Shown here: positions 1 through 44,551 of the stretch, in pieces | Position numbering within the stretch: the stretch's first letter is position 1 | How the letters are laid out: each line of letters opens with the position of its first letter | Source: Escherichia phage phiWAO78-1 | Direction: 5' to 3' (one strand) | Sequence record: MW331437.1 | DNA: 44,551 bases | Program-made: the position numbers and the translations under genes | Notes under the pieces: model-generated | The model's input: the letters and a program-made list of their open reading frames with translations, nothing else | Told to the model about the DNA's origin: nothing | Databases searched by the model: none

Positions 1-13
1 TATAACTGATACA

Positions 14-34
14 AGCCCTCTACGGAGGGCTTTT
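14..34 (+). terminator. Rho-independent terminator-like hairpin (AGCCCTC-TACG-GAGGGC + TTTT)
   Basis: GC stem 14-20/25-30 followed by T-run 31-34, directly upstream of the packaging genes. Confidence 0.5.
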
Positions 35-35
35 C

Positions 36-65
36 TGTACATCCCGCCCAATCCCCTTATATAAT
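36..65 (+). promoter_or_regulatory. Candidate sigma70-type promoter for the packaging/structural operon (TGTACA-N18-TATAAT)
   Basis: Consensus -10 TATAAT at 60-65, weak -35 TGTACA at 36-41, 18-nt spacer; about 65 nt upstream of TerS start. Confidence 0.35.
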
Positions 66-71
66 CCCTTT

Positions 72-90
72 AGACGCGTAGGGCGCGTCT
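72..90 (+). promoter_or_regulatory. Perfect 7-bp inverted repeat AGACGCG-N5-CGCGTCT just downstream of the candidate promoter
   Basis: Read directly; sits at the predicted 5' leader of the terS transcript; possible operator, leader hairpin or packaging-related site. Confidence 0.3.
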
Positions 91-130
91 GGTGCGCTCT
101 GATGGTCAGACGCATATGCAAGGGGATTCT

Positions 131-640
131 ATGAAGCTGAAACTCAAGCAGCCATCGCCAGAGGTGGTGCAAGCTGCACATGAAGAAGCTGTTAGCGCAA
201 ACCGTCGCCGTAGACGACCGCGCGGCAAACAGAGCCTTTATCAATCATCCCGTAATTCCGCAGCATTGTGGGACCCGGACTATTGCGACGAATTGATTCG
301 TTTCTTCGACCGCACGTCGTGGGAACTTGTGCCTACGTCTAAGGGCGACGAACGCCCACTGATTCAGGATAAACCGCCATCACTGGCCCGCTTCGCCTTA
401 CACATCGGCGTCACTATCCCGATTATTAAGCTGTGGCTGCGCGAGATTCCCGCATTTGCCGAAGCCTACGAGACAGCTCAAGCGCTGGAAGAGGCATATT
501 TCACTGAGACAGGGGCCGCGGGTATCTCTGCTACGTTCGCTGCGGCTAAGTTGGGGCTGAATAAAACAGTTGCCGCCGAAGAAGTACGCGACGAGCCAAT
601 CAGTGAAGTAACAATTAAGGTGGTGTCCGGTGAACGTTAA
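131..640 (+). CDS. Terminase small subunit (putative)
   Basis: ORF immediately upstream of and overlapping TerL; Arg-rich basic stretch RRRRRPRGK; start chosen at ATG 131 with GGGGA SD (ORF is open from 92). Confidence 0.5.
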   Translation: MKLKLKQPSPEVVQAAHEEAVSANRRRRRPRGKQSLYQSSRNSAALWDPDYCDELIRFFDRTSWELVPTSKGDERPLIQDKPPSLARFALHIGVTIPIIKLWLREIPAFAEAYETAQALEEAYFTETGAAGISATFAAAKLGLNKTVAAEEVRDEPISEVTIKVVSGER

Positions 641-1901
641 TATCACGGCAACGGAACCGCAAGGCGCATTTCTCGGTATGCATTGCAAGTTCCCCGCGTT
701 CGTAGCTGGCTTCGGCACCGGGAAATCCGAAGTTATGTGTAACTCCGCGCTACTGGACAGCATGGAAGGCGGCAGCGATTCTATCATCGCCATGTATGAG
801 CCAACTTATGACCTGGTGCGCCTCATCCTTGCGCCTCGTATGGAAGAGAAGCTGACGGACTGGGGTATCCGATACAAATACAATAAGTCTGACAACATAA
901 TCTATACGTCATCCGGTCAATTTGGGGATTTTGTCCTGCGTACATTAGATAATCCGGCACGAATCGTTGGCTACGAATCGTTTCGTGCAAAAATCGACGA
1001 ATTGGACACCCTTAACATGGAACACGCGGAGCACGCGTGGAATAAAGTCATAGCCCGCAATCGTCAGCTACCGCGGACGTATAAACCTATTACCCCAAAA
1101 CCGGCTAATACCGTTTCCGTGTTCACTACGCCGGAAGGGTTCCGTTTCGTACATGACCGCTGGGTAGTCAAAAAGAATCCGGGCTATGAGATGATTCAGG
1201 CATCCACCCTGTCGAACCCTTTCCTGCCAGAAGATTATGTGCAGTCATTGCGTGACACATACCCCGGTCAGTTGATTGACGCCTACATCAACGGCGAGTT
1301 CGTAAACCTCACGGCGGGGACGGTCTACTACGCTTACGACCGCAGGAAAAACAGCAGCCGCGAAACAATCAAGCCTGGCGAGACTCTGTATATTGGACAG
1401 GACTTTAACGTAGGACACATGGCGAGCACAGTTTACGTGCAACGCGGTAAGGTATGGCATGCTGTAGCCGAGTTGGTTGATATGTTCGATACGCCGGATG
1501 TAGTGCGGGCCATAACTGAGCGATGGAAAAGTAAGGGCCACTATATCGTTATGTACCCGGACGCCAGCGGTAAAAACCGTAAAAGCAACAACGCCAGTAC
1601 CTCAGACATCGCTCAGCTACAGCAGGCCGGTTTCGAAGTACGCACTAAATCGACAAACCCACCGGTTAAAGACCGCGTATCTGCGATGAATAAGGCGCTT
1701 GAATCTGGTATGGTCATGATTAATGAACAGGCTTGCCCAGTTACGGCGCGATGCCTGGAGCAACAGGCTTACGACAGGAACGGCGAACCGGATAAATCCG
1801 GCGGCGTGGACCACCAGAATGACGGAACCACATACCCTATCGCGTATGAGATGCCGGTGGTTAAACCAGTAATCAACATCCCGGTGACTTTCGCACTTTA
1901 A
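630..1901 (+). CDS. Terminase large subunit
   Basis: 423 aa, Walker A-like GFGTGKS near N-terminus, GTG start overlapping terS stop, followed by portal gene. Confidence 0.8.
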   Translation: MNVNITATEPQGAFLGMHCKFPAFVAGFGTGKSEVMCNSALLDSMEGGSDSIIAMYEPTYDLVRLILAPRMEEKLTDWGIRYKYNKSDNIIYTSSGQFGDFVLRTLDNPARIVGYESFRAKIDELDTLNMEHAEHAWNKVIARNRQLPRTYKPITPKPANTVSVFTTPEGFRFVHDRWVVKKNPGYEMIQASTLSNPFLPEDYVQSLRDTYPGQLIDAYINGEFVNLTAGTVYYAYDRRKNSSRETIKPGETLYIGQDFNVGHMASTVYVQRGKVWHAVAELVDMFDTPDVVRAITERWKSKGHYIVMYPDASGKNRKSNNASTSDIAQLQQAGFEVRTKSTNPPVKDRVSAMNKALESGMVMINEQACPVTARCLEQQAYDRNGEPDKSGGVDHQNDGTTYPIAYEMPVVKPVINIPVTFAL

Positions 1902-1913
1902 GAGGATTATTCA

Positions 1914-3383
1914 ATGTTAATTATGAACGGTCAGAATCAGGGTGTTAAGACAAAACACCAGGAGTGGCTGCATCACTTTAATAAATGGCAGAAGGTACGA
2001 CACGCGCTGGAAGGCGACCTTATTCGTTATTTGCGCAACGTCGGAAAGAACGAACCTGACCCAACTTACGCCGCCCAGCGTCAGGAAGAATATGAGAACG
2101 GCGCTATCTGCTACAACTTCACTAAACGTACCCTGGCCGGGATGGTCGGCAGTGTCATGCGCAAAGACCCCGAGCAAATTATTCCGCGTGAACTGGAGTA
2201 CCTGTTACGTAATGCTGACGGTTCAGGCGTTGGGCTGTGGCAGCACGCGCAGGACACGCTGATGGAGATTGACTCGGTAGGCCGTGGTGGGCTGCTGGTG
2301 GACGCGCCGGAGACAGCCGCGGCAACGGCAGCCGAACAGAACGCAGGATTATTAAACCCGGTCATCGCATTCTATACCGCAGAGAACATCATCAACTGGC
2401 GGCTGACCCGCGTCGGTTCGGTTAACCGTGTGACAATGGTCGTGCTGCGTGAGGTATGGGAATATTCAGAACCGGGGGCAGAGTTCGAAACCAAGTTCGG
2501 TGAGCAATACCGCGTTCTCGATTTGATTGACGGGCGCTACCGCCAGCGCATTTACCGCTTCGACGCTGAAGGTGGTGCCCAGGATGAAGTAATCGAAATA
2601 TTCCCGGAACTCGGCGAACAGTTGCGCGGTAAAATCCCGTTCACCTTCATTGGGGCAAGCAACAACGACGCTACTATCGACGACGCCCCTTTGCTGCCGT
2701 TGGCTGAGCTTAACATCGGGCATTTCCGCAACAGTGCGGACAATGAGGAATCCAGCTTCGTTGTAGGCCAGCCAACCCTGTTTATTGCCCCGGGCGAGAA
2801 CATGAGCATGGAACAGTGGAAAGAAGCCAACCCCCACGGCGTGCGTATGGGGTCGCGCTCAGGTCATAACATTGGCTACGGCGGCAATGCGTTTCTGGTT
2901 CAGGCAGGAGAGAACAACCTAGCCAAGCAGAACATGCTGGATAAAGAGAATCAGGCCATCCAGATTGGTGCGCAGCTTATCACCCCGACGCAGCAAATCA
3001 CCGCAGAATCGGCCCGCCTGCAACGTGGTGCGGATACGTCCGTTATGGCAACAATCGCGCGTAACGTAAGCATGGCGTACACCGATGCGTTGCGCTGGGT
3101 AGCTGCGATGCTTGGATTGCGTGAAGACACAGAGATTGAATTCAAGCTGAATATGGAGTTCTTCTTGCAACCGATGACCGCGCCCGAACGAGCGCAGTGG
3201 ATGGCGGATATTAACGCTGGCCTGCTGCCTGCTACTGCTTACTACGCGGCATTGCGTAAGGCGGGGGTAACTGACTGGACTGACGAGGACATTCAGAACG
3301 CTATCGAGGACGCACCACTGCCGTTAGGTGCTGTCACTCAGGTGGCGGGGGAGATTCCGCAGTCGGCACAGCAACAGGAGTAA
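1914..3383 (+). CDS. Portal protein
   Basis: 489 aa ORF directly after TerL with AAGAGGA SD; size and position typical of portal. Confidence 0.75.
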   Translation: MLIMNGQNQGVKTKHQEWLHHFNKWQKVRHALEGDLIRYLRNVGKNEPDPTYAAQRQEEYENGAICYNFTKRTLAGMVGSVMRKDPEQIIPRELEYLLRNADGSGVGLWQHAQDTLMEIDSVGRGGLLVDAPETAAATAAEQNAGLLNPVIAFYTAENIINWRLTRVGSVNRVTMVVLREVWEYSEPGAEFETKFGEQYRVLDLIDGRYRQRIYRFDAEGGAQDEVIEIFPELGEQLRGKIPFTFIGASNNDATIDDAPLLPLAELNIGHFRNSADNEESSFVVGQPTLFIAPGENMSMEQWKEANPHGVRMGSRSGHNIGYGGNAFLVQAGENNLAKQNMLDKENQAIQIGAQLITPTQQITAESARLQRGADTSVMATIARNVSMAYTDALRWVAAMLGLREDTEIEFKLNMEFFLQPMTAPERAQWMADINAGLLPATAYYAALRKAGVTDWTDEDIQNAIEDAPLPLGAVTQVAGEIPQSAQQQE

Positions 3384-3391
3384 AATGGGAA

Positions 3392-3415
3392 AGCCCCGTT
3401 ATGGGGCTTTAACTT
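3392..3415 (+). terminator. Terminator-like hairpin after portal gene
   Basis: AGCCCC-GTTAT-GGGGCT stem-loop followed by T-containing tract; U-tract is imperfect. Confidence 0.4.
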
Positions 3416-3718
3416 TCCAGACTTCCCTGAGCGCTACGAGTTTATGATTGCCGATATCTCTCGATATTATTGAATCAGTAAAGCCATTGAACCATGACTT
3501 CATCCAGTCAGACGTTCTAAAATCGGCGTACAGAATGTGTATTGTTTGTGGGGCGTCAACGTTGTAATGTTGGCAGACATAAATGCATCCGCTGGAGATT
3601 ATAATAGCTTTGAACGTATCGTAGTCTTCTGAATCCGGGAACTCGCTAGAATCCCCGACAAGATATCTGTACGCGTATTTTTTTTATTCGTCTTTTTTCT
3701 TTTCCGCATAGTACTTTC

Positions 3719-3958
3719 TCAGAAGTGCCTGACTGGTTGTTTAAACTTCCAGTCACAATCTACATGTTTAATAGCACCTTTCGCAACAAGACTGTCTATA
3801 AATTCCGGCCCTGAATTTGTCTTGTACCATGTGTATCTGTTGCCGACTTTTACGTTTGGGAGGCTGTGGTACACAACATCACCAACCACCATAAAAGAAA
3901 CACCGATAGCCCCTTTTTCTGCATAAAGTTTTTTAGCAATACCCCTCATGTATAACAT
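3719..3958 (-). CDS. Hypothetical protein (accessory cassette A)
   Basis: 79 aa ORF on opposite strand to the flanking structural genes, second gene behind promoter element A. Confidence 0.4.
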   Translation of the reverse strand: MLYMRGIAKKLYAEKGAIGVSFMVVGDVVYHSLPNVKVGNRYTWYKTNSGPEFIDSLVAKGAIKHVDCDWKFKQPVRHF

Positions 3959-3969
3959 CTCCTGCGTAG

Positions 3970-4164
3970 TTAGTAAGGTAAGGCCTTGCGAATTGTATAC
4001 CCATATCCGAGGTAGCCGTTTTCCTCTTGCATAGCGGAGGCACGCAGCAGAGCAGCATTCTCGCCTTTTACTACAGCTACCACATAATCCGTAGAGTCTG
4101 GGCCGTTTTCTACAACTCCATACGCCTGTACGTTCTTGGTGGTAAGTTCATATGTGTTAGTCAT
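3970..4164 (-). CDS. Hypothetical protein (accessory cassette A)
   Basis: 64 aa ORF; ATG 4164 preceded by AGGAA SD and the conserved promoter element A. Confidence 0.45.
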   Translation of the reverse strand: MTNTYELTTKNVQAYGVVENGPDSTDYVVAVVKGENAALLRASAMQEENGYLGYGYTIRKALPY

Positions 4165-4195
4165 TTCTAAATTCCTTATCTCTCGTTTCGATAAC

Positions 4196-4228
4196 TGAAT
4201 AGTACCCTATTATATTGGGGTCTGCAAA
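4196..4228 (-). promoter_or_regulatory. Class-1 conserved promoter-like element, copy A (TTGCAG-N17-TACTAT with AATAG-N4-CTATT dyad)
   Basis: 33-bp element shared with copies at 6082, 15681, 37611, 39002; about 35 nt upstream of the minus-strand ATG at 4164. Confidence 0.6.
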
Positions 4229-4271
4229 TATTATTTTTATGCGTTACACTGGCGATACCACAGGAGGGCAT

Positions 4272-5315
4272 ATGAGCTTACTTACATCCCTAATCAGCCA
4301 CCAGATATGGCTGCAACGCACCGCATCCGGCGAAGTGAAAGACCTTGCACCATTTCTTCAGGAAATGCGGGACGAAATCAAACGGCAGGTCCTGTTATTC
4401 GGTGACGACGGGCGAAGCACTGCGCGACTGAATAAACTGTTACGCGACCTTGAAGAAGCACTGGCAGGACTTACCGGTGACTGGCAAACAAAGCTGACAG
4501 AAGACCTTAAGGAACTGGCGGCATATGAAGCAGAGTGGAACGTAAAAACGCTAACGGCTAGCGTTAACGCGGAATTTGTTACACCTACCGCCGAACAGGT
4601 GTGGGCCGCTGCCGAGTTTCAACCGCTCTCATTGAGCGACAAGCCTGTCGATTTCACTAAGTTGATGTCCGGTTGGGGTGAAGCCGAAGTCGCTCGCCTT
4701 GTAACAGGCGTTAAGATGGGTTTCGTACAAGGTCAGACGACACGGCAGATTGTTAAGAATGTCGTAGGCGCGGGCGGGCTGGCTGACATCTCCGAGCGAA
4801 ACGCCGCTACAGTAATACGTACTGCGCTATCGCACGTGTCCAACGAAGCCCGCAACGAGACGTACAGGCAAAACGACGACATCATCGAGAAGTACGAATG
4901 GGTGTCAACGCTGGACAGTCGTACCAGTACGATTTGCAGAGCCAGAGACGGAATGACGTGGGAAATTGGTATGGGGCCGATGCCCCCCGCCCATCCGAAC
5001 TGTCGATCGTGCACAGCCCCGGTAATTAGCTCGGAGTTCGACTTCCTCGATAAAGGCGCGAAACGTGCAGCTAAGGGTGCGGAAGGTGGTACCCAGGTGA
5101 GCGCGGACACCGCCTATTATGAGTTCCTTAAACAACAACCGGCATGGTTTCAGGACCAGGCACTAGGGCCGGTTCGCGGTAAGATTTTCCGCAACAGCGG
5201 TATATCGCCGGAAGAGTTTCGCGTAATATCTGTAGATGGTTTCGGGAATCCGCTCACGCTTAAGCAGATGGCGGAACTCGATAAACGTGTCGCTGATTAT
5301 CTGAAAGGGGAATAA
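4272..5315 (+). CDS. Head morphogenesis protein (phage Mu F / SPP1 gp7-like minor head protein)
   Basis: Region TLDSRTSTICRARDG...PPAHPNCRSCT resembles the conserved C-terminal signature of this family; position after portal; start at ATG 4272 with GGAGGG SD (ORF open from 4215). Confidence 0.7.
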   Translation: MSLLTSLISHQIWLQRTASGEVKDLAPFLQEMRDEIKRQVLLFGDDGRSTARLNKLLRDLEEALAGLTGDWQTKLTEDLKELAAYEAEWNVKTLTASVNAEFVTPTAEQVWAAAEFQPLSLSDKPVDFTKLMSGWGEAEVARLVTGVKMGFVQGQTTRQIVKNVVGAGGLADISERNAATVIRTALSHVSNEARNETYRQNDDIIEKYEWVSTLDSRTSTICRARDGMTWEIGMGPMPPAHPNCRSCTAPVISSEFDFLDKGAKRAAKGAEGGTQVSADTAYYEFLKQQPAWFQDQALGPVRGKIFRNSGISPEEFRVISVDGFGNPLTLKQMAELDKRVADYLKGE

Positions 5316-5776
5316 TGATGGGCTTTTTCAAAGTAACCGATGTACCGTCGCGTCGTGTTGTCCAGTACGCCCGCGTGTCTGGCTCCGGTGAGAACGTTGT
5401 GTTTATTGAAGATGAAAGTGTACTTGGTACACCGGTAGACGATATGCCGTTTGCGGATAAGACCGGTATCGCGCTACCAGCGGCTGGTATGCTTTATGAG
5501 ATTCCGTATCTGGCTGATGCTGGCGACGTGTACTTCTCTGTGCAACCGAAAGACACTGAACTGGCTGACGGCAGCGCAACCATCACTGTCGAAGTTAAGG
5601 CGGGCAAAGCGCCATACGCGCTTACCTGGTACAAAGACGGCAAGGAAGTGGTAAACGCCCCGGAAGAGGCTTTGTCTCTGACGGTTAATGTAGTCGGTGA
5701 ATACTTCGTTAAAGTTACTGATGCTGATGGCGTAGAGGCAGTTAGCAAAGCGGCGAAGGTCACTAAACCGGAATAA
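5315..5776 (+). CDS. Ig-like domain-containing structural protein (putative)
   Basis: C-terminal motif YALTWYKDGKEV...GEYFVKVTD resembles immunoglobulin-like domains; start overlaps stop of upstream gene (TAATGATG). Confidence 0.45.
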   Translation: MMGFFKVTDVPSRRVVQYARVSGSGENVVFIEDESVLGTPVDDMPFADKTGIALPAAGMLYEIPYLADAGDVYFSVQPKDTELADGSATITVEVKAGKAPYALTWYKDGKEVVNAPEEALSLTVNVVGEYFVKVTDADGVEAVSKAAKVTKPE

Positions 5777-5777
5777 A

Positions 5778-5805
5778 CTGAGGCCCCGAAAGGGGCCTCA
5801 GTTTT
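5778..5805. terminator. Bidirectional rho-independent terminator (CTGAGGCCCC-GAAA-GGGGCCTCAG)
   Basis: 10-bp perfect GC-rich stem with T-runs on both strands, between convergent genes ending at 5776 and 5804. Confidence 0.75.
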
Positions 5806-6055
5806 AATACCCAGTCTCTTGGGTTAAGTTAATCTCTTTATTCCAGACGTTTCGGTCATACTTTTCACGAATCTGGCGCATACTTCTGCCGACCGCGGCG
5901 GATAGAGACGTATCCCCATCTTCTTGCGCGTCCAATTGAATCCGCCGAAGCCCAATATACGCCGAAATATCGCCGCGTAATTCGGCCTGTTCATACTCTT
6001 TTTTAAGAAAAGAACCAAGGTCCTGTACACGATGTTTTGCTGGTTTCGTAATCAT
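5804..6055 (-). CDS. Hypothetical protein (accessory cassette B)
   Basis: 83 aa ORF; ATG 6055 with GAGGAGAG SD about 25 nt downstream of conserved promoter element B. Confidence 0.45.
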   Translation of the reverse strand: MITKPAKHRVQDLGSFLKKEYEQAELRGDISAYIGLRRIQLDAQEDGDTSLSAAVGRSMRQIREKYDRNVWNKEINLTQETGY

Positions 6056-6081
6056 TTCTTCTCTCCTCTTGTTGGTGTGAA

Positions 6082-6114
6082 TGAATAGTACCCTATTATA
6101 TTGGGGTGTGCAAA
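6082..6114 (-). promoter_or_regulatory. Class-1 conserved promoter-like element, copy B
   Basis: TTTGCACACCCCAATATAATAGGGTACTATTCA on the minus strand; the best match to the family consensus. Confidence 0.6.
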
Positions 6115-6179
6115 CTATTTGTTTACGTATTCCAGTTATTCAACTGATTTGTAAATGATGGAATAAACTATTCGAATAG

Positions 6180-6208
6180 TTGACTTTTCACTAAAAATGT
6201 GCTAAGCT
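6180..6208 (+). promoter_or_regulatory. Candidate sigma70 promoter (TTGACT-N17-TAAGCT) preceded by palindrome CTATTCGAATAG
   Basis: Good -35 with 17-nt spacing and a weak -10; palindrome 6168-6179 abuts the -35. Confidence 0.3.
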
Positions 6209-6214
6209 CCACCT

Positions 6215-6412
6215 GAGCTTGTGAAGTATGAACAAGCGACCGCGGCGCGGGCAGGTAACGGAGCGGGACGTAAGTCCTGAGTGTAGTTACGCTGACGCGT
6301 TCGGAAGGGCCGTACTCTATTGCTTGTGTAAAAAGTAACTGGTTTACTGAGATTACGCCGTTTCTATGTTTAAATGATAAGGCCTAGCGCCCCGCTTTAC
6401 GGCGGGGCTTTA
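6215..6412 (+). ncRNA. Candidate small non-coding RNA or leader transcript (about 200 nt)
   Basis: Promoter-like element at 6180-6208 and intrinsic terminator at 6389-6415 bracket a region with no ORF of 60 aa or more (only a 36-codon basic ORF from 6228 lacking a clear SD). Confidence 0.25.
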
Positions 6413-6415
6413 CTT
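6389..6415 (+). terminator. Rho-independent terminator (GCCCCGC-loop-GCGGGGC + TTTACTT)
   Basis: 7-bp GC stem followed by T-rich tract, 18 nt upstream of the spanin start. Confidence 0.6.
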
Positions 6416-6432
6416 ATCGAGAAAGGAGAAAC

Positions 6433-6819
6433 ATGAATCTTAAAGCAACTGTCGTAGCGGGGGCGTGTTTCATCATCCTGGCTTACGCACACGGCCTCTA
6501 CCAGTATCGCATCGGCTGGAATGAAGGCCGGGCGAATCTCGTTTCGCAGCAACAGCAGAAAGCACAGGCTGAGTTAGCGAAGAAAACACAACGGCAGCAG
6601 CAGGACGAATCGAAGGCCGCCGCCGCTGACAACGAAGGCAAGACGAAATCAGAGGTAATTACCCGTGAAGTCGTTAAGTACATTAAAACGCCTGGCCGCA
6701 GCGTGTGCACTTTTGACCCTGAGCGCGTGCGGCTCAAGTCCCGCGCCGTCGCAAACGCCAATTCCATCCCCGGATACGACGATGATGCAGCCGCCGTGCA
6801 AACTGGCACCGCCAAGTAG
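6433..6819 (+). CDS. i-spanin (Rz-like inner-membrane spanin component)
   Basis: N-terminal transmembrane segment VVAGACFIILAYA followed by Q/K/A-rich coiled-coil-like region; a lipoprotein ORF overlaps in the +1 frame. Confidence 0.6.
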   Translation: MNLKATVVAGACFIILAYAHGLYQYRIGWNEGRANLVSQQQQKAQAELAKKTQRQQQDESKAAAADNEGKTKSEVITREVVKYIKTPGRSVCTFDPERVRLKSRAVANANSIPGYDDDAAAVQTGTAK

Positions 6820-6928
6820 CGACGCTGACGAGGATTTAGCTATCGACGTTCAGAATGCCGAATGTGCACGGCAACTGAGACTGAAAGTGTTCATGTTGCA
6901 GGATTACGTGAGGAATATTCTGGAATAG
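6665..6928 (+). CDS. o-spanin (Rz1-like outer-membrane lipoprotein), overlapping the i-spanin gene in another frame
   Basis: Lipoprotein signal MKSLSTLKRLAAACALLTLSAC with lipobox LSAC; Pro-rich mature part; GTG start with GAGGT SD 8 nt upstream; begins inside 6433-6819 and extends past it. Confidence 0.6.
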   Translation: MKSLSTLKRLAAACALLTLSACGSSPAPSQTPIPSPDTTMMQPPCKLAPPSSDADEDLAIDVQNAECARQLRLKVFMLQDYVRNILE

Positions 6929-7010
6929 TTGCCTTGCATGTTGGAATAATTTATTCTTGACATGTAAATCCGGGCGGCCCGGGTTCCAACGTCCAGGGGA
7001 CATACTGACT

Positions 7011-7712
7011 ATGAATCGTTTTTTACGTTATCCGTTCCAGGAAGAAGCTGGAGCAGAAGATAAAGCTGGCGGCGGTGACGCGCCGAAAATGTTCACCGCT
7101 GAAGAAGTTCAGGCGCTGATTGAGAAAGAAGTCGCCGGGCTTAAGGCTAATCAGGAAGCGTTACTTGCGGAGAAGAAAGAAGCCGCTCGTAAAGCAAAAG
7201 AGGCCGAAGAAGAACGGCAGCGTGCCCATCAGGAGGCGTTAAAAGCCGCTGGTAAGATGGACGAGTTCGAAAAAACGATTCGTAGCCAGTATGACCCGGT
7301 GTTAGCCGAGAAAGACGGTCGCATCTCCAAAATGGCAGAGCGTATCCTCGGCAGCGAACGTAAGGCGGTGTTAGGCTCTTTCGCGGGCGACTTTATCACC
7401 CCGGAAGCAGTAGACATTCTTGCTCCGTTCGTTAAAACTGAGTTCGAAGGCGATGATGTGGTTACTAAGTTTGTTGGCGCAGACGGCAACGTAATCACGA
7501 CTGACCCGGAACAGTTCCGCAAATATCTGCGCGAACACAAAGCGTTTTCGCATTTGATTAAAGCAAATGCAGCTTCCGGCGGCGGGGCTTCCGGTGGCAA
7601 AGGCGGCGGGGCCGCACCAGCGTTTAAAGACATGAGTGAAGCGGAGCGTTTAGCTCTGTATAAATCGAACCCTGCCGAATTTGAACGGCAACTTAAAGCC
7701 CTGAGGAAATAA
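7011..7712 (+). CDS. Scaffolding protein (putative)
   Basis: Charged, Ala/Glu/Lys-rich helical protein with Gly-rich C-terminus immediately upstream of the major capsid gene; start at ATG 7011 (ORF open from 6957). Confidence 0.55.
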   Translation: MNRFLRYPFQEEAGAEDKAGGGDAPKMFTAEEVQALIEKEVAGLKANQEALLAEKKEAARKAKEAEEERQRAHQEALKAAGKMDEFEKTIRSQYDPVLAEKDGRISKMAERILGSERKAVLGSFAGDFITPEAVDILAPFVKTEFEGDDVVTKFVGADGNVITTDPEQFRKYLREHKAFSHLIKANAASGGGASGGKGGGAAPAFKDMSEAERLALYKSNPAEFERQLKALRK

Positions 7713-7714
7713 TA

Positions 7715-8764
7715 ATGGCAATTACCACTATCGGCGATATCGTAACTGGCAACATCCCGGTCCTGGCGTCTTATATGACCGAGGACCCGGTGGAAAAAAC
7801 CGCGTTCTTCCAGTCCGGTATTCTGACCCCGACTCCGTACGCCGCTGAGATTGCTCGCGGTCCGTCCAACGTCGCTAATATTCCTTTCTGGAAAGCGATT
7901 GATACTTCTATTGAGCCTAACTACTCGAACGATGTGTATCAGGATATCGCCACCCCGCGTAATGTGCAAACCGGCGAGATGATGGCCCGTGTTGCGTACA
8001 TGAACGAAGGTTTCGGCCAGGCGGATTTGACTGTCGAACTGACCAGCCAGAACCCGCTGCAATCCGTAGCGTCCCGTCTGGATAACTTCTGGCAACGTCA
8101 GGCACAACGCCGTCTGATTGCTACCGCGCTCGGTCTGTACAACGACAACGTAGCCGCTACCGATGCTTACCACGAGAAGGATGACATGGTAGTGGACGTG
8201 TCGGCTACTTTGGGCTTCGACGCAGGTGCGTTCATCGACGCCACCCAGACTATGGGTGATGCTCTGATGGGTAATGGCGGTGAAGTGCTGGGCGCTATCG
8301 CGATGCACAGCTTCGTTTATGCGCAGGCACGTAAGCAGCAGCTTATTGACTTCATCAAAGACGCTGACAACGACACCCTGTTTGCCACCTACCAGGGCTA
8401 CCGTGTGATTGTCGACGACAGCATGACCGTAGTCGGTACCGGCGGCAGCCGCAAGTTCATCTCCATCATCTTCGGCAACGGCGCTATTGGTTACGGAGAA
8501 GGCAACCCATCCAACCCGCTGGAATACGAGCGTGAAGCGTCTCGCGGTAACGGTGGTGGCGTTGAAACCCTGTGGACCCGTAAGACCTGGTTGCTGCATC
8601 CGCTGGGCTACAGCTTCACCAGCACGGTAATCACCGGCAACGGCACCGAGACTACCCCGCGCTCTGCTTCATGGCAGGACCTGGCGAACGCCTCCAACTG
8701 GAACCGCGTTGTTGACCGTAAGCACGTACCAATCGCCTTCCTGGTAACTGGTGTAGGGTCTTAA
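7715..8764 (+). CDS. Major capsid protein
   Basis: 349 aa ORF with GAGGAAA SD following scaffold and followed by a strong terminator; position and size typical. Confidence 0.75.
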   Translation: MAITTIGDIVTGNIPVLASYMTEDPVEKTAFFQSGILTPTPYAAEIARGPSNVANIPFWKAIDTSIEPNYSNDVYQDIATPRNVQTGEMMARVAYMNEGFGQADLTVELTSQNPLQSVASRLDNFWQRQAQRRLIATALGLYNDNVAATDAYHEKDDMVVDVSATLGFDAGAFIDATQTMGDALMGNGGEVLGAIAMHSFVYAQARKQQLIDFIKDADNDTLFATYQGYRVIVDDSMTVVGTGGSRKFISIIFGNGAIGYGEGNPSNPLEYEREASRGNGGGVETLWTRKTWLLHPLGYSFTSTVITGNGTETTPRSASWQDLANASNWNRVVDRKHVPIAFLVTGVGS

Positions 8765-8780
8765 GGTTAAGATATAATCG

Positions 8781-8808
8781 AGAGGGACTTCGGTCCCTCT
8801 TTTCATTT
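8781..8808 (+). terminator. Rho-independent terminator (AGAGGGAC-TTCG-GTCCCTCT + TTTCATTT)
   Basis: 8-bp stem with tetraloop and T-run directly after the capsid gene. Confidence 0.7.
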
Positions 8809-8823
8809 ACTAAGAGGTAAATT

Positions 8824-9195
8824 ATGGCTAAGACCGGAAAAGGCTTGCCGCGAAGCCTTCAGAATGTCGACTTCGGCGACCTGGATATCAGCGTAGGCTG
8901 GGGAGAAGTAACAGGTAAACCGGCGGTAATCGCCGCGGGGGCGACCCAAGAGGCGGCCCGTACCGCTATTGGTGCAGGTACGTCAAGCCTTGTGATCGGA
9001 ACAACTTCGACTACCGCGATGGCCGGGAATAAGTTCGTTCAGGGCACTGCGGTTACCGACGTCGGCTCGCAGACCGTTACCGGTGAAGAGGCCGCCGCGG
9101 TTGCTACGTCCGCACAGACTGCGGTTAACGCAGTAGGCACTAAACTAAACGAACTTCTGGCGCAGCTTCGTGCCGCTAAAATCATCGCATCCTGA
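8824..9195 (+). CDS. Hypothetical structural protein (possible head decoration/fibre protein)
   Basis: 123 aa Ala/Thr/Gly-rich ORF with AAGAGG SD after the capsid gene. Confidence 0.4.
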   Translation: MAKTGKGLPRSLQNVDFGDLDISVGWGEVTGKPAVIAAGATQEAARTAIGAGTSSLVIGTTSTTAMAGNKFVQGTAVTDVGSQTVTGEEAAAVATSAQTAVNAVGTKLNELLAQLRAAKIIAS

Positions 9196-9206
9196 GGAGA
9201 TTAAAA

Positions 9207-9548
9207 ATGGTTGATGTAATCAAACGTCGTATTAACGGTGTGTCCGCCGATACCGTAGGTGTTAAAATCGATATGGCAAATATCGCCCCTGCGTCTTTTT
9301 CCACCCCACTGAACGCCACAACGGCAGTAACCTCCGGGCAGACGATGACTCTTACCGTAGTTGTAGCTGGTGGACTCGAGCCGTACTCTTACCAGTGGTA
9401 TAAGAATAACAACGCTATCCCTGGTGCTAACGCCGCCACCTACGAGAAAACTTCGCTCGCTACCACCGATTCTGGTACGTATAAAGTGGTCGCGCAGGAT
9501 GTGTATGGTAATATTATCTCCAGCAGCACTGTAGCAACTGTGTCTTAA
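9207..9548 (+). CDS. Ig-like domain-containing protein (putative)
   Basis: Motif YSYQWYKNNNAIPGANAATYEK...DSGTYKVVAQD resembles immunoglobulin-like domains; GAGGAG SD. Confidence 0.45.
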   Translation: MVDVIKRRINGVSADTVGVKIDMANIAPASFSTPLNATTAVTSGQTMTLTVVVAGGLEPYSYQWYKNNNAIPGANAATYEKTSLATTDSGTYKVVAQDVYGNIISSSTVATVS

Positions 9549-9584
9549 TGCAACGGCCCTTCGGGGCCGTAATAAGGAAAGGTC

Positions 9585-9764
9585 ATGGCAGATAATTACG
9601 TAATCCGCGAAAAGTACACCCGCGTTGACATTGTTGACGGTCAGGTGATGCCTGTTCGCGGCGTTGTAGAAGCGGGTGAACTGGTTGCGACTCAACCGGA
9701 CAGCGAAGAAGCGCACAACAACGGCGGCGGTACTAAGCGTCGTCGCCGTAAGTCAGAGGAATAA
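9585..9764 (+). CDS. Small hypothetical protein (59 aa)
   Basis: Just below the ORF-track cutoff; AAGGAAAGG SD before ATG 9585; C-terminal basic tail; fills the gap between flanking genes. Confidence 0.3.
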   Translation: MADNYVIREKYTRVDIVDGQVMPVRGVVEAGELVATQPDSEEAHNNGGGTKRRRRKSEE

Positions 9765-9767
9765 TTT

Positions 9768-10295
9768 ATGTCGCTAATCGTGGAAACGGGAGAAATCGTC
9801 CCTAATGCTGACAGTTACGTTAGCCTGGCTGACGCCCGCGCGTTAGCGGCTAATTACGGTCTTGAGCTACCGGCGGACGATACCGCCGCAGAGGTGGCCT
9901 TGCGCAACGGCGCTACCTATGTCGGGCTTGCAGAACCGCAGATGTGCGGTCGCCGGGCGTCAGCAGAACAGTCTCTGGCGTACCCACGCACCGGCGTTAC
10001 GTTAAACGGGTTCCCTGTAGCAAACAATGCCATCCCGAAACAAGTAATTCTTGCGCAGGTAATCGCCTCCGCTACATATGGCGCTGGTACTGAGGTGCGG
10101 GCTAACTCAGACGGTCGCTCTGTGCAGACTGAGCGCGTAGAAGGCGCAGTAACCGTCACCTACTTCAACAACGGCAACAGTGGCGCTACGACCGCGATAC
10201 CGCTGCGGACGACGCTTTACGCCCGTTACTGTGTGGTGGTCTTAACAATGGCTTCTCGTTTAACGTGTACCGGGGTTAAAAATGGCGAAGACTAA
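9768..10295 (+). CDS. Head-tail connector/adaptor protein (putative)
   Basis: N-terminal ADSYVSLADARALAANYG resembles the start of gp6-like head-tail connector proteins; position between head and tail genes. Confidence 0.4.
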   Translation: MSLIVETGEIVPNADSYVSLADARALAANYGLELPADDTAAEVALRNGATYVGLAEPQMCGRRASAEQSLAYPRTGVTLNGFPVANNAIPKQVILAQVIASATYGAGTEVRANSDGRSVQTERVEGAVTVTYFNNGNSGATTAIPLRTTLYARYCVVVLTMASRLTCTGVKNGED

Positions 10296-10896
10296 AACAG
10301 AGATGTTCGCCCTTATCGGGACAAATCTCGCAGATAATACAACTGGCGCTATAACGCCTGAGTTGTTGCGCGAGGTAAACACACAGTTAGCGGACTCCAT
10401 GCTTTACGCTGCGTCAGGCGTGAAAGAGGTTGAAGTTCTCCGTGCCGCGGCAACCGTGATACAAGCGCCTACCGCAGTAGATACAGCATTGCAGTTAACT
10501 TTTGGCTCCGCTCAGGGCAGCGTGTCAGACCCGGTAATGCTTAATGCTGCGGGGCTGGTTACGTTCAACACTGCGGGTAACTATGCCGTTCGCATCAAGT
10601 TACAGGCCGGGCGCACTGGGGCAAGCGGCACGTCTATCCTGTTATCGCGTATTCTTATCAACGGTGCTCAGTATGGCTCACCCGCCGCTACGAAACTGGT
10701 AAGCGCGGATACCACAATCCCGATTGAATCTCGTGTCGTTATTAGCCCAACAGCAGGCCAGACGTTTGCCGTTCAGATTATGCGAGATAGCGCCGGAAGC
10801 GACTTCGGCGGTGTATATCCGCAAGCGGCTACCGTAACCGCATGGGGCACAGCACCGTCTGCACTACTGGTTATTTCGAGACTGGAGGCCGCGTAA
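10282..10896 (+). CDS. Hypothetical structural (neck) protein
   Basis: 204 aa ORF in the collinear late operon, overlapping neighbours. Confidence 0.4.
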   Translation: MAKTKTEMFALIGTNLADNTTGAITPELLREVNTQLADSMLYAASGVKEVEVLRAAATVIQAPTAVDTALQLTFGSAQGSVSDPVMLNAAGLVTFNTAGNYAVRIKLQAGRTGASGTSILLSRILINGAQYGSPAATKLVSADTTIPIESRVVISPTAGQTFAVQIMRDSAGSDFGGVYPQAATVTAWGTAPSALLVISRLEAA

Positions 10897-11255
10897 TGAG
10901 CACCGCTTTCAGTAGACGTATGCAAGGCGTGGGCACACGCCTGCTAACTAAATTCGGCAGCACGGTATCTCTGATTCGCGCTGGCTCGAAAGTGTGGGAC
11001 GAAGTCCTCGGCGAGTACGTCTGGTCCGCGGATGAAGTGTTGCCGTTGAATACTGTACCAGTTCCGGTTAATGCGGGACTGGTAAACGGTACGACGATTC
11101 AGGCTGGCGATATGATTGTTAAAGCGGATTGCAGTGTCGTTCCGAAGATGGAAGATAAGGTGCAATTCGGCGGCAAGCAATGGTCTGTCGTAGCCATCGA
11201 GAAGAAGATGATTAATGATGATGCCTTGGTCTACTTTATTCAGGTGAGAAAATGA
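10896..11255 (+). CDS. Hypothetical head-tail joining protein
   Basis: Start at ATG 10896 overlapping upstream stop (TAATG); ORF open from 10842. Confidence 0.4.
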   Translation: MSTAFSRRMQGVGTRLLTKFGSTVSLIRAGSKVWDEVLGEYVWSADEVLPLNTVPVPVNAGLVNGTTIQAGDMIVKADCSVVPKMEDKVQFGGKQWSVVAIEKKMINDDALVYFIQVRK

Positions 11256-11647
11256 GTTTCGCGCTTGATGTCTCTAAGTTCGTGGAAAAGGCGAAGAAGA
11301 ACCCCGAGAAGGTGATGCGTCAGGTGTCTATCAAGCTGTTTTCCGCTATCATAAAGGCGAGTCCGGTAGATACAGGCCGATTCCGTATGAACTGGATGGC
11401 ATCTGGTGGAACTCCTGCCTCTGGAACTACAGACGCTACGGATAAATCAGGAAACACGGCAACCGGAAACGCTACAAGTTTCGTACTGAAAGCCACCGAC
11501 TGGCGCGAGTTCACGCTGACTAATAACCTGCCATATGCGCAACGGCTGGAGTACGGTTGGTCGCAACAGGCCCCGCAAGGTGTGGTAAGGACTAATATAT
11601 CGCGTTTCCAGCAACTCATTAACGAAGAAGCCAACAAGGTGAAATGA
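11252..11647 (+). CDS. HK97 gp10-like tail component (putative)
   Basis: Motif PVDTGRFRMNW resembles the conserved DTGRLR motif of HK97 gp10-family proteins. Confidence 0.45.
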   Translation: MSFALDVSKFVEKAKKNPEKVMRQVSIKLFSAIIKASPVDTGRFRMNWMASGGTPASGTTDATDKSGNTATGNATSFVLKATDWREFTLTNNLPYAQRLEYGWSQQAPQGVVRTNISRFQQLINEEANKVK

Positions 11648-12060
11648 TGGGCTACTTTGAGGACTTAACAAAAGCGTTTGATGTGCCGCTGGTAGCCTTC
11701 GGAACCACCAACGGCATCAAGGTTGCGCTTGAAAACATCGACGCACCTACATCAACCGATACGCCGTATCTGGCGAGTTACATGTTGCTGGCAGATACGG
11801 AACAGGCGGATTTGTTCTTCACGGAACAACGCTCTGGTATTTATCAGGTAGACATTAACTACGCATCGGTGAAAGGTAGCGCGTCAATCAATAAAATGGC
11901 AGACTTACTTAACACGGCATTCAAAGCAGGTAAGTCATTTTCACGTAACGACATCTGCGCCGAGGTTCAATCGGTTAGCCTGGGGCCGCTGATTGTAGAA
12001 AACGGATGGGCCAAACGACCATTGTCAATTAACTTTATTGCATTCACCAAGAGGCTGTGA
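11644..12060 (+). CDS. Hypothetical tail protein (possible tail terminator)
   Basis: 138 aa ORF immediately upstream of the putative major tail gene. Confidence 0.35.
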   Translation: MMGYFEDLTKAFDVPLVAFGTTNGIKVALENIDAPTSTDTPYLASYMLLADTEQADLFFTEQRSGIYQVDINYASVKGSASINKMADLLNTAFKAGKSFSRNDICAEVQSVSLGPLIVENGWAKRPLSINFIAFTKRL

Positions 12061-13229
12061 ATATGGCTACAACTCCTTTTAAGGGCGCGAATACCGCGCA
12101 ATTCTATGTGGCGGAAACTACCCCGGGCGTAACACCTACTAACCCGGTCTGGTCGCCATTGCGTAACACTGGCGGTGTTCCAGCGGTAACCCGCGATGCG
12201 CTGACTTCCAACGAACTCGACGGCAGCCGAGAAACTACATCCATCCGCACCGGTAACAAACAGGTTAGCGGGGAGTACGCCATCGAACTTAGCTCACGTA
12301 GCCAGGATGATTTCCTTGCGGGTGCTATGACTTCTACGTGGCAGGATGGGGTAGAGATTACGGGTGCCGAAATTACGGTCGCCCCAGCAGGTAAAACATT
12401 CACCCGCGCTGCCGGTAGCTTCATTACTGACGGTGTAGAAGTTGGCGACCTGATTGCGTTCACCGACTTAACCGGCGACAACGCAAAACCGTTTATCGTT
12501 ACCGCTGTTTCCGACCTTGTAGTTACGGGGGCGGGCATTCAGCACACGCTGACAGCAGAGACTGTAACCACCGACGCTAAAACTGGCGATAAACTGGAAA
12601 CCGGTAACGCGTGTAAGACGTTCTCCATCCTGACATGGTTCAAAGGCCAGTGCGGCAACCCAGACGCGTACATGTTGACCAAAGGCGTGGAAATCTCCGG
12701 TTTCACCATTGAACAGGCCGTAAACGCGATGGTGACAGGCAGCTTCCCGTTCATCGGTCTAAGTCAGGAAATTCTTTCCGAACCGCCGGCAGGTTCCGAC
12801 TTCTCTCGGGTCACATTCACTGACGAGCCGTTCTCATCTGTAGATGTGTCTGTTTTCGACGGTTCTACGCCGTTGCGTTGCGATACTCTGACCATCACCA
12901 ACGACAACAGCGCATCCGCGCAGTTCGAACTTGGCAACAGTAGCGTTGCGTTCGTGGAACGTGGCCGCGCGGCTAACACCTTCTCCATCTCCGGGAAGCT
13001 GTACGACATGGCGATGATTCAGAAGTTTATCGACGAGCAGCAGGTAGAGATTAACTCTATTCTGGCGGGGGTAAACGGGGCTATGTCTTTCAGTTTGAAA
13101 CGTGCAGAGCTTACGGCGGTTACACCAGAGATTGGCGGACCTGAGTCAATCACTCAGTCCATTGAAGGCCAGGCTACTGGCAACCAGTACCAGTCGTCTA
13201 TTGTCATCCAGCGTATCACCTACGCATAA
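12057..13229 (+). CDS. Major tail protein (putative)
   Basis: 390 aa Thr/Gly/Ala-rich ORF, last gene before a bidirectional terminator and upstream of the chaperone/tape-measure genes. Confidence 0.55.
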   Translation: MNMATTPFKGANTAQFYVAETTPGVTPTNPVWSPLRNTGGVPAVTRDALTSNELDGSRETTSIRTGNKQVSGEYAIELSSRSQDDFLAGAMTSTWQDGVEITGAEITVAPAGKTFTRAAGSFITDGVEVGDLIAFTDLTGDNAKPFIVTAVSDLVVTGAGIQHTLTAETVTTDAKTGDKLETGNACKTFSILTWFKGQCGNPDAYMLTKGVEISGFTIEQAVNAMVTGSFPFIGLSQEILSEPPAGSDFSRVTFTDEPFSSVDVSVFDGSTPLRCDTLTITNDNSASAQFELGNSSVAFVERGRAANTFSISGKLYDMAMIQKFIDEQQVEINSILAGVNGAMSFSLKRAELTAVTPEIGGPESITQSIEGQATGNQYQSSIVIQRITYA

Positions 13230-13233
13230 AACT

Positions 13234-13260
13234 AAGGCCCCTTTTGGGGCCTTTCTTCTT
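13234..13260. terminator. Bidirectional rho-independent terminator (AAGGCCCC-TTTT-GGGGCCTT)
   Basis: 8-bp stem with T-tracts on both strands between convergent genes ending at 13229 and 13259. Confidence 0.7.
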
Positions 13261-13813
13261 ACAAACCTAATTTTAAAGCAATGTCTATAACGTTCGATTT
13301 AACGTCACCCGGTATGATATATGTGTCGCAATCTTTTACACCATCAACATCATACAAGTAACCACGGCTATCCCCGTCAAACGTATAGCCGTCTCGGTGC
13401 AAGCGAACAATTCGCACTTCATGCCCAGCGGCGACGATAGGAGCCACTTCACTGGCGAACCCACCGTCGGACACTACAAAAACTTCGTCGCCGTCGGGCA
13501 AGTTTTCAGCAAGATACTTACCGAAATAATCATCGCCGAATACCGGTTTAATGAATTGTTCAGAGATAGCAATCATGAATTGACGGCGAGACAAACCATT
13601 AAGGAATCCTTCTGGCTTTTCTTTCCGCGCCCGGTCGTCGTAGCCGTCGAGAAACTCGTGGTAAGCATCCGGGCCTAACGCTGCCAGAGCGATATTGAAC
13701 ATTGGATTCTTGAAACTGGTAGTTCCTTTCGCAAAGCCCATTTCTACCAGTGCCATAGCAAGTGTGTCTTTCCCGCAACCCGCAGGGCCATTAAGAATAA
13801 TTACATTAGCCAT
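13259..13813 (-). CDS. P-loop nucleotide kinase, deoxynucleoside-monophosphate-kinase-like
   Basis: N-terminal Walker A LNGPAGCGKDT at residue 7; size and GKDT loop resemble phage dNMP kinases (T4 gp1 type). Confidence 0.55.
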   Translation of the reverse strand: MANVIILNGPAGCGKDTLAMALVEMGFAKGTTSFKNPMFNIALAALGPDAYHEFLDGYDDRARKEKPEGFLNGLSRRQFMIAISEQFIKPVFGDDYFGKYLAENLPDGDEVFVVSDGGFASEVAPIVAAGHEVRIVRLHRDGYTFDGDSRGYLYDVDGVKDCDTYIIPGDVKSNVIDIALKLGL

Positions 13814-14298
13814 TATTTATCGCTCCCATGTGATTTTAAGCGTGTAGAGTTCCCGTTACAGTCGTATTCAGTAACCGCGTGCGTCGTGATTCCTAAGCCA
13901 CGGAAATGCTTAATCACCGCTGGCGAGTCGTCGAATGCACACAAGATTCTTTCCAGTCCGATAGCGCGCAACACCTCTTCTTTAATTACGATGTCTTTTC
14001 TGTTGTCGTGTTTGCTACGCATGATTAACTGATAAAATTCGACGCGGTGGCGCTGCAGCCACATTCTGGTTTCTTTTTCTGCATCATCACTGCGACCGGT
14101 TAAAATAATAACGGCGTATCGCCGATTAAGGGCGTTACATAGTTCGATATTATCTCTAATTGGCTCATCGTCTTTGCACGCCATGTTAAATGGCCTCCAA
14201 GCCCATGTTTCGCCGTAGTTATCTTTTGGCAGCAGGTGTAAACGATGTGTACCATCTGCTAATGTCCCGTCTAAATCGAAAATTACAATATCTTTCAT
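13813..14298 (-). CDS. HAD-superfamily phosphatase/hydrolase
   Basis: N-terminal motif I IFDLDGTLADG (DxDGT nucleophile motif) typical of HAD phosphatases. Confidence 0.6.
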   Translation of the reverse strand: MKDIVIFDLDGTLADGTHRLHLLPKDNYGETWAWRPFNMACKDDEPIRDNIELCNALNRRYAVIILTGRSDDAEKETRMWLQRHRVEFYQLIMRSKHDNRKDIVIKEEVLRAIGLERILCAFDDSPAVIKHFRGLGITTHAVTEYDCNGNSTRLKSHGSDK

Positions 14299-15317
14299 CC
14301 CAGCATCTCCGGTGAAATAGTTAAACGCGCAACCTCGCCATATTTGGCGCTATAAGTAATTACATTTGCGCTACGGCCCGACATCCATCCGCCGCGGGAG
14401 GCGTAGGCGTCTTTAGCCGCTAAGGTGCGGTGTTGCTCAACAATCATGTTACGGCTTTCTACAATCTTCTGATGGTGCAGGTGACCTACGTGTGCGTAGC
14501 TGTAGACGCTCTCGCCGAACGCTTTGCGGAACTTGGCAATCATAACTGGTTCGATAGCGTCGAATCGCGCCTTGTGTCCGTGGGTAAAGAACAGCGTCGT
14601 TTTGCCGTGCTGCACCATCTTGTAAACATCCGGCGACGTATCGACGAACACACGCGGCTCATTGTCGTACAGCGTACTGAACATCTCAGCCAACCAAATC
14701 ATACCCGATTCGTCGTGGTTCCCTTGCACGATAAGCAGTCGGACGTTTTTATGTTTAACGAGCGCCATATCAACAACACGGCGTACCATACGAATCATGT
14801 AGCGGACAAGTTTCTGATAACGGGTGTCGGCGTCAAGAGCGTGACCGCTTGCAGGTGTAACGGCAACCAGACTATCGAAGTGCGCGAAGTCGCCTAGCAG
14901 GTTAATAACTCCGGTCCCAGCGTCCGGCGCTTTCTGAAACGCCTCGTCGAACCATCGGGAGAACAGGCCCTCCGCGATTTTCATATCCCAGTCGTCGCCG
15001 CTCTCGTCGGCCCAGGCCAGCATACCGAGATGGAAATCAGACACAGTGTAAAGATTGAGTAGTTTATCGTCGCGTTTGGCGCGAATGGTTTTAACAGGTG
15101 CAACGGGGGTAATCTCTGACTTCATGCCTTCAATTACGGCTTTCATCAACTCGACCTGACGTTCGGCGTCGGTTTCTGTCTTAACCCATTGCAACTTAGT
15201 ATTGCCGAGTTCGTCCACCAGAGACGACGTCCCCTTAATCTTGTAGCCGTCCGGGACAAGGTGACTAACGTCGCGACCGTGACCTACGCCTTTCTTGGCC
15301 AGCTCGCTTTCGGACAC
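14295..15317 (-). CDS. Calcineurin-like metallophosphoesterase
   Basis: Ordered motifs D-x-H (VSDFHLG), GD (LLGDFAHFD), GNH[DE] (VQGNHDE), FTHGH and GHLHH; GTG start; roughly 80-aa N-terminal extension before the first motif. Confidence 0.7.
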   Translation of the reverse strand: MSESELAKKGVGHGRDVSHLVPDGYKIKGTSSLVDELGNTKLQWVKTETDAERQVELMKAVIEGMKSEITPVAPVKTIRAKRDDKLLNLYTVSDFHLGMLAWADESGDDWDMKIAEGLFSRWFDEAFQKAPDAGTGVINLLGDFAHFDSLVAVTPASGHALDADTRYQKLVRYMIRMVRRVVDMALVKHKNVRLLIVQGNHDESGMIWLAEMFSTLYDNEPRVFVDTSPDVYKMVQHGKTTLFFTHGHKARFDAIEPVMIAKFRKAFGESVYSYAHVGHLHHQKIVESRNMIVEQHRTLAAKDAYASRGGWMSGRSANVITYSAKYGEVARLTISPEMLG

Positions 15318-15423
15318 GAATTACGCGGTCTGAGATGCCGTATTTACGGGCTATATCGATAGTTTTAACTCCGGCGTTCAATTCTTCCTGTAATTGTTCG
15401 TCGGTTATTTTCTTCTGGGCCAT
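15265..15423 (-). CDS. Small HTH-containing protein (52 aa), overlapping the 5' end of the metallophosphoesterase ORF
   Basis: ATG 15423 with GAGGAAG SD; sequence TIDIARKYGISDRVIRVRKRA looks like a helix-turn-helix; different frame from 14295-15317. Confidence 0.3.
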   Translation of the reverse strand: MAQKKITDEQLQEELNAGVKTIDIARKYGISDRVIRVRKRAGQERRRSRSRR

Positions 15424-15461
15424 GCTTACTTCCTCGTGTTTAGGATTTGTCCTATACTAGC

Positions 15462-15653
15462 TCACTTCTCGTTAACATTCGAGTTGCATGCCCAGATTAA
15501 AATAAAGACCCACGGCAGCAGAATCCAACCAAGAAACAGATTGGCCATGAATATCGCCAACTTCGCTTTATGGTTGCGGAAATACGCAACCAGGAAAGGT
15601 GCGAAATAAGCGAGCAGCGCAAATAGAATTAGGGAAACCGGTAAACTTGACAT
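15462..15653 (-). CDS. Superinfection-immunity-like small membrane protein (Imm family-like)
   Basis: 63 aa, two hydrophobic segments; motif YFRNHKAKLAIFMANLFLGWILLPW resembles the superinfection immunity protein family; first gene behind promoter element C. Confidence 0.55.
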   Translation of the reverse strand: MSSLPVSLILFALLAYFAPFLVAYFRNHKAKLAIFMANLFLGWILLPWVFILIWACNSNVNEK

Positions 15654-15680
15654 TTTAAACCCCTTCGTTGTCGGTGTAAG

Positions 15681-15713
15681 TGAATAGTACCCTATTATAT
15701 TGGGGCGCGCAAG
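15681..15713 (-). promoter_or_regulatory. Class-1 conserved promoter-like element, copy C
   Basis: CTTGCGCGCCCCAATATAATAGGGTACTATTCA on the minus strand, about 30 nt upstream of ATG 15653. Confidence 0.6.
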
Positions 15714-15819
15714 TAATGTGATAGAATAATTTTGCGCCTAGTGTCGCACACGAAAAGCGGGTGGTTCCCGTCTGGCGCAACACCATCAACCAGTAACCTC
15801 TTAACCAAAGGATTAAAGA

Positions 15820-16236
15820 ATGAAACTTTCTGATTTTTATTTCGAAGAGAAAGCACTGGTAGGCAAGAAGATGCCGATTCTGCTACCAAACGGCGAAGAC
15901 TCCGGTGAGTGGCTTAATGTTGTAGGCCCTGATGCGGATGCCGCCGTTAAAGCGGGGCGGGCTTTCATTATCGCGTACCGCCGCGGGTTGGCGCGTTTTG
16001 AAGAACTGGAAAAAGCCGCCAAAGAATCCGGCGACTATACTGAATATAACCTGGCGGTTAACGAACTGGCGGAAGACCTCAACCGACAACTCGCATCGGA
16101 AGTCGTAAACGGCTGGAGCTTTGATGAGCCTTTCTCTAAGGAAGCGCTTAACAAATTGCTGGATCAGTTCAAGGCATTGGGTACACAGGTGGCGGCGTTC
16201 CATAACGACGAGCGCAAAGCATTACAGGAAAAGTAG
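15820..16236 (+). CDS. Tail assembly chaperone (putative)
   Basis: 138 aa acidic ORF immediately upstream of the tape measure gene. Confidence 0.5.
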   Translation: MKLSDFYFEEKALVGKKMPILLPNGEDSGEWLNVVGPDADAAVKAGRAFIIAYRRGLARFEELEKAAKESGDYTEYNLAVNELAEDLNRQLASEVVNGWSFDEPFSKEALNKLLDQFKALGTQVAAFHNDERKALQEK

Positions 16237-16601
16237 ACGCGCTGTACAGGTTCGCCACCTACGAGTTTGTGGATAAGCATAAAATCAGAGAGTTTGATTC
16301 TATAGCCGACGGACACGAACAGGCGCTTATCGCGATGGGTGTAATCGATAAGAAAAAACGTGCAGCGCGACGGGGTGGGCCGGAATGCCCGCCCCTTTTT
16401 ATATCCACCTTTGAGACGTATTGCGACATTAAGTTTACGCGACACGTGCGCGAGGACGCTGTAGTATTGTTTGCAAGAGAATCCGTTACGTGGCAAGACC
16501 TGAAAGCCTATCTCGATGTTACGCAAAAACAGCTTAGCCTGTTCGAGATAGACATTATCATGGGCTTAGAAGCAATCTTTGAAGGTAGAAATCATGGCTG
16601 A
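16206..16601 (+). CDS. Tail assembly chaperone -1 frame extension (candidate programmed frameshift product)
   Basis: Frame -1 relative to 15820-16236 is open from 16206 and runs to 16601, overlapping the upstream ORF's last 10 codons; candidate slip site G-GAA-AAG at 16227-16233; no SD before the GTG at 16269. Confidence 0.4.
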   Translation, partial: RRAQSITGKVDALYRFATYEFVDKHKIREFDSIADGHEQALIAMGVIDKKKRAARRGGPECPPLFISTFETYCDIKFTRHVREDAVVLFARESVTWQDLKAYLDVTQKQLSLFEIDIIMGLEAIFEGRNHG

Positions 16602-18867
16602 TACCGCTAGCTTGATAGTACGAGTATCATCGACCGGCGTCGATAAAACCACATCACAACTGAACGGGCTTACTAAGGCGGCTGGGGCCGCTGCTGCTGC
16701 CGTCGTCAGTCTGGAAACCGCTAAGCAGGTGTTCAGTGCGCTGGTGGACTCCCAGCGCAACTTCGATAAGCTGAATTCCGGCCTCATCACGATGACCGGG
16801 AGCGCTGAGAACGCGGCTAAGGCTTTCAGCGTCCTGCAACAGTTCGCAAAAGAAACCCCATATGGTCTTAACCAGGCGGTGGAAGGCTTTACTAAGCTGG
16901 TGGCCCTCGGCCTGAACCCCAGCAAAGAGGCGTTAATCTCCTACGGCAACACCGCGGCAGCGATGGGTAAAGACCTTAATCAGATGATTGAGGCCGTGGC
17001 GGACGCCAGTACCTTTGAGTTTGAGCGACTGAAAGAGTTCGGTATTAAGTCATCACAGCAGGCGGATACAGTTTCGTTCACGTTCCGCGGTGTAACGACC
17101 ACGGTTAAGAAGAACTCCGAAGAGATTCAGAAATACCTTCTGAATATCGGTAACACTGATTTCGCCGGGGCGATGGAGACGCGCTCGAAGACATTAGATG
17201 GTCAGTTGTCGAGCCTGGCGGACTCCTTTGACGGCCTTGTACTTGCGGTGGCGCAATCAGGTTTCGGCGACGCCGTAGGCGAGCAAGCTGCGACCGCGGA
17301 AGATGCTATCACGGCGCTTACCGACGCCATCGCGTCTAATGAGATAGCCGCCACGCTCCAGGATTGGGCAACACTGTTCAATGAATCGTTCAAGTTTATT
17401 TCTGATGCCCTGAATGACCTGGCATTCGATACCGAGGACAAATCCGTTGATATGTCAGACTCGCTGGGGGCTATACCGGATGCTATTCGTGAGTGGTTGC
17501 CGGAGATTCAAAGAATAGCGAAGGATATGTATGTAGAGTTCCAGGCTATCGACATGCAAGCGGCGCTTCTGGCGCAGTCTATTAAGTCGGCCTTCACTCC
17601 GGGAGAAACAGCGGAGGGTACATTTGCCGCAGGTCAGGCCGCTATTCAGTTCTTCAAAGACACAGAAAGGGCGAAAAACAAGGCTGAGGCGGACGGGATA
17701 ACCCAACGCTCGAAGCAGCGTAAGAAAGAAATTGAGGAACAGCGCAAGCAGTACGACGAGCGCAAGAAGCAAGAAATAGACTTAGCCAGCCTTGTTAATA
17801 AAAATGGCGGAACTGGTGGGGCGGGAAATACCAACGACAAAGACGCGAAAGCCGCCGCTAAGAAAGCGGAGCAATTGCGTAAACAGGCCCAAGATTACCT
17901 CGACACTTTGGCCCGTCAGAACAACGACGAGTTAAAGGCGATTGACGCGCAGGAAAAGCAGAAACTTGCTAAGGCAAAAGAGTTCTACAGCCAGGGCGCG
18001 TTGTCTCTGAAAGAATACGAGCAAGCAAAAACGGCTATTGTCCTTGAAGCAGGGCAAAAACGCCAAGATGAACTGGATAAACGCCAGAAAGAAGCCCAGG
18101 AAAAGCAGCAGAAAGGTGACGACTTCATGGCTCAGATTATGGGCCAGAACGCTACTGAACTTGAGCTTCTAGACATCCAGGAACAGCAGAAACTGGCGGT
18201 AGCCGATAAGTACCGTGAGCAGGGTCTGATTAGCGAGAAGCAGTATCAGGCTGCGCTTAACGCCATCAACGAGCAGTACGCCACAAAGCGTGCCGACGCA
18301 ACGGCAACCGCCTTTGGTAACATGGCTTCAAACATCGGGTCTGCGTTGGGCGAGGCTTCTGGTGCGTACAAGGCATTTGCTATCGTACAGGCCACCATAG
18401 CCACGTACACCGCAGCTATTGAGGCGTACAAGTCCACAGCAGCTATCCCTGTAGTCGGTCCGTTCCTGGCTCCTGTAGCTGCCGCCGCTGCCGTTGGGGC
18501 GGGTATGGCGCAGATTTCCGCTATCAGGTCCGCCCGTGAACAGGGCGGTCAGTTATCCGCGGGGCAGGTTTCCACCATCGCCGAACGTGGTAAACCAGAA
18601 GTTATCATGCCAGCAGGCGCATCTCGCGTACGAACTGCGCAGCAGATGAAAGAAATTATGGGGCAAAACGGGTCTTCTTCTGGACCGTCTAATGTTACCA
18701 TCGTAAACAACACGAGTTCTCAAATCGGCAACGTATCCACTGAGCAGGATGATGAAGGCCGTTTGCGCATCATCATAGAAGAGCAAGTGGCGGCCTCTTT
18801 GCAGAACAGCAACAGTAAGATTAGCAAGGCTCGCAAGGCCACAAGAAACGCACCGGGGTTTAAATAA
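16594..18867 (+). CDS. Tail tape measure protein
   Basis: 758 aa from ATG 16594, Ala/Gln/Lys/Glu-rich with long helical stretches, preceded by chaperone pair. Confidence 0.8.
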   Translation: MADTASLIVRVSSTGVDKTTSQLNGLTKAAGAAAAAVVSLETAKQVFSALVDSQRNFDKLNSGLITMTGSAENAAKAFSVLQQFAKETPYGLNQAVEGFTKLVALGLNPSKEALISYGNTAAAMGKDLNQMIEAVADASTFEFERLKEFGIKSSQQADTVSFTFRGVTTTVKKNSEEIQKYLLNIGNTDFAGAMETRSKTLDGQLSSLADSFDGLVLAVAQSGFGDAVGEQAATAEDAITALTDAIASNEIAATLQDWATLFNESFKFISDALNDLAFDTEDKSVDMSDSLGAIPDAIREWLPEIQRIAKDMYVEFQAIDMQAALLAQSIKSAFTPGETAEGTFAAGQAAIQFFKDTERAKNKAEADGITQRSKQRKKEIEEQRKQYDERKKQEIDLASLVNKNGGTGGAGNTNDKDAKAAAKKAEQLRKQAQDYLDTLARQNNDELKAIDAQEKQKLAKAKEFYSQGALSLKEYEQAKTAIVLEAGQKRQDELDKRQKEAQEKQQKGDDFMAQIMGQNATELELLDIQEQQKLAVADKYREQGLISEKQYQAALNAINEQYATKRADATATAFGNMASNIGSALGEASGAYKAFAIVQATIATYTAAIEAYKSTAAIPVVGPFLAPVAAAAAVGAGMAQISAIRSAREQGGQLSAGQVSTIAERGKPEVIMPAGASRVRTAQQMKEIMGQNGSSSGPSNVTIVNNTSSQIGNVSTEQDDEGRLRIIIEEQVAASLQNSNSKISKARKATRNAPGFK

Positions 18868-19367
18868 TGAGCGACTTATATTTCCCACGTAGCCTTAAGC
18901 CGGTGGTGTCGAAAGGCTACTCGATGGCCCGACGTAACAACGTCTGGAGTGTTGATTTAGCGGGCGGCGGTGTACGTCAGGGCCGTGACACGTATTACGA
19001 CGTGTTCCCGATAAGCGTAACCCTGGTTACATCGGCGCTGGGGCGGCAGGCGTTTCTGTCGTTCCTCGAAAAAGTAGACGGCGGTGCTTCAAGTTTCTGG
19101 ATGGCGCATGACTTCGGCATGGGTATCGAGGATTATCAGGTAACTATCACGTCAACCATCGCAGAGTCCACAGAAGATGGCATTAACTGGACGATTACTT
19201 TCACGGCAACCGCTGAGAAATCGCCGTTCCAGGACCTCGAGAATCAGTGCCTTGTTAACAATCTGCCCGATTTGTATGGTTGCTATGGTGATGGGCTGGG
19301 ATGTTTCCTCAAAGCCTACGGAACTGCACAATCAACGTTCCCACGAATTTGGGATCCGATGCAATGA
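18867..19367 (+). CDS. Minor tail protein (distal tail)
   Basis: Position immediately after tape measure; overlapping stop/start (TAATGA). Confidence 0.45.
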   Translation: MSDLYFPRSLKPVVSKGYSMARRNNVWSVDLAGGGVRQGRDTYYDVFPISVTLVTSALGRQAFLSFLEKVDGGASSFWMAHDFGMGIEDYQVTITSTIAESTEDGINWTITFTATAEKSPFQDLENQCLVNNLPDLYGCYGDGLGCFLKAYGTAQSTFPRIWDPMQ

Positions 19368-19879
19368 GCCAAGAATCAGTAGAAGCCGCCTATCGCCGTA
19401 AACTGGCCTCAAACCCCGACGGCGAGATGGACTACATCACGTTGCAAATCAGCCACCCGCTGTTGTCGAAGACGTATTATCTTGTGCGTGGGTTGCAGGA
19501 GCTTACGGCGACACTGGAGACGGGCGAAACAATCACGTTCGAGCCAACCCCGATGGAAGCGGCGGGGGCCGCTAACAACAGTGATATGGACCAGACGACG
19601 ACGTTCACTTTACCGGATATTCTCAATCAACTGGACGATGAGATGGATAAAATCCCGATGAGTAACACTGAGTTGCCGAAATTCGTCTTCCGCCGTTATG
19701 TCAGCACCGACCTGTCTTACCCGGCTGACGGCCCTGTCGTGTATGAGTTGCAGGCTATCAACCAGGAGAAAGGCGAGTTCTCCGCGGATGTTGGTACGCC
19801 TATGCTGAACCAACGAAGCACTGGTATACTGATGACACCTAAAGAGATACCGTTATTACGCGGCCTGTTGACCACATGA
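19364..19879 (+). CDS. Minor tail protein
   Basis: ATG 19364 overlaps upstream stop (ATGA); position in tail tip gene series. Confidence 0.45.
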   Translation: MSQESVEAAYRRKLASNPDGEMDYITLQISHPLLSKTYYLVRGLQELTATLETGETITFEPTPMEAAGAANNSDMDQTTTFTLPDILNQLDDEMDKIPMSNTELPKFVFRRYVSTDLSYPADGPVVYELQAINQEKGEFSADVGTPMLNQRSTGILMTPKEIPLLRGLLTT

Positions 19880-20241
19880 ATATTAACGACTACACGGGCA
19901 TACCTTACGACTTTCGTAAACGCAATTGCTGGCATCATGTGCGCATTGTCCGCGCGGATGCCGGGTTAGATACGCCAGCGTTCGACGTTACAAGCCCAAC
20001 GGCAATTAACGACGCGTTTGACGAAGGACATCGCAACACGAAGGGGCTTACAAAAATTGATAAGCCTGAAAACTTCTGTGCTGTGCTTATGGGGTATCGC
20101 CGTGGTGGTCGTATCGTGTGGCACGCAGGAGTTTACTTCGACGGGATGGTCAGCCATTGCGAGCTTGCGTCCCGTCAGGTACGGCTTGACAGGCTGGCGG
20201 ACCTCAGAGACACATACACGGAGATTGAATTTTGGCGATAA
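19876..20241 (+). CDS. Tail assembly protein (lambda K-like?; Cys/His-containing)
   Basis: 121 aa with NCWHHV and downstream His residues, positioned like lambda gpK between minor tail and central fiber genes; family assignment tentative. Confidence 0.35.
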   Translation: MNINDYTGIPYDFRKRNCWHHVRIVRADAGLDTPAFDVTSPTAINDAFDEGHRNTKGLTKIDKPENFCAVLMGYRRGGRIVWHAGVYFDGMVSHCELASRQVRLDRLADLRDTYTEIEFWR

Positions 20242-20297
20242 TCCTGCACTACACGCGAAACGCTGATGGCGCTTTCGACCGTACAAAACACGTCGGG

Positions 20298-22787
20298 ATG
20301 CCGATGGAGTTTGTCGTTAACCGTATCCCGGACGGCGTGCCGGTGCGCGTCTACCTGGGCGAGATTGGCGATGATACTGATGTCACCGACGACTTCGACG
20401 CACTCAAAGACGAAGACGCCGTGTACCACATTATTGAGGGCGCGGGTAGCGGGGCGCTCGGTGCAGTTAGTAAGGTGTTCGGTTTTATCCTTAAGCCAAT
20501 TGCCAAGTTGTTTGGTCTGAACACGGCCGCCAACGCCAACTACACGGCGACTAACAACCAGACAACATCGCCGAATAACAGCCTCACAGACCGCTCCAAC
20601 AAGCCGCGTCCTTACGAGCGCTCTTATGACATCTGCGGTACTGTGCAGACAATCCCTAATGACCTGATGCAGACGTACAAGGCGTTCAACTCCACGGGTG
20701 CTTTGCTGGAGTATTCATACTACGACGCAGGGCGCGGACATCTGCATATTGAGGCGGATGGCGTCACAGAAGGCGACACCCTGATAAGCGACATCACAGG
20801 CTCCTCTGTTGCCGTGTATGCGCCGTATACTTCCCCGAACAACACCGCATCGCCTCAACTACAAATCGGCGACGTCATTGACCAGAAACTCTATGTGACA
20901 TACTCCAACGACGACGTTGATGGTATTGTACTGAAGGCGCCAAACGACATTGGGGCTAACCCAAGCGCCGGCGGCACAGCTAAACGTATTTCAACCACAG
21001 GCTACATCTACGACCCGTCGGGCGGCTCTGCTTTTTCTGAGTTTCTTAGCGTCGGTGATGTCGCGGTGCTTAGCAACTTCGATGTTGCTGACGTCACTAA
21101 CCTGAACGGCTCGTTTGAGGTTTTATACGTTGACGACTTTGAGGTTCGGTTGTACGTCGGGGATATAGGTAACTGGGGCAACCTTAATAGCGGAGAGACT
21201 TACGCACTTACAGAGCGTTCTGATACATTCATTGGCCCAAGCAACACCTATGGCGTATCTCTTACGGACTGGTATTACATGGTTCGCGGAGAGGTTGACC
21301 GTGTGCTCGCTAACGTCGCGGGGCAGAACGGCCTCTACAAATACGACGGCGGATATAACCGCACCAGCGTAACCGTAGAACTCCAGTACCAGATGATTGA
21401 CTCTCAGCGTAACCCGTTGAGCGATATTTACACGGTACAGGCCACAATTACAGGCAACAACACGGACTACGTCGGCACGTCTATCTACGGTCAACTGCCT
21501 ACTGCATCGCGTTTCCGCGCCCGTATGCGTCGTATAACGAATTTTGATAAAGACTACGACGGTACGGTAAGCGACGAGATAACCTTCATCAACCTGTACG
21601 GTCAGTCTCTGGACACAACCCCGCACTACGGCAACCGAACTACCGTACATTGTGCCCGTAAACAGACGCCGCGTGCCGCCAGTATCGACAACCCGGAACT
21701 GCGCATGATTGCAACCGAGATGTGCTACAAATACCTCGGCAATGGGGTATTCGATACCGTAATGACGCCGAATACGCAGGCCGTGCAATCTCTAATCCGA
21801 CTGGCGCGTGACCCGGCGGTTGGTAATCTGGAACTCACAACGGCAAACATGGATAAGTTACTATCCGTGCAGGAAGAAATTGAGTCCTATTTCGGAAGTG
21901 AATTGGCGGGGCAGTTCTGCTACACGTTCGACGACTACGACACCACGATGCAGGACATCGTTCAGACTATAGCGGAAGCCGTGTTCTGCACAGCGTACCG
22001 TAAAGGCGCGGATATTATGTTGCGCTTCGACCGTCCAGTTGCGGGGCCTGAGATGGTGTTCACCCACCGCAGCAAAACTACCGGTACAGAGAAATGGACG
22101 CGCACGTTCAACGATTCTACTACCTACGATAGCCTGTCGTTCTCATACATCGACCCGGATACTAACGTACAGGAAACGATTTATATCCCGGAAGAACTCG
22201 GGGTAAATACAGAGGAATATGAATCGAAGGGCGTGCGCAACTACCAGCAAGCGTACTGGCTGGCGTGGCGTCGCTACCAGCGCAATGCGTTAAGTAAAGT
22301 TGTCGTAGAGTTCGAAGCTACGGAAGAAGGCGCTCTAGCTACTCCCGGCGGCGTAATCAGCGTGGTTAAAGGCTCCCGCATTGCCACGCAGGATGGCTAT
22401 GTTGTTGCCGTTAATGGGCTTACACTTACGTTATCTCAGCCGGTTACATTTACCTCTGGCGACGACCACTCCATCATCCTCAAGAAGCGCGACGGCTCCG
22501 TACAGAGTATCTCCGTTATCAAAGGAAGTCACGACCGCGAAGTGATTATGCTCTCCGCGCCGGAGGAGGCAATCTATACGGGGAATAGCGCACTAAAAAC
22601 TGAGTTTTCATTCGGCAACGAAGCAAGGCATAATGCTCAGAAGATAGTTGTTTCTTCAATCGACCCGGGCGACGACCGCACGGTCAAGATTACAGGCTAC
22701 AACTATGACGACGGATTCTATAAATACGACGGCGTCGCGCCATACGGCAGCGGTTTCTCCGACGGATTCAGCAATGGTTTTAATTAA
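20298..22787 (+). CDS. Central tail fiber / tail tip protein (host specificity J-like, putative)
   Basis: About 830 aa ORF after the minor tail genes; start uncertain (ORF open from 20232 with TTG; first ATG at 20298). Confidence 0.5.
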   Translation: MPMEFVVNRIPDGVPVRVYLGEIGDDTDVTDDFDALKDEDAVYHIIEGAGSGALGAVSKVFGFILKPIAKLFGLNTAANANYTATNNQTTSPNNSLTDRSNKPRPYERSYDICGTVQTIPNDLMQTYKAFNSTGALLEYSYYDAGRGHLHIEADGVTEGDTLISDITGSSVAVYAPYTSPNNTASPQLQIGDVIDQKLYVTYSNDDVDGIVLKAPNDIGANPSAGGTAKRISTTGYIYDPSGGSAFSEFLSVGDVAVLSNFDVADVTNLNGSFEVLYVDDFEVRLYVGDIGNWGNLNSGETYALTERSDTFIGPSNTYGVSLTDWYYMVRGEVDRVLANVAGQNGLYKYDGGYNRTSVTVELQYQMIDSQRNPLSDIYTVQATITGNNTDYVGTSIYGQLPTASRFRARMRRITNFDKDYDGTVSDEITFINLYGQSLDTTPHYGNRTTVHCARKQTPRAASIDNPELRMIATEMCYKYLGNGVFDTVMTPNTQAVQSLIRLARDPAVGNLELTTANMDKLLSVQEEIESYFGSELAGQFCYTFDDYDTTMQDIVQTIAEAVFCTAYRKGADIMLRFDRPVAGPEMVFTHRSKTTGTEKWTRTFNDSTTYDSLSFSYIDPDTNVQETIYIPEELGVNTEEYESKGVRNYQQAYWLAWRRYQRNALSKVVVEFEATEEGALATPGGVISVVKGSRIATQDGYVVAVNGLTLTLSQPVTFTSGDDHSIILKKRDGSVQSISVIKGSHDREVIMLSAPEEAIYTGNSALKTEFSFGNEARHNAQKIVVSSIDPGDDRTVKITGYNYDDGFYKYDGVAPYGSGFSDGFSNGFN

Positions 22788-22799
22788 AGAGGACTCTAT

Positions 22800-24833
22800 A
22801 TGTCAAGCGGATGCGGTGACGTTTTAAGCCTGGCGGATTTGCAAACCGCTAAGAAACACCAGATTTTTGAGGCAGAGGTTATTACCGGTAAGTCGGGTGG
22901 GGTGGCTACAGGGGCTGGTATCGATTACGCGACCAACCCTGTTACAGGCCAGACCCAAAAAACGCTCCCCGCCGTGTTGCGTGACGTTGGATTTTCTCCC
23001 GTGTCGTGGGACTTTTCTACCGGCGGTACGTTAACAGTTAATGACCGTGACAAAGTGGTGTACGACCCGGTTAGCAAAACATGGTACTCATACGCAGGTA
23101 CGCTACCGGTTACAGTTCCGGCAGGCTTTAGCCCCGTCGGTAACGCCGACTGGAAACCGCAGACCGACCCGGATTTGAGAAATGACCTGTCTGCCCAAGA
23201 CGGGTTAACTTTAATTGGTAGCGTTCCTGATGTCTTGGCGTTAGCTACGGTCAGTGCTTCGGAGGGGGATAGTATTATCCTCGATTCTTACGCGGGCAGT
23301 AACTTAGGCGGCGGCATTATGGTGGCGGTTTCGTCGACAGTTGATGTCGATAATATCGTAACATTTCCCGGTGATGGTGTTGTCTGGAAAAGGAAATTCT
23401 TCGATGGGTGTGCAACAGTGTATGACGCGGGGTTTAACGGCACGGGAGATTTAGCCGCGTACATTAATAAAATAAATTTGGCAGGTTATGACTGTGTGGT
23501 GCCTATTTCTGGTGAGATAACAACACCGATTGTTTTAGACATAGCAAAAGGCGCACTTATCGGAAAAAATAAATGTACTTTAACAGAATCTGCTTCCGTA
23601 ACTGGTGACTACTACCTAACCATTATTAACTCAAACACGGACTACACTAATAGAGATGTAATTAACGCAACTGCGTTAATGACTGGAGTGTCATTTGTTG
23701 GAAAAGGGGCCAGGAAATTGGCGATCGGTGGTTCTACCAGTGGGGAAGTCTCAGAGTTAAGAATATCTAATTGTGGGTTTATTTCAACAGCCGGAGTCGA
23801 GTTCCTTGATAATGCATACCGCGTATTGTTTGATAAATGTACGTTGTCCAGAAGTTTCACGGACTCGGTTATTTTCAATTCTCCTGCTAACGCTGGTGAG
23901 GCTATTAAGTTTAATCACTGTTGGATGGTGGATAACGGCGGACCATTTACGTTAACTAACGGGCAATTCATCTTTGATAGTTGCTCGCTGCCGGCGGGTA
24001 AGAGATCGGGATACTTTGACCCTGTATTGGCACTTTCTGATAACGCCCACGTAGTATTCGCCAACGGTAATATAGAGTACCAGCCGGGGCAAAGTTTCGT
24101 CGGATTCACGGTTGCAGGTAGCTCACGGCTGAGCATAAAAGACTCGACTGTCCTTCTGCCGTCTGATTACGCTTCGGCTCCTATTGTATGTAATGGCGAC
24201 GGGGTTGTCAGTCTTAGCAATTGCTCTTTGCCGTTATACGGCAGCACCTCCATCGCCACCGGGTTCCCTACCCGGCAGTTGGTAGGCGGCTTGAGCAAAA
24301 AAGTTATGTCACGCGGATGCTACCCTAGAGCTGGTTTTATATCTAGCAACTGGAATTTAGGGGCCATAGTAAGCCCATACATAAACAGTCTAAGCAATGG
24401 CTCAGGACAGTTCTTATCAATTTCAAACTGGACGCTATCGCAAACTGGTACAGGCACGGTAACTGTATCTGTAAACAATGACGTACCGAATACTCAAATG
24501 TTTACGACAGCGTTTTCAGTCACTACCCCGGCGTCATCTGCGAGCGCCAACTTCACACAGACTTGTGAAGATTGCGAGCCGGGTCGATATTTCCAGTTAG
24601 GATTTTGGGCTAAAGGGTTAGTGCCTGTGCTTGCAAGCATTAGGTTTTTAGATAAAAGTGGTAACGCCGTAGCGTCAAGTTCGGGGTACTCTATCCCGCA
24701 ATCCTCTACTTATGCTTTCTTTGCTTTCGTGGACACCGTCCCTCCTGGGGCCTTAACCGCTGAAATAAATTTTGCGATAGGGGGGTCAGCTGGTAGTTTC
24801 TCTTTACATAACGTCATATACGGTTTGATTTAA
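22800..24833 (+). CDS. Tail fiber / tailspike (receptor-binding protein, putative)
   Basis: 677 aa, last gene of the late operon, followed by a strong terminator; C-terminal half is Asn/Ser/Thr/Gly-rich with short repeats suggestive of a beta-helix; GAGGA SD. Confidence 0.6.
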   Translation: MSSGCGDVLSLADLQTAKKHQIFEAEVITGKSGGVATGAGIDYATNPVTGQTQKTLPAVLRDVGFSPVSWDFSTGGTLTVNDRDKVVYDPVSKTWYSYAGTLPVTVPAGFSPVGNADWKPQTDPDLRNDLSAQDGLTLIGSVPDVLALATVSASEGDSIILDSYAGSNLGGGIMVAVSSTVDVDNIVTFPGDGVVWKRKFFDGCATVYDAGFNGTGDLAAYINKINLAGYDCVVPISGEITTPIVLDIAKGALIGKNKCTLTESASVTGDYYLTIINSNTDYTNRDVINATALMTGVSFVGKGARKLAIGGSTSGEVSELRISNCGFISTAGVEFLDNAYRVLFDKCTLSRSFTDSVIFNSPANAGEAIKFNHCWMVDNGGPFTLTNGQFIFDSCSLPAGKRSGYFDPVLALSDNAHVVFANGNIEYQPGQSFVGFTVAGSSRLSIKDSTVLLPSDYASAPIVCNGDGVVSLSNCSLPLYGSTSIATGFPTRQLVGGLSKKVMSRGCYPRAGFISSNWNLGAIVSPYINSLSNGSGQFLSISNWTLSQTGTGTVTVSVNNDVPNTQMFTTAFSVTTPASSASANFTQTCEDCEPGRYFQLGFWAKGLVPVLASIRFLDKSGNAVASSSGYSIPQSSTYAFFAFVDTVPPGALTAEINFAIGGSAGSFSLHNVIYGLI

Positions 24834-24841
24834 ATAAAACT

Positions 24842-24867
24842 AAGGCCCCTTTCGGGGCCTTTTCTCT
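24842..24867. terminator. Bidirectional rho-independent terminator (AAGGCCCC-TTTC-GGGGCCTT)
   Basis: 8-bp stem plus T-run between the convergent late and replication modules. Confidence 0.7.
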
Positions 24868-25003
24868 ACTCTTCTGATAACTTCTCCAGTACAAACGCCA
24901 GTTGCGCATTAGCGGCGTCTCTTTGCTGCCGTAGTCGCAGAACCTCTTCTTCGAGTTCCTTGATACGTTTTTGCAATGCCGGAATCGGGGCTATGATGTT
25001 CAT
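24866..25003 (-). CDS. Small coiled-coil protein (45 aa, hypothetical)
   Basis: ATG overlaps the stop of the upstream Toprim ORF (ATGA); below ORF-track cutoff. Confidence 0.25.
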   Translation of the reverse strand: MNIIAPIPALQKRIKELEEEVLRLRQQRDAANAQLAFVLEKLSEE

Positions 25004-25515
25004 CTGGTAAATTTCCTCGCAAGATACGTTATTTCTTCTTCACAAAGTTCATCAAGGTCGTTTGACACAAATCCTCTGGTGAATGTTTTGCTGAACTTTA
25101 AGCCAGCTTTATCATTGTCGCCCGCGCACACCCAGTCATACGGCAAAAGTGCCATTTGCTGCCGTAGGTCGGTTGGTATATTTGACCCAAGTGCGCTTAC
25201 GGCATTGAACCCGCAATTCATCAAAGCAACAGCTTTAAATATGCTTTCGGTAACAAATACGGTCCCGCTTTCCGGAAGGTATTCGAGCCCCCATAAACAA
25301 GGTCTTGTTGTTCTGGTGAAGTACCGCGCGTCTTTAGGATTTTTACAGTTCTTTTCAGCATGTGGCTTGTAGTGCTGATATCCGCGTAGCTTACCGTCAA
25401 ACCCCCACAGGTAAAATGTAGCTACACCGGGGGCTAAGACTACTCGTAAACGGCCGGCGTCAAAACCACGTGACAGCAGATGTGCCTTAAGTAGAAACTC
25501 CTCGCCATCCATCAT
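25000..25515 (-). CDS. Toprim-domain protein (putative DnaG-like primase core)
   Basis: Conserved Glu in VFVTESIFKAV and DxD in CAGDNDKAG match Toprim catalytic motifs. Confidence 0.5.
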   Translation of the reverse strand: MMDGEEFLLKAHLLSRGFDAGRLRVVLAPGVATFYLWGFDGKLRGYQHYKPHAEKNCKNPKDARYFTRTTRPCLWGLEYLPESGTVFVTESIFKAVALMNCGFNAVSALGSNIPTDLRQQMALLPYDWVCAGDNDKAGLKFSKTFTRGFVSNDLDELCEEEITYLARKFTR

Positions 25516-26909
25516 TTCTTACCTCTGCGCTTCATATAATTAAGTAGTTCGTCCTGTACAGACCTTTTCTCGTCTGTACGCGCGGCGACAACTTCATCAA
25601 GAGTATCTCTGGCTATTATTTGGTAAATGAATACAGACCGTTTGTACCCAGATTGCATCTGCCTTACTGGCCCTATGCGCTCGATAACCTGCAAATAGTG
25701 TTCCAGGTTCCACCCCTGACTTATAAATGCCATGTGATGCCCGCCGTGTTGTAGTGACAGCCCGTGACCTGCGGAGGCCGGGTGTATCAGGAGCATAGGT
25801 ATTTCACCGCGGTTCCACGCTTCCATCTGCTTATTGCCCTTCGCGCCTTTAGCAAACGCCTGTGCCTGCGGGAATCGCTTAAGGATGCGCTCCAGTTCGT
25901 GCTTAAACTGATAGGCCACCAGCAACGGAGCACCCTGTAGCTCCTCAACAATGGACTCAAGCGCATCAAGCGCATCAAGTTTCGTGTCGTGCACTTTCTC
26001 CCATTCTTTGGTTGCTTCGCCGTCTGGTCCTGACACATATACGGCGCCGGATGCAATCTGCAAACACTTAGACGTCTTCGCCGCTGCGTTAGCCGCTTCG
26101 ACTTCTCCGCTCTCCAGTTCCGCAAATAACTTTTCCTCCATATCGATGTACGCCTGTCGCGCTTTCTTCGGCAGGTCGATTTCAACCGGTACGATAATCG
26201 GCGCTTCGCACCCGAACCACTCGGCGGCGTCAATCGTGAGACTAATGTCCTTCATCTTCTGGTGAATTTCATTATCCGCACCGGGGCGAGCATGATACTC
26301 GCGCGCCATTGCCGACTTACCTTTCTGTACCGAGTTAAACCAGCGGTCGGTGAATGCTGTGTACGATGAGCCGAGGCGCTCGCCAGCGTCGATAAACCAG
26401 TTCTGCCCCCACAAGTCTTTTAGGCCGTTTGGTGATGGTGTGCCCGTCAGGTTGATGAAACGCTTAACCTTACCGAACGCAACTTTGCTAAGTGCCTTAG
26501 CTCTCTTGCTACCACCAGACCGGCTGCGGAATGATTTAAGTTTCGTGCTCTCATCGGCAACGATAACAGTAAAAGGCCAGTCATCTTTGCCGTAGTAGTC
26601 AATCAGCCATTCGATAACTTCATAGTTAGTGCACACCACATTAGCGTCTGACTCCAGAGCCTCGATGCGGCGCTTCTCTGAACCGGTCGCATCTACGACA
26701 CTCAGGCATGGAAATCGCCATTTCTCTTGTTCTGCGGGCCATGTGCCGGATGCGACGCGCAACGGAGCGAGGATTAACACGCGGTCGTCGTCCGTAAGCT
26801 GCCCGTTGCGGAACAGGCGGTTTAATGCCCACAGTACGCTGCCAGTCTTCCCGGCACCCATGCTTGCCCATATGTTGCAGCGATGGTGCCGCAACATGAA
26901 CGAGGTCAT
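25512..26909 (-). CDS. SNF2-family (superfamily 2) helicase
   Basis: Walker A SMGAGKTGS, DExx-type box VIVADESTKLK, LTGTPSPNG, and C-terminal helicase motifs. Confidence 0.75.
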   Translation of the reverse strand: MTSFMLRHHRCNIWASMGAGKTGSVLWALNRLFRNGQLTDDDRVLILAPLRVASGTWPAEQEKWRFPCLSVVDATGSEKRRIEALESDANVVCTNYEVIEWLIDYYGKDDWPFTVIVADESTKLKSFRSRSGGSKRAKALSKVAFGKVKRFINLTGTPSPNGLKDLWGQNWFIDAGERLGSSYTAFTDRWFNSVQKGKSAMAREYHARPGADNEIHQKMKDISLTIDAAEWFGCEAPIIVPVEIDLPKKARQAYIDMEEKLFAELESGEVEAANAAAKTSKCLQIASGAVYVSGPDGEATKEWEKVHDTKLDALDALESIVEELQGAPLLVAYQFKHELERILKRFPQAQAFAKGAKGNKQMEAWNRGEIPMLLIHPASAGHGLSLQHGGHHMAFISQGWNLEHYLQVIERIGPVRQMQSGYKRSVFIYQIIARDTLDEVVAARTDEKRSVQDELLNYMKRRGKK

Positions 26910-26936
26910 GAGCTTCTGGTACTCGCGCCTTTGAAC

Positions 26937-27620
26937 TTAGACATGATTAGCCTCGTAAACTGCTTTTGCGAAACCCCGCGGAGTAAGGCTGCGGATTGTT
27001 TTTGTTCTGGCGCTCTTTCCGCCGAGTTTAGCCCAACCAGGGTTATCTCCGCTGCCCACGGCAACCTCGGCAACGTCGGGCATAACAAACCCATTTCCGA
27101 CCCACAGGCACGTCTTTTTAACATATGCGTCCCGCGCCGGGATAACGTCAGGGAACATTGGATGGGTGTCGTCTTCGGGTAAATAGCCGCCGTATTCGTA
27201 CGGGTTGAACGCGTAGTCAGGCTTACGCCATAAAGACGAAAGAACGCTAACAGGGTTCTCAATCATATAAGGTACGTTGTACTTTTTAGCCAGACGCGCC
27301 GCCACTTTGCATGTAATCACGGCCTCTACCTGGAACGTCGGATTCTTCTTCCGCTTCGTTTCAAAATGCGCCGCGCCGCTAACGGCTAAATCTGTGCACG
27401 GAGGGAACTCGAAAATAATATCCGGCGCGACCTCGAAGTCGAATTTATTATCAATCCACGCGTTTATATAGTGGATATTTTCATGTTCAACTTTTGCGCC
27501 CAATCGTGCGTAGTCTCCGTGGTCGGCGCCGTCGTAGTTGAAACAATAGCAAGTATGGCCCGCTTCTGCCCACGGTTGGGCCATAAGGCCCGAGCCGTCA
27601 AACAATGACCAGACAATCAT
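26937..27620 (-). CDS. DNA (cytosine-5)-methyltransferase-like protein
   Basis: FxGxG (SLFDGSGLM), PC motif (FPPCTDLAVSG) and ENV-like (MIENPVSV) in the canonical order; short (227 aa), so target-recognition region is small. Confidence 0.5.
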   Translation of the reverse strand: MIVWSLFDGSGLMAQPWAEAGHTCYCFNYDGADHGDYARLGAKVEHENIHYINAWIDNKFDFEVAPDIIFEFPPCTDLAVSGAAHFETKRKKNPTFQVEAVITCKVAARLAKKYNVPYMIENPVSVLSSLWRKPDYAFNPYEYGGYLPEDDTHPMFPDVIPARDAYVKKTCLWVGNGFVMPDVAEVAVGSGDNPGWAKLGGKSARTKTIRSLTPRGFAKAVYEANHV

Positions 27621-27808
27621 TTCGCCACCAGCACCAATTCTTTACGCCCGAACGCTGTAACGTTACCGGTTACATCTTCAATAACCAGTTTACCGTTCGA
27701 CTCGACGTATACCGTATCAACGGCAACAGGCCGACGGGTCTTAACGTTGAAAATCATGTCGTCCGGTACGAGGTCACGTGCTGGTTTGCGGTCGTATTCG
27801 TGTTTCAT
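27617..27808 (-). CDS. Hypothetical small protein
   Basis: 63 aa ORF with GGAATTGAG SD behind promoter H; start/stop overlap with the methyltransferase gene. Confidence 0.4.
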   Translation of the reverse strand: MKHEYDRKPARDLVPDDMIFNVKTRRPVAVDTVYVESNGKLVIEDVTGNVTAFGRKELVLVAK

Positions 27809-27838
27809 TTCTCAATTCCTTATATTGTTGGTGTGTGA

Positions 27839-28138
27839 TTAACTATAATAGTTCGCTATTAGGTCGTCAACTTGTTTAAACGATCCGACGACAAAAACAT
27901 TTGCGCCACGTTTACGCATACGCTCATGTTCTCGCAGCTGGTGCGGGTCAGGCTTCGTGTTTTCGTCTTTCTTAACCTCGACGAACCAGATGATGCCGCC
28001 GGGGAGGATTACTAGCAGGTCAGGAGCGCCGGAGCGCCCCTCGAAGGAAAGTTTACGAACGAGGCCACCAATGGCCTCGAATCGCTCTTTTGCGTATTTC
28101 TGTACGCGCCCCTCTTTAGTCATGAGCGCAGAACCCAT
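27839..28138 (-). CDS. VRR-NUC domain nuclease
   Basis: 99 aa with PD-(D/E)XK-type core (APDLLVILPGG...FVEVKKDEN...HQ) characteristic of VRR-NUC proteins. Confidence 0.65.
   Translation of the reverse strand: MGSALMTKEGRVQKYAKERFEAIGGLVRKLSFEGRSGAPDLLVILPGGIIWFVEVKKDENTKPDPHQLREHERMRKRGANVFVVGSFKQVDDLIANYYS
27842..27870 (-). promoter_or_regulatory. Class-2 promoter H: TTGACG-N17-TATAGT with AATAG-N4-CTATT dyad in the spacer
   Basis: Near-consensus sigma70 hexamers at optimal spacing, read on the minus strand; about 30 nt upstream of ATG 27808. Confidence 0.6.
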
Positions 28139-28272
28139 GTAAGGAAAGCCCCTCCTAGAACGGCAACACCGACAAACTTAAAGAACAGGCCGTAACAGAA
28201 CATCGCAGCTATTCCTGCACCGAGTAACAGTGCGAGCATGGTTACTATCGTCCAAAATACAAACATTGTCAT
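28120..28272 (-). CDS. Small hydrophobic membrane peptide (50 aa)
   Basis: Translated by hand; GGAG SD; ATGA overlap with upstream gene; two hydrophobic segments. Confidence 0.3.
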   Translation of the reverse strand: MTMFVFWTIVTMLALLLGAGIAAMFCYGLFFKFVGVAVLGGAFLTWVLRS

Positions 28273-28472
28273 AACAAAGGCTCCGCATCCGGGTTACGCA
28301 GGAAGTACGCTTGATAGATGTCGTGTTCCGAATAGTAAACACCTTTGTGTGTGCACCCCGCACAAACGTCACTAAAGAACCCATCACCCATTACCATGAT
28401 AAATTCCCATTCCGGCGTATCCACTAACGCGGCTAGCTTCTTACTAAATGGTTTGTTACTCATAATACGCAC
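28269..28472 (-). CDS. Hypothetical small protein
   Basis: 67 aa ORF in operon context with translationally coupled neighbours. Confidence 0.35.
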   Translation of the reverse strand: MRIMSNKPFSKKLAALVDTPEWEFIMVMGDGFFSDVCAGCTHKGVYYSEHDIYQAYFLRNPDAEPLL

Positions 28473-28666
28473 CCCTCACGTTTCGTATGCTCAATATCAC
28501 AGCGCGGGCAGATTCGACAGTCTTCTTCGTATAACCAGTATATTTTCATTCCAGCACCCACAAATAAATTGCGATGAACATGCCTAATACAGCGACAATC
28601 ATGCCGTATTGGCCTTCGTGACAGTAGACACCGGCGGCGAATCCCGCCAGTACCGCGATAATCAGT

Positions 28667-30847
28667 TTACTTGGCATAACGTTTTAACTCCTGACCTTCC
28701 GCTACAAGAGGGAACCCCTCGGCCCACTCTGGTAATTCGCACATCAACCGTTCCAGTTCTGCGACATTGTATTCCGGTGAATCTGGTGTCTCGCAGATAA
28801 TCTCATCGTGTACGTGAAGCACAATCGGGTAGCCGTTTGCTTCAACGTTCAGCAGTGCATTAGCCAGCAAATCACGGCACAGCGCCTGAGTGCAGTTTTC
28901 CACCAGTTTACCGGAGTAGGTGTACTGGAAGCCCCACTGACGGGTTAGCTGATTTTCGCCCTGGTACTTGATGCGCACGTTAGTAGACACCTTCCCATCT
29001 TCGTCTGTCTCTTTCGACACGCTCAATCCTACGCCCGGGTAAGACATAACGCGACCTGACGGCAGCGTCATACGCAACCACCAACCGGCGACTTTGTTGC
29101 CGTTGTTGTCTGTCTCCGCGTTACGCGAAAACTTAACCCCCCGCGGCCCTGCGGTGAACTCTTTACCAGGATTGCGGATAGCTGCCATAGCCGCGTCTTC
29201 AATATCTCGCCAGAAAGCTACGGTTTCCGGGTGGGACTCACGCCACATGCGTTTGATAGCGTCACAGGTACGCCACACTTTCTTATCAAGAATATATGAT
29301 GGTCGGTCATCCTTTTCACCGGGACGCGGAGGTCGCTTGGCCTCCTGAATGCGCGCCCACTCGTATCCGCGTGCGGTAGCAGCCCATATATGGTCGGGGA
29401 AAGTACCGTCCATTGTTTTAGCCATATCAACGAGGTCAAGGCCGAGGTTCTTAGCAAACTGAACGAAAGCACCAACACCACCTGCGTAGCCGAGGCCCAA
29501 TTCACAGGCTTTACCAATCTGGCGTAAGTCTTTACGTTCCTTCTTAATGTAATCTGGATCCATGCCGAACATCTTACCTGCGGTTACGCAGTAAATATCA
29601 AGACCGGCGCGGAACGTATCGAGTGCGGTTTCTTCTCCTGCCAGCCATGCCAACCCGCGGCCTTCAACGTTAGAGTAATCGGCAACAACAAACTTATGCC
29701 CAGCTTCCGGTATGATGCAACTACGAACCGTCGATGCCGTTAGTTTGGCTACATCGAAACGGCGATGCGCGCGGCCCTTAAGTAACGCAGAAATCCCTTT
29801 ATCCAGTTCATCATCGTGATAGTACCCGCGTGCCAGGTTCTGCGGCTGGAAGCCTTTGCCAGCAAACCGTAGCGTACGCTTTGCCCCGCCATACTGGATG
29901 CAACCGCGACGGCGGTCGTCAGACGAGCGACCCAACAGCAGCGGGTTATATTTCGTTGACGCGGTGGACGCGGCCCCGAGGCGCATTTCGATAATAGTGC
30001 GGGCGTCGTCAGGTAAATCATCATCAGCCAACAGGTCGTTAAGCGTTGACTTCTGCGCGTTGTGGATGCGGTGCGCTGGTGCAAGTTCACGCAGAATCGG
30101 AAGGAAGTCTTTACCTGTAAGCGAGCCGCCGTATTTGCGTTGGGCTTCTTCTTGTAACTGCGCCTTGTGTTTCTCTACGGCTTCAATCGCGGCTTCTGCC
30201 AGTGCAACGTCAACCTTAAACCCGCGGTCATTGATTAACTGGTCAAGTTCCAGTACACGGTCTTCGAACTCGGAGTTACCCCACCGCGGCAGCTTATGGA
30301 ACACTTCACGCATCGCAGTGATGTCGCTCACGGCGTACTTGATGAACAGCGCCCACTCGTCCGGGTGTGTTTCAGCGGTGTAACGGCGGATTTTGTAGTT
30401 CTTCGGTGTCGGTTTAGAGAAACGCTGAATCAGCGCCTTACCACGTTTGTCTTTTGCATTGTCAGCAGACACCCCCAGCACTTCACACAATGCGTCAAGT
30501 GAACCCGGCAACGCGTGACGAAACGCCCAAATCATCGTATCAATGGTGTTGCTTACCGGAATATCAAAGCCCCAGCAGTGCTTCATGATGAGCCTATCGA
30601 ACATTGAGCCGTTGTGCCACACCATCTTGATGCGGCTGTTCGGCTTCACCAGGCGGCGTAACGCGCGGTGTAAATCTCCCGGCATGTCGCCGCCGTCGGT
30701 GCAATCCCACACCTGCACAGGCTCGTCATCAAAAGCATAGGTACAGATTAGCACTTCGGTAGTTGGATGTTCGGCGTAGGCATAAGAACCGACTTTCTTT
30801 AAATCGGCTTCGGAGAATGTTTCAAAGTCTAAGAACAGGTAACTCAT
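28667..30847 (-). CDS. DNA polymerase, family A, with 3'-5' exonuclease domain
   Basis: Exo I FLDFETFS, pol motif A DYSNVEGR, motif B RQIGKACELGLGYAGG, motif C LHVHDEI. Confidence 0.9.
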   Translation of the reverse strand: MSYLFLDFETFSEADLKKVGSYAYAEHPTTEVLICTYAFDDEPVQVWDCTDGGDMPGDLHRALRRLVKPNSRIKMVWHNGSMFDRLIMKHCWGFDIPVSNTIDTMIWAFRHALPGSLDALCEVLGVSADNAKDKRGKALIQRFSKPTPKNYKIRRYTAETHPDEWALFIKYAVSDITAMREVFHKLPRWGNSEFEDRVLELDQLINDRGFKVDVALAEAAIEAVEKHKAQLQEEAQRKYGGSLTGKDFLPILRELAPAHRIHNAQKSTLNDLLADDDLPDDARTIIEMRLGAASTASTKYNPLLLGRSSDDRRRGCIQYGGAKRTLRFAGKGFQPQNLARGYYHDDELDKGISALLKGRAHRRFDVAKLTASTVRSCIIPEAGHKFVVADYSNVEGRGLAWLAGEETALDTFRAGLDIYCVTAGKMFGMDPDYIKKERKDLRQIGKACELGLGYAGGVGAFVQFAKNLGLDLVDMAKTMDGTFPDHIWAATARGYEWARIQEAKRPPRPGEKDDRPSYILDKKVWRTCDAIKRMWRESHPETVAFWRDIEDAAMAAIRNPGKEFTAGPRGVKFSRNAETDNNGNKVAGWWLRMTLPSGRVMSYPGVGLSVSKETDEDGKVSTNVRIKYQGENQLTRQWGFQYTYSGKLVENCTQALCRDLLANALLNVEANGYPIVLHVHDEIICETPDSPEYNVAELERLMCELPEWAEGFPLVAEGQELKRYAK

Positions 30848-30863
30848 TATTTTCGACCCTTAG

Positions 30864-30887
30864 TAAAAAGGCCCAATGAAGGGCCTT
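30864..30887 (-). terminator. Rho-independent terminator on the minus strand (AAGGCCC-TTCATT-GGGCCTT + TTT)
   Basis: Stem-loop about 20 nt downstream of the minus-strand gene ending at 30907. Confidence 0.55.
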
Positions 30888-30906
30888 AGTTAAATTGATT
30901 CAGATA

Positions 30907-31533
30907 TTAGCGGCGACGACGTTCGCGGCGTGGTGCTTCATCTTCTTCGTCGTCTTCGAGGTCATCGACGCTCGCAGCAACTTTAGAACCACCGAACGCT
31001 TTACCTTCACCGACGTATTTAATCGCCAGCAGGTTAACACCGAGAACTTTGTATTTCTGGCTGAACCAGATTTCAACGCTTACGTTAGCGACGCAGCCGC
31101 TGTAAACCTGTTCACCTTCAATCTGTTCGCCGTCTACGTTGAAATCCTGTTCTACCTGAGTCTCGCCTTTTTTAGATGTTACGATCAGTGGCTGTTTCTG
31201 TGCCTTCGCTTTGAAGTAGAAGCCTTCCGGGAAATCTTCAAACGGATTGTCGCGCTCGGCAATGTCTTTAATCGCACATTTATCCATGTGCTTTCCTTCG
31301 CCGTAGTTTGACTTCATCCACTTCTCGGCGGCGGCAGCACCTAATGCTTCTTCAACTACAGCGTAAACAGTGTCGTAGAGCGCATCGATTTGCGCATGGT
31401 CAGACGGCAGGATAATAGTCGCGCTGTACTGACCCTTAGTGATTGAGCCATCGTCGTTTTCACGGTCTTTTTCGCGTTCGAATACGTTAACCCATGCAGT
31501 GTTTACTTTACGCAGATTCAGTTTAATACCCAT
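30907..31533 (-). CDS. Single-stranded DNA-binding protein-like (putative)
   Basis: 208 aa with strongly acidic C-terminal tail (DDLEDDEEDEA) as in many SSBs; adjacent to Cas4-like nuclease and DNA polymerase; family assignment by context and memory. Confidence 0.45.
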   Translation of the reverse strand: MGIKLNLRKVNTAWVNVFEREKDRENDDGSITKGQYSATIILPSDHAQIDALYDTVYAVVEEALGAAAAEKWMKSNYGEGKHMDKCAIKDIAERDNPFEDFPEGFYFKAKAQKQPLIVTSKKGETQVEQDFNVDGEQIEGEQVYSGCVANVSVEIWFSQKYKVLGVNLLAIKYVGEGKAFGGSKVAASVDDLEDDEEDEAPRRERRRR

Positions 31534-31591
31534 CTTGATTTCTCGCTTTTAGGTTTCGTCTACTCCGGGAGCTGCCCGGCCAGTGATTATA

Positions 31592-31620
31592 AATATAATA
31601 GCTAACTATTCAGGTGTCAA
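31592..31620 (-). promoter_or_regulatory. Class-2 promoter F: TTGACA-N17-TATATT with AATAG-N4-CTATT dyad in the spacer
   Basis: Consensus -35 and near-consensus -10 at 17-nt spacing on the minus strand upstream of 30907-31533. Confidence 0.6.
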
Positions 31621-31624
31621 CACT

Positions 31625-31828
31625 TTATTTAAGTTTCTTCGGAACTACCTTATAAATATAGGGCTGCACCGCCTCATGCTTTGAGTTCTTCTCTTCTGCA
31701 ATTTTGTCGGCGTCGGCGCGTTTAGCGTGAACAGAAACAATATCAAGTTCTTGAATGGAGTATCGGCGGTGATACCGCGTGAGAATATAAACCATCATTC
31801 TAAATCCTCCTCTGTTACCTGATTCCAC
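31625..31828 (-). CDS. Hypothetical small protein
   Basis: 67 aa ORF overlapping the 3' end of the upstream nuclease gene. Confidence 0.35.
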   Translation of the reverse strand: MESGNRGGFRMMVYILTRYHRRYSIQELDIVSVHAKRADADKIAEEKNSKHEAVQPYIYKVVPKKLK

Positions 31829-33060
31829 TCAGGACGTTTGTCGTCTGCCGTTGCAACACATGGCACCCCTGGCTTGCGTGTTATAAATGGTTCAAGCGCC
31901 GCCATCTCATCTGCCGAAAGAACTTTTGCTGCCTCCGTAGGGGACATCAATACCTCTTTTTTGAGAATGTCGCCGTGTGATACTTTAATAGCATCGGCAT
32001 CTTTCCACGCACGATTACCCGGGCGACCCTCAACCAGTTTGTACCCCAGCACTTTCTTACCGGAATGCAATGCAGCAGCCATAGCTTTCTCAACCTTGTC
32101 GATGTGCTGGCGCAACAACGGCAACTTCTCATACTCAGCTACGAGTTGCTCCAGCGTAAGTTCCAACGCAAAGTCGTCTTCCAGTTCTTCCGCCAGTACC
32201 GCGTTAACGGTTTTTGTACGCGCGGCGCACTGTTCGGAGAACCGACACCACTGGCAACCATCTACCGACGGCCTGAAGTCTGACGTTTTCAGGTTCTTCT
32301 TGCCACGGGAATAGGCATCAAGGGCCAACAGTGCACGTTTCTGTGCGAACTTAGCAAACAGTTCAAGGCCTTCAACCGAGATGTCCCACTCCGACGCGCC
32401 ACCAGCATACGGCTGGAAGATTACCAGACGCACAACTGTGATGTTATAACGTCTCTTGAGTCTGCGATAAACACCGAGAGCATAGAGCATAAGCTGCTTG
32501 TTTTCTTTCGCTTCGACACGATGTCGTCCTGTTTTAAGGTCGGTGACATTGAGGATATGTTCGTCTGTGTTAGCCTTTTCAAGAACGGCAACAAGGTCGG
32601 CTGTTCCGAACGTCTCGACGCCTTCATACCCCGGATGCAATACCTCAGTAAGATTTACGCGCATTTCCAGCTTGGCGTAAGTAGCAACGTCTATAATCGC
32701 TTTGCAGTAGTCGGTGTACTTGCGCACCTGCTCAATCATGTCAGCCGTAATCAGTACCGCGCCTTTCATCGGGCTTATTAATGCCTTAATCTGGCCTTTA
32801 CCTTCATCCAGCACGTAAGCACCAACTTCACGCTCTAACGGCAACGCAGTGCCTTTGATGTACTGGTTTAGATGAATCTCGGCTATAGTGTGCATCGCTG
32901 TGCCTAATACCGCGGCTTTACCTGACGTGTTAGGAATATCTTTTTCACACGCCAGTGATGCCGCGCAACTTAGCCACTTCTTAGCACCTGACGGCGACAG
33001 CAGGGCGTGTACGTCGTTATTGCCGCCGCGTTCCTTTAAAATCATACCCTGTTCTCCCAC
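31795..33060 (-). CDS. PD-(D/E)XK nuclease, Cas4/RecB-like exonuclease (putative recombination exonuclease)
   Basis: 421 aa; N-terminal LSPSGAKKWLSC, and C-terminal Cys cluster CQWCRFSEQC typical of Cas4-like Fe-S nucleases. Confidence 0.65.
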   Translation of the reverse strand: MGEQGMILKERGGNNDVHALLSPSGAKKWLSCAASLACEKDIPNTSGKAAVLGTAMHTIAEIHLNQYIKGTALPLEREVGAYVLDEGKGQIKALISPMKGAVLITADMIEQVRKYTDYCKAIIDVATYAKLEMRVNLTEVLHPGYEGVETFGTADLVAVLEKANTDEHILNVTDLKTGRHRVEAKENKQLMLYALGVYRRLKRRYNITVVRLVIFQPYAGGASEWDISVEGLELFAKFAQKRALLALDAYSRGKKNLKTSDFRPSVDGCQWCRFSEQCAARTKTVNAVLAEELEDDFALELTLEQLVAEYEKLPLLRQHIDKVEKAMAAALHSGKKVLGYKLVEGRPGNRAWKDADAIKVSHGDILKKEVLMSPTEAAKVLSADEMAALEPFITRKPGVPCVATADDKRPEWNQVTEEDLE

Positions 33061-33314
33061 TGGTCAATTAAATGTCGTGTCTTATGGTCACAGTGCATAG
33101 CCCACCCATACATCGACTCGAAGACATAAAAGTCAGGCTTGGCGAAAGTCGTGCGCTTAATCTGCGACACGTGACGGCCTATATCTTTAGGCCGTGGTAC
33201 TTTGCCCAGGTACGCCATCTCTTCCATCTGATGCGCACCGGACGGCGCACGCAACAGCCACAACGCCTCCATGTTATCCCGCCTGTCAACGGCGCGGTAG
33301 AGTTGGTAAATCAT
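33042..33314 (-). CDS. Hypothetical protein
   Basis: 90 aa ORF in the early operon with overlapping start/stop. Confidence 0.35.
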   Translation of the reverse strand: MIYQLYRAVDRRDNMEALWLLRAPSGAHQMEEMAYLGKVPRPKDIGRHVSQIKRTTFAKPDFYVFESMYGWAMHCDHKTRHLIDQWENRV

Positions 33315-33553
33315 TCCGCGTTCCTCGCTTCCAGCATTGCGTCTGCCATGATGTACGCCATTTGCGCTACTTGCGCGGTGTTCCCCGCGGCCACAGGGTG
33401 CACTGCATCCGCTGGGTAACTAGCAAGCCACCCTTGAAGGGCTTTAGCCGCGAAATAGTCACGTAATGTCATACCGTCTTCCGTAGTCCAATCTGAGTTG
33501 TAGTCCACGTTACCCAACATAGGGAAAGCCTGTCCGCCTGTATTTTTACACAT
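33311..33553 (-). CDS. Hypothetical protein
   Basis: 80 aa ORF in the early operon. Confidence 0.35.
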   Translation of the reverse strand: MCKNTGGQAFPMLGNVDYNSDWTTEDGMTLRDYFAAKALQGWLASYPADAVHPVAAGNTAQVAQMAYIMADAMLEARNAE

Positions 33554-33573
33554 AATTACGACCCTCAGTTAAA

Positions 33574-33589
33574 GCGGCCCGAAGGCCGC
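33574..33589 (-). terminator. Weak terminator-like hairpin (GCGGCC-CGAA-GGCCGC)
   Basis: GC stem after the gene ending at 33597; poor U-tract, so efficiency doubtful. Confidence 0.3.
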
Positions 33590-33596
33590 CGGATAG

Positions 33597-34118
33597 TTAT
33601 TCTTCTTCGAAATACTTGTTCTTGATTGCTGTCAGGCGTTCCAGATATTCAGCCAGGTCTTCGTCTTTAATCGCGGCAATCTTCATCTTCTTACCGGTGA
33701 ACTCTTCCAGCAGTTCATCGGAATCATCACACGCGGCGTCGCTCGGACCTTCGTTAATCGCGTCGTCGATAGCCTGAATCTGGTCACGCAGAGACTTATA
33801 GTCTACTTCTTCTTTCTCTTCTTCCGGCTCTGGAGCAGGCTCCTCTACTTTAGCTTTACGCGGCTTGCGTTTCGGCTTCTCTTCTTCTGCCGGTTTAGTG
33901 TCAACGATGTCTTCGCCCTCGACTGGGAGTTCTTTCGCTTTCTCGACTTCTTCAAGTGCTTTAGCCAGTTCTTTTTTAACTGTTTCTACCCCCGTGACCG
34001 CGACGTCAACGGTTAATTCACCTACTGATTTGCCGTTTTGCGGTTTCACGCTATTCGCAGCAATCAGTTCATGCGCAACTACGAAACGTTCCAGTAATAC
34101 TAAGAATTTCTCTAACAT
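33597..34118 (-). CDS. Highly acidic early protein (hypothetical; possible DNA mimic)
   Basis: 173 aa, very Glu/Asp-rich with one basic patch; first gene downstream of strong promoter G. Confidence 0.45.
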   Translation of the reverse strand: MLEKFLVLLERFVVAHELIAANSVKPQNGKSVGELTVDVAVTGVETVKKELAKALEEVEKAKELPVEGEDIVDTKPAEEEKPKRKPRKAKVEEPAPEPEEEKEEVDYKSLRDQIQAIDDAINEGPSDAACDDSDELLEEFTGKKMKIAAIKDEDLAEYLERLTAIKNKYFEEE

Positions 34119-34149
34119 TTGTTTCTCTCCTCTCGTTTGGTATGGGTTA

Positions 34150-34179
34150 ACTATAATAGCTAACTATTCAGGATGTCAA
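34150..34179 (-). promoter_or_regulatory. Class-2 promoter G: TTGACA-N18-TATAGT with AATAG-N4-CTATT dyad in the spacer
   Basis: Consensus -35 and near-consensus -10 on the minus strand; divergent from the XRE-type regulator gene. Confidence 0.6.
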
Positions 34180-34243
34180 CGGGCTTTTCTAAAATAATTA
34201 ATATGGTACTATTCACATATCAACTGACTAAGGAGTAACTGAC

Positions 34244-34459
34244 ATGCAACCATCTGAACTAGGCATCCGTGTAGAGCAACGCCGTAAAGAACTCGGCATC
34301 TCCCAGCGCCGTCTGGCAGTCCTGACCGGCGTTTCCCAGGGCGCAATTAACCAGCTGGCACTTGGGGTAACTCAGGACGTCCGCCCGGCGACGCTGTTTA
34401 AACTGGCGGAAGTGCTGCAAGTAGACGCGAAGTGGCTGGCGCTAGGTGAAGGGGCTTAA
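34244..34459 (+). CDS. XRE-family helix-turn-helix transcriptional regulator (Cro/CI-like)
   Basis: 71 aa; ISQRRLAVLTGVSQGAINQL is a classic XRE-type HTH; AAGGAG SD; divergently transcribed from the early operon. Confidence 0.7.
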   Translation: MQPSELGIRVEQRRKELGISQRRLAVLTGVSQGAINQLALGVTQDVRPATLFKLAEVLQVDAKWLALGEGA

Positions 34460-34476
34460 TGCCCCTTTCTTTTTAC

Positions 34477-36717
34477 CTATTCCAAATCATCCTCTGTCAC
34501 CACCAGCATTTCATTCGGTTCGTATATTGTCTTTGGCCTCAATCTGTCGCCCATCTTTTCAGGTATCCGGTATGTGCCTGGTATAACTTCACCGTTAACA
34601 TCGCACCCGAGCATCAACTCACCGTCTTTCAGCATCTTCTCAAGATGGTGGTTGGTGATGGCGTGGTCCCCCGAGTTCGCCACTATCTGCCGTTGGGTAA
34701 AACCTCGTCCGGTGTCGTCGGACTGTTGCAGGTCTTCCAGCGCGGCGAGTATTGATTCCTTACGCCCTTCATCCTTCCCGCGTTTTACAGCATTCTTTAC
34801 GTTTTCTTTACCTTCTTTAGTTAACCCTTCTTCCCGCTCCTTCTCCTCGTCAGTTTTGAACGGCTCGAAGCCCCACGGCATCAGCACAAGCGCCTTGTGC
34901 GGCTCAGGCAGATCGAGGTTTACGATTGTGCCGTATTCCTCTGTGCAGCCGAGGAACTCAACAGCGCGATACTCTTTCGGCGGCGGAGCCTCACGGAACT
35001 GTACCGACTCCAGCACCATGCCAACCGTTTTCTGTTGAGGCCCGTGCTTAAATTTAGAGTGGTATACGTTTATCTGGCGGTCGGTCGCACGCTCAATTGT
35101 TAGCTCCACGTCGACACCCGCATACAGTGCCCCACTACCTCGGGCTTTCTTTCCACCCTTCGGAGTATGGTGGACAACACCCACCGCGGCTTTGGTTGCA
35201 TCACGCACTTCTTTCAGGATGGCAATGACTTTACCCATGCCGATTGCCGTCGATGAACTGTTCTCGTCGAACTTATCAATCGTCAGGGCCAGCGTCTGGT
35301 TAAGGGTGTCGAAGGCAACCATGCCAATTGGCTCGTCGCCTGCGGTTTCGCGCATTAGCTTAATAAGGCTTTTCAGTTTTCCAACTTCACCCATGTCGAT
35401 AACATGTACATAATCTTTACCTTCCTCGCCGTATTTAGCCGCGAGTGCGTCGATACGGGTGCGTGTAGCTGCGCCCCCCTCACCGTCAATATAGAAATGG
35501 TGGCAACGCTGGGTGTCGGCCCCGGCAAACCGGTATCCGGCAGCACTAAGGTACATCATACCCAGCGTATAGAATGATTTGTACGTGCCAGATTCCCCGA
35601 CGATGCCCCAGATACAATCCGATGGCATGTACCCTTCAACGACGAAATCAGCCTTTACCGGTTCTGGTAGCTCGTCCTCCTCTGGGTCATCGTCGTCTTC
35701 CAGGTCGTCGAGGCTGCATGAAACAGATTCACGCGCACCCCAGCCGATAGCCTCTGCGACTTCACTGAACGGCAGGCCAGTCGCATCGCACGCATATTTC
35801 CACACCTCTTTCGGCGACATACCTTCGGTTGCCATAATGTCGGTGTCGTGAATCATGGTTACGTTCGGCGCTTCATATCCTTCACGCGGGAAACACAGCA
35901 GGAAGTCGTCCGGACGCGGCGTCGGGTCGCTGTAGTTTTCTGCATGCTCTGGTGTGGCTGGCATCTTAAGGCCGCGTGGTGTCATAACACCGCCGTACTC
36001 GAACGCCAGTGCCTCAAACGCATCAGTAAACGCAGTGCGCAGTTCTTCCGGTATCTGGTAATCCGATGCGCTGCTCACCTCATAATCCGGTACGCCTTCC
36101 AGTAACTCGTCCGGGTCAATCAGGTCGTTGCGGCGCGACCAGATAACGGTAGAGCCTACCGGTGGCAGGTACATCGGTTGTGACAGAGTGAACCCGCTGC
36201 GGTCGGCGCCCATGCCTTTGAAGAAGTGCTCCAGCAATCCATGACGAACACGAATGATGTCACCGCCCTCAACCGTTCGGGCCAGCGGCATGACGACGCG
36301 AAAGCGCGGGGCTTCGTCTGTGTGTGATGCCGTGGTATAGAGGCACATCGCCCGCCGGCTGCGCTTAACCAGGCGCACAGCTTCCTGATACTCTTCCAGG
36401 GTTGCACTGTCAAAGTCCAGGTACGCCAGCGACGATTTGCTTACAGACGCGTCGCAGCGATAGAAAAAGCCTTTACGCGCTTGCTTAAAGTCACCTGTTT
36501 CCGGGTCTTTTACGGTGCTGTGCGTAGAGTCGCACGCGGCGGTGATGTAGCCAGGCGCGGTCTTCGAGTTAATCCCGTCACGGACGGCATCGAGCGGCTG
36601 GATTAAATCTTTCAGGTCGTCCAGTGTTGCCGTGTGTGTCGTTCTGACGTTTATATCCTTTTTCTCCGCCCTCGCGTTGCGACGGGACCACGAGTAGGAT
36701 AAAATCACATCGGACAT
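34477..36717 (-). CDS. DNA primase/helicase (RecA-like P-loop ATPase with N-terminal primase-like region)
   Basis: 746 aa; Walker A GIVGESGTYKS and downstream RecA-fold features in the central domain; size and context of phage primase-helicases. Confidence 0.7.
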   Translation of the reverse strand: MSDVILSYSWSRRNARAEKKDINVRTTHTATLDDLKDLIQPLDAVRDGINSKTAPGYITAACDSTHSTVKDPETGDFKQARKGFFYRCDASVSKSSLAYLDFDSATLEEYQEAVRLVKRSRRAMCLYTTASHTDEAPRFRVVMPLARTVEGGDIIRVRHGLLEHFFKGMGADRSGFTLSQPMYLPPVGSTVIWSRRNDLIDPDELLEGVPDYEVSSASDYQIPEELRTAFTDAFEALAFEYGGVMTPRGLKMPATPEHAENYSDPTPRPDDFLLCFPREGYEAPNVTMIHDTDIMATEGMSPKEVWKYACDATGLPFSEVAEAIGWGARESVSCSLDDLEDDDDPEEDELPEPVKADFVVEGYMPSDCIWGIVGESGTYKSFYTLGMMYLSAAGYRFAGADTQRCHHFYIDGEGGAATRTRIDALAAKYGEEGKDYVHVIDMGEVGKLKSLIKLMRETAGDEPIGMVAFDTLNQTLALTIDKFDENSSSTAIGMGKVIAILKEVRDATKAAVGVVHHTPKGGKKARGSGALYAGVDVELTIERATDRQINVYHSKFKHGPQQKTVGMVLESVQFREAPPPKEYRAVEFLGCTEEYGTIVNLDLPEPHKALVLMPWGFEPFKTDEEKEREEGLTKEGKENVKNAVKRGKDEGRKESILAALEDLQQSDDTGRGFTQRQIVANSGDHAITNHHLEKMLKDGELMLGCDVNGEVIPGTYRIPEKMGDRLRPKTIYEPNEMLVVTEDDLE

Positions 36718-36775
36718 ATTGTATATTCCTTCAGCAAGTAATTTAGCCTCGGCGCTCTAACGCTGGGGCTTTCTT

Positions 36776-37009
36776 TTATTCCAGGTCTTCTAAAGTAGCG
36801 GCCATTCCGCGAACTTCAGCAACAGCGCTATATCTCCCGCCAACATTTTTCACGACACCGGATTTAACCAGTACCTTTAACGACCCTTCAATAATGGCTG
36901 AACTATAGTACTTAAAATAACTACGGCGCAAGTCGATAACGCTGCATGACCCTTTTTTACGTGTTAATGAAACGACTGCCGTAAACACTCGTGATTGAAA
37001 CTCAGTCAT
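36776..37009 (-). CDS. Hypothetical protein
   Basis: 77 aa ORF overlapping the upstream HTH gene. Confidence 0.4.
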   Translation of the reverse strand: MTEFQSRVFTAVVSLTRKKGSCSVIDLRRSYFKYYSSAIIEGSLKVLVKSGVVKNVGGRYSAVAEVRGMAATLEDLE

Positions 37010-37176
37010 TTCACGTTCTCCTTAATCCACGCTTCCACTTTCTCTCGGTCAAACGTACCAGGCTGGCGGCGACCCATAATGCGGATACAACAATCCGGGA
37101 ACTTCCCACTCTTTAACCAGTTATTCAGCGTGCGACGAGTAACCCCGATACGCTCGGCTACCTCATTCTGCGTCAT
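37006..37176 (-). CDS. AlpA/excisionase-like HTH DNA-binding protein
   Basis: MTQNEVAERIGVTRRTLNNWLKSGKFP matches the AlpA-type HTH pattern; start at ATG 37176 with GAGGG SD (ORF open from 37209). Confidence 0.5.
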   Translation of the reverse strand: MTQNEVAERIGVTRRTLNNWLKSGKFPDCCIRIMGRRQPGTFDREKVEAWIKENVK

Positions 37177-37208
37177 TCTCAAACCCTCATTATCAGTTAA
37201 CGGAGGCA

Positions 37209-37237
37209 AGTATACATTGCGAATAGTGGGAAATCAA
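37209..37237 (-). promoter_or_regulatory. Candidate sigma70 promoter TTGATT-N17-TATACT for the AlpA-like gene
   Basis: Hexamers at optimal spacing on the minus strand; spacer contains a GAATAG half-site. Confidence 0.4.
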
Positions 37238-37517
37238 ACATAATTGCACCTATTGACATTATGAAAATCTTCGTTTAAGGTGCTTCTATATCTTAGTTAC
37301 TTTGATTCTTGTTCACCTTGTAAAACCCGCCGAAAACGAGCGCTCAACGCGAAGTGTTAGGCGGCAGTTTACTGAACATGAGAATTATCGTAACTTTCCT
37401 TCCTAAGTATCTCCGGTTGCCCTGGGCAAGCTCTATTCTCATCGGCAGCATACCTCTTAAGTATCTGATTTTCTTAATGTGCCGTAGATTCGCAACCGTA
37501 AAAATGTAACGATTATC

Positions 37518-37541
37518 GGGCAGGCTTAATGCCTGCCCTTT
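37518..37541 (+). terminator. Terminator-like hairpin (GGGCAGGC-TTAAT-GCCTGCCC + TTT)
   Basis: 8-bp perfect stem in a roughly 450-bp region without convincing ORFs. Confidence 0.35.
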
Positions 37542-37610
37542 AGTTACCAAGTAATAAGAATAAAGGCACGACCCTCCCTAAAGAATCACAACGGCAACGT
37601 AACTATTCTC

Positions 37611-37643
37611 TTGCACACCCCAACATAATAGGATACTATTCAC
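37611..37643 (+). promoter_or_regulatory. Class-1 conserved promoter-like element, copy D
   Basis: TTGCACACCCCAACATAATAGGATACTATTCAC on the plus strand about 30 nt upstream of the first gene of the rightward small-ORF array. Confidence 0.6.
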
Positions 37644-37673
37644 TTATCGGAACGATACAGAGGAGTGAGGGTT

Positions 37674-37865
37674 ATGTTTAAGAAGGGTCAGTTGGTTAAA
37701 TGCGCCGACGGTAAACACGGTGTGATTGAATTAAAATCTGCTTTATTTCCGGGAGAGTACGTAGTTACTGTGCAAAAGGTGAGAGGAGTAAATTCGGTGG
37801 TATACGTAGCGGAAGAGAATTTAAAACTAATCGGCAACAATTTTAAATTCAAAGGGGAGAAGTGA
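37674..37865 (+). CDS. Hypothetical small protein
   Basis: ATG 37674 with GAGGAGTGAGGG SD (ORF open from GTG 37665). Confidence 0.4.
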   Translation: MFKKGQLVKCADGKHGVIELKSALFPGEYVVTVQKVRGVNSVVYVAEENLKLIGNNFKFKGEK

Positions 37866-38104
37866 TGCAAATCATAATTACAGATAACACAGTTTCCTAC
37901 GAAAAAGATGACGACGATACTTTGGAGAGCATAGGCGTAAATATCGGTGATGTTTTCGATGTCCTTGGTATCGTATCAGGCAGCTGGTGGATTAAGGTCG
38001 GTCGCTACAAAGTTCCGGTAAGCAAGGCAGAAGCGAAAATATTCTCAACGGCATCGAATCATGATGCTCGTGCCGACGACTCTGAGGGAGGTTGCCGTGA
38101 ATAA
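37862..38104 (+). CDS. Hypothetical small protein
   Basis: 80 aa; ATGA overlap with upstream gene. Confidence 0.4.
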   Translation: MMQIIITDNTVSYEKDDDDTLESIGVNIGDVFDVLGIVSGSWWIKVGRYKVPVSKAEAKIFSTASNHDARADDSEGGCRE

Positions 38105-38164
38105 TTACCTGTTTATTTTAATTGTCAGCGCCGTTTGTGTGGTGCACGCGTTGTGGGGGCTGGT

Positions 38165-38356
38165 ATGAGAATTCGTATAACCAAGATAAATGGCTTTCTA
38201 CCACTGCCTTACGGTGACTATCCTCTTTACCACTTTGGGGTATGCGTTGGGCAGGAGTTCGATACTATCGGCGAAAACGAGTATGGCTTTGTCGTAGAAC
38301 ATGACGGAGAGCCGCTATTCATTAGACGCAGTGAATGTGAAGTTCTGGAGGACTAA
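38165..38356 (+). CDS. Hypothetical small protein
   Basis: ATG 38165 (ORF open from 38135). Confidence 0.35.
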   Translation: MRIRITKINGFLPLPYGDYPLYHFGVCVGQEFDTIGENEYGFVVEHDGEPLFIRRSECEVLED

Positions 38357-38359
38357 GTT

Positions 38360-38503
38360 ATGAGAGAAGCATTTGAACGGTGGGCTGTCGTCGAGGGTCT
38401 GCCGGTTAACAAGGGTTCGAAGAAAGAGTACCTGAACGTTAAGACGCGTCTCGCGTGGCGGGCGTGGAAAGCTGGTGTTCGAACTGCGATGAGTAAGAGG
38501 TGA
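38360..38503 (+). CDS. Hypothetical small basic protein (47 aa)
   Basis: GGAGGA SD before ATG 38360; below ORF-track cutoff. Confidence 0.3.
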   Translation: MREAFERWAVVEGLPVNKGSKKEYLNVKTRLAWRAWKAGVRTAMSKR

Positions 38504-38506
38504 GAT

Positions 38507-38701
38507 GTGTGTGAGTGGGTTAAGTGTAGTGAGCGGATGCCAGATGACTTTGAAGATGTACTGGTTTCAGATGGGGGTAACGTTGAGGTGATGTGGTGGG
38601 ATTGCGATGGCTTCTGGGATTGTTGGGCACCGCGTAACTCAAATATCAGTAGTGACGATGTGACTCACTGGATGTCGTTACCTGAGCCGCCGGAAGTGTG
38701 A
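38507..38701 (+). CDS. Small Trp/Cys-rich protein, possibly DUF551-like
   Basis: MPDDFEDVLV...VTHWMSLPEPP pattern resembles DUF551 phage proteins (from memory); GTG start. Confidence 0.35.
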   Translation: MCEWVKCSERMPDDFEDVLVSDGGNVEVMWWDCDGFWDCWAPRNSNISSDDVTHWMSLPEPPEV

Positions 38702-38825
38702 TGTTCAATAGTTTGTGATTTTACTGAGTGACTTACGCTGCTACACAGCAGCGTATCATTTTTCTCATTTTTGTTCTATTTCACCAAACGCAACCATCGA
38801 AGCGACTATTGCAGGAGATGCAACA

Positions 38826-38996
38826 ATGAAACTGAATGACATCGTAACCTGGACCGGTAGAAACGGAGAAAAGCGATTCGGGCTTATTGTTGCATCAAAC
38901 GGCAACAAGTACCGTGTTATGCGATGGCGTCAGTGGGCACGACGCCAGAGGTACTACTGGATTCGCAGTGAACGTTTATCTTTAAAACACCAATAA
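38826..38996 (+). CDS. Hypothetical small protein (56 aa)
   Basis: ATG 38826 with AGGAGA SD (ORF open from 38715). Confidence 0.35.
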   Translation: MKLNDIVTWTGRNGEKRFGLIVASNGNKYRVMRWRQWARRQRYYWIRSERLSLKHQ

Positions 38997-39001
38997 AATT
39001 T

Positions 39002-39034
39002 CTTGCCACTGGGATAGAATAGGCTACTATTCAT
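39002..39034 (+). promoter_or_regulatory. Class-1 conserved promoter-like element, copy E (diverged)
   Basis: CTTGCCACTGGGATAGAATAGGCTACTATTCAT keeps TTGCC, the AATAG-N4-CTATT dyad and TACTATTCA; 27 nt upstream of ATG 39062. Confidence 0.45.
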
Positions 39035-39061
39035 TTACACAGACGAGAGGAGAGACAGAGG

Positions 39062-39199
39062 ATGAAATACGAAATTTTAGACGTAACTAAATTAGCCGAG
39101 AATTACGCAATATATGGCTTGGCTGTTGTTTGTGACGGGGGTGCAAAGCGTGCCTACACTGCGGGCACTGAGGAGCCAGAAGATGTTCCTGGAATGTAA
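39062..39199 (+). CDS. Hypothetical small protein (45 aa)
   Basis: GAGAGGAGAGA SD; below ORF-track cutoff. Confidence 0.3.
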   Translation: MKYEILDVTKLAENYAIYGLAVVCDGGAKRAYTAGTEEPEDVPGM

Positions 39200-39393
39200 A
39201 TCCTACGAGGGCTATTGGGTGCTGACTAAAAACGACCTGTACCACCTCAAAGAAGACGGCGACGAGAGCCGCTGCTAAGTAATAGACGACAACGGCACTG
39301 AACTTGATGTCTATTACACCGGGTATGGTCGGTGGGCGCTATCTGCGGACGATGACTTTGTGTTTGAAGAATATAACGGGGAGGAGTCAGAAG

Positions 39394-39930
39394 ATGAGTA
39401 ACAAAAACGAAGTATTCGAGTACCTGATTGACCAACTACGGCAGCAGGTAAATAAGAAAGATGTCACATCTTTCAATGTGTCTGTACAGATATCCGACCT
39501 TGATGAGGTCAAGCAGGTAATCCACAACCTACAGCAGCATATCGCTGGTAGGGACGACGAAATACGTGTGCTGAAAGACACCCTACGGCAGCGGGTAAAT
39601 AACAACCAGTGCGAAGACCTGGCCCATGAGGTGTTGTCACTTAAGAACCAGTTACGTGATGCTTCGGCGCAGATTAAGGAGTTGCATCTGGCGTTGGTCA
39701 AAGCTGTGGGTGACAGGGAGGCGTACAAACTTATCCGCAAACAGGAGCAATCTGGTTGCTGTAAAGAAGATACTCAGGAATGCCACCATAACTGGCGATT
39801 CGTTAACGGAAAGGCTCCCGCCGTATGTATTAATTGCGGCGTGACCAAAACTGAGGAGTGTGGACACGTGTGGGAATATTATTACCCAAACGGCCGGCGT
39901 TGTACCAAATGCGGGGCGATAAACTTATGA
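39394..39930 (+). CDS. Coiled-coil protein with C-terminal Cys4 zinc-ribbon-like cluster
   Basis: ATG 39394 with GGGGAGGAG SD; C-terminus CINCGV...CTKCG. Confidence 0.45.
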   Translation: MSNKNEVFEYLIDQLRQQVNKKDVTSFNVSVQISDLDEVKQVIHNLQQHIAGRDDEIRVLKDTLRQRVNNNQCEDLAHEVLSLKNQLRDASAQIKELHLALVKAVGDREAYKLIRKQEQSGCCKEDTQECHHNWRFVNGKAPAVCINCGVTKTEECGHVWEYYYPNGRRCTKCGAINL

Positions 39931-40130
39931 CCAGCATCTTATTTATCTGGGTACTAAGTGTGGGCCAGATGCAACTAGCGGCATCAGAAACGTTTTACTC
40001 GATGGAGGCGTGCCAGTCAGCGGCACGCGCCGCAGAGAACGCGCACTTCCTGTTTCAGGGTGACAAGCCCAACGATTCAGAGGTACGCGCTATCTGCTCA
40101 CCTAAGCGACTTGGTAAACAGGAGAAGTGA
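39927..40130 (+). CDS. Small protein with N-terminal signal/TM segment
   Basis: ATGA overlap with upstream gene; hydrophobic N-terminus SILFIWVLSVG. Confidence 0.35.
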   Translation: MTSILFIWVLSVGQMQLAASETFYSMEACQSAARAAENAHFLFQGDKPNDSEVRAICSPKRLGKQEK

Positions 40131-40132
40131 TT

Positions 40133-40426
40133 ATGGTACAGAGATATGAGTTAAAAGAAGACTGTGTTACCGGGCATATTGACTTAGAGGAAGATGCCGG
40201 CGGTGATTGGGTTGGCTATGAAGATTACGTAAAACTTGAAGCTGAACTTAGTGGACTTAAAGAGTGGCGGGCGCAGGTAATAGACGTTGCCTTAAAAGCG
40301 TCCGAGGAAGCACGCACCACGATAGCTAATCTCGAAGCCGAGTTACAGAAATACAAAGACCAGTTCCCGGATTACATCGAGTGCGCGAACTGTGGGTCAA
40401 TTACACATGTGGAAGGGGTGGAGTGA
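40133..40426 (+). CDS. Hypothetical protein
   Basis: ATG 40133 (ORF open from 40127). Confidence 0.4.
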   Translation: MVQRYELKEDCVTGHIDLEEDAGGDWVGYEDYVKLEAELSGLKEWRAQVIDVALKASEEARTTIANLEAELQKYKDQFPDYIECANCGSITHVEGVE

Positions 40427-40719
40427 TGTCGTTAGCAACTGACATCCTGAAACGAAGCGGCCTTGCGCCGCTGTCACCGAGAGCTAAAACACAGATATAC
40501 AAACGTCAGGGTAATGCGCTGTTCCCCGAGATTCAGGCCAGACGCAAAGCGGTCCGCGCCTGTGGATTCCAGAACGGGAAGGCCGTGAATCTCGGTGAGT
40601 TCAAAACGCAGGAACGCGCGGCTATCGCTAATCGGTTATTTAATTACTGGAAATCGCTGGGTTATGAAGATATTCCGACGAAACCACAGAGACGACAATA
40701 CATCTGGCGCCATAAATAA
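40426..40719 (+). CDS. Hypothetical protein
   Basis: ATG 40426 overlapping upstream stop (GTGATG). Confidence 0.35.
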   Translation: MSLATDILKRSGLAPLSPRAKTQIYKRQGNALFPEIQARRKAVRACGFQNGKAVNLGEFKTQERAAIANRLFNYWKSLGYEDIPTKPQRRQYIWRHK

Positions 40720-40794
40720 ACCGTTATTAGGATAATTCCTACCCGTGGTATCCTCCAGTTACTGCATACTTAATACGCACCTGGAGGATTCATC

Positions 40795-41103
40795 TTGGAT
40801 AAATTTACTGAAACAGTGACAGGCTGGCTTCTCGCAGCCGCACTCGCCGGAGGAGTCATCGGACTACGACAACATAAGTCCGTCATTTCCGGCCCTATCG
40901 ACGGCTTCTGCTTTATTGCAACCGGCTTCACTTGCGCCGTATTTGGTGCGCCTCTTGCCGCTCAATGGTTCGGTATCACAGGCGACCGTGAAATCGCGGG
41001 CCTCGGATTCATCATCGCTATTCTCTGGATGCCTATCTATTCCCGCCTCTCCGGTATCGTCGCCGGGGAATACATCGCACGTCGAGGAGGCCCAGATGAA
41101 TGA
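40795..41103 (+). CDS. Holin-like membrane protein (putative)
   Basis: 102 aa with several hydrophobic segments, first gene of a three-gene cassette ending in endolysin. Confidence 0.5.
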   Translation: MDKFTETVTGWLLAAALAGGVIGLRQHKSVISGPIDGFCFIATGFTCAVFGAPLAAQWFGITGDREIAGLGFIIAILWMPIYSRLSGIVAGEYIARRGGPDE

Positions 41104-41368
41104 GTTATTCTGGTTCGGCGGTATGCTGGCAATAGGAGGCACATCGCTGTTTAATGTATATCATCCCAGCGTGGACGACGGATTATTTGGCCGGGTGCTC
41201 TATATCCTGACTGCTATTGTCTGCGCTGCCGGGTGTATCCACATGTTACAGGGCAGCATGTCACCGACGTTGCCCGAGACATTAATCACATTAGTCGCGC
41301 TGCGCCAGATTCGTCAGGCGTGGCTATCGTACGGAGGACATAAGCGTGTCTCGAAACATTTCAGATAA
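41096..41368 (+). CDS. Second holin/antiholin-like membrane protein (putative)
   Basis: GGAGG SD; hydrophobic segments FWFGGMLAIGG and VLYILTAIVCAAG; overlaps both neighbours. Confidence 0.4.
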   Translation: MNELFWFGGMLAIGGTSLFNVYHPSVDDGLFGRVLYILTAIVCAAGCIHMLQGSMSPTLPETLITLVALRQIRQAWLSYGGHKRVSKHFR

Positions 41369-41831
41369 TGGATTGCATTTTACCGCTGCGTTCGAGGGAT
41401 TCCGTGGAACCGCGTATCGCGCTACACCTTCGGAAAAATACTTAACCATAGGCTACGGAAGCTACGGCCCTCATGTGTATGAAGGACAGAAGATTACGAA
41501 GAGGCAAGGCCTCCTGTTGCTGAATCGCGATATGGCTAAGGCCGTAGCTGCGGTTGATGCAGCGGCGCACCATTCACTGACACAGGCGCAGTTCGACGCA
41601 GTGTGCGACCTGGTCTATAACGCGGGTACTGGCGTGGTAGCAGCTACTACTGGCACGGGTAAGGCGCTGCGTTCCGGCGATATTGCGACGCTGCGGGCTA
41701 AGCTGGCTCTGTTCATCAACCAGAACGGCAAACCGTTACTTGGTCTACGCCGCCGTACTGCTGGGCGCCTGGCGCTGTTCGACGGTAAACCGTGGCAGGA
41801 GGCTGAGGCTATCGGGAGGGCCATTAAATAA
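41346..41831 (+). CDS. Endolysin, GH24 lysozyme-like (T4 lysozyme family)
   Basis: N-terminal catalytic pattern EGFRGTAYRATPSEKYLTIGYG matches the E...D/T...TIGxG lysozyme signature. Confidence 0.8.
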   Translation: MSRNISDNGLHFTAAFEGFRGTAYRATPSEKYLTIGYGSYGPHVYEGQKITKRQGLLLLNRDMAKAVAAVDAAAHHSLTQAQFDAVCDLVYNAGTGVVAATTGTGKALRSGDIATLRAKLALFINQNGKPLLGLRRRTAGRLALFDGKPWQEAEAIGRAIK

Positions 41832-42044
41832 TGGACGAATATGAAGGCGTTTAGTATTCTGGTTAGGCCAAGTTTTTCGTATTTGCTAATGGAGGCCAAT
41901 ATGGCATTGCAAGAGTTCACTAACCCTGTTAAATCTCGTGATGATATCGACGAGTCTATTGGTTACGGCGAAGGTTGACACCTAAGAGTGATCCGACGAT
42001 ACTTAAATTACCTCCTGTTCCATCCCTCTGCTCTCCAGTTTTAT

Positions 42045-42074
42045 CCCGGCCCTGACCCAGCCGGGATTTTTTTT
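42045..42074 (+). terminator. Strong rho-independent terminator (CCCGGC-loop-GCCGGG + T8)
   Basis: 6-bp GC stem followed by eight consecutive T residues. Confidence 0.75.
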
Positions 42075-42159
42075 ATCTATTTTCTGCAATGACTAGTTGA
42101 CTATTACTCTGACACCAATTATATTTACTCCATCGACAACGAGAACGGAGTAGGCAGAA

Positions 42160-42348
42160 ATGATGACTAAGATTAAGCACACCGATAATTGGGGCGATTT
42201 CCTGGAGATAGATAAGTGCAGGGACGGGTCATTACTTATAACTTGTACCGACGGTGATAGCGACGAATCAGGTAATGTTAATATGAGCCTGGATGATTTT
42301 ATGACTATTGTTGAGCAGGTTCTGGCGTTTTATGGAGATGTTAAATGA
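42160..42348 (+). CDS. Hypothetical small acidic protein
   Basis: 62 aa ORF after terminator. Confidence 0.4.
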   Translation: MMTKIKHTDNWGDFLEIDKCRDGSLLITCTDGDSDESGNVNMSLDDFMTIVEQVLAFYGDVK

Positions 42349-42494
42349 AAATCACAGATATCGAAGCATTCAAAGACGCGCAACTGATGGCACGCATTGC
42401 CGTTAGTCACCTGGGTGGAAGCATTCCTGCGGATTCGTTCTGGGCAGCAGCGGTGAAGGCACTGAAAGCAGCTTATGCAGGAGAGAAGAAATGA
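42345..42494 (+). CDS. Hypothetical small protein (49 aa)
   Basis: ATGA overlaps with neighbours; below ORF-track cutoff. Confidence 0.3.
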   Translation: MKITDIEAFKDAQLMARIAVSHLGGSIPADSFWAAAVKALKAAYAGEKK

Positions 42495-42700
42495 ACAATG
42501 TTACTGTCGGCGGAATCTATATGAGTGATTACTCGTGGGAGGGAGAGGGTGGCGCCAGATTCATCGTAACTGCGGTTGGGTTGGACCACGTGCTTATTGC
42601 AGACCTCCCATTGATAAAATTCAATGAATCCTATTTGGAATATTGTGTTGGCCGAAAGGAGTTCGAGGCTAAATTTAAGTTTGCAGGAGAGAATAAATGA
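42491..42700 (+). CDS. Hypothetical small protein
   Basis: 69 aa ORF, translationally coupled. Confidence 0.4.
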   Translation: MNNVTVGGIYMSDYSWEGEGGARFIVTAVGLDHVLIADLPLIKFNESYLEYCVGRKEFEAKFKFAGENK

Positions 42701-42894
42701 AAGTTAAAGCCGCTAAAATTCTCTGGTTAGCCGCCCTTGACTATGTGACAGAGGGTAAAGTGTATGATGTATACAACCCGACAGCTACTGGTTTCGGTTA
42801 TATAGACTCCGACGACGACTGCCATATTTTCATAGACTTTGGTAACGATGATGGTGATGGTTTCCATGGCGTTAAATGGGAGGTTGTAGAATGA
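42697..42894 (+). CDS. Hypothetical small protein
   Basis: 65 aa ORF, translationally coupled. Confidence 0.4.
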   Translation: MKVKAAKILWLAALDYVTEGKVYDVYNPTATGFGYIDSDDDCHIFIDFGNDDGDGFHGVKWEVVE

Positions 42895-43049
42895 GCGAAC
42901 AAGGTCCAGCAAGCCAACCATTACGGGTAGGCCGTAAGGTAAGTCACACCCCGTTCCCGACACGCGAGGAACTGATGAAACGTAACAGTTTCCCGGGGCC
43001 GGACAAGAACAAGTATCTCAATCGCATGTGGGGAGAGCGCAAAGAATGA
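42891..43049 (+). CDS. Hypothetical small protein (52 aa)
   Basis: ATGA overlaps at both ends. Confidence 0.3.
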   Translation: MSEQGPASQPLRVGRKVSHTPFPTREELMKRNSFPGPDKNKYLNRMWGERKE

Positions 43050-43228
43050 AAGTAAAATGTGTGTTGCTTAAGGGTGATTGGGTTGAGTTTACACTAAACG
43101 GGGTGTACGAAGCCGTCGCGCTACCGAGTTATGGGTACCTAGTTGGAGACTTCTACCTCAATAACTCTCTTGAGGTTGAAGGCTACGAAAGTGAGTGCGT
43201 ATTTGAGGCGGTGAACAATGACCAATAA
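43046..43228 (+). CDS. Hypothetical small protein
   Basis: ATG 43046 (ORF open from 43028). Confidence 0.35.
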   Translation: MKVKCVLLKGDWVEFTLNGVYEAVALPSYGYLVGDFYLNNSLEVEGYESECVFEAVNNDQ

Positions 43229-43391
43229 CGAATACGAGAAACTTAGCGTAGGAGCGGCGACCGGTGAATCTGAAATAGCGTGGATTGACGCCAACATCGA
43301 GCACTACCTACGGCAAGTAGACATCCTTATGGAACGCCGCCGTGAATTGATTAACCGCTTCAACCTGAACAAAGGTGACGCCAATGCCTAA
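43218..43391 (+). CDS. Hypothetical small protein (57 aa)
   Basis: Hand-translated; overlaps neighbours. Confidence 0.3.
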   Translation: MTNNEYEKLSVGAATGESEIAWIDANIEHYLRQVDILMERRRELINRFNLNKGDANA

Positions 43392-43623
43392 AATCACAAT
43401 CGCATCACTCGAGCGCCGTATTCTGGTGCTTGAGTCGGAGAAACAGACGTTGGGCGGGCAACTGTCAATTAATGGTGAGTTTCAACTGGAGGCGTTTAAG
43501 TTGTTGCTTGATAAGTTGAAAGAGGGTGAAAAGCCTTGTGCGCATGACTACTACATACGTGTTGGTGGCGGGTCCCGACATATCACATGCCTGAAATGCG
43601 GTAAAACGTATGGGGGCACCTGA
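43384..43623 (+). CDS. Small protein with C-terminal zinc-ribbon-like Cys/His cluster
   Basis: CAHDYYIRVGGGSRHITCLKCG at C-terminus. Confidence 0.4.
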   Translation: MPKITIASLERRILVLESEKQTLGGQLSINGEFQLEAFKLLLDKLKEGEKPCAHDYYIRVGGGSRHITCLKCGKTYGGT

Positions 43624-43792
43624 ACCAGTAGTTATTGATGGCGTCCTGTGGAAACCCTACTCGGTTAACCACATCGACGCCGACGGGAAGAAGTTCAGCT
43701 TCTACATTTTTGCAATTAGCCGTGAGCACGCCGCTTGCGTGGTCGACGATATTCGAGAAACGGCGTGGCTCGGCGATGAGATAGGGGGGTAA
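43610..43792 (+). CDS. Hypothetical small protein
   Basis: 60 aa ORF. Confidence 0.3.
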   Translation: MGAPEPVVIDGVLWKPYSVNHIDADGKKFSFYIFAISREHAACVVDDIRETAWLGDEIGG

Positions 43793-43879
43793 GAGTATGA
43801 GTCTTGAGGTTGTTATTGGCCTGGTCGGTCTTAGTTACTTCATTGGGTTATTAGTTGGTTTTCTGTGGGGTAGATACTG

Positions 43880-44050
43880 ATGTTCGACAATATTGACGCG
43901 GCAATCGAAGAAGCAATCTGGCGTCGCTACAACGGCGAACAACAGCGACACTTCTGCCTTGTACAACGCGGTAACATGGTCGCCGTAGTGCAGGACCGCG
44001 ATAACAAATATCCGAATGCGATGTGGACAACGAGGAATTTCTTAGGATGA
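43880..44050 (+). CDS. Hypothetical small protein (56 aa)
   Basis: Hand-translated; ATGA overlap with downstream gene. Confidence 0.3.
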   Translation: MFDNIDAAIEEAIWRRYNGEQQRHFCLVQRGNMVAVVQDRDNKYPNAMWTTRNFLG

Positions 44051-44283
44051 TTACCAGCATTCCGAACCTGATTAAAGAATACGGCACGATGGCGGAGACA
44101 TGCCGACAAACCGGCATCAACGAAATGACGATTGCCAAGTACAGCAAAGACGTTGATTGTGAGCGACATGTAATTTATAACAACCGTCTGATGACGCACG
44201 TTAAGACAAGCCCGGTGTTATTCACGCGCCGAGGTATCACTAAAACAGAGCAACGTATCGCTAAAGAGGAGAGCGGGGAATGA
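44047..44283 (+). CDS. Small putative HTH DNA-binding protein
   Basis: ETCRQTGINEMTIAKYSKD resembles a helix-turn-helix. Confidence 0.35.
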   Translation: MITSIPNLIKEYGTMAETCRQTGINEMTIAKYSKDVDCERHVIYNNRLMTHVKTSPVLFTRRGITKTEQRIAKEESGE

Positions 44284-44462
44284 TTGAGATTTTGAAAGCT
44301 ACAAATGCCGTGGGCAACCTGGTGTTCTGGCTGGCGTTTCTCGTTGTGCTGATAAAACAACCGACTTTGTTTAACAGTCTTCCTCGCCATCTGTGGTGGC
44401 CTATGTTTTTAGGCATGGGTGTATCAGGAGTGGCAGGCATCCTGTTGTGGTTTTTCAAATGA
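44280..44462 (+). CDS. Small membrane protein
   Basis: 60 aa with two hydrophobic segments. Confidence 0.35.
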   Translation: MIEILKATNAVGNLVFWLAFLVVLIKQPTLFNSLPRHLWWPMFLGMGVSGVAGILLWFFK

Positions 44463-44551
44463 GACTGCTAATCACCCATAACGCATGGGATATCGCCGTA
44501 GCTAACGACCATTACGGCGGAGATGGTAAAAGAGCACCACGACACGGACTA

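Follow-up and report, generated by a model that had tools for sequence, protein, structure and literature searches.

The genome of Escherichia phage phiWAO78-1 carries, between its major tail gene (12057-13229) and a tail chaperone gene (15820-16236), a cassette of leftward genes encoding a small membrane protein, a metallophosphoesterase (MPE), a HAD phosphatase and a P-loop kinase, and the question is what such enzymes do in the middle of a tail module. A first-pass annotation had described an accessory operon of five genes and had offered three roles for its enzymes: nucleotide salvage, the healing of cleaved nucleic acid ends, and the destruction of cyclic-nucleotide immune signals. Here we establish the anatomy, family relationships, fold, conservation and linkage statistics of the cassette. 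The DNA analysed, hereafter the window, is sequence record MW331437.1 (44,551 nucleotides), a complete genome of Kagunavirus (Guernseyvirinae) that is approximately 90% identical to those of K1G and RP180, with which the flanking tail genes are syntenic.

The cassette is a genuine leftward operon in the genome of a K1G-like coliphage, comprising four genes rather than five, and it shares 87–91% nucleotide identity with the Kagunavirus genomes K1G, RP180 and fTaEco01. All genes lie on the minus strand; in order of transcription these are an Imm-like small membrane protein of 63 aa (15462-15653), a HTH-metallophosphoesterase (14295-15423), the HAD phosphatase, of 161 aa with the motif DLDGT (13813-14298), and the kinase, of 184 aa with the P-loop GPAGCGKDT (13259-13813). 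Read from the sequence, the HAD start overlaps the MPE stop codon (ATGA) and the kinase start overlaps the HAD stop codon (TAATG), and MPE, HAD and kinase are predicted to be translationally coupled. The corresponding genes of K1G (ORF18-21), RP180 (gp19-21) and fTaEco01 (TE1_016-019) have the same position, order, orientation, promoter element and terminator. The boundaries of the cassette, its promoter element, open reading frames, enzyme motifs and bidirectional terminator all lie where the first-pass annotation had placed them, and its four protein-family calls were sustained by matches to Imm_superinfect, the phrog_704 MPE family, HAD_PNKP and the phrog_139 kinase family.

A putative promoter region (15681-15722, minus strand) precedes the operon, as judged from a consensus scan (score 10/12), repeat copies and conservation in relatives. 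Its conserved block, TTGCGCGCCCCAATATAATAGGGTACTATTCA, spans 15712-15681 and can be read as a sigma-70 promoter in two ways, ATCACA-17-TATAAT (15722-15694) or TTGCGC-17-TACTAT (15712-15684); it also includes a palindrome, AATAG-N4-CTATT (15696-15683). A 19-nt core of this element, CCCCAATATAATAGGGTAC, has three exact minus-strand copies at 4202, 6088 and 15687, and a fourth on the plus strand at 37618 with two mismatches, giving four copies in the window where none is expected by chance. Alignment of the four copies places a start codon (ATG) 25–35 nt downstream of each, and a 25-nt version of the element is kept exactly 5' of the cassette in relatives. At the distal end lies a bidirectional intrinsic terminator common to the cassette and the major tail gene. 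This hairpin, at 13234-13253, contains eight pairs, of which six are G-C; it has T-runs on each strand and a folding energy of -20.4 kcal/mol (z = -3.55). Similar hairpins occur at 5772-5805 and 24834-24867.

The fifth gene of the first-pass annotation, a 52-aa HTH open reading frame, proved to be the N-terminal domain of the MPE. This frame (15265-15423) overlaps the 340-aa MPE frame (14295-15317) and matches positions 1-48 of phrog_704, while the longer frame matches positions 43-389; the overall match of the MPE to phrog_704 reaches 2e-153. HTH and MPE form a single 1131-nt coding sequence in RP180, K1G and fTaEco01, and the protein has 376 aa in all 120 of the nearest database homologues except two of 406 aa; no relative examined has a separate conserved HTH frame, the domain always being continuous with the MPE in the same reading frame. 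Unlike these intact genes, that of phiWAO78-1 lacks two bases and falls into two frames. Pairwise alignments with the 14 close relatives amenable to alignment place one missing base between 15311 and 15310 and the other between 15305 and 15304 (a frameshift site at 15304-15311, minus strand), where relatives read CCG[T]AAAGCG[A]AGC with the two deleted positions 6 nt apart. Adding back two bases (CCGTAAAGCGAAGC) would restore an intact 376-aa gene. No viral contig in an IMG/VR search carries the two-deletion allele. Programmed frameshifting is unsupported, the lesion being present in no relative; two single-base losses that leave the frame unrestored and that no relative shares look instead like error or recent damage. 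The MPE gene of phiWAO78-1 is broken or mis-sequenced, and the deletions could be either sequencing error or a recent mutation.

The five metal-binding motifs of the MPE superfamily (DxH, GD, GNH(D/E), H and GHxH) are present in the window as DFH, GDFAH, GNHD, THGH and GHLHH, and are invariant in 140 homologues, as are the catalytic residues D130, H132, D179, N236, H237, H282 and H317. The protein falls short of the Pfam gathering scores for Metallophos (24.3 bits against 27) and Metallophos_2 (19.6 against 21.5), so that superfamily membership rests on motifs and fold. The fold is the beta-sandwich of MPEs, and its best matches are the DNA nucleases PolD-DP1, SbcD and Mre11, at 12–17% sequence identity, with the cNMP phosphodiesterase Rv0805 ranking below them. 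Motif II, GDF(A/L)H, appears similar to the GDLFH motif of Mre11. Unlike Mre11, SbcD and archaeal DP1, the phage protein lacks a capping domain and an OB fold, having instead an N-terminal HTH and beta-hairpin, and the model ends with the MPE core; no gene for a Rad50/SbcC partner is annotated in RP180. The N-terminus weakly resembles HTH domains of the GerE/LuxR/FixJ type (E = 0.018 and 0.0044). A fold search of BFVD returned only uncharacterised phage proteins, phmmer and hmmsearch comparisons of the MPE and the kinase with PDB sequences gave only P-loop matches or noise, and a single-sequence AlphaFold model of the MPE (pLDDT 40) was useless. Our literature searches found no assayed member of phrog_704, phrog_415 or the subfamily of the window kinase, and nothing on metallophosphoesterases in Kagunavirus, or on gene 2.5 of T1 in host DNA degradation.

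The profile matches of the HAD protein identify it unambiguously as a stand-alone phosphatase of the T4 PseT (Pnkp) type. It matches HAD_PNKP (PF25109) at 5e-19, with 69.3 bits against a gathering score of 27.6, and in the PDB it matches Pnkp1 (4xrp, 2.6e-6) and T4 Pnkp (1ltq); its family aligns with residues 202-298 of T4 PseT by hhalign (probability 97.6%, E = 4.6e-12), and the homology to the PseT phosphatase domain includes the SGR and D.RKD..KEE motifs. In contrast to PseT, the phosphatase of phiWAO78-1 is a separate polypeptide, the adjoining kinase is of a type other than Pnk, and no partner ligase was detected. The kinase matches the dNMP kinase family phrog_139 at 3e-45 and is probably a distant relative of T4 gp1, a link of moderate strength. 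The two belong to the same PHROG (profile positions about 82-260) and have in common the GKDT P-loop and the DR.E and S.R motifs; hhalign of the kinase and gp1 families spans 129 columns (probability 79%, E = 1.6e-5), reaching through the DR.KE and S.R motifs, whereas only 26 P-loop columns align with the kinase of T4 PseT. Both T4 gene 1 and the window gene are embedded among structural genes. The window kinase is some 60 residues shorter than gp1 and falls below the Pfam DNMK model (PF21448), which gp1 matches at 3e-107: DNMK is absent from its Pfam matches at E ≤ 0.1, and six homologous kinases encoded by other phages likewise all fail to match at E ≤ 0.05. The 63-aa Imm-like protein matches Imm_superinfect (PF14373) at 1.3e-12, with 47.9 bits against a gathering score of 27.9, and phrog_1039 at 1.9e-22; its homologues in K1G and fTaEco01 carry the same Imm-type annotation, making it a candidate superinfection-exclusion protein.

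The first-pass annotation had treated the MPE as part of an accessory cargo. On its distribution, however, it is not accessory cargo but an old and widely conserved phage gene, usually found without the HAD or kinase. We found HTH-MPE in 2,052 phage records and 4,629 50%-identity clusters, and tblastn matches come from phages of Escherichia, Klebsiella, Salmonella, Vibrio, Campylobacter, Rhodobacter and Flavobacterium; a published count puts it in 508 of 522 Drexlerviridae. Some 60 of 80 MPE loci have neither HAD nor kinase within 6 kb, and the T1 genome has its MPE at 40.8 kb but HAD and kinase at about 5 kb. The MPE adjoins lysis cassettes in T1, Webervirus, a Vibrio phage and RcCWillis (see also PMC13164509), and antiterminator Q or NinB genes in other contigs, and the slot downstream of it is occupied in relatives by HNH homing endonucleases, Ant or small open reading frames. 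The HNH genes that adjoin the MPE in T1, Jerseyvirus and a Vibrio phage were also weighed as functional partners and dismissed; those scanned, in T1 and Jerseyvirus, combine HNH_3 with AP2, as is typical of free-standing homing endonucleases. In T1, one HNH gene also lies between HAD and kinase.

The distal half of the cassette behaves differently, and here the suggestion that relatives carry other cargo at this locus was borne out. HAD and kinase are missing from 4 of 12 loci whose MPE is 94–99% identical, and Jerseyvirus has an HNH gene, a hypothetical gene and Ant in their place. Of 80 kinase loci, 69 have HAD immediately 5' of the kinase, with a phrog_704 MPE upstream in 31, and the order MPE-HAD-kinase recurs in Kagunavirus, in Webervirus KW1 and in the SP6-like phage Era103, where the trio is flanked by the exonuclease/endonuclease VII genes on one side and by the DNA ligase gene on the other. 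Elsewhere, kinase neighbours include dUTPase, thymidylate synthase, nucleases and ligase. HAD and kinase thus form a tight, mobile two-gene unit, and at least three families of phages carry it. The 'DNA repair exonuclease - PNK - dNMP kinase' genes of Drexlerviridae (PMC13164509) and gp26-28 of Era103 are homologous trios in the same order, with 41–48% identity in HTH-MPE; unlike that of phiWAO78-1, they lie outside the tail module and are not preceded by Imm, the former standing before the lysis cassette and the latter in a DNA-metabolism block before ligase. Aeromonas phage P2 has a further trio with an MPE of another family, phrog_221. No homology between our MPE and the phosphoesterases of Aeromonas P2 and Marinomonas CB5A, both phrog_221, was detected by hhalign; these are different families, and the P2 trio is thus analogous rather than homologous. 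The kinase neighbour annotated as 'DNA polymerase exonuclease subunit' in Vequintavirinae was also considered as an example of the trio and set aside, being RNase-H-like and not an MPE.

From this anatomy we infer the substrates, expression timing and physiological role of the cassette, and our preferred reading, to which we give an even chance of being correct, is that the operon is an early module for DNA breakdown and dNMP recycling. Host polymerase would transcribe this leftward operon of a virulent Kagunavirus from the sigma-70-type promoter of the four-copy class, and the Imm-like membrane protein would provide superinfection exclusion. The 376-aa protein, with its LuxR/GerE-like HTH, would act on DNA as a nuclease or phosphodiesterase like Mre11, SbcD or DP1, cutting or trimming host DNA or replication and recombination intermediates; HAD would take 3'-phosphates off ends, mononucleotides or oligonucleotides; and the kinase would convert 5'-dNMPs to dNDPs, destined for phage DNA synthesis via host Ndk. 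The order of the pathway would then be the order of the genes (MPE, HAD, kinase), with HAD and kinase a mobile pair that the phage can do without and that raises the supply of precursors. Among the three roles first offered, nucleotide salvage is best supported, end-healing has been weakened and cyclic-nucleotide destruction is unsupported; the first-pass annotation had set its proposal against the case that these are ordinary conserved nucleotide-metabolism genes in relatives, and homology largely favours the latter.

There are published precedents for such a module. In Drexlerviridae, PNK and dNMP kinase rank next in frequency to the 'DNA repair exonuclease', and they have been suggested to broaden the replication module and improve the supply of nucleotides (PMC13164509). 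Gp48 of mycobacteriophage A10ZJ24, an early-expressed MPE with phosphodiesterase and DNase activity, degrades host DNA (PMC12287305), providing a functional precedent; it has no detectable sequence relationship to the phiWAO78-1 protein beyond the superfamily, in keeping with mycobacteriophages being outside the ten commonest hosts of MPE tblastn matches, and it has neither an HTH nor HAD or kinase partners. Counting against the salvage scheme are the broken reading frame of the MPE in phiWAO78-1 and the failure of the kinase to match Pfam DNMK. Known nucleases of the MPE type leave 3'-OH and 5'-P ends, which leaves the scheme with no demonstrated source of 3'-phosphates for a PseT-type phosphatase.

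The main rival, which we consider unlikely, is a split end-healing system, in which HAD would supply 3'-phosphatase activity, the P-loop protein 5'-kinase activity and the MPE the role of a 2',3'-cyclic phosphodiesterase or end-trimming nuclease, repairing DNA nicks or cleaved tRNA produced by host nucleases before sealing by host LigA or RtcB, or by a phage ligase where one exists. The unambiguous Pnkp type of the phosphatase fits this reading, as does the very tight, coupled pairing of HAD with kinase, matching two activities that are fused in T4 Pnkp; the Pnkp of C. thermocellum likewise joins kinase, MPE and ligase modules. The kinase itself argues otherwise: its alignment with PseT is confined to the P-loop while that with gp1 is far longer, and, compared by eye, the position of the Pnk catalytic Asp some 20 residues past the P-loop appears vacant. 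An ATP-dependent DNA ligase gene directly follows the kinase in 11 of 80 kinase loci, including Era103; however, in Era103 the trio has been inserted into an SP6-type backbone of which the ligase is part, and T7 likewise keeps its ligase near a nucleotide kinase. No ligase was found in the window by tblastn with two phage DNA ligases and T4 RnlA (best E = 0.13), nor is any annotated in RP180, and reports describe Guernseyvirinae as sensitive to ApeA, a defence system that cleaves tRNA. Distinctly unlikely, in our estimation, is that the core role of HTH-MPE is unrelated to HAD and kinase, being the processing of replication or recombination intermediates or of concatemers, or regulation at the early/late boundary, and that their adjacency reflects a permissive insertion site for accessory genes. 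The majority of MPE loci without either partner, the distant location of the MPE in T1, its proximity to lysis, Q or NinB genes in other phages and the variable slot downstream all favour this; indeed, since most HTH-MPE genes lack HAD and kinase, the core role of the MPE need not be salvage. Yet three phage families share an identical three-gene order, complete with its coupled stop and start codons, and an MPE of another family stands beside the same pair in Aeromonas phage P2, which argues for a functional linkage of MPE with HAD-kinase.

Counter-defence is a further candidate, in which the phosphatase and kinase, with the MPE, would clear DNA-breakdown products or signalling nucleotides. 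In this broad form, which takes in cyclic-nucleotide destruction, we judge it very improbable; that the three proteins either erase alarm nucleotides or, together with a host ligase, heal ends as three polypeptides is a slightly better prospect, and still improbable. The alarm nucleotides may be m6-dAMP, sensed by the host system PUA-Cal-HAD, and 5'-phospho-dinucleotides, sensed by ApeA, both freed by phage-induced DNA degradation (preprints). HAD and kinase are accessory and mobile, occupying a variable slot beside Imm and Ant genes, and pairs of MPE and HAD are known in defence systems. Against this, there were no PADLOC family matches, and the fold is that of an MPE, with nucleases outranking Rv0805; to our knowledge, the known anti-CBASS and anti-Pycsar enzymes have other folds. 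Guernseyvirinae are, as noted, reported sensitive to ApeA, and the Tunavirinae phage Bas12 to PUA-Cal-HAD.

The cassette is already known, in that the same gene names are annotated in over 200 phage genomes, and its counterpart in Drexlerviridae has already been treated in the literature. The present analysis contributes a useful correction, namely that there are four genes and not five, and that the MPE gene of this isolate is broken or mis-sequenced. HTH-MPE is among the more widespread phage enzymes, and we found no published biochemical assay of it; for the phosphatase-kinase unit, the choice between dNMP salvage and end-healing bears on well over a thousand phage genomes.

The cassette and the first 25 kb of the window matched several hundred Guernseyvirinae phages by megablast, the best matches being the Kagunavirus genomes RP180, BUCT825, K1G and K1ind1-3, at approximately 87–91% identity and with the same gene order; hence, the window represents the complete 44.5 kb genome of a K1G-like virulent siphovirus. 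As annotated in RP180, the genome has a rightward structural module running from terminase to tailspike, followed by a leftward replication module and, last, by rightward small genes and lysis genes. The cassette (13234-15713, minus strand) has the major tail gene (12057-13229) on one side and the tail chaperone gene (15820-16236) on the other. Its four minus-strand ORFs, for an Imm-like small membrane protein (15462-15653), a metallophosphoesterase, a HAD phosphatase and a P-loop kinase, all have strong homologues. The ORFs, hairpin and repeated promoter element listed in the first-pass annotation were all present where it had placed them, and the operon is real; its boundaries and gene families were correctly described there.

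That annotation counted five genes, but only four are present, since the 52-aa 'HTH ORF' (15265-15423) and the 340-aa metallophosphoesterase (MPE) ORF are two parts of one gene. They match positions 1-48 and 43-389 respectively of the phrog_704 profile; RP180, K1G and fTaEco01 have a single 1131-nt CDS in this region, and the nearest 120 homologues in a collection of 5.8 billion proteins are all 376 aa long except two of 406 aa. Pairwise alignments, which were possible for 14 close relatives, show that two single bases are missing from the window, 6 nt apart (gaps 15311/15310 and 15305/15304), where relatives read CCG[T]AAAGCG[A]AGC; with two bases fewer, the reading frame is not restored. Combined, the two ORFs encode the native protein less about two residues, with 96% identity. 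An exact-pattern scan found no IMG/VR contig carrying the lesion; it reflects either a sequencing error confined to this site or a mutation of very recent date. Fragmentary or truncated HTH-MPE proteins recur in public databases (P0122, P0159, and BFVD fragments from phiJLA23, Salmonella phage 36, KpV79 and Jk06), so the window is not the only sequence in which this gene has been frameshifted or mis-sequenced. The MPE stop overlaps the start of the HAD phosphatase gene (ATGA), and the HAD stop that of the kinase gene (TAATG), so the three genes are translationally coupled.

HTH-MPE is widespread: tblastn recovered it from 2,052 phage records (1,958 at no less than 80% length coverage), with hosts including Escherichia, Klebsiella, Salmonella, Vibrio, Campylobacter, Rhodobacter, Ruegeria and Flavobacterium, and an exhaustive HMMER search returned 4,629 clusters at 50% identity. 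Nine residues are invariant across 140 representatives (D130, H132, G178, D179, N236, H237, H282, G314 and H317), and the family is under selection as an active enzyme. An AlphaFold model built from the 140-sequence alignment was confident (pLDDT 93.4) and has three parts: a domain of three helices at the N-terminus (residues 8-44), then a beta-hairpin with a helix (61-102), and finally the MPE core (119-376). Matches of the N-terminal domain to HTH domains of the GerE/LuxR/FixJ type were weak but consistent. Unlike Mre11, SbcD and PolD-DP1, the nucleases closest to it in fold, the modelled phage protein has no capping domain, and the RP180 annotation includes no Rad50/SbcC-like partner gene. 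Fold and architecture are best read as those of a putative DNA-directed phosphodiesterase or nuclease with its own DNA-binding domain.

The HAD protein (13813-14298) exceeds the Pfam HAD_PNKP cut-off of 27.6 with 69 bits and has PDB matches to Pnkp1 and T4 Pnkp. Its family aligns with T4 PseT residues 202-298 at a probability of 97.6%, and the alignment takes in the SGR and D.RKD..KEE motifs; its sequence identifies it as a stand-alone PseT-type phosphatase. The kinase (13259-13813) matches the same region of phrog_139 (3e-45) as does T4 gp1 (1.8e-65). Comparison of a 72-member kinase profile with a gp1 profile of seven members gave an alignment of 129 columns (79% probability, E 1.6e-5) that covers the GKDT P-loop, DR.(K)E and S.R motifs, while alignment with T4 PseT was confined to 26 P-loop columns. 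The kinase did not reach the Pfam DNMK model; it is, on profile comparison, a distant gp1 relative with putative dNMP substrates. T4 gene 1 (L094 4650-5375), which encodes the dNMP kinase, likewise lies in a run of tail and head genes (57A, 1, 3, 2, 4), paralleling the position of the window kinase inside a structural module.

Across 80 kinase loci, HAD lies directly upstream of the kinase in 69, with a phrog_704 MPE ahead of the pair in 31. In seven loci the kinase comes after a phrog_221 MPE, and in 11 (L142, L148, L159 and eight others) a ligase gene follows the kinase. The MPE-HAD-kinase order recurs in Webervirus and in the SP6-like podovirus Era103, where the insertion has exonuclease/endonuclease VII genes on one side and the DNA ligase gene of the backbone on the other. 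Era103-like podoviruses have four consecutive, tightly packed genes for HTH-MPE, HAD, kinase and ATP-dependent DNA ligase (Era103 gp26-29), a composition that recalls kinase-phosphoesterase-ligase repair enzymes. Among 80 diverse IMG/VR loci, HAD adjoins the MPE only in Kagunavirus-like loci and three others. The pair is dispensable within Guernseyvirinae, being absent from 4 of 12 loci with 94–99%-identical MPE and replaced in a Jerseyvirus by HNH, hypothetical and Ant genes. In T1 it is split by an HNH gene and lies among left-end small genes, far from the MPE.

A lysis cassette adjoins the MPE in T1, Webervirus, a Vibrio phage and Rhodobacter phage RcCWillis, and an exonuclease-holin-endolysin-spanin arrangement is persistent in 508/522 Drexlerviridae (pangenome analysis, PMC13164509). 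In several unrelated IMG/VR contigs (L038, L040, L044 and others) an antiterminator Q gene follows HTH-MPE, with NinB genes nearby. Phage lambda encodes an MPE-family phosphatase of its own, NinI, at the corresponding position; NinI is unrelated to HTH-MPE. HNH genes lie directly 3' of HTH-MPE in T1, a Jerseyvirus and a Vibrio phage, as well as between the T1 HAD and kinase genes (L005 5207-5689; L008 4628-5098; L182 5465-5959; L006 5241-5750). Those 3' of the MPE in T1 and the Jerseyvirus encode HNH_3 + AP2 proteins of homing-endonuclease type; the HNH genes of the Vibrio phage and of the T1 HAD-kinase interval were identified by annotation. The conserved MPE and HAD/kinase genes look like homing targets.

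The 'class-1 promoter element' of the first-pass annotation is a genuine repeat: its 19-nt core occurs exactly at 4202, 6088 and 15687 on the minus strand, and with two mismatches at 37618-37636 on the plus strand, upstream of ORF 37665-37865; the number expected is zero. When the four copies are aligned, each has the conserved block TTGC...CCCCAAYATAATAGGRTACTATTCA, followed 25-35 nt downstream by a ribosome-binding site and a start codon, and the 25-mer upstream of the cassette is exactly conserved in Kagunavirus relatives. The block can be read as ATCACA-17-TATAAT or, from conserved positions only, as TTGCNC-17-TACTAT. The palindrome AATAG-N4-CTATT, present in each of the four copies, is a possible operator. 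We infer an early, host-polymerase promoter class, which the position of the plus-strand copy fits, at the head of a rightward small-gene block in a low-GC (0.43) divergent control region. RNA-seq of one Kagunavirus assigned the Imm gene to the temporal class of the DNA polymerase and methylase genes (PMC12645636), although the time classes are coarse and carry little weight. The terminator hairpin (13234-13253; 8 pairs, 6 of them G-C, with T-runs on both strands) is far more stable than shuffled sequence (z = -3.55; 0/200 shuffles as good).

Two further small leftward cassettes lie within the rightward structural module, each behind an exact core copy: one (core 4202-4220) carries ORFs 3970-4164 and 3719-3958, and the other (core 6088-6106) ORF 5804-6055 and a terminal hairpin at 5772-5805, of the same family as 13226-13259. 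Among their products, only the 64-aa protein had a family match (phrog_16707, function unknown). A second repeat family (TAAMTATAATAGCTAACTATTCAGG) occurs within the leftward replication module at 27840-27864, 31590-31614 and 34148-34172; it too contains the palindrome, is written in the opposite orientation to the module's genes, and may represent another class of promoter or operator.

The evidence is best fitted by an early DNA-breakdown and precursor-supply module, to which we give about an even chance, in which the MPE nuclease would act first, then HAD as a 3'-phosphatase and finally the dNMP kinase. This reading draws on the kinase's affinity to gp1, on its neighbours elsewhere (dUTPase, thymidylate synthase, exonucleases, endonucleases and ligase), on a precedent from a mycobacteriophage, whose MPE breaks down host DNA (PMC12287305), and on the sole published opinion on the Drexlerviridae counterpart, whose authors suggest that PNK and dNMP kinase extend the replication module and improve nucleotide supply (PMC13164509). 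One weak point is that the MPE occurs mostly without the HAD-kinase pair. Another is that the ends normally left by MPE nucleases are 3'-OH, so that the scheme does not account for the phosphatase's substrate.

The main rival, a split Pnkp-like end-healing system, would account for the tight pairing of phosphatase and kinase and for the ligase genes that follow some kinases; we consider it improbable given the type of kinase, the backbone origin of the Era103 ligase and the lack of a detectable ligase gene in the window genome or of an annotated one in RP180. Nothing positive speaks for counter-defence through nucleotide clearance, which includes the earlier suggestion that the MPE destroys cyclic-nucleotide signals: there were no PADLOC matches, the MPE combines an HTH with nuclease-like fold neighbours, and preprints report these phage groups to be sensitive to ApeA and PUA-Cal-HAD. 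The cassette shows no sign of being a novel type of system: Kagunavirus genomes carry it as a standard feature that is already annotated, and it has close counterparts in Drexlerviridae and Era103.

Follow-up and report, generated by a model that had tools for sequence, protein, structure and literature searches.

The minus-strand interval 15423..14295 of Escherichia phage phiWAO78-1 is one gene, encoding a helix-turn-helix (HTH) module followed by a metallophosphoesterase (MPE), and its reading frame is interrupted by two single-base deletions that are private to this genome (record MW331437.1, whose whole stretch of 44,551 nucleotides is called the window here). The deletions are probably errors of sequencing or assembly rather than mutations. 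With these bases missing, the first frame (frame A) meets a stop after 52 codons and the remainder shows up as a 340-codon open reading frame (ORF) in the +1 frame. What looks like an overlapping HTH gene, and like an N-terminal extension of the MPE, is a by-product of the frame break. If the break is indeed an error, the phage would make a normal protein of 376 amino acids (aa) by ordinary translation.

Two reading frames and two missing bases

In the ORF map of the window, a 52-aa HTH ORF runs on the minus strand from ATG 15423 to TAG 15265, and a 340-aa MPE ORF runs from GTG 15317 to TGA 14295, its stop sharing bases with the start codon of the following gene (ATGA). An earlier, sequence-only reading of this DNA had described the small HTH ORF as having a good Shine-Dalgarno (SD) sequence and the phosphoesterase ORF as overlapping it from GTG 15317 with a frame offset of one nucleotide, and both descriptions are confirmed. 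Indeed, GAGGAAG ahead of ATG 15423 gives an SD duplex with a dG of -6.5 kcal/mol, and the MPE ORF lies in the +1 frame with respect to the HTH ORF ((15423-15317) mod 3 = 1). In particular, the MPE frame is open from 15320, which creates a 56-nt overlap with the frame of the HTH ORF (15320..15265), and the bases shared by the two ORFs from the GTG onwards are 15317..15265. No SD sequence was found before GTG 15317 (duplex dG +0.4). The same reading had placed the first catalytic motif about 80 residues after this GTG, a distance that needs correction as SDFHLG begins at residue 93 of the ORF.

The gene measures 1129 nt in the window versus 1131 nt for the coding sequence (CDS) of relatives. Alignments resolve this difference into two single-base deletions 7 nt apart, with CCG-AAAGCGA-GCTGG in the window versus CCG[T]AAAGCGA[A]GCTGG in relatives (Table 1). 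One 2-nt deletion was also considered and rejected, as a single gap costs four mismatches while two 1-nt gaps leave none between them, and blastn also places two gaps. Within 15265..15309, the changes that distinguish the window from its relatives sit at third positions of the MPE frame.

Table 1. Features of the HTH-MPE gene and of its cassette, in window coordinates (residues in 376-aa numbering)
Feature	Position	Strand	Basis or remark
Promoter-like site by the immunity gene	15722-15694		
Superinfection immunity protein, upstream gene	15462..15653	-	Pfam Imm_superinfect E=1.3e-12; phrog_1039
Shine-Dalgarno GAGGAAG of the single native gene	15429..15435	-	sequence reading; SD duplex dG -6.5 kcal/mol; annotated CDS start of relatives is the equivalent ATG
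Native codons 1-38, frame A, N-terminal three-helix HTH, MAQKKITDEQLQEELNAGVKTIDIARKYGISDRVIRVR	15310..15423	-	phrog_704 1-48; base-for-base alignment to codons 1-38 of 376-aa orthologs
Spurious 5' head of the 340-aa ORF, GTG + SESE	15303..15317	-	no SD; not the native start; relatives read these bases in frame A as ..IRVRKAK..
Frame-break zone	15303..15311	-	T absent between 15311/15310, A absent between 15304/15303; relatives CCGTAAAGCGAAGCTGG, window CCGAAAGCGAGCTGG; alignments, genome-wide indel catalogue
Out-of-frame tail of the 52-aa ORF, K-RAGQERRRSRSRR*	15265..15309	-	translations; frame-break by-product, unconserved as coding sequence
Native codons 42-376 and stop, frame B: linker and beta-hairpin region, then MPE domain	14295..15302	-	phrog_704 43-389, E=2e-153; 94-96% aa identity to relatives
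MPE motif I, SDFHLG (D130, H132)	15024..15041	-	invariant in 85 diverse homologs
MPE motif II, LGDFAHFD (G178, D179, H182)	14874..14897	-	invariant in 85 homologs
MPE motif III, QGNHDE (N236, H237)	14709..14726	-	invariant in 85 homologs
MPE motif IV, THGHK (H282)	14571..14585	-	invariant in 85 homologs
MPE motif V, VGHLHH (G314, H315, H317)	14472..14489	-	invariant in 85 homologs
HAD-type PNKP-like phosphatase, downstream gene	13813..14298	-	Pfam HAD_PNKP E=5e-19; phrog_415
P-loop dNMP-kinase-like protein, 184 aa, last cassette gene	13259..13813	-	phrog_139 E=3e-45
Terminator-like hairpin after the dNMP-kinase-like gene	13234-13253	bidirectional	

A single uninterrupted gene in the relatives

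The PHROG profile phrog_704 (390 positions) covers both ORFs end to end, the HTH ORF matching positions 1-48 (E=4e-6) and the MPE ORF positions 43-389 (E=2e-153), and the ORF pair is not due to chance because this single profile spans both contiguously. In the Kagunavirus phages RP180, K1ind2, BUCT825 and fTaEco01 the gene is annotated as one 1131-nt CDS of 376 aa, and an intact 376-aa gene is also present in three metagenome contigs that are 93-97% identical to the window. Among 75 IMG/VR loci, the gene is full-length and in a single frame in 72 and frameshifted in none, the remaining three being cut by the contig end or too diverged at the N-terminus for alignment. The best 120 database proteins are 376 aa long, except for three of 406 aa, and each of the best 40 phage records has 2 nt more than the window at the frame-break zone. 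The frame offset was thus seen in 0 of more than 200 relatives examined. Upon restoration of the two bases, the protein is identical to its nearest orthologs (L009-L011) at 368 of 376 positions (97.9%), with 24 synonymous and 8 non-synonymous codon differences and 26 of 33 base changes at third positions; the joined frame is under purifying selection.

The phrog_704 family, labelled 'DNA repair exonuclease', corresponds to the ORF19-type protein of Kagunavirus/Jerseyvirus (Guernseyvirinae), as in K1ind2 (YP_009597352) and RP180 (YP_009821857); its members are named at NCBI 'winged helix-turn-helix domain-containing protein' or 'metallophosphoesterase'. Like these proteins, the window gene lies in the interval between the immunity gene and the PNKP-like phosphatase gene, encodes HTH, linker and MPE over 376 aa, and, once repaired, is 95-98% identical in amino acids to 120 database members. 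Unlike them, its ORF is interrupted by the two 1-nt deletions, which yield 52-aa and 340-aa ORFs in different frames. The family trait of a single uninterrupted ORF of ~376 aa was found in all relatives examined and is broken in the window at 15311/15304. The window gene is filed here as a frameshifted copy, or a sequence error, of a phrog_704 member and not as a separate kind.

The broken form was also looked for directly. The deleted junction had no match in IMG/VR and JGI metagenomes, searched with exact and degenerate patterns over viral and metagenome contigs, while the intact junction, serving as positive control, gave 22 matches in IMG/VR contigs. Exact look-ups of five products, namely three frameshifted ORFs as they stand (the 52-aa, the 340-aa and a 175-aa adaptor) and two shorter MPE restarts (308-aa and 283-aa), found none on record.

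Sequencing error or recent mutation

The first alternative to an error is that both deletions are real and represent a recent frameshift allele, null or hypomorphic, of an accessory gene in this phage lineage. Such an allele, which is considered unlikely, would produce a 52-aa HTH peptide made of 38 native residues and a 14-aa out-of-frame Arg-rich tail and, at most, an additional HTH-less, N-truncated phosphoesterase re-initiated at a codon such as GTG 15218 or ATG 15146. GTG 15218 lies 47 nt past the HTH stop and is preceded by AAGGGGA (dG -8.3), and the downstream 335-codon frame is intact in the sequence as given. The same downstream sequence is, however, without visible degeneration, its changes from the nearest orthologs being mainly at third positions, and two independent 1-nt deletions 7 nt apart represent an unlikely mutational path. 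The allele was, moreover, found nowhere else in the junction and product look-ups. The HTH-MPE gene belongs to a variable accessory cassette whose neighbours vary between relatives, and therefore a real loss-of-function allele would be tolerated.

A second private frameshift, a 1-nt deletion at 10198/9, breaks the head-tail adaptor gene. The 26 aa beyond this site, read in the other frame, are 100% conserved, and each of the best 25 records is 1 nt longer than the window; a broken structural gene with a fully conserved C-terminus is difficult to square with a viable phage. Because of this further private deletion, the indels are read as assembly or sequencing errors or else as very recent mutations. 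At least three private single-base deletions are present in conserved coding sequence of the assembly, and therefore other ORF oddities in it deserve equal suspicion. In the indel catalogue against relatives, only two annotated genes are broken in the window. Further apparent non-3n indels were listed at 13255, 15780, 26931, 34172 and 39002/39007, four of these five sites being intergenic or promoter-like DNA. In the BUCT825 annotation, site 26931 lies in the opening codons of the helicase gene; it was rejected as a window-private indel, as K1ind2 agrees there with the window and BUCT825 alone departs from it.

Some features of the local sequence speak for real mutation. Long homopolymers are the classic context of sequencing errors, and the deleted bases of the HTH-MPE gene lie outside them. 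Three of five private deletions fall in a (T)TTAC context; a systematic basecalling error linked to this motif was rejected, as the window shows no depletion of TTTAC or TTAC in comparison with four relatives. Reads would be needed to separate a sequencing error from a real mutation of very recent date.

A variant of the real allele would combine the deletions with a residual output of full-length HTH-MPE, made by +1 frameshifting at a low level where the 56-nt overlap has rare Arg codons (AGG/CGA/CGG), or with a two-product locus giving a free HTH peptide and an untethered MPE re-initiated at GTG 15218. This combination is very improbable; if true, the residual frameshifting or the two-product locus would show gene fission, or incipient recoding, in progress.

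Recoding and separate genes

The sequence-only reading had offered two explanations for the overlap, one of them a recoding event that fuses a DNA-binding head to the phosphoesterase. Programmed or hungry-codon +1 frameshifting within 15320..15265 would require an MPE frame that is +1 to the HTH frame and open early, as it is from 15320, and could draw on the codons AGG (twice), CGA and CGG in the frame-A tail, which are rare in E. coli. The shift is, however, neither needed nor conserved in any relative, since all of them encode the fusion in one frame, and the overlap is an out-of-frame reading of conserved coding sequence. At the codon level, the P-site codons before AGG or UAG (GAA, CGU) are unable to re-pair in +1, and codon-by-codon reading of 15320..15265 revealed neither a known +1 slip motif (CUU-U, CCC-U or UUU-Y ahead of a stop or hungry codon) nor a stimulator. 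The longest homopolymer in this interval is AAA, and both a programmed +1 frameshift and transcriptional slippage were rejected for want of a slip motif, of longer homopolymers and of an arrangement conserved in any relative. The likeness to +1 frameshifting of the prfB/RF2 type is one of geometry only, consisting of a short upstream ORF with a stop and a continuation in +1, whereas the window has no slip codon and its arrangement occurs in no relative. The frame offset exists only in the window, through the loss of two bases that no other sequence searched shares, and recoding is very improbable. The overlap and the possible recoding signal stem from a 2-nt deficit in one genome, and neither an overlapping gene nor a frameshift site should be recorded on their account.

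The other explanation, two separate and translationally coupled genes, one for a small HTH regulator and one for an MPE that begins at an internal Met, takes the ORF map at face value and can invoke the good SD before ATG 15423, but it is very improbable, as GTG 15317 has no SD, the family profile describes one continuous protein, relatives translate HTH and MPE as one in-frame 376-aa ORF, and the HTH-MPE linker (…KAKLAKKG…PDGY.IKG.S.L…QWVK) is conserved in distant homologs, which would be unexpected of an intergenic or overlap region.

Domains and predicted function of the native protein

The 376-aa protein consists, in order, of a three-helix HTH (~8-44), a short conserved linker with a beta-hairpin, a helix and a binuclear MPE domain. 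In an AF2 model (pLDDT 82, pTM 0.72) the N-terminal helices span residues 8-16, 21-28 and 32-44. Pfam matches to this region among 85 family members include HTH_1 (17/85), HTH_8 (11/85), Sigma70_r4_2 (9/85) and GerE (4/85), those of the window itself being weak (E=0.03-0.15), and the family profile matches the GerE structure 1fse at E=0.035. As modelled, the N-terminal module fits the HTH class, with a tri-helical arrangement resembling GerE or sigma-70 region 4, and is predicted to bind DNA; it is conserved across distant homologs.

Motifs I-V of the calcineurin-like MPE superfamily (D-x-H, G-D-x-x-H/D, G-N-H-D/E, H, G-H-x-H) are all present. Pfam Metallophos and Metallophos_2 match the MPE ORF, both just under the gathering score; NCBIfam and PADLOC gave no matches, and phmmer and profile searches gave no significant PDB match (SbcD E=0.9, GerE E=0.035). 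The MPE fold is confirmed, with the Mre11/SbcD and PolD DP1 nucleases as its nearest folds, and because of this proximity the protein is probably a DNA-directed nuclease. In particular, it may be a nuclease dependent on Mn2+ or another metal that the HTH tethers to DNA. The earlier suggestion of an HTH head on a DNA-targeted phosphoesterase thus holds for the family, given the conserved HTH and the nuclease-like fold, and is not supported as regards recoding as the route of fusion.

The nuclease-domain fold is shared with Mre11/SbcD (T. maritima Mre11, 3qg5; S. aureus SbcD, 7dog; E. coli SbcD, 6s6v) at an identity of only 12-18% and with no significant sequence match (profile E=0.9). Unlike these proteins, the window protein has an N-terminal HTH and stops at the MPE core (residue 376), the AF2 model showing no evident Mre11-type capping domain. 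A gene for a Rad50/SbcC partner was found neither in the cassette nor in the annotations of the whole genomes of four relatives. The PolD small subunit DP1, a 3'-5' proofreading exonuclease (5ihe), and the inactive eukaryotic B-subunits carry an N-terminal OB fold in place of the HTH; unlike DP1, the window protein does not belong to a D-family polymerase, the phage polymerase being of family A.

Other known systems for comparison are stand-alone binuclear MPEs that act as DNA nucleases. An MPE of Pseudomonas putida is a Mn2+-dependent ssDNA endonuclease (6nvo; PMC7826289), and the MPE-like Gp48 of mycobacteriophage A10ZJ24 is reported to disrupt the integrity of host genomic DNA (PMC12287305). 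Gp48 offers an earlier example, from a phage, of disruption of host DNA by an MPE-like protein in the early phase of infection. In one database record, a near-identical ortholog bears a name taken from 'Nuclease MPE'.

The fusion of an HTH to an Mre11/SbcD-like MPE is real and already annotated, and the family that carries it is very large in phages and prophages (4630 clusters at 50% identity, E<=1e-3). The literature searched yielded neither a characterisation of this HTH-MPE family nor a paper specific to phosphoesterases of Kagunavirus or Guernseyvirinae. The PNKP-like phosphatase gene is translationally coupled to the MPE gene via the ATGA overlap, and the co-location of MPE, PNKP-type phosphatase and dNMP-kinase-like genes suggests a module for host-DNA breakdown or nucleotide salvage. 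Alongside the products of these adjacent genes, the HTH-MPE protein may serve phage DNA metabolism through host-DNA breakdown or nucleotide salvage, or through recombination.

One gene across two open reading frames

The two overlapping ORFs of the sequence-only reading are present as it described them, with their one-frame offset and a good Shine-Dalgarno sequence before the 52-aa helix-turn-helix (HTH) ORF (table). The 340-aa metallophosphoesterase (MPE) ORF lies in the +1 frame relative to it and is open from 15320 only, with a TAA just before. It does start at GTG 15317, where no Shine-Dalgarno sequence was found (dG +0.4), and SDFHLG, the first of its metallophosphoesterase motifs, starts at residue 93 instead of after the roughly 80 residues proposed. 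Both ORFs are spanned end to end by a single family, phrog_704 ('DNA repair exonuclease', 390 profile positions): in profile searches the 52-aa ORF corresponds to positions 1-48 (E=4e-6) and the 340-aa ORF to positions 43-389 (E=2e-153).

Features of the HTH-MPE region and of the Ad1 gene
Feature	Position	Strand	Remarks
52-aa HTH ORF	ATG 15423 to TAG 15265	minus	reads MAQKKITDEQLQEELNAGVKTIDIARKYGISDRVIRVRKRAGQERRRSRSRR, then stop
Shine-Dalgarno GAGGAAG of 52-aa ORF	15435..15429	minus	dG -6.5, good
340-aa MPE ORF	GTG 15317 to TGA 14295	minus	
Four-gene accessory cassette	13234..15722	minus	between tail-tube and tail-chaperone genes; order imm, HTH-MPE, HAD PNKP/NT5C-like phosphatase, dNMP-kinase-like P-loop protein
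Promoter-like site	15722-15694	minus	cassette start
Bidirectional terminator	13234-13253		cassette end
Head-tail adaptor Ad1 gene	9768..10295	+	private 1-nt deletion at 10198/10199

The window holds the entire genome of a Kagunavirus-type (Guernseyvirinae) siphovirus and shares about 90% identity with K1ind2, K1G, RP180, BUCT825, JSSK01 and others. At the homologous position, RP180, K1ind2, BUCT825 and fTaEco01 carry a single annotated CDS of 1131 nt (376 aa), flanked in these four relatives by a superinfection-immunity gene and a PNKP-like phosphatase gene, and the window has 1129 nt from ATG 15423 to the stop. In the alignment, the relatives' junction ...CGT ATC CGT AAA GCG AAR CTG GCN AAG AAA GGC... 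(I-R-K-A-K-L-A-K-K-G) faces CGT GTC CG-AAA GCG A-G CTG GCC AAG AAA GGC in the window, with a T missing after 15311 and an A missing after 15304, and it is this net 2-nt deficit that produces the +1 offset between the ORFs. A single 2-nt gap was rejected, as it needs four mismatches against none between two separate 1-nt gaps. The locus is a conserved, already annotated single gene, and two absent bases break its frame in this one assembly; the overlapping HTH gene or recoding site, though real as sequence, is not a biological feature. The proposal of two coupled genes, with the enzyme starting at an internal Met, is contradicted by the family that spans both ORFs and by the relatives' single 376-aa CDS.

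With both bases put back, the 376-aa product is identical at 368 positions to its closest orthologs. Codon differences from these are 24 synonymous and 8 non-synonymous, third codon positions taking 26 of the 33 base changes, and the comparison with K1ind2 gives 92 synonymous and 17 non-synonymous. Within the apparent overlap, the aligned differences sit at third positions of the phosphoesterase frame. This third-position and synonymous bias indicates that, until the present, the sequence has evolved in a single joined frame. Neither the Arg-rich last 14 residues of the 52-aa ORF nor the 'VSESE' that opens the 340-aa ORF is a coding feature; both come from reading the gene out of frame.

The gene is intact, at 376 aa, in all three metagenome contigs that carry the window's exact HAD phosphatase (93.5-97.3% identity to the window over 4-6.5 kb). 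The junction region is 2 nt longer than in the window in each of the 40 best of 429 matching phage records, and among 75 IMG/VR loci that encode a relative, 72 give a single-frame full-length match, the remaining three being cut by contig ends or having an N-terminus too diverged for alignment. The best 120 of 1729 database homologs are 376 aa long, except three at 406 aa. Written with degenerate wobble positions, the deleted junction had no exact match in viral or metagenome collections, and the intact junction written in the same way matched 22 IMG/VR contigs. A gene-position index has no record of any of the five products looked up, namely the three frameshifted ORFs unaltered and two shorter MPE products from later starts. 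Judging from these comparisons, the break is not shared by the other sequences examined.

Sequence error or mutation

All ORFs of four complete relatives were compared with the whole window by tblastn, and an indel catalogue was drawn up; only two annotated genes, HTH-MPE and the head-tail adaptor Ad1, proved frame-broken. At the Ad1 site the window reads GAT-ACC versus GATTACC or AATCACC in relatives, the other frame (window 10199..10276) conserves the last 26 residues of the relatives' Ad1 at 100%, and the 25 best phage records are all 1 nt longer. The Ad1 deletion is probably a further sequence error of this assembly. Errors of sequence or assembly that went uncorrected are the simplest explanation of the private deletions, and a reasonably likely one, since three single-base losses fall in strongly conserved coding sequence, one of them in a structural gene, and no downstream decay was seen after any of the three. 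The same facts speak against a genuine, very recent double deletion, which we regard as rather unlikely even though the HTH-MPE gene belongs to an accessory cassette that otherwise varies in gene content among relatives, the deleted bases lie outside long homopolymers, and the suspicion of a systematic error tied to TTTAC was not confirmed. Were the sequence real, it would be expected to yield a 52-aa HTH peptide in which helices 1-2 and the beginning of the recognition helix are native. A second product might be an enzyme lacking the HTH, made by re-initiation at ATG 15146 or at GTG 15218 (preceded by AAGGGGA, dG -8.3).

Two other sites emerged. Another two single-base deletions private to the window lie 5 nt apart in the intergenic, promoter-like stretch 38995..39015 (window AAAATTT-CTTGC-CACTGGGATAGAAT versus AAAATTTACTTGCACACTAAGATAGAAT in K1ind2 and BUCT825), and they repeat the pattern of two nearby 1-nt deletions in the phosphoesterase gene. 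Next to the DNA helicase start, at 26887..26976, the window seems to lack 1 nt when compared with BUCT825; this deletion is not private, the window matching K1ind2 exactly there, and it marks a boundary of differing gene content among relatives.

Recoding and frameshift sites

Fusion of the HTH to the phosphoesterase by recoding, also proposed from the sequence, would need a +1 shift somewhere in 15320..15265, which the 52-aa ORF reads as CGU GUC CGA AAG CGA GCU GGC CAA GAA AGG CGU AGG UCA CGG UCG CGA CGU UAG. Programmed recoding in this phage is very unlikely, because this stretch has no P-site codon able to re-pair in +1 ahead of a stop or rare codon and no CUU-UGA slip site of the prfB type or CCC-UGA, and because no relative conserves the two-frame arrangement. 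Transcriptional slippage was rejected, the longest homopolymer being AAA.

The ORF for the tail assembly chaperone, 15820..16236 (+), has CAG GAA AAG TAG at its end; the -1 frame stays open between 16206 and 16599, reaching the start of the tape-measure gene (region 15820..16601, +), and K1ind2 and fTaEco01 have a joined (frameshifted) CDS annotated there. This site, around 16225..16236, is the genuine conserved -1 frameshift site of the genome family; it lacks a canonical X XXY YYZ heptamer. A joined (two-piece) CDS annotated at K1ind2 9019..9770 for the tail-completion/Neck1 protein (ORF14A/B; window counterpart about 10896..11650, +) suggests that this phage group makes another conserved product by frameshifting or fusion.

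The intact protein and its cassette

Clustered at 50% identity, the large HTH-MPE family has 4630 clusters for E<=1e-3 and 1148 for E<=1e-30. Most are 370-420 aa long, and prophage copies, for example in Burkholderia pseudomallei, are among the members. Across 85 diverse members D130, H132, G178, D179, T190, N236, H237, H282, G314 and H317 are invariant, T190 being the only one outside the five binuclear metallophosphoesterase motifs; a linker, …LAKKG.…PDGY.IKG.S.L….QWVK…, is also conserved. Member N-termini match HTH_1 (17), HTH_8 (11), Sigma70_r4_2 (9) and GerE (4, E down to 2e-8), and the family profile matches GerE (1fse) weakly (E=0.035). An AlphaFold2 model from 81 sequences (pLDDT 82.4, pTM 0.72) predicts helices 8-16, 21-28 and 32-44, a beta-hairpin 61-85, a helix 87-103 and the MPE sandwich 119-376, with Foldseek matches generic for the superfamily (Rv0805, Mre11, DP1, GpdQ, LpxH).

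That the HTH belongs to the phosphoesterase, with the DNA targeting this implies, appears to hold for the family, given the relatives' single 376-aa CDS and the N-terminal HTH matches of family members. The best-supported mechanism would be a metal-dependent phosphodiesterase held on DNA by the HTH head, and so presumably a nuclease rather than a small-molecule enzyme. The protein is not a bona fide Mre11/SbcD, since its model has no evident capping domain and no Rad50/SbcC partner appears in the cassette or in the annotations of four relatives' genomes, both of which mark that group. Precedents exist by activity or type of enzyme rather than by demonstrated close kinship: the MPE-like Gp48 of mycobacteriophage A10ZJ24, a phage precedent for action on host DNA, is reported to disrupt host genomic DNA integrity (PMC12287305), and ssDNA endonuclease activity has been characterised for P. 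putida MPE (PMC7826289).

An ATGA overlap joins the MPE gene to the HAD PNKP/NT5C-like phosphatase gene. Phages T4 and T5 break host DNA down and reuse its nucleotides, and on this basis, together with the gene context, we speculate that the cassette may serve host-DNA breakdown or nucleotide salvage. Bas73 and JSSK01 keep the MPE, and unrelated small genes replace the phosphatase and kinase.

Follow-up and report, generated by a model that had tools for sequence, protein, structure and literature searches.

The 63-aa open reading frame imm, on the minus strand of the Escherichia phage phiWAO78-1 genome, is by profile comparison a genuine member of the T4 Imm family (PF14373). We consider it rather likely that its product, Imm, would act in superinfection exclusion by blocking DNA entry, probably via the tape measure protein (TMP) of the incoming phage, and we hold this specific TMP target with lower confidence than the exclusion function as a whole. 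The identification is already known, being carried by GenBank records and by papers on the Guernseyvirinae, and the annotation itself adds nothing new; we found no experiment on any Guernseyvirinae Imm homologue in the literature searched. Our analysis covers the whole stretch of 44,551 nucleotides in record MW331437.1 (the window). By sequence comparison the window belongs to the siphophage genus Kagunavirus, subfamily Guernseyvirinae: the region 13000–17000 shares 93% identity with Raoultella phage RP180 and 90–92% with K1G-type Escherichia phages, and RP180 has the same gene order across the whole window. The features discussed are listed in Table 1.

Table 1. Positions of imm and associated features in the window.
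Feature	Position	Strand	Basis
P-loop kinase-like protein	13259..13813	-	weak AAA_18 match
Polynucleotide kinase-type phosphatase (HAD_PNKP)	13813..14298	-	Pfam PF25109, 69.3 bits
Metallophosphoesterase 3' fragment, 340-aa ORF	14295..15317	-	Pfam Metallophos_2 and Metallophos, both below cut-off
Metallophosphoesterase 5' fragment, 52 aa, second operon gene	15265..15423	-	comparison with relatives
imm, 63-aa PF14373 small inner-membrane protein	15462..15653	-	ORF, Pfam, PHROG 1039, conservation, AlphaFold2
Ribosome-binding site AAGGGG of imm	15660..15665	-	6 nt before ATG, read from sequence
Class-1 repeat, candidate imm promoter and operator	15681..15712	-	repeat, spacing, conservation
TMP hydrophobic segment, presumed Imm target	18436..18525	+	hydropathy peak, TMP aa 614–645; gene 16594–18867
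Bidirectional terminator-like hairpin, end of cassette and of major tail protein gene	13234..13253	both	terminator scan

A preliminary description of this DNA gave no strand for the gene; we place its start at the ATG at 15653 on the minus strand. The product is MSSLPVSLILFALLAYFAPFLVAYFRNHKAKLAIFMANLFLGWILLPWVFILIWACNSNVNEK. It contains the motif quoted in that description and, by hydropathy, two hydrophobic stretches (residues 1–25 and 32–55), so that this part of the description is confirmed. The resemblance to the superinfection immunity family proposed there was likewise borne out by profile-HMM search: PF14373 (Imm_superinfect) matches the protein with 47.9 bits (E = 1.3e-12; Pfam gathering cut-off 27.9), residues 16–56 aligning with positions 2–42 of the 42 in the model, that is, with the whole of it, and PHROG 1039 ('immunity to superinfection') matches with E = 1.9e-22. 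T4 Imm (NP_049660) scores 58.2 bits on PF14373, so both proteins are above the cut-off of the same family, and both are small and hydrophobic membrane proteins; their pairwise BLASTP alignment is gapless over 54 aa, with 26% identity and E = 1e-9. In a 74-sequence family alignment, all 11 near-invariant columns beyond M1 are kept here, as is the invariant P19 (the residues include Y16, P19, A23, R26, H28, I34, N38, G42, W43, W48 and W54), giving the family signature YF-x-P ... A-x2-R-x-H ... I-x3-N-L-x2-GW ... W ... W. Residues R33 and W50 of T4 Imm align with R26 and W43, and both positions show conservation of 90% or more across the family. The two proteins also differ: T4 Imm has 83 residues and a hydrophilic C-terminal tail, whereas the window protein has 63 and no such tail, and the stretch that reads GWTxLGW in the family consensus is NWSIIGW in T4 Imm and GWILLPW in the window protein. 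An NCBIfam search with Imm returned nothing meaningful, and the PADLOC defence models matched neither imm nor the three downstream proteins.

The shape predicted for Imm is that of a small membrane protein, with an N-terminal hydrophobic helix and a compact hydrophobic helical core. An AlphaFold2 model (mean pLDDT 95.9) has helices at residues 4–16, 18–25, 31–41 and 45–55. The first two form a kinked N-terminal helix followed by a charged loop; in the sequence, the segment RNHKAK separates the two hydrophobic stretches, and its residues R26, H28, K29 and K31 make up the sole internal charged cluster. The two 11-residue helices that follow meet at G42–W43, with W43 in the turn. We found no relatives of Imm in the PDB by sequence profile or by fold, and no family member among the solved structures there. 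Two hydrophobic stretches in a small protein would also suit a holin- or antiholin-like protein that times lysis, and the K1B4 transcriptome paper calls the late-peaking homologue 'involved in cell lysis' (PMC12645636), a statement given there without experiment. We regard a lysis-timing role as very improbable: no holin family in Pfam matches at E ≤ 10, and RP180, the closest relative, has its holins, endolysin and spanin annotated elsewhere, which leaves imm outside the lysis module.

None of the 36 related IMG/VR loci has a disrupted imm reading frame; its length there is 58–63 aa, and the pattern of change points to purifying selection: dN/dS is 0.04–0.21 in nine of the 13 pairs listed (dS is saturated in the other four), and pN/pS summed over all pairs is 0.27. 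The sequences form three allele groups, of which Kagunavirus has two and Jerseyvirus one. Most of the divergence between groups is in the first hydrophobic stretch, and synonymous changes between them are near saturation, while RNHKAKL-IF-NL-LGW-LLPW-IWACNSNV is approximately constant across all three. The ribosome-binding site is AAGGGG, AAGGAG or GGAGGG in group A relatives. By tblastn we found imm in 373 phage records, nearly all from Guernseyvirinae, many of them with the label 'superinfection immunity protein'. The protein is identical (100%) in Kagunavirus BCH953P1 and 96.8% identical in K1ind3 and RP180. Orthologues with the same gene in the same slot, and with no difference of substance from the window protein, include UTI89UKE1_034 ('putative immunity protein'), that of SETP13 ('immunity to superinfection') and UOX38094.1 of Klebsiella phage 37P2. 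Some records, RP180 for example, leave the gene unannotated, as might be expected if it were an unexpressed frame, open by chance, in a spacer of the tail gene region. The chance that this is so is negligible: the conservation pattern already refutes it, with the frame undisrupted in 36 loci although synonymous change is saturated, and with dN/dS well below 1, and the profile match, the ribosome-binding site and the annotation in many other records point the same way. At the DNA level, neither a homologue nor a prophage copy of imm was found among 5,426 complete E. coli genomes. Low GC content as a sign of recent acquisition proved uninformative, the value for imm (44%, against 51% for the window) being merely at the 11th percentile.

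By its layout, imm opens a minus-strand operon that continues with a metallophosphoesterase gene and a variable distal part. The preliminary description had placed it first in an accessory cassette, and the junction supports this: the gap of 38 nt between imm and the metallophosphoesterase gene contains a ribosome-binding site and no terminator-like site. In relatives, the metallophosphoesterase starts 37–39 nt after the imm stop codon in Kagunavirus and 62–70 nt after it in Jerseyvirus, and is labelled either as such or as 'DNA repair exonuclease'. It is one intact coding sequence of 376–384 aa in all 34 relatives that cover the whole of it. The window copy is split by two separate 1-nt deletions (near 15317–15330), reflecting either sequencing error or recent inactivation. 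Beyond it, the phosphatase and the kinase-like protein, which relatives label as deoxynucleotide kinase or ATPase, together resemble a split polynucleotide kinase/phosphatase. This pair is present in 13 of the 36 loci, always both genes or neither, and the other 23 have other content in that space. Both imm and the metallophosphoesterase gene are present in all 36 loci. As the pair occurs in only 13, and as imm has no reverse-strand partner at this place in Klebsiella phage 37P2 (see below), we read imm as the constant occupant of a slot whose remaining content varies. The cassette ends at a GC-rich hairpin, AAGGCCCC-loop-GGGGCCTT, that occurs in three copies (13234–13253, 5781–5806 and 24835–24860), each with A/T runs on both sides; these would be bidirectional terminator-like sites at module borders.

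In all 36 loci the slot has the major tail protein gene on one side and the genes for the tail assembly chaperone and the TMP on the other. Klebsiella phage 37P2, which is more distant, has imm as its sole reverse-strand gene in the interval from the tail tube gene to that of the tail assembly chaperone, so a place beside the chaperone and tape measure genes is common to this phage, Kagunavirus and Jerseyvirus. Homologues in T4, an Erwinia myophage and a Vibrio phage sit among small genes, away from tail genes. T4 imm, an early gene, stands among early genes, whereas the window gene is inside the tail module of a siphophage, and comparison of this phage's TMP with T4 gp29 detected no similarity (E = 1.3).

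Immediately upstream of imm is a repeat, 28 nt from the ATG, which we take to be the 'class-1 element' of the preliminary description; its placement of the gene directly behind that element holds. Toward imm, the repeat offers the hexamers TTGCGC (15712..15707) and TACTAT (15689..15684), 17 nt apart, as well as an alternative −10 sequence TATAAT (15699..15694), and it contains the palindrome AATAG-N4-CTATT. There are five copies of 32–45 nt in the window, three in one orientation (at 4196, 6082 and 15681) and two in the opposite one (37624 and 39015), with the consensus TTGCrCrCCCCAAyATAATAGGrTACTATTCA as read toward imm; four of them match the 32-nt pattern with three or fewer mismatches, against an expectation of 0.00, and the fifth is looser. 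All five have a start codon with a good ribosome-binding site 24–32 nt past the TATTCA end. TTGC and TACTAT are invariant in 19 distinct Kagunavirus sequences, several of which have C as the first position of the internal TATAAT. At the same place Jerseyvirus has TTGCAT-17-TATTAT with a different spacer and the palindrome kept; the hexamers and their 17-nt spacing are thus retained across genera, and the spacer sequence is not. From the constant distance to the start codon and the retention of hexamers and spacing, we read the class-1 repeat as a candidate sigma-70-like promoter of imm with an overlapping operator. We rejected the possibility that the shared function of the repeats is to act as promoters toward the tail genes: the copy at 39015 has no gene on that side, and the distances in that direction vary where those in the imm direction are constant.

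The repeat would not be a strong promoter as judged by its hexamers. TTGCGC-17-TACTAT agrees with the consensus at 7 of 12 positions, and on sequence alone the class-1 hexamers fall short of the class-2 promoters found at other places in the genome, which contain TTGACA. A consensus scan of the imm copy picked out ATCACA-17-TATAAT (10 of 12), the conservation of which may belong to a plus-strand promoter, since this −35 hexamer is the complement of the TG in an extended −10-like sequence, TGnTAGAAT. The latter is at 15719–15727 on the plus strand and is conserved, with n variable among relatives; its Jerseyvirus counterpart is TGTTATTCT, with the same spacing. It is followed at 15734–15778, on the same strand, by a 45-nt structure of two hairpins closed by a 5-bp stem, in which three of the 14 pairs show compensatory changes between genera, and both elements precede the tail assembly chaperone and tape measure genes. 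A search of Rfam with the whole window, including this structure, gave no match.

The class-1 palindrome is also found at three strong promoter-like sites in minus-strand orientation ahead of replication genes (27844–27862, 31594–31612 and 34152–34170). These consist of TTGACA or TTGACG, a spacer of 17–18 nt, and TATAGT or TATATT, with AATAG-N4-CTATT in the spacer (with one mismatch at 27844). The common palindrome suggests that one phage regulator may bind all eight sites. Behind the copy at 4196, between the portal and head morphogenesis genes, are two minus-strand ORFs, 3970..4164 (64 aa) and 3719..3958 (79 aa), neither of which scores above any Pfam cut-off; in RP180, a single long head morphogenesis coding sequence is annotated across the equivalent of 3383–4215.

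On timing, the preliminary description had considered the position behind the class-1 element consistent with early, strong expression, a suggestion that is left unsupported rather than disproved by the weak hexamers and by a homologue that does not peak early in RNA-seq data. In the sole Kagunavirus transcriptome, of phage K1B4, the Imm homologue (gene 045) is among the genes that peak after 100 min, grouped with two genes annotated with DNA methyltransferase activity and the DNA polymerase gene, and is not among the four genes that peak within 30 min (PMC12645636). We matched gene 045 to imm by gene order and not by coordinates: it follows capsid gene 033 and precedes tail gene 050, an order that fits imm. 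Its expression is unlike that of the structural genes around it (PMC12645636). With a latent period of 30 min the time course spans several, poorly synchronous cycles, so it does not decide between early and late expression.

How Imm might act is suggested by its homology to T4 Imm, from which we infer an exclusion phenotype. According to a preprint, a fragment of the T4 tape measure protein gp29 co-purifies with T4 Imm, which binds the helical-bundle domain of gp29, and the substitutions R33A and W50A lower exclusion (bioRxiv 10.64898/2026.03.06.709160). In our reading, host RNA polymerase would most likely transcribe imm from the class-1 repeat, with the palindrome common to other phage promoters overlapping it, and the Imm made in the infected cell would most likely sit in the inner membrane and block the passage through it of DNA from phages of the same kind that arrive later. 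It would probably do so by binding the hydrophobic, channel-forming part of the incoming TMP, as reported for T4 Imm and gp29. The candidate target is the TMP's hydrophobic segment, which is the best conserved part of the protein across Kagunavirus and Jerseyvirus: its identity is 69–100% in most Kagunavirus (24–32% in one exceptional locus, L012) and 77–90% against Jerseyvirus. The TMP gene as a whole is mosaic. The first ~550 aa (the N-terminal two thirds) occur in at least two forms that are less than 50% identical and that have been exchanged among phages (loci L005–L040) independently of the flanking genes, and L012 has a different C-terminal third. We looked for co-variation between Imm and TMP and rejected it: the Imm allele groups do not follow the TMP variants, with L015, L026 and L012 breaking the correspondence. 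There is thus no sign of co-evolution, and with a mosaic TMP and allele groups that do not track it the comparison is uninformative.

The main rival to superinfection exclusion is that imm, as a true PF14373 member, has some other role at the membrane, for example guarding it from the phage's own TMP or from lysis from without. The family comprises 5060 clusters (50% identity) at E ≤ 0.001 in an exhaustive HMMER search, and its name may over-reach, since among these thousands of clusters T4 Imm is the one characterised member with a demonstrated function. Such a role would also suit the location of imm throughout the subfamily, 0.9 kb from the TMP gene and divergent from it, which is not seen in the T4, Erwinia and Vibrio phages, and the placement of the homologue among the late-peaking genes of the single RNA-seq study (PMC12645636). 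We nonetheless think another role unlikely, because the T4 exclusion residues are conserved here and we found no positive pointer to another function. During siphophage tail assembly, TMP inside the cell is bound by its chaperones. Held in this way, intracellular TMP would not reach the membrane from the periplasmic side.

Exclusion by Imm would have functional parallels among unrelated proteins. We know of no sequence relationship between Imm and gp15 of siphophage HK97, and the analogy is functional only. That protein is cited in the T4 preprint as a superinfection exclusion protein reported to act via the TMP against genome entry (bioRxiv 10.64898/2026.03.06.709160). SieA of P22 is another inner-membrane protein of phage origin that acts by blocking DNA injection (PMC10883804); unlike Imm it is a different, larger protein expressed from a prophage, and Imm has no SieA family match in Pfam. 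[quoted passage not shown] Their genes are transcribed opposite to the adjoining colicin gene, like imm relative to the TMP operon. They are small inner-membrane proteins that block insertion of the incoming pore-forming domain, an analogy taken from the T4 preprint (bioRxiv 10.64898/2026.03.06.709160). It is conceivable, though quite doubtful, that imm and the TMP operon in Guernseyvirinae form a comparable pair, arranged back to back on one control region (the class-1 repeat and TGnTAGAAT), with Imm recognising the conserved hydrophobic C-terminal part of the TMP. If they do, we would expect cross-exclusion across Kagunavirus and Jerseyvirus, and these phages would offer a simple siphophage model for the block of genome entry by the Imm family.

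Phages of both genera serve in cocktails for phage therapy and biocontrol. If the exclusion gene is active, related members of such a cocktail would interfere with one another. With binding of the TMP reported for T4 Imm, a siphophage imm located next to its presumed target would be a convenient second test case.

Follow-up and report, generated by a model that had tools for sequence, protein, structure and literature searches.

The tailspike of Escherichia phage phiWAO78-1 is very probably a two-part chimera, carried as the single tailspike of a Kagunavirus siphophage, in which the anchor of the genus is followed by an exchanged module of the O78 type. A horizontally exchanged O78 module on a Kagunavirus anchor has already been published for this very protein; the modest addition made here is a mosaic at the sub-domain level, which accounts for the form of the GC trough in the gene. 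What is visible as a trough corresponds mainly to a nested patch introduced more recently by gene conversion, lying inside an O78 module of another, less AT-rich lineage. The window, i.e., the whole stretch of DNA analysed, is 44,551 bp long with a GC content of 0.508, and a published table describes phiWAO78-1 (MW331437) as a Kagunavirus from sewage with a genome of 44,551 bp.

The tailspike gene and its published status

The gene for the tailspike, or receptor-binding protein, extends over 22800..24833 on the plus strand and encodes 677 aa. These borders, given correctly in the initial annotation, agree with the list of open reading frames, and an exact-sequence look-up identified the product as QQV88057.1 of phiWAO78-1. 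The surrounding region (22000-25600) matches 490 phage records, nearly all of them from Kagunavirus, Jerseyvirus, and other Guernseyvirinae siphophages. As is characteristic of a Kagunavirus tailspike, the gene lies downstream of a GpJ-like tail protein, and it is convergent with an SNF2-helicase/methyltransferase block, as seen from the open reading frames, annotated relatives, and sibling contigs. Using domain names and TSP4 residue ranges taken from PMC7506556, the protein was laid out as an anchor (aa 1-~65), a D2-like domain (aa ~66-120), and a neck (aa 124-131), continuing in the module with D3' (aa ~146-198), the beta-helix D3 (aa ~199-540), and D4 (aa ~545-677).

The protein has been described, under the name phiWAO78-1_RBP (QQV88057.1), as a horizontally acquired receptor-binding protein of the Kagunavirus O78 subtype (Virol J 2023;20:174; PMC10408124). 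The accessible text of that article sets the anchor border at aa 124, presents structural models of O78 receptor-binding proteins from Kagunavirus and Lederbergvirus next to each other, and assigns the phiWAO78-1 protein to group C, in agreement with the O78 type and with the name of the phage. As far as that text extends, the published account and the present reading show no difference of substance, and the junction located here in the neck helix agrees with the published border. The phrase 'GC content' has no occurrence in the accessible main text, and we found nothing there on the sub-domain patch at 23466-23855.

Conserved anchor and recombination junctions

The Kagunavirus-conserved anchor comprises aa 1-128 (22800..23183, plus strand; GC 0.536, GC3 0.55) and opens with an N-terminus specific to the genus (aa 1-~65), followed by a beta domain resembling D2 and Tail_spike_N (aa ~66-120) and by the first part of the neck helix. 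According to the AF2 secondary structure, this helix spans aa 124-131 ('DPDLRNDL'), and it is the equivalent of the 'neck' in CBA120 tailspikes. When anchor proteins were compared among Kagunavirus phages, they proved near-identical until '...WKPQTDP(D/N)LRNDL', so the tailspike has the genus-conserved N-terminal anchor of ~125-130 aa that marks the tailspikes of Kagunavirus (Guernseyvirinae). A Pfam search of the whole protein returned nothing beyond a sub-threshold Tail_spike_N match (PF18668, aa 77-112; 21.6 bits, with a cut-off of 25). PF27114 (Phage_tail_beta) is listed in precomputed tables.

Junctions were mapped by local blastn of the window against four Kagunavirus loci (L001-L004). 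The Kagunavirus phages M01, Golestan, and fFiEco02 share 88-92% nucleotide identity with the window from 22000 to 23177-23185, and similarity to non-O78 Kagunavirus tailspikes stops at this 5' recombination junction (23177..23185), within the neck-helix codons (aa 126-129). From 23186 to the stop codon, blastn found no DNA match in the other Kagunavirus genomes compared. At the 3' junction (24830..24835) the similarity to the Kagunavirus backbone is back, right at the stop codon, with identities of 90-95% beyond it. Phage Bas70 has an alternative, earlier junction near 22986 (aa ~62), identified by blastn and from the translations. The initial annotation had read the gene as a horizontally exchanged host-range module on a conserved anchor, and this reading is supported, with the borders of the module corrected to 23184/23186-24833. 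Searched separately, the anchor and flanks lead to Kagunavirus at 88-92% DNA identity and the module to unrelated lineages at 60-76% amino acid identity. Knowledge of both junctions, in the neck helix and at the stop codon, to base precision is a small gain.

Golestan, M01, fFiEco02, Bas70, and Kagunavirus phages with K1-specific endosialidase-type tailspikes have the same anchor as phiWAO78-1, and share with it the order GpJ-like tail protein, tailspike, terminator, and convergent helicase genes; their receptor-binding modules past aa ~128, however, are unrelated to that of phiWAO78-1, Bas70 diverging already from ~aa 62. The terminator in this arrangement is a GC-rich hairpin, AAGGCCCC-TTTC-GGGGCCTT, with T-runs on both strands (24842..24861). 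It belongs to the conserved Kagunavirus backbone and probably terminates transcription in both directions, from the tailspike gene on one side and from the convergent replication genes on the other. The scan that revealed it found 7 sites in all, with 2.6 expected; another terminator-like hairpin, located at 23183-23207 right at the 5' junction, was rejected as a probable chance match with a weak T-tail.

Homology, fold, and predicted function of the module

The exchanged receptor-binding module (aa 129-677; 23184..24833, plus strand; GC 0.461) is of the CBA120 TSP4 (O78) type. Over 100% of its length it is 76% identical in amino acids to orf213 (TSP4) of CBA120 and to other Kuttervirus genomes (tblastn), and it matches phrog_4217 with an E-value of 1e-227. 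A phmmer search aligned aa 68-677 to residues 86-697 of PDB 5W6H (chain A), the enzymatically active domain of CBA120 TSP4, at an E-value of 1.4e-287; the homology to this solved structure is full-length across D3', D3, and D4.

An AF2 monomer model, built from a 28-sequence alignment, reached a mean pLDDT of 82.5, with values mostly of 80-97 over aa 140-677 and one 10-residue block at 63. Foldseek placed 5w6h_A first among PDB structures (E 6e-77), then K2-2 TSP, Kp7 gp52, and CBA120 TSP2, with Klebsiella and Acinetobacter depolymerases among the matches after 5W6H, and the C-terminal part matched the carbohydrate-binding beta-sandwiches CBM16, CBM61, and CBM11. The predicted model thus shows a right-handed parallel beta-helix body, D3, at aa ~199-540 (window ~23394-24420), followed by a CBM-like C-terminal beta-sandwich, and bears out the tailspike beta-helix fold suspected from the sequence alone. 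The interval 23400-24450, which the initial annotation had delimited by eye as AT-rich, by coincidence corresponds to D3.

TSP4 is cited as cleaving the O78 antigen in the accessible text of PMC10408124. On the strength of TSP4 experiments and of host metadata, the phiWAO78-1 module would bind and cleave the O-antigen of E. coli O78, thereby setting the host range, a specificity that we infer for a tailspike diverged from TSP4 by 24% in amino acids. The tailspike presumably forms a trimer. Predicted candidates for the catalytic carboxylates are D217, D247, E319, E367, D378, and E426, all invariant in 28 homologs.

CBA120 TSP4 (orf213; PDB 5W6H) shares with the phiWAO78-1 protein the architecture of D2-like domain, neck, D3', beta-helix D3, and beta-sandwich D4. 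It is 1036 aa long, however, with an AD-XD1-XD2-XD3-D1 N-terminal region, and builds a branched complex of four spikes on a myovirus baseplate, whereas phiWAO78-1 has the 128-aa Kagunavirus anchor in place of this region and a single spike.

Distribution of the module among phages

A tblastn search of a phage collection located the module, at 60-76% amino acid identity, in eight other unrelated phage lineages, namely Kuttervirus, Nonanavirus, Gamaleyavirus, Kuravirus, Jilinvirus, Nouzillyvirus, and two unclassified ones, and in no Kagunavirus of the collection searched. In addition to CBA120, its carriers include AVIO78A (Nonanavirus), ASO78B, phiHAO78-1, Bp4/EC1-UPM/PhAPEC5/7 (Gamaleyavirus), XT18/32/73 (Kuravirus), ep3/ECOO78 (Jilinvirus), and ESCO41 (Nouzillyvirus). 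Many were isolated on O78 hosts: AVIO78A, ASO78B, phiHAO78-1 (APEC), XT18/32/73, EC1-UPM (O78:K80), and ECOO78. The other O78-type tailspikes (AVIO78A, ASO78B, phiHAO78-1, Bp4, XT18, ep3, ESCO41, etc.) have the same module with the same '...HN.IYGLI' C-terminus, but their anchors are lineage-specific and the genomic context differs in each.

At the DNA level, megablast of the phage collection yielded no record covering the module, and blastn with a word size of 11 gave an identity of at most 78% over the module to any sequenced candidate donor. The tailspike shows the features of modular exchange among receptor-binding proteins, i.e., abrupt loss of similarity at the anchor border with downstream homologs in unrelated genera, and a deviation of the exchanged part in composition and codon usage.

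The same chimera also occurs among close relatives. The tailspike protein belongs to a 90% cluster of 10 members, located on contigs of 12-45 kb. Across 19800-24968 the window shares 92.7% identity with L013, a sibling Kagunavirus contig; L017, a Kagunavirus-like contig with ~71% identity to the window, is a more distant relative. Both are collinear with the gene over its full length; this does not refute the exchange, because both are siblings carrying the same chimera.

These results confirm the textbook pattern whereby the receptor-binding modules of tailspikes determine the specificity for a serogroup and pass from one phage to another that is unrelated to it. They can be used in the prediction of host range, here towards avian-pathogenic E. 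coli O78, and in the engineering of chimeric spikes.

The GC trough

In 300-bp windows, for which the genome mean is 0.508 (sd 0.043), GC is 0.52-0.55 in the 3 kb upstream, begins to dip near 23250, falls to 0.40-0.43 at ~23300-23900, returns to 0.50-0.52 at 24000-24400, and then remains at 0.45-0.49 up to the stop at 24833. The dip claimed for 23400-24450 is therefore real, with GC 0.454 over that interval (z = -1.8; only 4% of windows of equal length are as low, at four loci), but it starts near 23250 and is not uniform, 24000-24400 being at 0.50-0.52. The trough lies only ~2-3 sd under the mean, and three other loci are comparably AT-rich. These islands are located at 3400-3950, 37100-37800, and 41800-42700, so the AT-rich region of the tailspike is not unique in the genome. 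Its core at 23466-23855 has a GC of 0.395, within the lowest 0.06% of 390-bp windows, and the only other locus to match it is 37534-37933.

Codon usage follows the same partition. GC3 averages 0.566 (sd 0.056) over 42 ORFs, compared with 0.47 for the tailspike gene, in which the anchor (aa 1-128; GC3 0.55) differs from the remaining gene (0.34-0.51), as the initial annotation had anticipated. Outside the AT-rich core, the GC3 of the module is 0.48 (range 0.47-0.51); within the core it is 0.34 (Fisher p = 0.007).

The module family is AT-rich in all nine lineages, with GC 0.38-0.45 and GC3 ~0.3 whatever the GC of the genome, which accounts for an AT-rich tract of atypical codons in a Kagunavirus of 51% GC. 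In eight comparison phages the tailspike gene has a GC of 0.40-0.44, even where the surrounding locus is at 0.45-0.48 (ep3, phiHAO78-1, ASO78B). The phiWAO78-1 allele stands apart from the other O78-type tailspikes, its GC3 outside the core being higher than in any of them.

A nested patch and the mosaic structure of the module

Nested within the beta-helix, in its N-terminal half, the AT-rich core forms a patch (aa 223/235-352; 23466/23502..23855, plus strand; GC 0.395, GC3 0.34). It was delimited by a synonymous scan in which only codons for identical, degenerate amino acids were compared. With respect to CBA120, AVIO78A, ASO78B, and phiHAO78-1, the fraction of same codons is 0.76-0.81 inside the patch versus 0.36-0.39 outside, a difference reached in 0 of 200 permutations, and no such tract was found by the same scan against Bp4, XT18, ep3, and ESCO41. 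Nucleotide identity to the former four is 0.81-0.96 in 25-codon bins within ~23475-23849 and 45-79% elsewhere. A pairwise matrix of same-codon fractions placed CBA120, AVIO78A, ASO78B, phiHAO78-1, and L017 in one group of mutually similar alleles, which the window allele joins only in the patch. Judged by its synonymous codons, the patch appears to share recent ancestry with the alleles of CBA120, AVIO78A, ASO78B, and phiHAO78-1. With ~80% of its synonymous codons identical to those of Kuttervirus and Nonanavirus alleles, versus ~37% elsewhere in the module, the patch makes the gene a sub-domain mosaic.

The remaining segments have other affinities. The window is close to no sampled allele over aa 353-431, where the same-codon fractions (0.31-0.46) are in the range found between unrelated alleles. 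Over aa 432-677 (24093..24830, plus strand), the last third of the module, the allele is shared with L013 only (same-codon fraction 0.94); compared with all other O78 alleles, its synonymous sites are near the unrelated-allele baseline of 0.3-0.45. In L013, the low-GC3 tract reaches aa 431, exactly as far as this contig resembles CBA120-type alleles; local GC3 tracks allele ancestry in both the window and L013. Within the gene, the nucleotide identity between the two ranges from 65-68% at 23325-23474 to 100% at 24450-24833, which indicates continuing exchange among O78 alleles.

As an alternative, the whole module might go back to a single entry from an AT-rich donor followed by uniform drift, with no nested patch, its heterogeneity stemming from stronger purifying selection on the beta-helix core. 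This core is indeed the part best conserved at the protein level in all comparisons, and a two-breakpoint likelihood scan on all nucleotide sites, discarded as confounded by protein-level conservation, simply picked it out. Such a history is nevertheless very unlikely, as the excess of the patch was obtained on synonymous codons and against some alleles, with no comparable tract in Bp4, XT18, ep3, or ESCO41, and uniform drift cannot give a gene that differs from L013 by a third at 23325-23474 and is identical to it at 24450-24833.

An equally slim chance is given to the view that low GC and rare codons are kept by selection, either for slow translation during co-translational folding of the beta-helix trimer or as an mRNA feature, and would be a functional trait instead of the trace of a recent transfer. 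The persistence of low GC and GC3 in the module of nine lineages, even at loci of 0.45-0.48 GC, is what such selection would produce. Most of the window module, however, has a GC3 of 0.47-0.51, so low GC3 is not obligatory, and in the window as in L013 it follows CBA120-type ancestry; the same pattern results if exchange is frequent and leaves no time for equilibration. For the patch itself, selection at the nucleotide level might in principle account for the synonymous conservation.

The reading that we favour, a nested patch in a chimeric gene, would imply the following course of events, in which the direction and order of exchanges are presumptive. The first ~128 residues, which end in the alpha-helical neck, would attach the trimer to the tail tip, and the module (23184-24833) would act as a receptor-binding and depolymerase cassette of the TSP4 type. 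The cassette very probably entered by recombination, at the 5' side in the short conserved stretch of the neck helix and at the 3' side in the stop codon and the conserved terminator. Its bulk would derive from a diverged allele lineage of intermediate GC3 (~0.48), and the patch of ~350-390 nt (23466/23502-23855) would have been replaced later from the AT-rich allele group circulating in Kuttervirus, Nonanavirus, and other O78 phages, a replacement that would yield the deepest part of the trough. An ameliorated resident allele is only one reading of the higher-GC3 segments, which could equally stem from an unsampled, GC-richer donor.

More generally, we lean, with due reserve, towards the view that O78 tailspikes exchange units smaller than a whole receptor-binding domain: beta-helix patches of ~350-700 nt would be traded by homologous recombination among virulent phages from three or more unrelated lineages (Kagunavirus, Kuttervirus, and Nonanavirus-like), often enough to maintain ~80% synonymous identity over a flank baseline of ~0.35. 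If sub-domain exchange of this kind is true, local GC3 could tell from which allele lineage each patch came. The data suggest that beta-helix receptor-binding domains are themselves fine-scale mosaics, and such mosaicism could complicate the prediction of serogroups by clustering of whole domains.

Amino acid composition of the beta-helix

The AT-richness could also be a by-product of the amino acids of a beta-helix, with their AT-rich codons for Asn, Ile, Ser, Phe, Tyr, and Lys, and tell nothing of a foreign origin; despite an enrichment in Asn, Ser, Thr, and Gly and a somewhat lower GC1 and GC2 in 23251-23950, this explanation is hardly tenable, being largely refuted by back-translation with the codon usage of the genome (GC 0.50 predicted versus 0.405 observed for aa 226-350, and 0.507 versus 0.434 for aa 151-384), by a GC3 down to 0.34 versus the genome mean of 0.566, and by the abrupt break in similarity to other Kagunavirus genomes. 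With the observed GC so far under the prediction, the deficit is synonymous and not a matter of amino acid content.

The enrichment itself is substantial, Asn, Ser, Thr, and Gly together making up 37% of aa 201-550 versus 25% for 11 large ORFs taken from this genome, and Asn alone 7.1% versus a background of 4.2%. The initial annotation had described this part as short repeats rich in these residues; the enrichment stands, but neither Tandem Repeats Finder nor k-mer self-comparison detected sequence repeats in the module, where only scattered words of 4-5 residues recur. The rungs of the beta-helix repeat in structure, not in sequence.

Identity within the tailspike anchor

Across tailspike residues 26-125 (22875-23174), nucleotide identity between phiWAO78-1 and L013, a 92.7%-identical sibling Kagunavirus contig carrying the same chimeric tailspike, was only 71-80%, with third-position identity of 0.24-0.56, whereas the flanking bins (residues 1-25 and 126-175) were 88-92% identical. 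The supposedly conserved anchor is thus itself patchy in this pairwise comparison, and the drop between well-matched flanks indicates that recombination shuffles the D2-like domain of the anchor (residues ~66-120) as well.

The anchor coding region also contains a tandem repeat (22980-23022; 2.1 copies of the 20-nt unit CGTGACGTGGGATTTTCTAC), located at the same place as the alternative junction (~22986) where Bas70, another Kagunavirus, diverges.

The tailspike of Escherichia phage M01 (OR061069.1; locus 2301-3952) is annotated as two CDSs (2301-2633 and 2639-3952), and its translation loses frame after about residue 110, suggesting a frameshift or a sequencing error in the record.

Sequences adjoining the tailspike

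Downstream, the tailspike converges with an ORF encoding a 45-aa coiled-coil protein (24866-25003), and between them lies a GC-rich, perfect 8-bp hairpin with T-runs on both strands (24842-24861), which is kept in other Kagunavirus genomes and is probably a bidirectional terminator. Beyond it, a minus-strand ORF of 171 aa (25000-25515), with reduced GC (0.467; GC3 0.456), gave a sub-threshold Pfam match to Toprim_2 (E 2e-4; 21.9 bits vs a cut-off of 22.1). This Toprim-like ORF is carried by M01 and Golestan and is missing in L013, Bas70 and fFiEco02, in which similarity skips from ~24968-25003 to 25512; judged from these alignments, it is a presence/absence cassette directly beside the tailspike.

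Other AT-rich regions of the genome

The genome is richest in AT at 36776-38000 (GC 0.39-0.43 at 37100-37900). This region includes a divergent gene boundary, with several tiny ORFs and a small HTH_17/Xre-like regulator (37006-37209, minus strand; E 5.5e-8), and probably represents an early regulatory or promoter region. A further AT-rich island (3400-4170; GC ~0.41), between ORFs of 489 aa (1914-3383) and 366 aa (4215-5315), contains two small opposite-strand ORFs without a Pfam family (3719-3958 and 3970-4164) and looks like a moron-type insertion within the structural gene block.

Follow-up and report, generated by a model that had tools for sequence, protein, structure and literature searches.

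A compact orphan cytosine-5 methyltransferase-like gene in the replication module of a Jersey-like Escherichia phage, with a hypervariable loop as candidate target-recognition element

A functionally described relative of the gene considered here comes from work on retron Ec86, which is available as a preprint and was reportedly published later under the title 'DNA methylation activates retron...'. In phage K42, the genome of which is 95.4% identical to that of the BASEL phage KarlJaspers, all escapers of retron Ec86 had a disruption or potential disruption of a 711-bp gene named 'dcm' (bioRxiv 10.1101/2023.08.16.553469). Expression of K42 Dcm was toxic only in retron-carrying cells, and LC-MS detected an increase in the 5mC content of msDNA with wild-type K42 Dcm, but not with a C82A/E128A/K175A/K176A mutant (bioRxiv 10.1101/2023.08.16.553469). 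Such a gene was present in 34 of the 35 Ec86-sensitive phages of the collection (bioRxiv 10.1101/2023.08.16.553469). The CCWGG target of the K42 enzyme was assumed from E. coli Dcm and not mapped, and the change of CCTGG in msDNA to AATGG, ACTGG or CATGG abolished defence against K42 (bioRxiv 10.1101/2023.08.16.553469). The proposed sensing mechanism of retron Ec86 is built on the assumption of CCWGG as the target.

E. coli Dcm belongs to the same enzyme class and is the source of the usual gene name. It is a CCWGG methyltransferase of 472 aa, twice as long as the protein described below, and has a large target-recognition domain (TRD) and a vsr partner gene. The DNMT3 enzymes, which are eukaryotic de novo methyltransferases, recognise only CpG and have no separate TRD; they form dimers or tetramers with regulatory domains, and the catalytic domains of DNMT3A and DNMT3B comprise about 280 aa. 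CmoX of Synechococcus phage S-B43 (PDB 8yf3) is a DNA cytosine C5-carboxymethyltransferase of 372 aa with a full TRD and GRMVPP as motif X, and is encoded beside cmoA and a ligase gene (PMC12783734).

Here we analysed a window of 44,551 nucleotides, meaning the whole stretch of DNA from Escherichia phage phiWAO78-1 (MW331437.1), a complete Guernseyvirinae genome of the Kagunavirus/Jersey-like siphovirus type. At the nucleotide level it shares 87-91% identity with the Escherichia phages EC3-1, JSSK01 and K1ind and with Jersey-group Salmonella phages. The original prediction for this locus was an orphan cytosine-5 methyltransferase-like gene in the replication module, encoding a protein of only 227 aa with FxGxG, PC and ENV-like motifs in this order and having no cognate endonuclease nearby. 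All of these elements were borne out, the lack of an endonuclease within the ORFs scanned, and the reading as a whole is supported by the motifs, the fold, the match to PHROG 757, homology to the KarlJaspers enzyme and the lack of a restriction partner. The coding sequence (26937..27620, minus strand), assigned to PHROG 757 as 'Dcm-like', reads from an ATG at 27620 to a stop at 26937 and specifies 227 aa. An ATGA at 27617-27620 joins the methyltransferase start to the stop of an upstream 63-aa ORF, and a Shine-Dalgarno-like GGTGG precedes the start codon. The placement in the replication module is correct because the flanking genes, all on the minus strand, encode a Toprim protein (25000-25515), an SNF2-family helicase directly downstream (25512..26909; PF00176, E 6e-13), a VRR-NUC-type, Holliday-junction-resolvase-like nuclease (27839..28138; weak PF08774 match, 18.7 bits) and a family-A DNA polymerase (28667-30847). 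The 63-aa ORF (27617..27808, minus strand), translationally coupled to the methyltransferase gene through the ATGA, has no Pfam match and is 90-95% conserved in Guernseyvirinae.

The methyltransferase ORF is a real gene, and a chance ORF is ruled out, because residues 1-226 match the PHROG 757 'DNA methyltransferase' profile (E 1.2e-85), homologs are present in 1520 phage records (tblastn) and in 5196 clusters at 90% identity, and dN/dS is low (0.03-0.11 against three relatives). The tblastn hits extend over Guernseyvirinae, Drexlerviridae, Klebsiella weberviruses, rV5-like myoviruses and others, and the 1170 representatives at 50% identity are usually 205-260 aa long. The family of compact orphan C5-methyltransferases to which the gene belongs is very widespread in phages, and the gene is an ordinary, previously annotated representative of it. 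A 98%-identical protein of Salmonella phage FSL SP-101 is annotated as 'Dcm' or 'DNA methyltransferase', and equivalent annotations stand at the same position in Jersey, JSSK01, EC3-1 and RP180. In these annotated relatives, the gene (89-98% protein identity) also lies between the helicase and the VRR-NUC gene, and it departs from the window allele by allelic differences only, which are concentrated in residues 157-199. Many other records label the gene 'hypothetical protein', which we attribute to the thresholds of Pfam, NCBIfam and PADLOC, all of which are missed. The value for annotation is small, given that this is a routine, previously named accessory gene of Jersey/K1G-like phages. Copies with 47-70% identity also occur in MG065688 (A110b, 44 kb), MG065661 (C9) and MG065649 (A143), which are labelled 'Campylobacter phage'; these host labels look doubtful in view of genome sizes like those of Guernseyvirinae, Drexlerviridae or rV5.

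The KarlJaspers (Bas06, MZ501090) gene bas06_0055, of 711 bp and annotated as 'Dcm-like C5 cytosine methyltransferase', encodes a protein that shares 60% identity with residues 2-225 of the window protein (E 2e-105), and the K42 enzyme is nearly identical to this KarlJaspers protein. The window protein is thus homologous, along its full length, to an enzyme for which DNA 5mC activity has been reported. The KarlJaspers enzyme comprises 236 aa against 227 aa here, and the two have the PPC, ENP and KK residues in common at a constant offset of 7; C82, E128, K175 and K176 of K42 Dcm, the residues replaced in the mutant, align with C75, E121, K168 and K169 of the window protein. Like the window gene, the KarlJaspers/K42 gene is an orphan in a virulent enterobacterial siphovirus. 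By contrast, KarlJaspers belongs to Drexlerviridae and not to Guernseyvirinae, its upstream ORF is unrelated, its gene neighbourhood holds a DUF3987-type helicase instead of the SNF2 helicase of the window, and its enzyme differs from the window protein in the loop of residues 182-198. The formation of 5mC, reported in the preprint for the K42 ortholog rather than for the window protein, may be carried over to the latter by analogy. Triggering of the retron through msDNA methylation is known for K42 only; on the same analogy, the presence of the gene in phage therapy candidates of this group might predict sensitivity to hosts that carry retron Ec86.

Three of the conserved motifs of C5-methyltransferases were read in the expected order I, IV and VI, as FDGSG, FPPC and ENP. 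Motif I, the AdoMet loop, is SLFDGSG at residues 5-11 (27588..27608, minus strand), assigned from the sequence and by hhalign to motif I of CmoX, HhaI and HaeIII, and its residues 7-11 conform to FxGxG. Across 78 family members, this motif is degenerate (L-F/Y-D-x-T/S-G, with a variable first Gly). Motif IV, FPPCTD at residues 72-77 (27390..27407, minus strand), contains the putative catalytic nucleophile Cys75, which is kept in 77 of 78 diverse family members and falls on the PC motif in alignments with HhaI, CmoX and E. coli Dcm. Motif VI, the ENV-like ENP at residues 121-123 (27252..27260, minus strand), aligned to ENV of HhaI and CmoX; Glu121 is conserved in 77/78, N122 in 73/78 and P123 in 78/78 members. 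Residue 28 (27537-27539) is Asn, a position occupied by Asp in 72 of the 78. Asp at this motif II position is the expected binder of the AdoMet ribose; Asn28 seems compatible with activity given that KarlJaspers Dcm has Asn there too.

The C-terminal half is less easily matched to known motifs. Motif VIII in its QxRxR form is absent; profile alignments end after motif VI, and the last strand has D-A-Y-x-K-K-T. Where canonical enzymes join the sixth strand to the seventh by a short QxRxR hairpin (motif VIII), the PHROG 757 family has a conserved 30-residue insertion, ending in D164-A-Y166-x-K168-K-T170-x-x-W173. This family-specific block, DAYVKKTCLW at residues 164-173 on the last beta strand (27102..27131, minus strand), is conserved at Y166 (78/78), K168 (77/78), T170 (75/78) and W173 (77/78). 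It is probably the functional counterpart of motif VIII, for which K168 and K169 may substitute. A second block, RSLTPRGFAKAV at residues 210-221 (26958..26993, minus strand), is followed through the family as RSxTPRGFAxAV (R210 in 76/78, P214 in 73/78, G216 in 76/78 and A220 in 72/78) and is listed together with the final helix. By eye it resembles motif IX (RxLTxRExAR), and an hhalign alignment of the C-terminal halves, which is non-significant (E 0.2), puts it on motif X of CmoX. Judged from these sequence comparisons, the block could be equivalent to motif IX, to motif X or to both. A Pfam scan of ten C-terminal fragments gave no match, and hhalign against HhaI, CmoX and a 28-sequence canonical profile gave no significant placement of motifs VIII-X.

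On sequence alone, the case for a C5-methyltransferase is less strong than the motifs would imply. The match to Pfam PF00145 reaches 13.7 bits over residues 3-101 only, below its cut-off of 22, and thus misses the gathering threshold, although a few family members have a precomputed PF00145 match. NCBIfam and PADLOC gave no match to the methyltransferase, and neither the sequence nor the family profile found a useful match among solved structures. A profile of 78 family members, aligned with a profile of CmoX homologs, M.HhaI and M.HaeIII (the latter two sequences entered by hand), gave 89.8% probability and E 1.8e-6 over residues 1-126 only, corresponding to motifs I to VI. A structure model has the fold of a C5-methyltransferase catalytic domain in a single domain, with strands at residues 2-6, 23-28, 49-53, 68-71, 118-123, 136-138 and 170-175; these would be the fold's seven strands. 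Its best structural matches are DNMT3 enzymes, with 14-16% identity to DNMT3A and DNMT3B, and CmoX is also among the top matches; M.MpeI, M.HaeIII, DNMT1 and DNMT2 rank lower.

With 227 aa and no separate TRD, the protein has the size and build of the compact 'Dcm-like' family (205-260 aa), which lies at the small extreme of DNA C5-methyltransferases. It is about 100 residues shorter than M.HhaI or M.HaeIII (PF00145), and unlike these enzymes it lacks a small/TRD domain and a partner endonuclease, and its motifs VIII, IX and X are unrecognisable by sequence. The compact module is also found in two much longer proteins of uncultured Caudovirales in BFVD, A0A6J5SE15_1 (1397 aa) and A0A6J5NPY6_2 (1126 aa), with TM of about 0.67 and 24-29% identity; of the two, one carries the annotation 'Helicase/UvrB, N-terminal' and the other is listed as uncharacterized.

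The original prediction had further suggested a compact or unusual TRD. As anatomy this is supported, since a hypervariable loop at residues 182-198 (27027..27077, minus strand) occupies the position of the TRD in canonical enzymes and is a candidate target-recognition element. In the order of the chain, the last strand is followed by this loop and then by the RSxTPRGFAxAV block on the final helix. No other part of the protein is hypervariable; column entropy in the loop is 1.12, compared with 0.26 on average, among homologs sharing 87% identity or more. Nearly all close homologs differ at residues ~183-193, dozens of loop variants occur on backbones that are 93-98% identical elsewhere, and the length of the loop varies across the family. 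Compared with the CTH7/JSSK01 allele, a segment of residues 157-199 (27027-27150 for residues ~157-198) has been replaced wholesale (dN 0.44, dS saturated), whereas dN/dS outside the segment is 0.03. We infer that loop 182-198 might contact or read DNA. Such a recombining loop offers a simple system for studying how a methyltransferase nearly devoid of a TRD reads DNA, and compact enzymes of this kind are a possible source of methylation tools.

The window protein, a member of the compact phage family PHROG 757, is very probably an active stand-alone AdoMet-dependent DNA cytosine-5 methyltransferase. Against this reading stand the sub-threshold PF00145 score and the lack of NCBIfam, PADLOC and solved-structure matches, motifs VIII and X that are unrecognisable by sequence, Asn28 in place of the usual Asp, and evidence of activity that was obtained, in a preprint, with an ortholog of 60% identity. 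Following the mechanism of the C5-methyltransferase fold, the target cytosine would be flipped out, Cys75 of the PPC in motif IV would attack C6, and Glu121 of the ENP in motif VI would protonate N3. The methyl group would then pass to C5 from AdoMet, bound by the N-terminal Rossmann half, and the enzyme would be released by beta-elimination. With a single catalytic domain and no separate TRD, recognition would probably be achieved by the conserved insertion and strand at residues 139-181 together with the hypervariable loop 182-198. Co-transcribed with the replication genes, the enzyme would methylate replicating phage DNA, plus any other cellular DNA, at a short motif. The likeliest benefit would be protection from restriction that is sensitive to cytosine methylation, and a cost, documented in relatives, would be that the methylation is sensed by retron Ec86.

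The chemistry and the substrate could nevertheless differ from those of a DNA methyltransferase. CmoX is defined by xPPC and an Arg in motif X and is a top structural match, which led us to consider a CmoX-like transfer of another group, for example carboxymethyl from carboxy-SAM, the product of the host CmoA, as the first step of a hypermodification. The motif here is FPPC and not SPPC, any equivalence of R210 or R215 with R350 of CmoX would depend on the C-terminal alignment with its non-significant E of 0.2, and DNMT3A, which uses SAM, also has Arg at this place in motif X. Neither the scanned ORFs of the window nor the annotated relative encode a CmoA, a CmoY-type ligase, a TET protein or a glycosyltransferase; the combination of SPPC, motif X Arg and adjacent cmoA and ligase genes that characterises CmoX is thus not found. 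Moreover, the K42 ortholog yielded 5mC by LC-MS in E. coli, a host whose own CmoA can supply carboxy-SAM. Because of the FPPC motif, the lacking gene context, the weak C-terminal alignment and this 5mC, we consider a CmoX-like activity very improbable. The same reasons make it unlikely that the protein has the methyltransferase fold but does not methylate DNA, being instead either catalytically inactive, with a DNA-binding or regulatory function, or a DNMT2-like RNA (tRNA) m5C methyltransferase. The Pfam score below threshold, motifs VIII and X that are degenerate or missing by sequence, Asn at the conserved Asp28 position and the presence of DNMT2 among the structural and sequence matches would all fit such a protein, to which we assign only a marginal probability. 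We therefore retain an active DNA cytosine-5 methyltransferase as the preferred reading and turn to its target and role.

An active enzyme need not share the specificity of host Dcm. Orthology with E. coli K-12 Dcm was rejected: the best BLASTP E value was 1.6, and hhalign aligned the PC-ENV core only (E 0.22). With no detectable pairwise similarity, neither orthology to E. coli Dcm nor a shared specificity can be inferred. It is quite possible, if not the favoured case, that the target is a motif shorter than or different from CCWGG that is set by loop 182-198, and alleles may differ in it. Besides the lack of similarity to K-12 Dcm, such a target is suggested by the DNMT3 enzymes as best structural matches, with their CpG-only recognition, and by the hypervariability and cassette-like exchange of the loop. 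In addition, MG1655, the host of the retron study, is dcm+, a point on which the paper is silent, and low 5mC in the control msDNA of such a host is hard to square with identical specificity; since the motif was also an assumption, CCWGG is not adopted as the target here. In that study, retron activity set in only with expression of the phage enzyme (bioRxiv 10.1101/2023.08.16.553469). Conversely, the CCTGG changes in msDNA that abolished defence against K42 are consistent with methylation inside that motif, and the variability of the loop could mean a mere lack of constraint. CCWGG is not depleted in the window genome (75 observed, 83 expected), as expected if these sites were protected, though this is also the default. 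In its most far-reaching form, the proposal is that a hypervariable cassette loop of ~10-17 residues is the whole specificity determinant and confers a short or relaxed non-CCWGG motif that varies by allele; we put this forward tentatively and regard it as rather doubtful. If it were true, both the 'Dcm' annotation and the assumption about the trigger of retron Ec86 would be wrong in detail. Irrespective of the target, the role of an active enzyme may lie outside restriction evasion, in marking DNA for packaging or replication, in interference with host expression or repair, or in blunting other defences. E. coli K-12 (in the record of which the dcm gene is annotated) and Salmonella already methylate CCWGG, and a phage gene with the specificity of host Dcm would be largely redundant. 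The BASEL study saw no simple correlation of these genes with restriction phenotypes, a point that also speaks against an anti-restriction role, and the gene is located in a replication operon. Toxicity on over-expression has been reported (bioRxiv 10.1101/2023.08.16.553469). Still, protection against restriction by orphan methyltransferases is well documented in phages, the lactococcal 936-type phages being one example (PMC4190342), many other short palindromes are strongly avoided in the genome while several C-containing ones are not, and we found no evidence for an alternative role. We therefore regard a role other than restriction evasion as unlikely; by analogy, an anti-restriction role would be the standard expectation for an orphan phage methyltransferase.

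Site avoidance was also considered as a guide to the target and proved uninformative, in that C-containing sites other than CCWGG are likewise not depleted. Depleted in the window are GGWCC, GGCC, GGNCC, CTGCAG, GAATTC, AGCT and RCCGGY, and not depleted, along with CCWGG, are CCGG, GCGC, GCNGC and GCWGC. The non-depletion of CCWGG is compatible with protection, yet is not evidence for it. A literature search found no methylome or restriction-digest data on Guernseyvirinae. As a separate observation, GATC is almost absent from the whole window (1-44551), with 11 sites against ~159 expected under a second-order Markov model (z = -11.8). GATC avoidance is a trait of enterobacterial phages lacking Dam, and no other DNA methyltransferase is annotated in the relative JSSK01.

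The gene is an orphan, and the encoded cognate endonuclease that would make it part of a type II restriction-modification system is not present: no restriction endonuclease was found in Pfam and PADLOC scans of the non-structural window ORFs of at least 150 aa or in the fully annotated relative JSSK01. These scans yielded a DUF2800/PD-(D/E)XK exonuclease (Cas4-like, recombination), an Enc34-type ssDNA-binding protein, an AAA_25 primase-helicase, a HAD-PNKP phosphatase, a calcineurin-like phosphoesterase, a lysozyme and the VRR-NUC protein. The VRR-NUC protein was rejected as a cognate restriction enzyme; it is called 'restriction endonuclease' in some records, yet it is a nuclease of the Holliday-junction-resolvase type, is named VRR-NUC or Holliday junction resolvase in relatives and has no PADLOC match. 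Similarly, the 63-aa ORF was dismissed as a conserved partner or specificity subunit, since the Drexlerviridae enzyme is preceded by an unrelated ORF. A functional pair of methyltransferase and helicase was discarded as well, as no similarity links the SNF2 helicase to the helicase of DUF3987 type that lies close to the KarlJaspers gene; the adjacency of the SNF2 helicase reflects the replication module only.

Two regions outside the replication module were also noted. The tailspike (22800-24833, plus strand; 677 aa) has only its first ~115 residues, the adapter domain, in common with the FSL SP-101 tailspike and falls far short of the 984 aa that the endosialidase has in the closest K1-specific relatives. 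These two features suggest that the receptor-binding part has been swapped and make the host uncertain. Within the plus-strand structural module, a minus-strand island at 13259-15317 encodes a 184-aa protein with no family match, a HAD-type PNKP-like phosphatase of 161 aa (PF25109, E 5e-19) and a calcineurin-like phosphoesterase of 340 aa, and could represent a cassette for nucleic-acid end repair or nucleotide metabolism.

Follow-up and report, generated by a model that had tools for sequence, protein, structure and literature searches.

Three near-consensus sigma70 promoters that read leftward into replication and recombination genes of Escherichia phage phiWAO78-1 carry the same inverted repeat in their spacers. 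The window, that is, the whole stretch of 44,551 nucleotides analysed (MW331437.1), is a Kagunavirus-like (Guernseyvirinae) genome of a virulent coliphage. Conservation among relatives supports a role of the repeat as a protein-binding operator inside these promoters. Judged from sequence, the chance is about even (a probability of roughly 0.5) that this dyad is the operator of a dimeric phage-encoded protein, most likely of the XRE type, that would coordinately turn down all three promoters. Taken separately, it is quite probable that some protein binds the dyad and, given binding, a negative effect at the three promoters is somewhat favoured. The candidate regulon comprises about eleven sigma70-type promoters genome-wide and is, as a promoter-embedded operator regulon, probably real and probably ordinary.

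Three leftward promoters and their shared dyad

27842..27870, minus strand: promoter P1, TTGACG-N17-TATAGT, 10/12 to consensus
27847..27860: P1 dyad, AATAG-CGAA-CTATT, occupying -25 to -12
31592..31620, minus strand: promoter P2, TTGACA-N17-TATATT, 11/12 to consensus
31597..31610: P2 dyad, AATAG-TTAG-CTATT
34150..34179, minus strand: promoter P3, TTGACA-N18-TATAGT, 11/12 to consensus
34155..34168: P3 dyad, AATAG-TTAG-CTATT

Re-reading the sequence returned the coordinates, boxes, and spacers that an earlier note had given for these promoters, and an independent promoter scan of the whole window yielded 11/12 matches at P2 and P3 only. The annotated downstream genes likewise agree with the earlier placement of the promoters ahead of replication and recombination functions. 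P1 sits in the last 10 codons of a VRR-NUC gene (27839-28138) and is followed by a 63-aa ORF (27617-27808) and genes for a DNA methyltransferase, a helicase, and a Toprim-like protein. Downstream of P2 are a Gp2.5-like SSB gene (30907-31533) and then DNA polymerase, with a terminator hairpin (about 30868-30890) between the two. P3 precedes the gene of an acidic 173-aa protein (33597-34118), small ORFs (33311-33553 and 33042-33314), and, as the last gene listed, a PD-(D/E)XK exonuclease (31795-33060).

The core dyad, AATAG-N4-CTATT, is a 14-bp inverted repeat that is exact in all three promoters, with its final T serving as the first base of each -10 hexamer. The form CCTGAATAG-N4-CTATT, which had been claimed for all three spacers, holds for P2 and P3 and fails for P1, which reads CCTAATAG-CGAA-CTATT. 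Eight exact copies occur in 44.5 kb, versus 0.047 expected and a maximum of 2 in 300 dinucleotide-preserving shuffles; with up to one mismatch allowed, there are 12 copies versus 1.06 expected. Moreover, AATAG-N4-CTATT ranks first among 5-N(0-10)-5 dyads sought de novo in the window, in K1H, and in phage Jersey.

Conservation of the dyad among relatives

A footprint of constraint was obtained from 105 orthologous promoter copies in 35-37 genomes, gathered by flanking homology and not by motif. The mean minor-allele frequency was 0.007 in the dyad arms, 0.037 in the -35 hexamer, and 0.028 in the -10 hexamer, versus 0.173 in the N4 centre and 0.14-0.165 in the flanks (arms versus centre, Mann-Whitney p about 8e-9). 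Among relatives, each promoter has 6-10 different centre 4-mers (10 at P1, where the right arm is invariant) and 4-11 variants of the linker to the -35. The length of N4 and the distance from dyad to -10 are constant in all orthologous copies; the P3 spacer is 17 or 18 bp, and the change in length always falls in the linker between -35 and dyad. P1 is kept in 35 of the 35 loci that cover it and P2 in 37 of 37. The P1 ortholog of phage Jersey carries a promoter annotation, and a P2 ortholog is also found in Tsm2, phiEap-2, and TS6. Each arm variant is a single change on one side (ACTAG, AGTAG, CTACT, CGATT, GTATT), and no paired compensatory changes were seen among the orthologous copies and related phages compared, a pattern of protein half-sites and not of a hairpin.

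Other copies of the dyad and their registers

The inverted repeat of the three spacers is also, as the earlier note stated, the element of a set of "class-1" repeats, and three further copies match at 9 of 10 positions:

4198..4211: class-1 dyad, within an element of about 35 bp, TGAATAGTACCCTATTATATTGGGG..GCAA
6084..6097: class-1 dyad, reverse reading TTGCAC-N17-TACTAT
15683..15696: class-1 dyad, reverse reading TTGCGC-N17-TACTAT
37627..37640: class-1 dyad, plus-strand reading TTGCAC-N17-TACTAT
39018..39031: class-1 dyad, plus-strand reading TTGCCA-N16-TACTAT, 9/12
6175..6188, plus strand: 9/10 dyad, AATAG-TTGA-CTTTT, centre and right arm forming the -35 of TTGACT-N17-TAAGCT
42092..42105, plus strand: 9/10 dyad, ACTAG-TTGA-CTATT, over the -35 of TTGACT-N17-TATATT (10/12)
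34200..34213: 9/10 dyad, AATAG-TACC-ATATT, invariant in Kagunavirus relatives

Read in reverse, the dyad at 4198..4211 belongs to a promoter, TTGCAg-N17-TACTAT, directed toward a small divergent gene; that at 15683..15696 lies between a superinfection-immunity gene and the tail operon, and the far half of the element at 39018..39031 varies freely in relatives. The Jersey counterpart of 42092..42105 has its mismatch on the opposite arm (AATAG-TTGA-CTAGT). The dyad at 34200..34213 overlies what is likely the promoter of the XRE gene, of the extended -10 type (TG-g-TACTAT, plus strand, 34204-34212).

Relative to the end of the -35, the register of the dyad is -11 at 6175 and 42092, where it covers the -35; +4/+5 in P1-P3, where it lies in the spacer; and +9 to +11 at 37627, 39018, and Jersey 39910 (+11), where the right arm falls within a TACTAT -10. 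Three registers place the dyad on different helical faces and indicate that it is a module not tied to contacts of RNA polymerase, and the overlaps in the other registers favour steric repression over face-specific or MerR-like activation. Repression is suggested because the dyad overlaps core promoter elements in all three registers. P1-P3 are, in this reading, strong host-RNA-polymerase promoters of three leftward replication/recombination operons, at which a dimer on -25 to -12 would either clash with sigma regions 2 and 3 or pin the spacer. As the regulator accumulated, P1-P3 would be turned down together, and, with XRE as the binder, the 9/10 dyad on the XRE promoter would confer negative autoregulation on XRE. 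Such a turn-down would resemble that by Cro in lambdoid phages and by Arc at P22 Pant. It should be noted that in four of the five class-1 elements, a forward promoter with a poor -35 has the dyad-to-(-10) register of P1-P3 and points at a gene, in three cases at a structural operon; given that shared register, the bound protein may permit, or even be needed for, transcription there. The strict register of P1-P3 itself could have been inherited through duplication of one promoter cassette.

Candidate binding proteins

34244..34459, plus strand: 71-aa XRE/Cro-like HTH protein, divergent from P3 (Pfam HTH_3, E=1e-12)
37006..37209, minus strand: HTH_17 (AlpA/excisionase-like) protein, the only MerR-like HTH
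40426..40719, plus strand: basic protein of 97 aa that may have an AP2-like DNA-binding core, a weak candidate binder

The XRE protein is the leading candidate, although its identification as the dyad-binding protein is tentative and somewhat short of an even chance. Among proteins of solved structure, it is closest to 434 Cro and 434 repressor (E about 6e-6); 434 Cro is likewise 71 aa long, and both 434 proteins bind 14-bp dyads, the length of AATA-N6-TATT. The protein occurs in 540 phage records, of which essentially all are Guernseyvirinae, and its gene is a core gene that adjoins P3 in every case. Even Kagunavirus variants with only 75-79% overall identity keep the HTH segment unchanged, and helix 3 begins with Gln in all five genera compared. 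The candidacy is weakened because the recognition helix differs among phages that share the dyad (SQGAINQ in Kagunavirus, SQSLITH in Jersey, SQGMLNH in Tsm2), and because, of the Jersey dyads, the two closest to that gene match the motif least well. The helix of phiEap-2 reads SQGRVSH, and overall identity between the Kagunavirus-like and Jersey proteins is only 48%.

The AlpA-like HTH_17 protein, previously suggested as a binder, is an unlikely one and is dispensable: tblastn found no match to it in L023, Tsm2, or TS6, its place in L023 is taken by other genes, and dyads persist in both L023 (at least six) and Tsm2. A "small HTH" protein at 15265-15423, also put forward as a regulator, is instead a fragment, the N-terminus of a DNA-repair exonuclease whose full length of 376 aa is preserved in K1H, Bas74, and Jersey.

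Distribution in related phages

Each of the six dyads of Jersey sits on a promoter that has a recognisable -35. Serratia phage Tsm2 has three sites (two exact, one 9/10), Enterobacter phage phiEap-2 shares the system, the dyad is decayed in Salmonella phage TS6, and Dhillonvirus JL1 lacks AATAG-N4-CTATT and has its own different dyad. The dyad is distributed across the subfamily, and its presence and absence in Tsm2, phiEap-2, TS6, and JL1 indicates that the dyad system travels with the phage lineage. Literature searches found no transcriptome or footprint for Guernseyvirinae.

Alternative explanations

The class-1 elements invite a temporal switch, in which a spacer-bound dimer helps polymerase at the P1-P3 register and replaces the -35 contact. 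At class-1 sites, the leftward early promoter (TTGCAC-N17-TACTAT, with its -10 under the dyad) would go off and a rightward -35-poor promoter serving head and tail operons would come on; P1-P3, having a -35, would stay on or be boosted late. Such logic resembles that of phi29 p4 and of Lpa of phage P1, whose late promoters carry a palindrome near -22 in place of the -35. The class-1 forward promoters do share the P1-P3 geometry (AATAG-N4-CTAT|TATATT) with a poor -35 (TCGATA, GTGTAA, GTGTGA), are the sole promoter candidates before the head-morphogenesis and tail blocks, at whose borders bidirectional terminators lie, and retain the forward -10 and its GGGG only if there is a gene in the forward direction, with drift at the 39018-type site. 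This explanation is nevertheless rather unlikely. The head and capsid operons of Jersey have no dyad and its pre-tail dyad has no usable forward -10 (TATTAA/TAACGG), so that dyad-dependent late activation is not conserved, unlike dyads on -35-bearing promoters. Further, activation cannot operate in all three registers at once, the half-site at -16 to -12 fills the groove that sigma region 3 uses, TCGATA-N17-TATATT, with its 9/12 match, may need no help, and no match to PHROG "transcription regulation" or a Pfam late-activator family was found among the approximately 50 window proteins scanned. A distinctly unlikely alternative dispenses with a dedicated trans-factor and treats the spacer as an intrinsic trait of one duplicated promoter cassette, taking in spacer conformation, -10-like sequences on both strands, and homology for modular recombination. 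The right arm and -10 form CTATTATAGT, the complement of which has a perfect TATAAT; each arm overlaps a -10-like hexamer in class-1 elements; P2 and P3 have a near-identical stretch of about 32 nt in common; and the promoters are mosaic joints, with at least four unrelated upstream contexts abutting the P2 -35 and optional ORFs inserted directly after the P1 and P3 leaders. However, the left arm of P1-P3 cannot be a reverse -10, since the two bases needed as its -12/-11 belong to the variable centre (giving CGCTAT or AACTAT, among others), and ancestry or recombination would keep centre and linker like the arms, whereas they are 25-fold more variable. The dyad also turns up in three registers and at promoters whose flanks are unrelated, and we know of no sequence-specific RNA polymerase contact at -25 to -21.

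Divergence of the XRE recognition helix could instead point to a host (enterobacterial) transcription factor exploited by the phage, as could the recurrence of the dyad in phages of Escherichia, Salmonella, Serratia, and Enterobacter and the half-site variants ACTAG/CTAGT, which recall the TrpR operator (ACTAG-TTAA-CTAGT). To our knowledge, no E. coli regulator consensus fits AATAG-N4-CTATT, the sites known to us for ArgR, Cra, OxyR (ATAG-N7-CTAT), MntR, SlyA, Fis, Lrp, and TrpR (which needs CTAG) having been compared and rejected; TS6 has lost the dyad despite sharing its host genus with Jersey, and a host factor is improbable. The MerR-like spacer remodelling envisaged in the earlier note, here taken with the HTH_17 (AlpA/MerR-like) protein as its agent, accords with a dyad between -35 and -10 and with a weak similarity of that protein to MerR_1 (E=8e-4, below the Pfam cut-off). 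It is very improbable and largely refuted by the spacers of 17-18 bp, which are optimal, versus 19-20 bp in activator-dependent MerR-type promoters, and by the absence of the gene from L023; in addition, the dyad lies off-centre, in contact with the -10, and the protein is variable (72-98%) and, at 56-67 aa, too short for a dimerisation coiled coil or effector domain. The motif is already in print, mislabelled as a phage-RNA-polymerase promoter: the fBC-Eco01 genome paper gives seven "phage RNAP promoters", whose consensus is tgAATAGTa-ccTATTat-T, the P1 ortholog among them. The PHIRE repeat finder assigns that label by default, and gene content refutes it to the point of leaving it hardly any credit, since the window ORFs of at least 400 aa (terminase, portal, tape measure, tail, tailspike, helicase, polymerase, exonuclease, and primase-helicase) include no RNA polymerase and none is annotated in K1H, Jersey, Bas74, Tsm2, TS6, or phiEap-2. 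The fBC-Eco01 table lists the 6175..6188 site as host promoter HP1.

Host-type promoters and the dyad within them

A total of 461 phage records were matched by positions 27000-35000 of the window (megablast), the best matches (88-91% identity) being the Escherichia Kagunavirus phages UTEC10, BUCT825, K1H, and Bas70-74, with hundreds of Salmonella Jersey-like phages next. Given these relatives, the window can be taken as a virulent siphophage genome of the subfamily Guernseyvirinae, complete or nearly so. No RNA polymerase gene was found among the window ORFs, none is annotated in six relatives, and every large window ORF has another assignment, which implies that all transcription has to proceed via the host enzyme. 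Strand reading and a neutral consensus scan bore out the three minus-strand sigma70-type promoters that the earlier note had proposed (here P1, P2, and P3), and the genes assigned downstream agree with its claim that they precede replication and recombination genes.

Promoters P1-P3, with match to the sigma70 consensus and downstream genes
P1, 27870..27842, minus strand: TTGACG-ACCTAATAGCGAACTAT-TATAGT, N17, 10/12; followed by a 63-aa ORF, DNA methyltransferase, helicase, and Toprim-like protein
P2, 31620..31592, minus strand: TTGACA-CCTGAATAGTTAGCTAT-TATATT, N17, 11/12; followed by a Gp2.5-like single-strand-binding protein (SSB), with a terminator hairpin between SSB and DNA polymerase
P3, 34179..34150, minus strand: TTGACA-TCCTGAATAGTTAGCTAT-TATAGT, N18, 11/12; followed by an acidic 173-aa protein, two small ORFs, and a PD-(D/E)XK exonuclease

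Promoters of the sigma70 type were recognized by hexamers near TTGACA/TATAAT, an A at -11, a T at -7, and a spacer of 17±1 bp. P1-P3 have hexamers of this kind (10/12, 11/12, and 11/12) and spacers of 17, 17, and 18 bp, P2 and P3 being the sole 11/12 matches genome-wide in the neutral scan. Their leaders of ~25-52 nt carry the ribosome-binding sites AAGGAA or GAGGAG, and P1 is contained in the final ten codons of the VRR-NUC gene. Transcription would be expected to begin ~7 nt past the -10, near 27835 (P1), 31585 (P2), and 34143 (P3) on the minus strand. None of the related loci extending to one of the three sites lacks the promoter there, and record NC_021777 carries promoter annotation at these sites. 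The same core inverted repeat, AATAG-N4-CTATT (hereafter the dyad: two 5-nt arms around a 4-bp centre), is exact in the spacers of P1, P2, and P3, as had been claimed; the version CCTGAATAG, said to occur in all three, was found in two, the first promoter having CCTAATAG.

The terminator hairpin downstream of P2 (AAGGCCC..GGGCCTT, 30868-30890), which lies between the SSB and DNA polymerase genes, suggests that P2 transcripts probably mostly end after SSB. GC-rich hairpins of the same kind flank gene blocks at ~5781, 13234, and 24842, that at 13234 being bidirectional in the scan. The leader of the SSB gene (31560-31580, minus strand) contains a conserved hairpin, CCGGG-loop-CCCGG, that is thermodynamically unexceptional (z = 0.27); its loop varies among relatives and its stem is reversed (CCCGG/CCGGG) in Serratia phage Tsm2. 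This hairpin may serve the SSB message as a translational operator or as a processing site. Among the related loci L002-L037, the sequence directly upstream of the -35 of P2 takes at least four unrelated forms, and in some relatives of the window an extra small ORF is inserted exactly where the conserved leader and ribosome-binding site of P1 or P3 would meet the first gene. Because the promoters are such mosaic joints, the promoter-leader cassettes may serve as recombination points for module exchange.

Further copies of the dyad

The dyad is also the core of all five class-1 elements, repeats of ~35 bp found elsewhere in the window, and 9/10 copies lie at further promoters.

Class-1 elements and 9/10 copies of the dyad
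4194-4230: class-1 element, dyad at 4198
6080-6116: class-1 element, dyad at 6084
15679-15715: class-1 element, dyad at 15683
37605-37644, minus strand: class-1 element, dyad at 37627
39000-39035, minus strand: class-1 element, dyad at 39018
34200-34213: 9/10 dyad over the probable extended -10 promoter of the XRE gene (TG-g-TACTAT, 34204-34212, plus strand)
6175-6188, plus strand: 9/10 dyad whose centre and right arm form the -35 of TTGACT-N17-TAAGCT (promoter 6180), before the capsid operon
42092-42105, plus strand: 9/10 dyad whose centre and right arm form the -35 of TTGACT-N17-TATATT (promoter 42097)

Read in reverse, each class-1 element is a sigma70-type promoter, TTGCAC-N16/17-TACTAT, of whose -10 the right arm of the dyad forms part; it is followed, as at P1 and P3, by a short leader and a strong ribosome-binding site and faces a small divergent gene. 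Four of the elements also hold a -35-poor forward promoter in the exact register of P1-P3 (e.g., TCGATA-N17-TATATT, 9/12). Three of these four face head or tail operons, and the forward -10 (TATATT) and a GGGG are kept only at the four class-1 sites with a forward gene. Class-1 elements look like bidirectional promoter pairs with one common dyad. Promoter 42097 stands before the nin-like and terminase block, and in the Jersey counterpart of its dyad the mismatch falls on the opposite arm, so the half-site can be written A[A/C]TAG. Counted from the end of the -35, the first base of the dyad falls at -11, at +4/+5, or at +9 to +11, that is, on three helical faces, and a -35, spacer, or -10 is overlapped by all 11 promoter-associated copies. 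Since the three registers lie on different faces, the dyad appears to be a module independent of polymerase contacts, with core-promoter overlap as its sole common denominator.

Enrichment and conservation

Eight exact copies of the dyad were observed in the window vs. 0.047 expected, and 12 copies with at most one mismatch vs. 1.06 expected. It ranks first in an unbiased count of all 5-N(0-10)-5 inverted repeats (8 copies in the window, 7 in K1H, and 4 in Jersey), with terminator hairpins below it. The comparison set comprised 36 related IMG/VR loci collected through the SSB protein, to which the genomes of K1H, Jersey, Bas74, Tsm2, TS6, phiEap-2, and JL1 were added; orthologous promoters were found by BLAST of 430-bp surroundings, with no use made of the motif. 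Across the resulting 105 promoter copies, the mean minor-allele frequency was 0.007 in the dyad arms (10 positions), 0.028 in the -10 hexamer, 0.037 in the -35 hexamer, 0.173 in the 4-bp centre, and 0.14-0.165 in the flanks (arms vs. centre, p about 8e-9). Individual promoters show 6-10 variants of the centre and 4-11 of the linker between the -35 and the dyad, and the change in spacer length (17 vs. 18) is confined to that linker; the length of the N4 is invariant in the 105 copies, and neither the dyad nor the stretch from it to the -10 shows any indel. Rare arm variants (ACTAG, AGTAG, CTACT, and CGATT) are one-sided, and no compensatory partner changes in the opposite arm were found among those of orthologous promoters.

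The dyad has the fixed half-site spacing of an operator and half-sites more constrained than centre and flanks, and the conservation pattern reads as the footprint of two protein half-sites at a fixed distance; it is not what one would expect from promoter function, constraint on coding, homology for recombination, or a nucleic-acid hairpin. An RNA structure was rejected given the lack of Rfam hits, the position of the dyad upstream of the start site in P1-P3, and the lack of compensatory changes. Likewise rejected was an origin from two opposed -10 elements, which suits class-1 elements but not P1-P3, whose centre varies.

In Jersey, all six dyad copies lie on promoters with a recognisable -35, and none was found at the head and capsid operons. 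Tsm2 carries the dyad in orthologous P1-type, P2, and reverse-type promoters, Enterobacter phage phiEap-2 has a slightly degenerate form (AATAG-N4-GTATT), and in Salmonella phage TS6, where a GTATT arm also occurs, it has decayed; the AATAG dyad is absent from Dhillonvirus JL1, whose polymerase is 65% identical. Repeated dyads of another sequence occur in JL1 (locus L043; TTGGT-N5-ACCAA at 6412, 9496, and 39844) and in TS6 (locus L040; TATTA-N6-TAATA at 872, 22955, and 29675), those of TS6 standing in TTGNNN-N17-TAATAT promoter contexts in two of three cases and adjoining a TAATAT -10-like box in the third. These hint at the same design with its specificity switched.

A putative operator and its likely effect

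That the dyad would be a regulator site inside promoters is well supported by this pattern of constraint, and repression is the likeliest effect of such a site. In the most economical reading, a phage-encoded dimer would bind the dyad as an operator and hinder the host polymerase at some eleven promoters. In P1-P3 the dyad spans -25 to -12, its last T being common with the -10, and a protein bound there could get in the way of sigma regions 2 and 3 or delay the formation of open complexes; the outcome would be a coordinated down-regulation of the replication and recombination operons.

A different role would follow if the forward class-1 promoters were late promoters, at which a protein in the P1-P3 register is tolerated or even required. 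The exact register of the four -35-poor promoters, their orientation toward head and tail operons in three cases, and the conservation of -10 and GGGG only where a forward gene exists all favor this role; since the forward arrangement is missing in Jersey, it is ranked as a rival and considered unlikely. It is quite improbable that a single small phage dimer serves as the temporal switch for the whole genome, its effect set only by the register of a 14-bp site. If this were true, the dimer would silence early sigma70 promoters from a position over the -35 or -10 and cooperate with RNA polymerase at -25..-12, the replication promoters P1-P3 would be kept running, and class-1 elements would flip from leftward early genes to rightward -35-poor head and tail promoters, amounting to a spacer-bound activator on normal 17-bp spacers that is neither MerR-like nor class I/II. 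Alternatively, a host factor may bind the dyad; we know of no host-factor consensus that fits it, nor would a host factor account for why TS6 has lost it.

The MerR-like remodelling that the earlier note had offered beside repression is not supported. MerR-family promoters (merT, copA, and zntA) likewise have a dyad in the -35/-10 spacer, but their spacers measure 19-20 bp and are filled by a centred dyad, whereas spacers here are 17-18 bp long, both in the window and in every relative, and separate near-consensus hexamers, with the dyad placed off-centre. Given such spacers and hexamers, no remodelling is needed. A MerR-family protein combines an N-terminal winged HTH with a coiled-coil dimerisation helix, a description that the AlpA/excisionase-like HTH_17 protein (37006-37209) does not fit; it has 56-67 aa and is absent from the related locus L023. 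Antiterminators of the Q/AlpA type combine a protein having an RNA-exit-channel segment with a sigma-dependent pause element in the initial transcribed region. A loading site of this type was rejected, as HTH_17 is dispensable and no conserved -10-like hexamer follows +1 in P1 or P3.

Candidate binding proteins

For the phage dimer that would repress these promoters, the 71-aa XRE protein (34244-34459) is the best candidate. It ranks first because it matches Pfam HTH_3 (E=1.1e-12), a domain of ~70 aa; because the solved proteins closest to it are 434 Cro (E=7e-6) and 434 repressor (E=1.3e-5), which bind 14-bp dyads; because it is a core gene (540 records) that is always divergent from P3 and whose own promoter bears a weaker (9/10) dyad; and because its HTH segment is invariant across Kagunavirus variants otherwise differing by 25%. 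Other recognition helices are found in the XRE proteins of Jersey, Tsm2, phiEap-2, and TS6, of which Jersey and Tsm2 use the same dyad, and the helix thus varies between genera without a matching operator change; the most degenerate dyad sites of Jersey are those closest to its XRE gene. A search for more distant homologues in which operator covariation might be followed returned only Kagunavirus-like proteins, all with an identical HTH.

HTH_17 was rejected as the binder. It is variable (72-98%), other genes occupy its place in L023, and it went undetected in Tsm2 and TS6, yet both L023 and Tsm2 have kept dyads. The MerR_1 match of HTH_17 is below cut-off, and the protein has no N-terminal extension if Met12 is the start. 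The small HTH protein that had been suggested as a regulator (15265-15423) proved to be the N-terminus of an exonuclease of 376 aa in relatives. In the window, a frameshift divides this DNA-repair exonuclease gene (14295-15423, minus strand) into an HTH-like piece of 52 aa (15265-15423) and a piece of 340 aa (14295-15317), and in K1H, Bas74, and Jersey the gene is a single 376-aa ORF; the frameshift reflects either an error in sequencing or a genuine disruption. A 90-aa protein (33042-33314, 97% identical in Jersey) was set aside on its AF2 model (pLDDT 92.7), which matches no DNA-binding fold, and a basic 97-aa protein upstream of the holins (40426-40719) has a weak AP2-like core. The 98-aa ORF at 34459-34755 (plus strand) is unlikely to be a genuine gene; it runs antisense to the primase-helicase gene, matches no family, and has counterparts in relatives that resemble it only weakly and in patches.

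Comparison with known systems

The dyad system is in kind an ordinary promoter-embedded operator and is new in its particulars. Like the Arc/Pant system of P22, it places a dyad operator between the -35 and -10 of a strong sigma70 promoter in an enterobacterial phage. According to work of the Sauer laboratory, Arc, a ribbon-helix-helix protein, reportedly binds as a tetramer to a 21-bp operator in the Pant promoter. This small phage repressor interferes with open-complex formation and controls one promoter pair, in contrast to the 11-site regulon here, and no ribbon-helix-helix protein was identified in this phage. Likeness to 434 Cro and repressor extends from the XRE protein, with its conserved Gln at the start of helix 3, to a 14-bp operator with conserved outer bases and a free centre and to an XRE gene divergent from an early promoter bearing that operator. 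However, the arms are AATAG rather than ACAA (434 operator ACAA-N6-TTGT), the operators are spread over the genome and not grouped as OR/OL, this virulent phage has no CI partner, and the recognition helix is not conserved among genera with the same dyad, leaving XRE as a candidate binder only. In the phi29 p4 switch and its Lpa counterpart in phage P1, divergent overlapping early and late promoters have one regulator site and the late promoters are -35-poor, those of phage P1 having a palindrome near -22. This likeness holds for class-1 elements but not for promoters P1-P3, with their full -35 boxes, and the arrangement is not conserved in Jersey. No p4/Lpa-type family match (PHROG 'transcription regulation' or Pfam domain) was found among the ~50 window proteins scanned.

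Previous descriptions and significance

The report on phage fBC-Eco01, a close relative, lists seven PHIRE repeats with the consensus tgAATAGTa-ccTATTat-T, the P1 ortholog included (PMC9825357, Suppl. Table S2), and ascribes the repeated 20-mer to phage RNA polymerase promoters (PMC9825357). The consensus is the same element; its dyad nature, its position in sigma70 spacers, and the P2 and P3 copies went unnoticed. Promoters of a single-subunit phage RNA polymerase, an enzyme that these phages do not encode, were rejected here on the lack of a polymerase ORF in the window and six relatives, and the published label is corrected accordingly. In the Jersey GenBank record, the P1 and P2 orthologs are annotated simply as sigma70-like promoters. 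A search for literature on Kagunavirus and Jerseyvirus promoters, MB78 promoters, and transcriptomes found only genome reports; neither a description of the dyad as an operator nor a Guernseyvirinae study of transcriptome, TSS, footprint, regulator, or gene-expression timing was found.

Guernseyvirinae, which include the Jersey-like Salmonella phages and the Kagunavirus coliphages, rank among the most frequent isolates in work on phage therapy and food safety, and the putative operator offers a first handle on gene regulation in this widely used subfamily. As judged from their genomes, these phages appear to depend on host RNA polymerase, and nearly all of their recognisable promoters appear to carry one conserved 14-bp putative operator, resulting in a simple model of one regulator and about eleven sites. 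P2 and P3, which are compact, near-consensus, and probably repressible, could be of use in phage engineering, and the putative operator could provide a means of turning a therapeutic phage on or off.

A promoter that lacks the dyad (TTGACA-N17-GATACT) was observed at 41975-42075 (plus strand), followed after ~35 nt by a strong intrinsic terminator (CCCGGCCCTGACCCAGCCGGG plus T8); the predicted transcript is ~65 nt long and C/U-rich (ACCUCCUGUUCCAUCCCUCUGCUCUCC). This putative small RNA (42010-42075) could be complementary to early-gene leaders of the GAGAGGAGAG type. The same promoter and terminator pair is listed for fBC-Eco01 as HP5 and T21 (PMC9825357).
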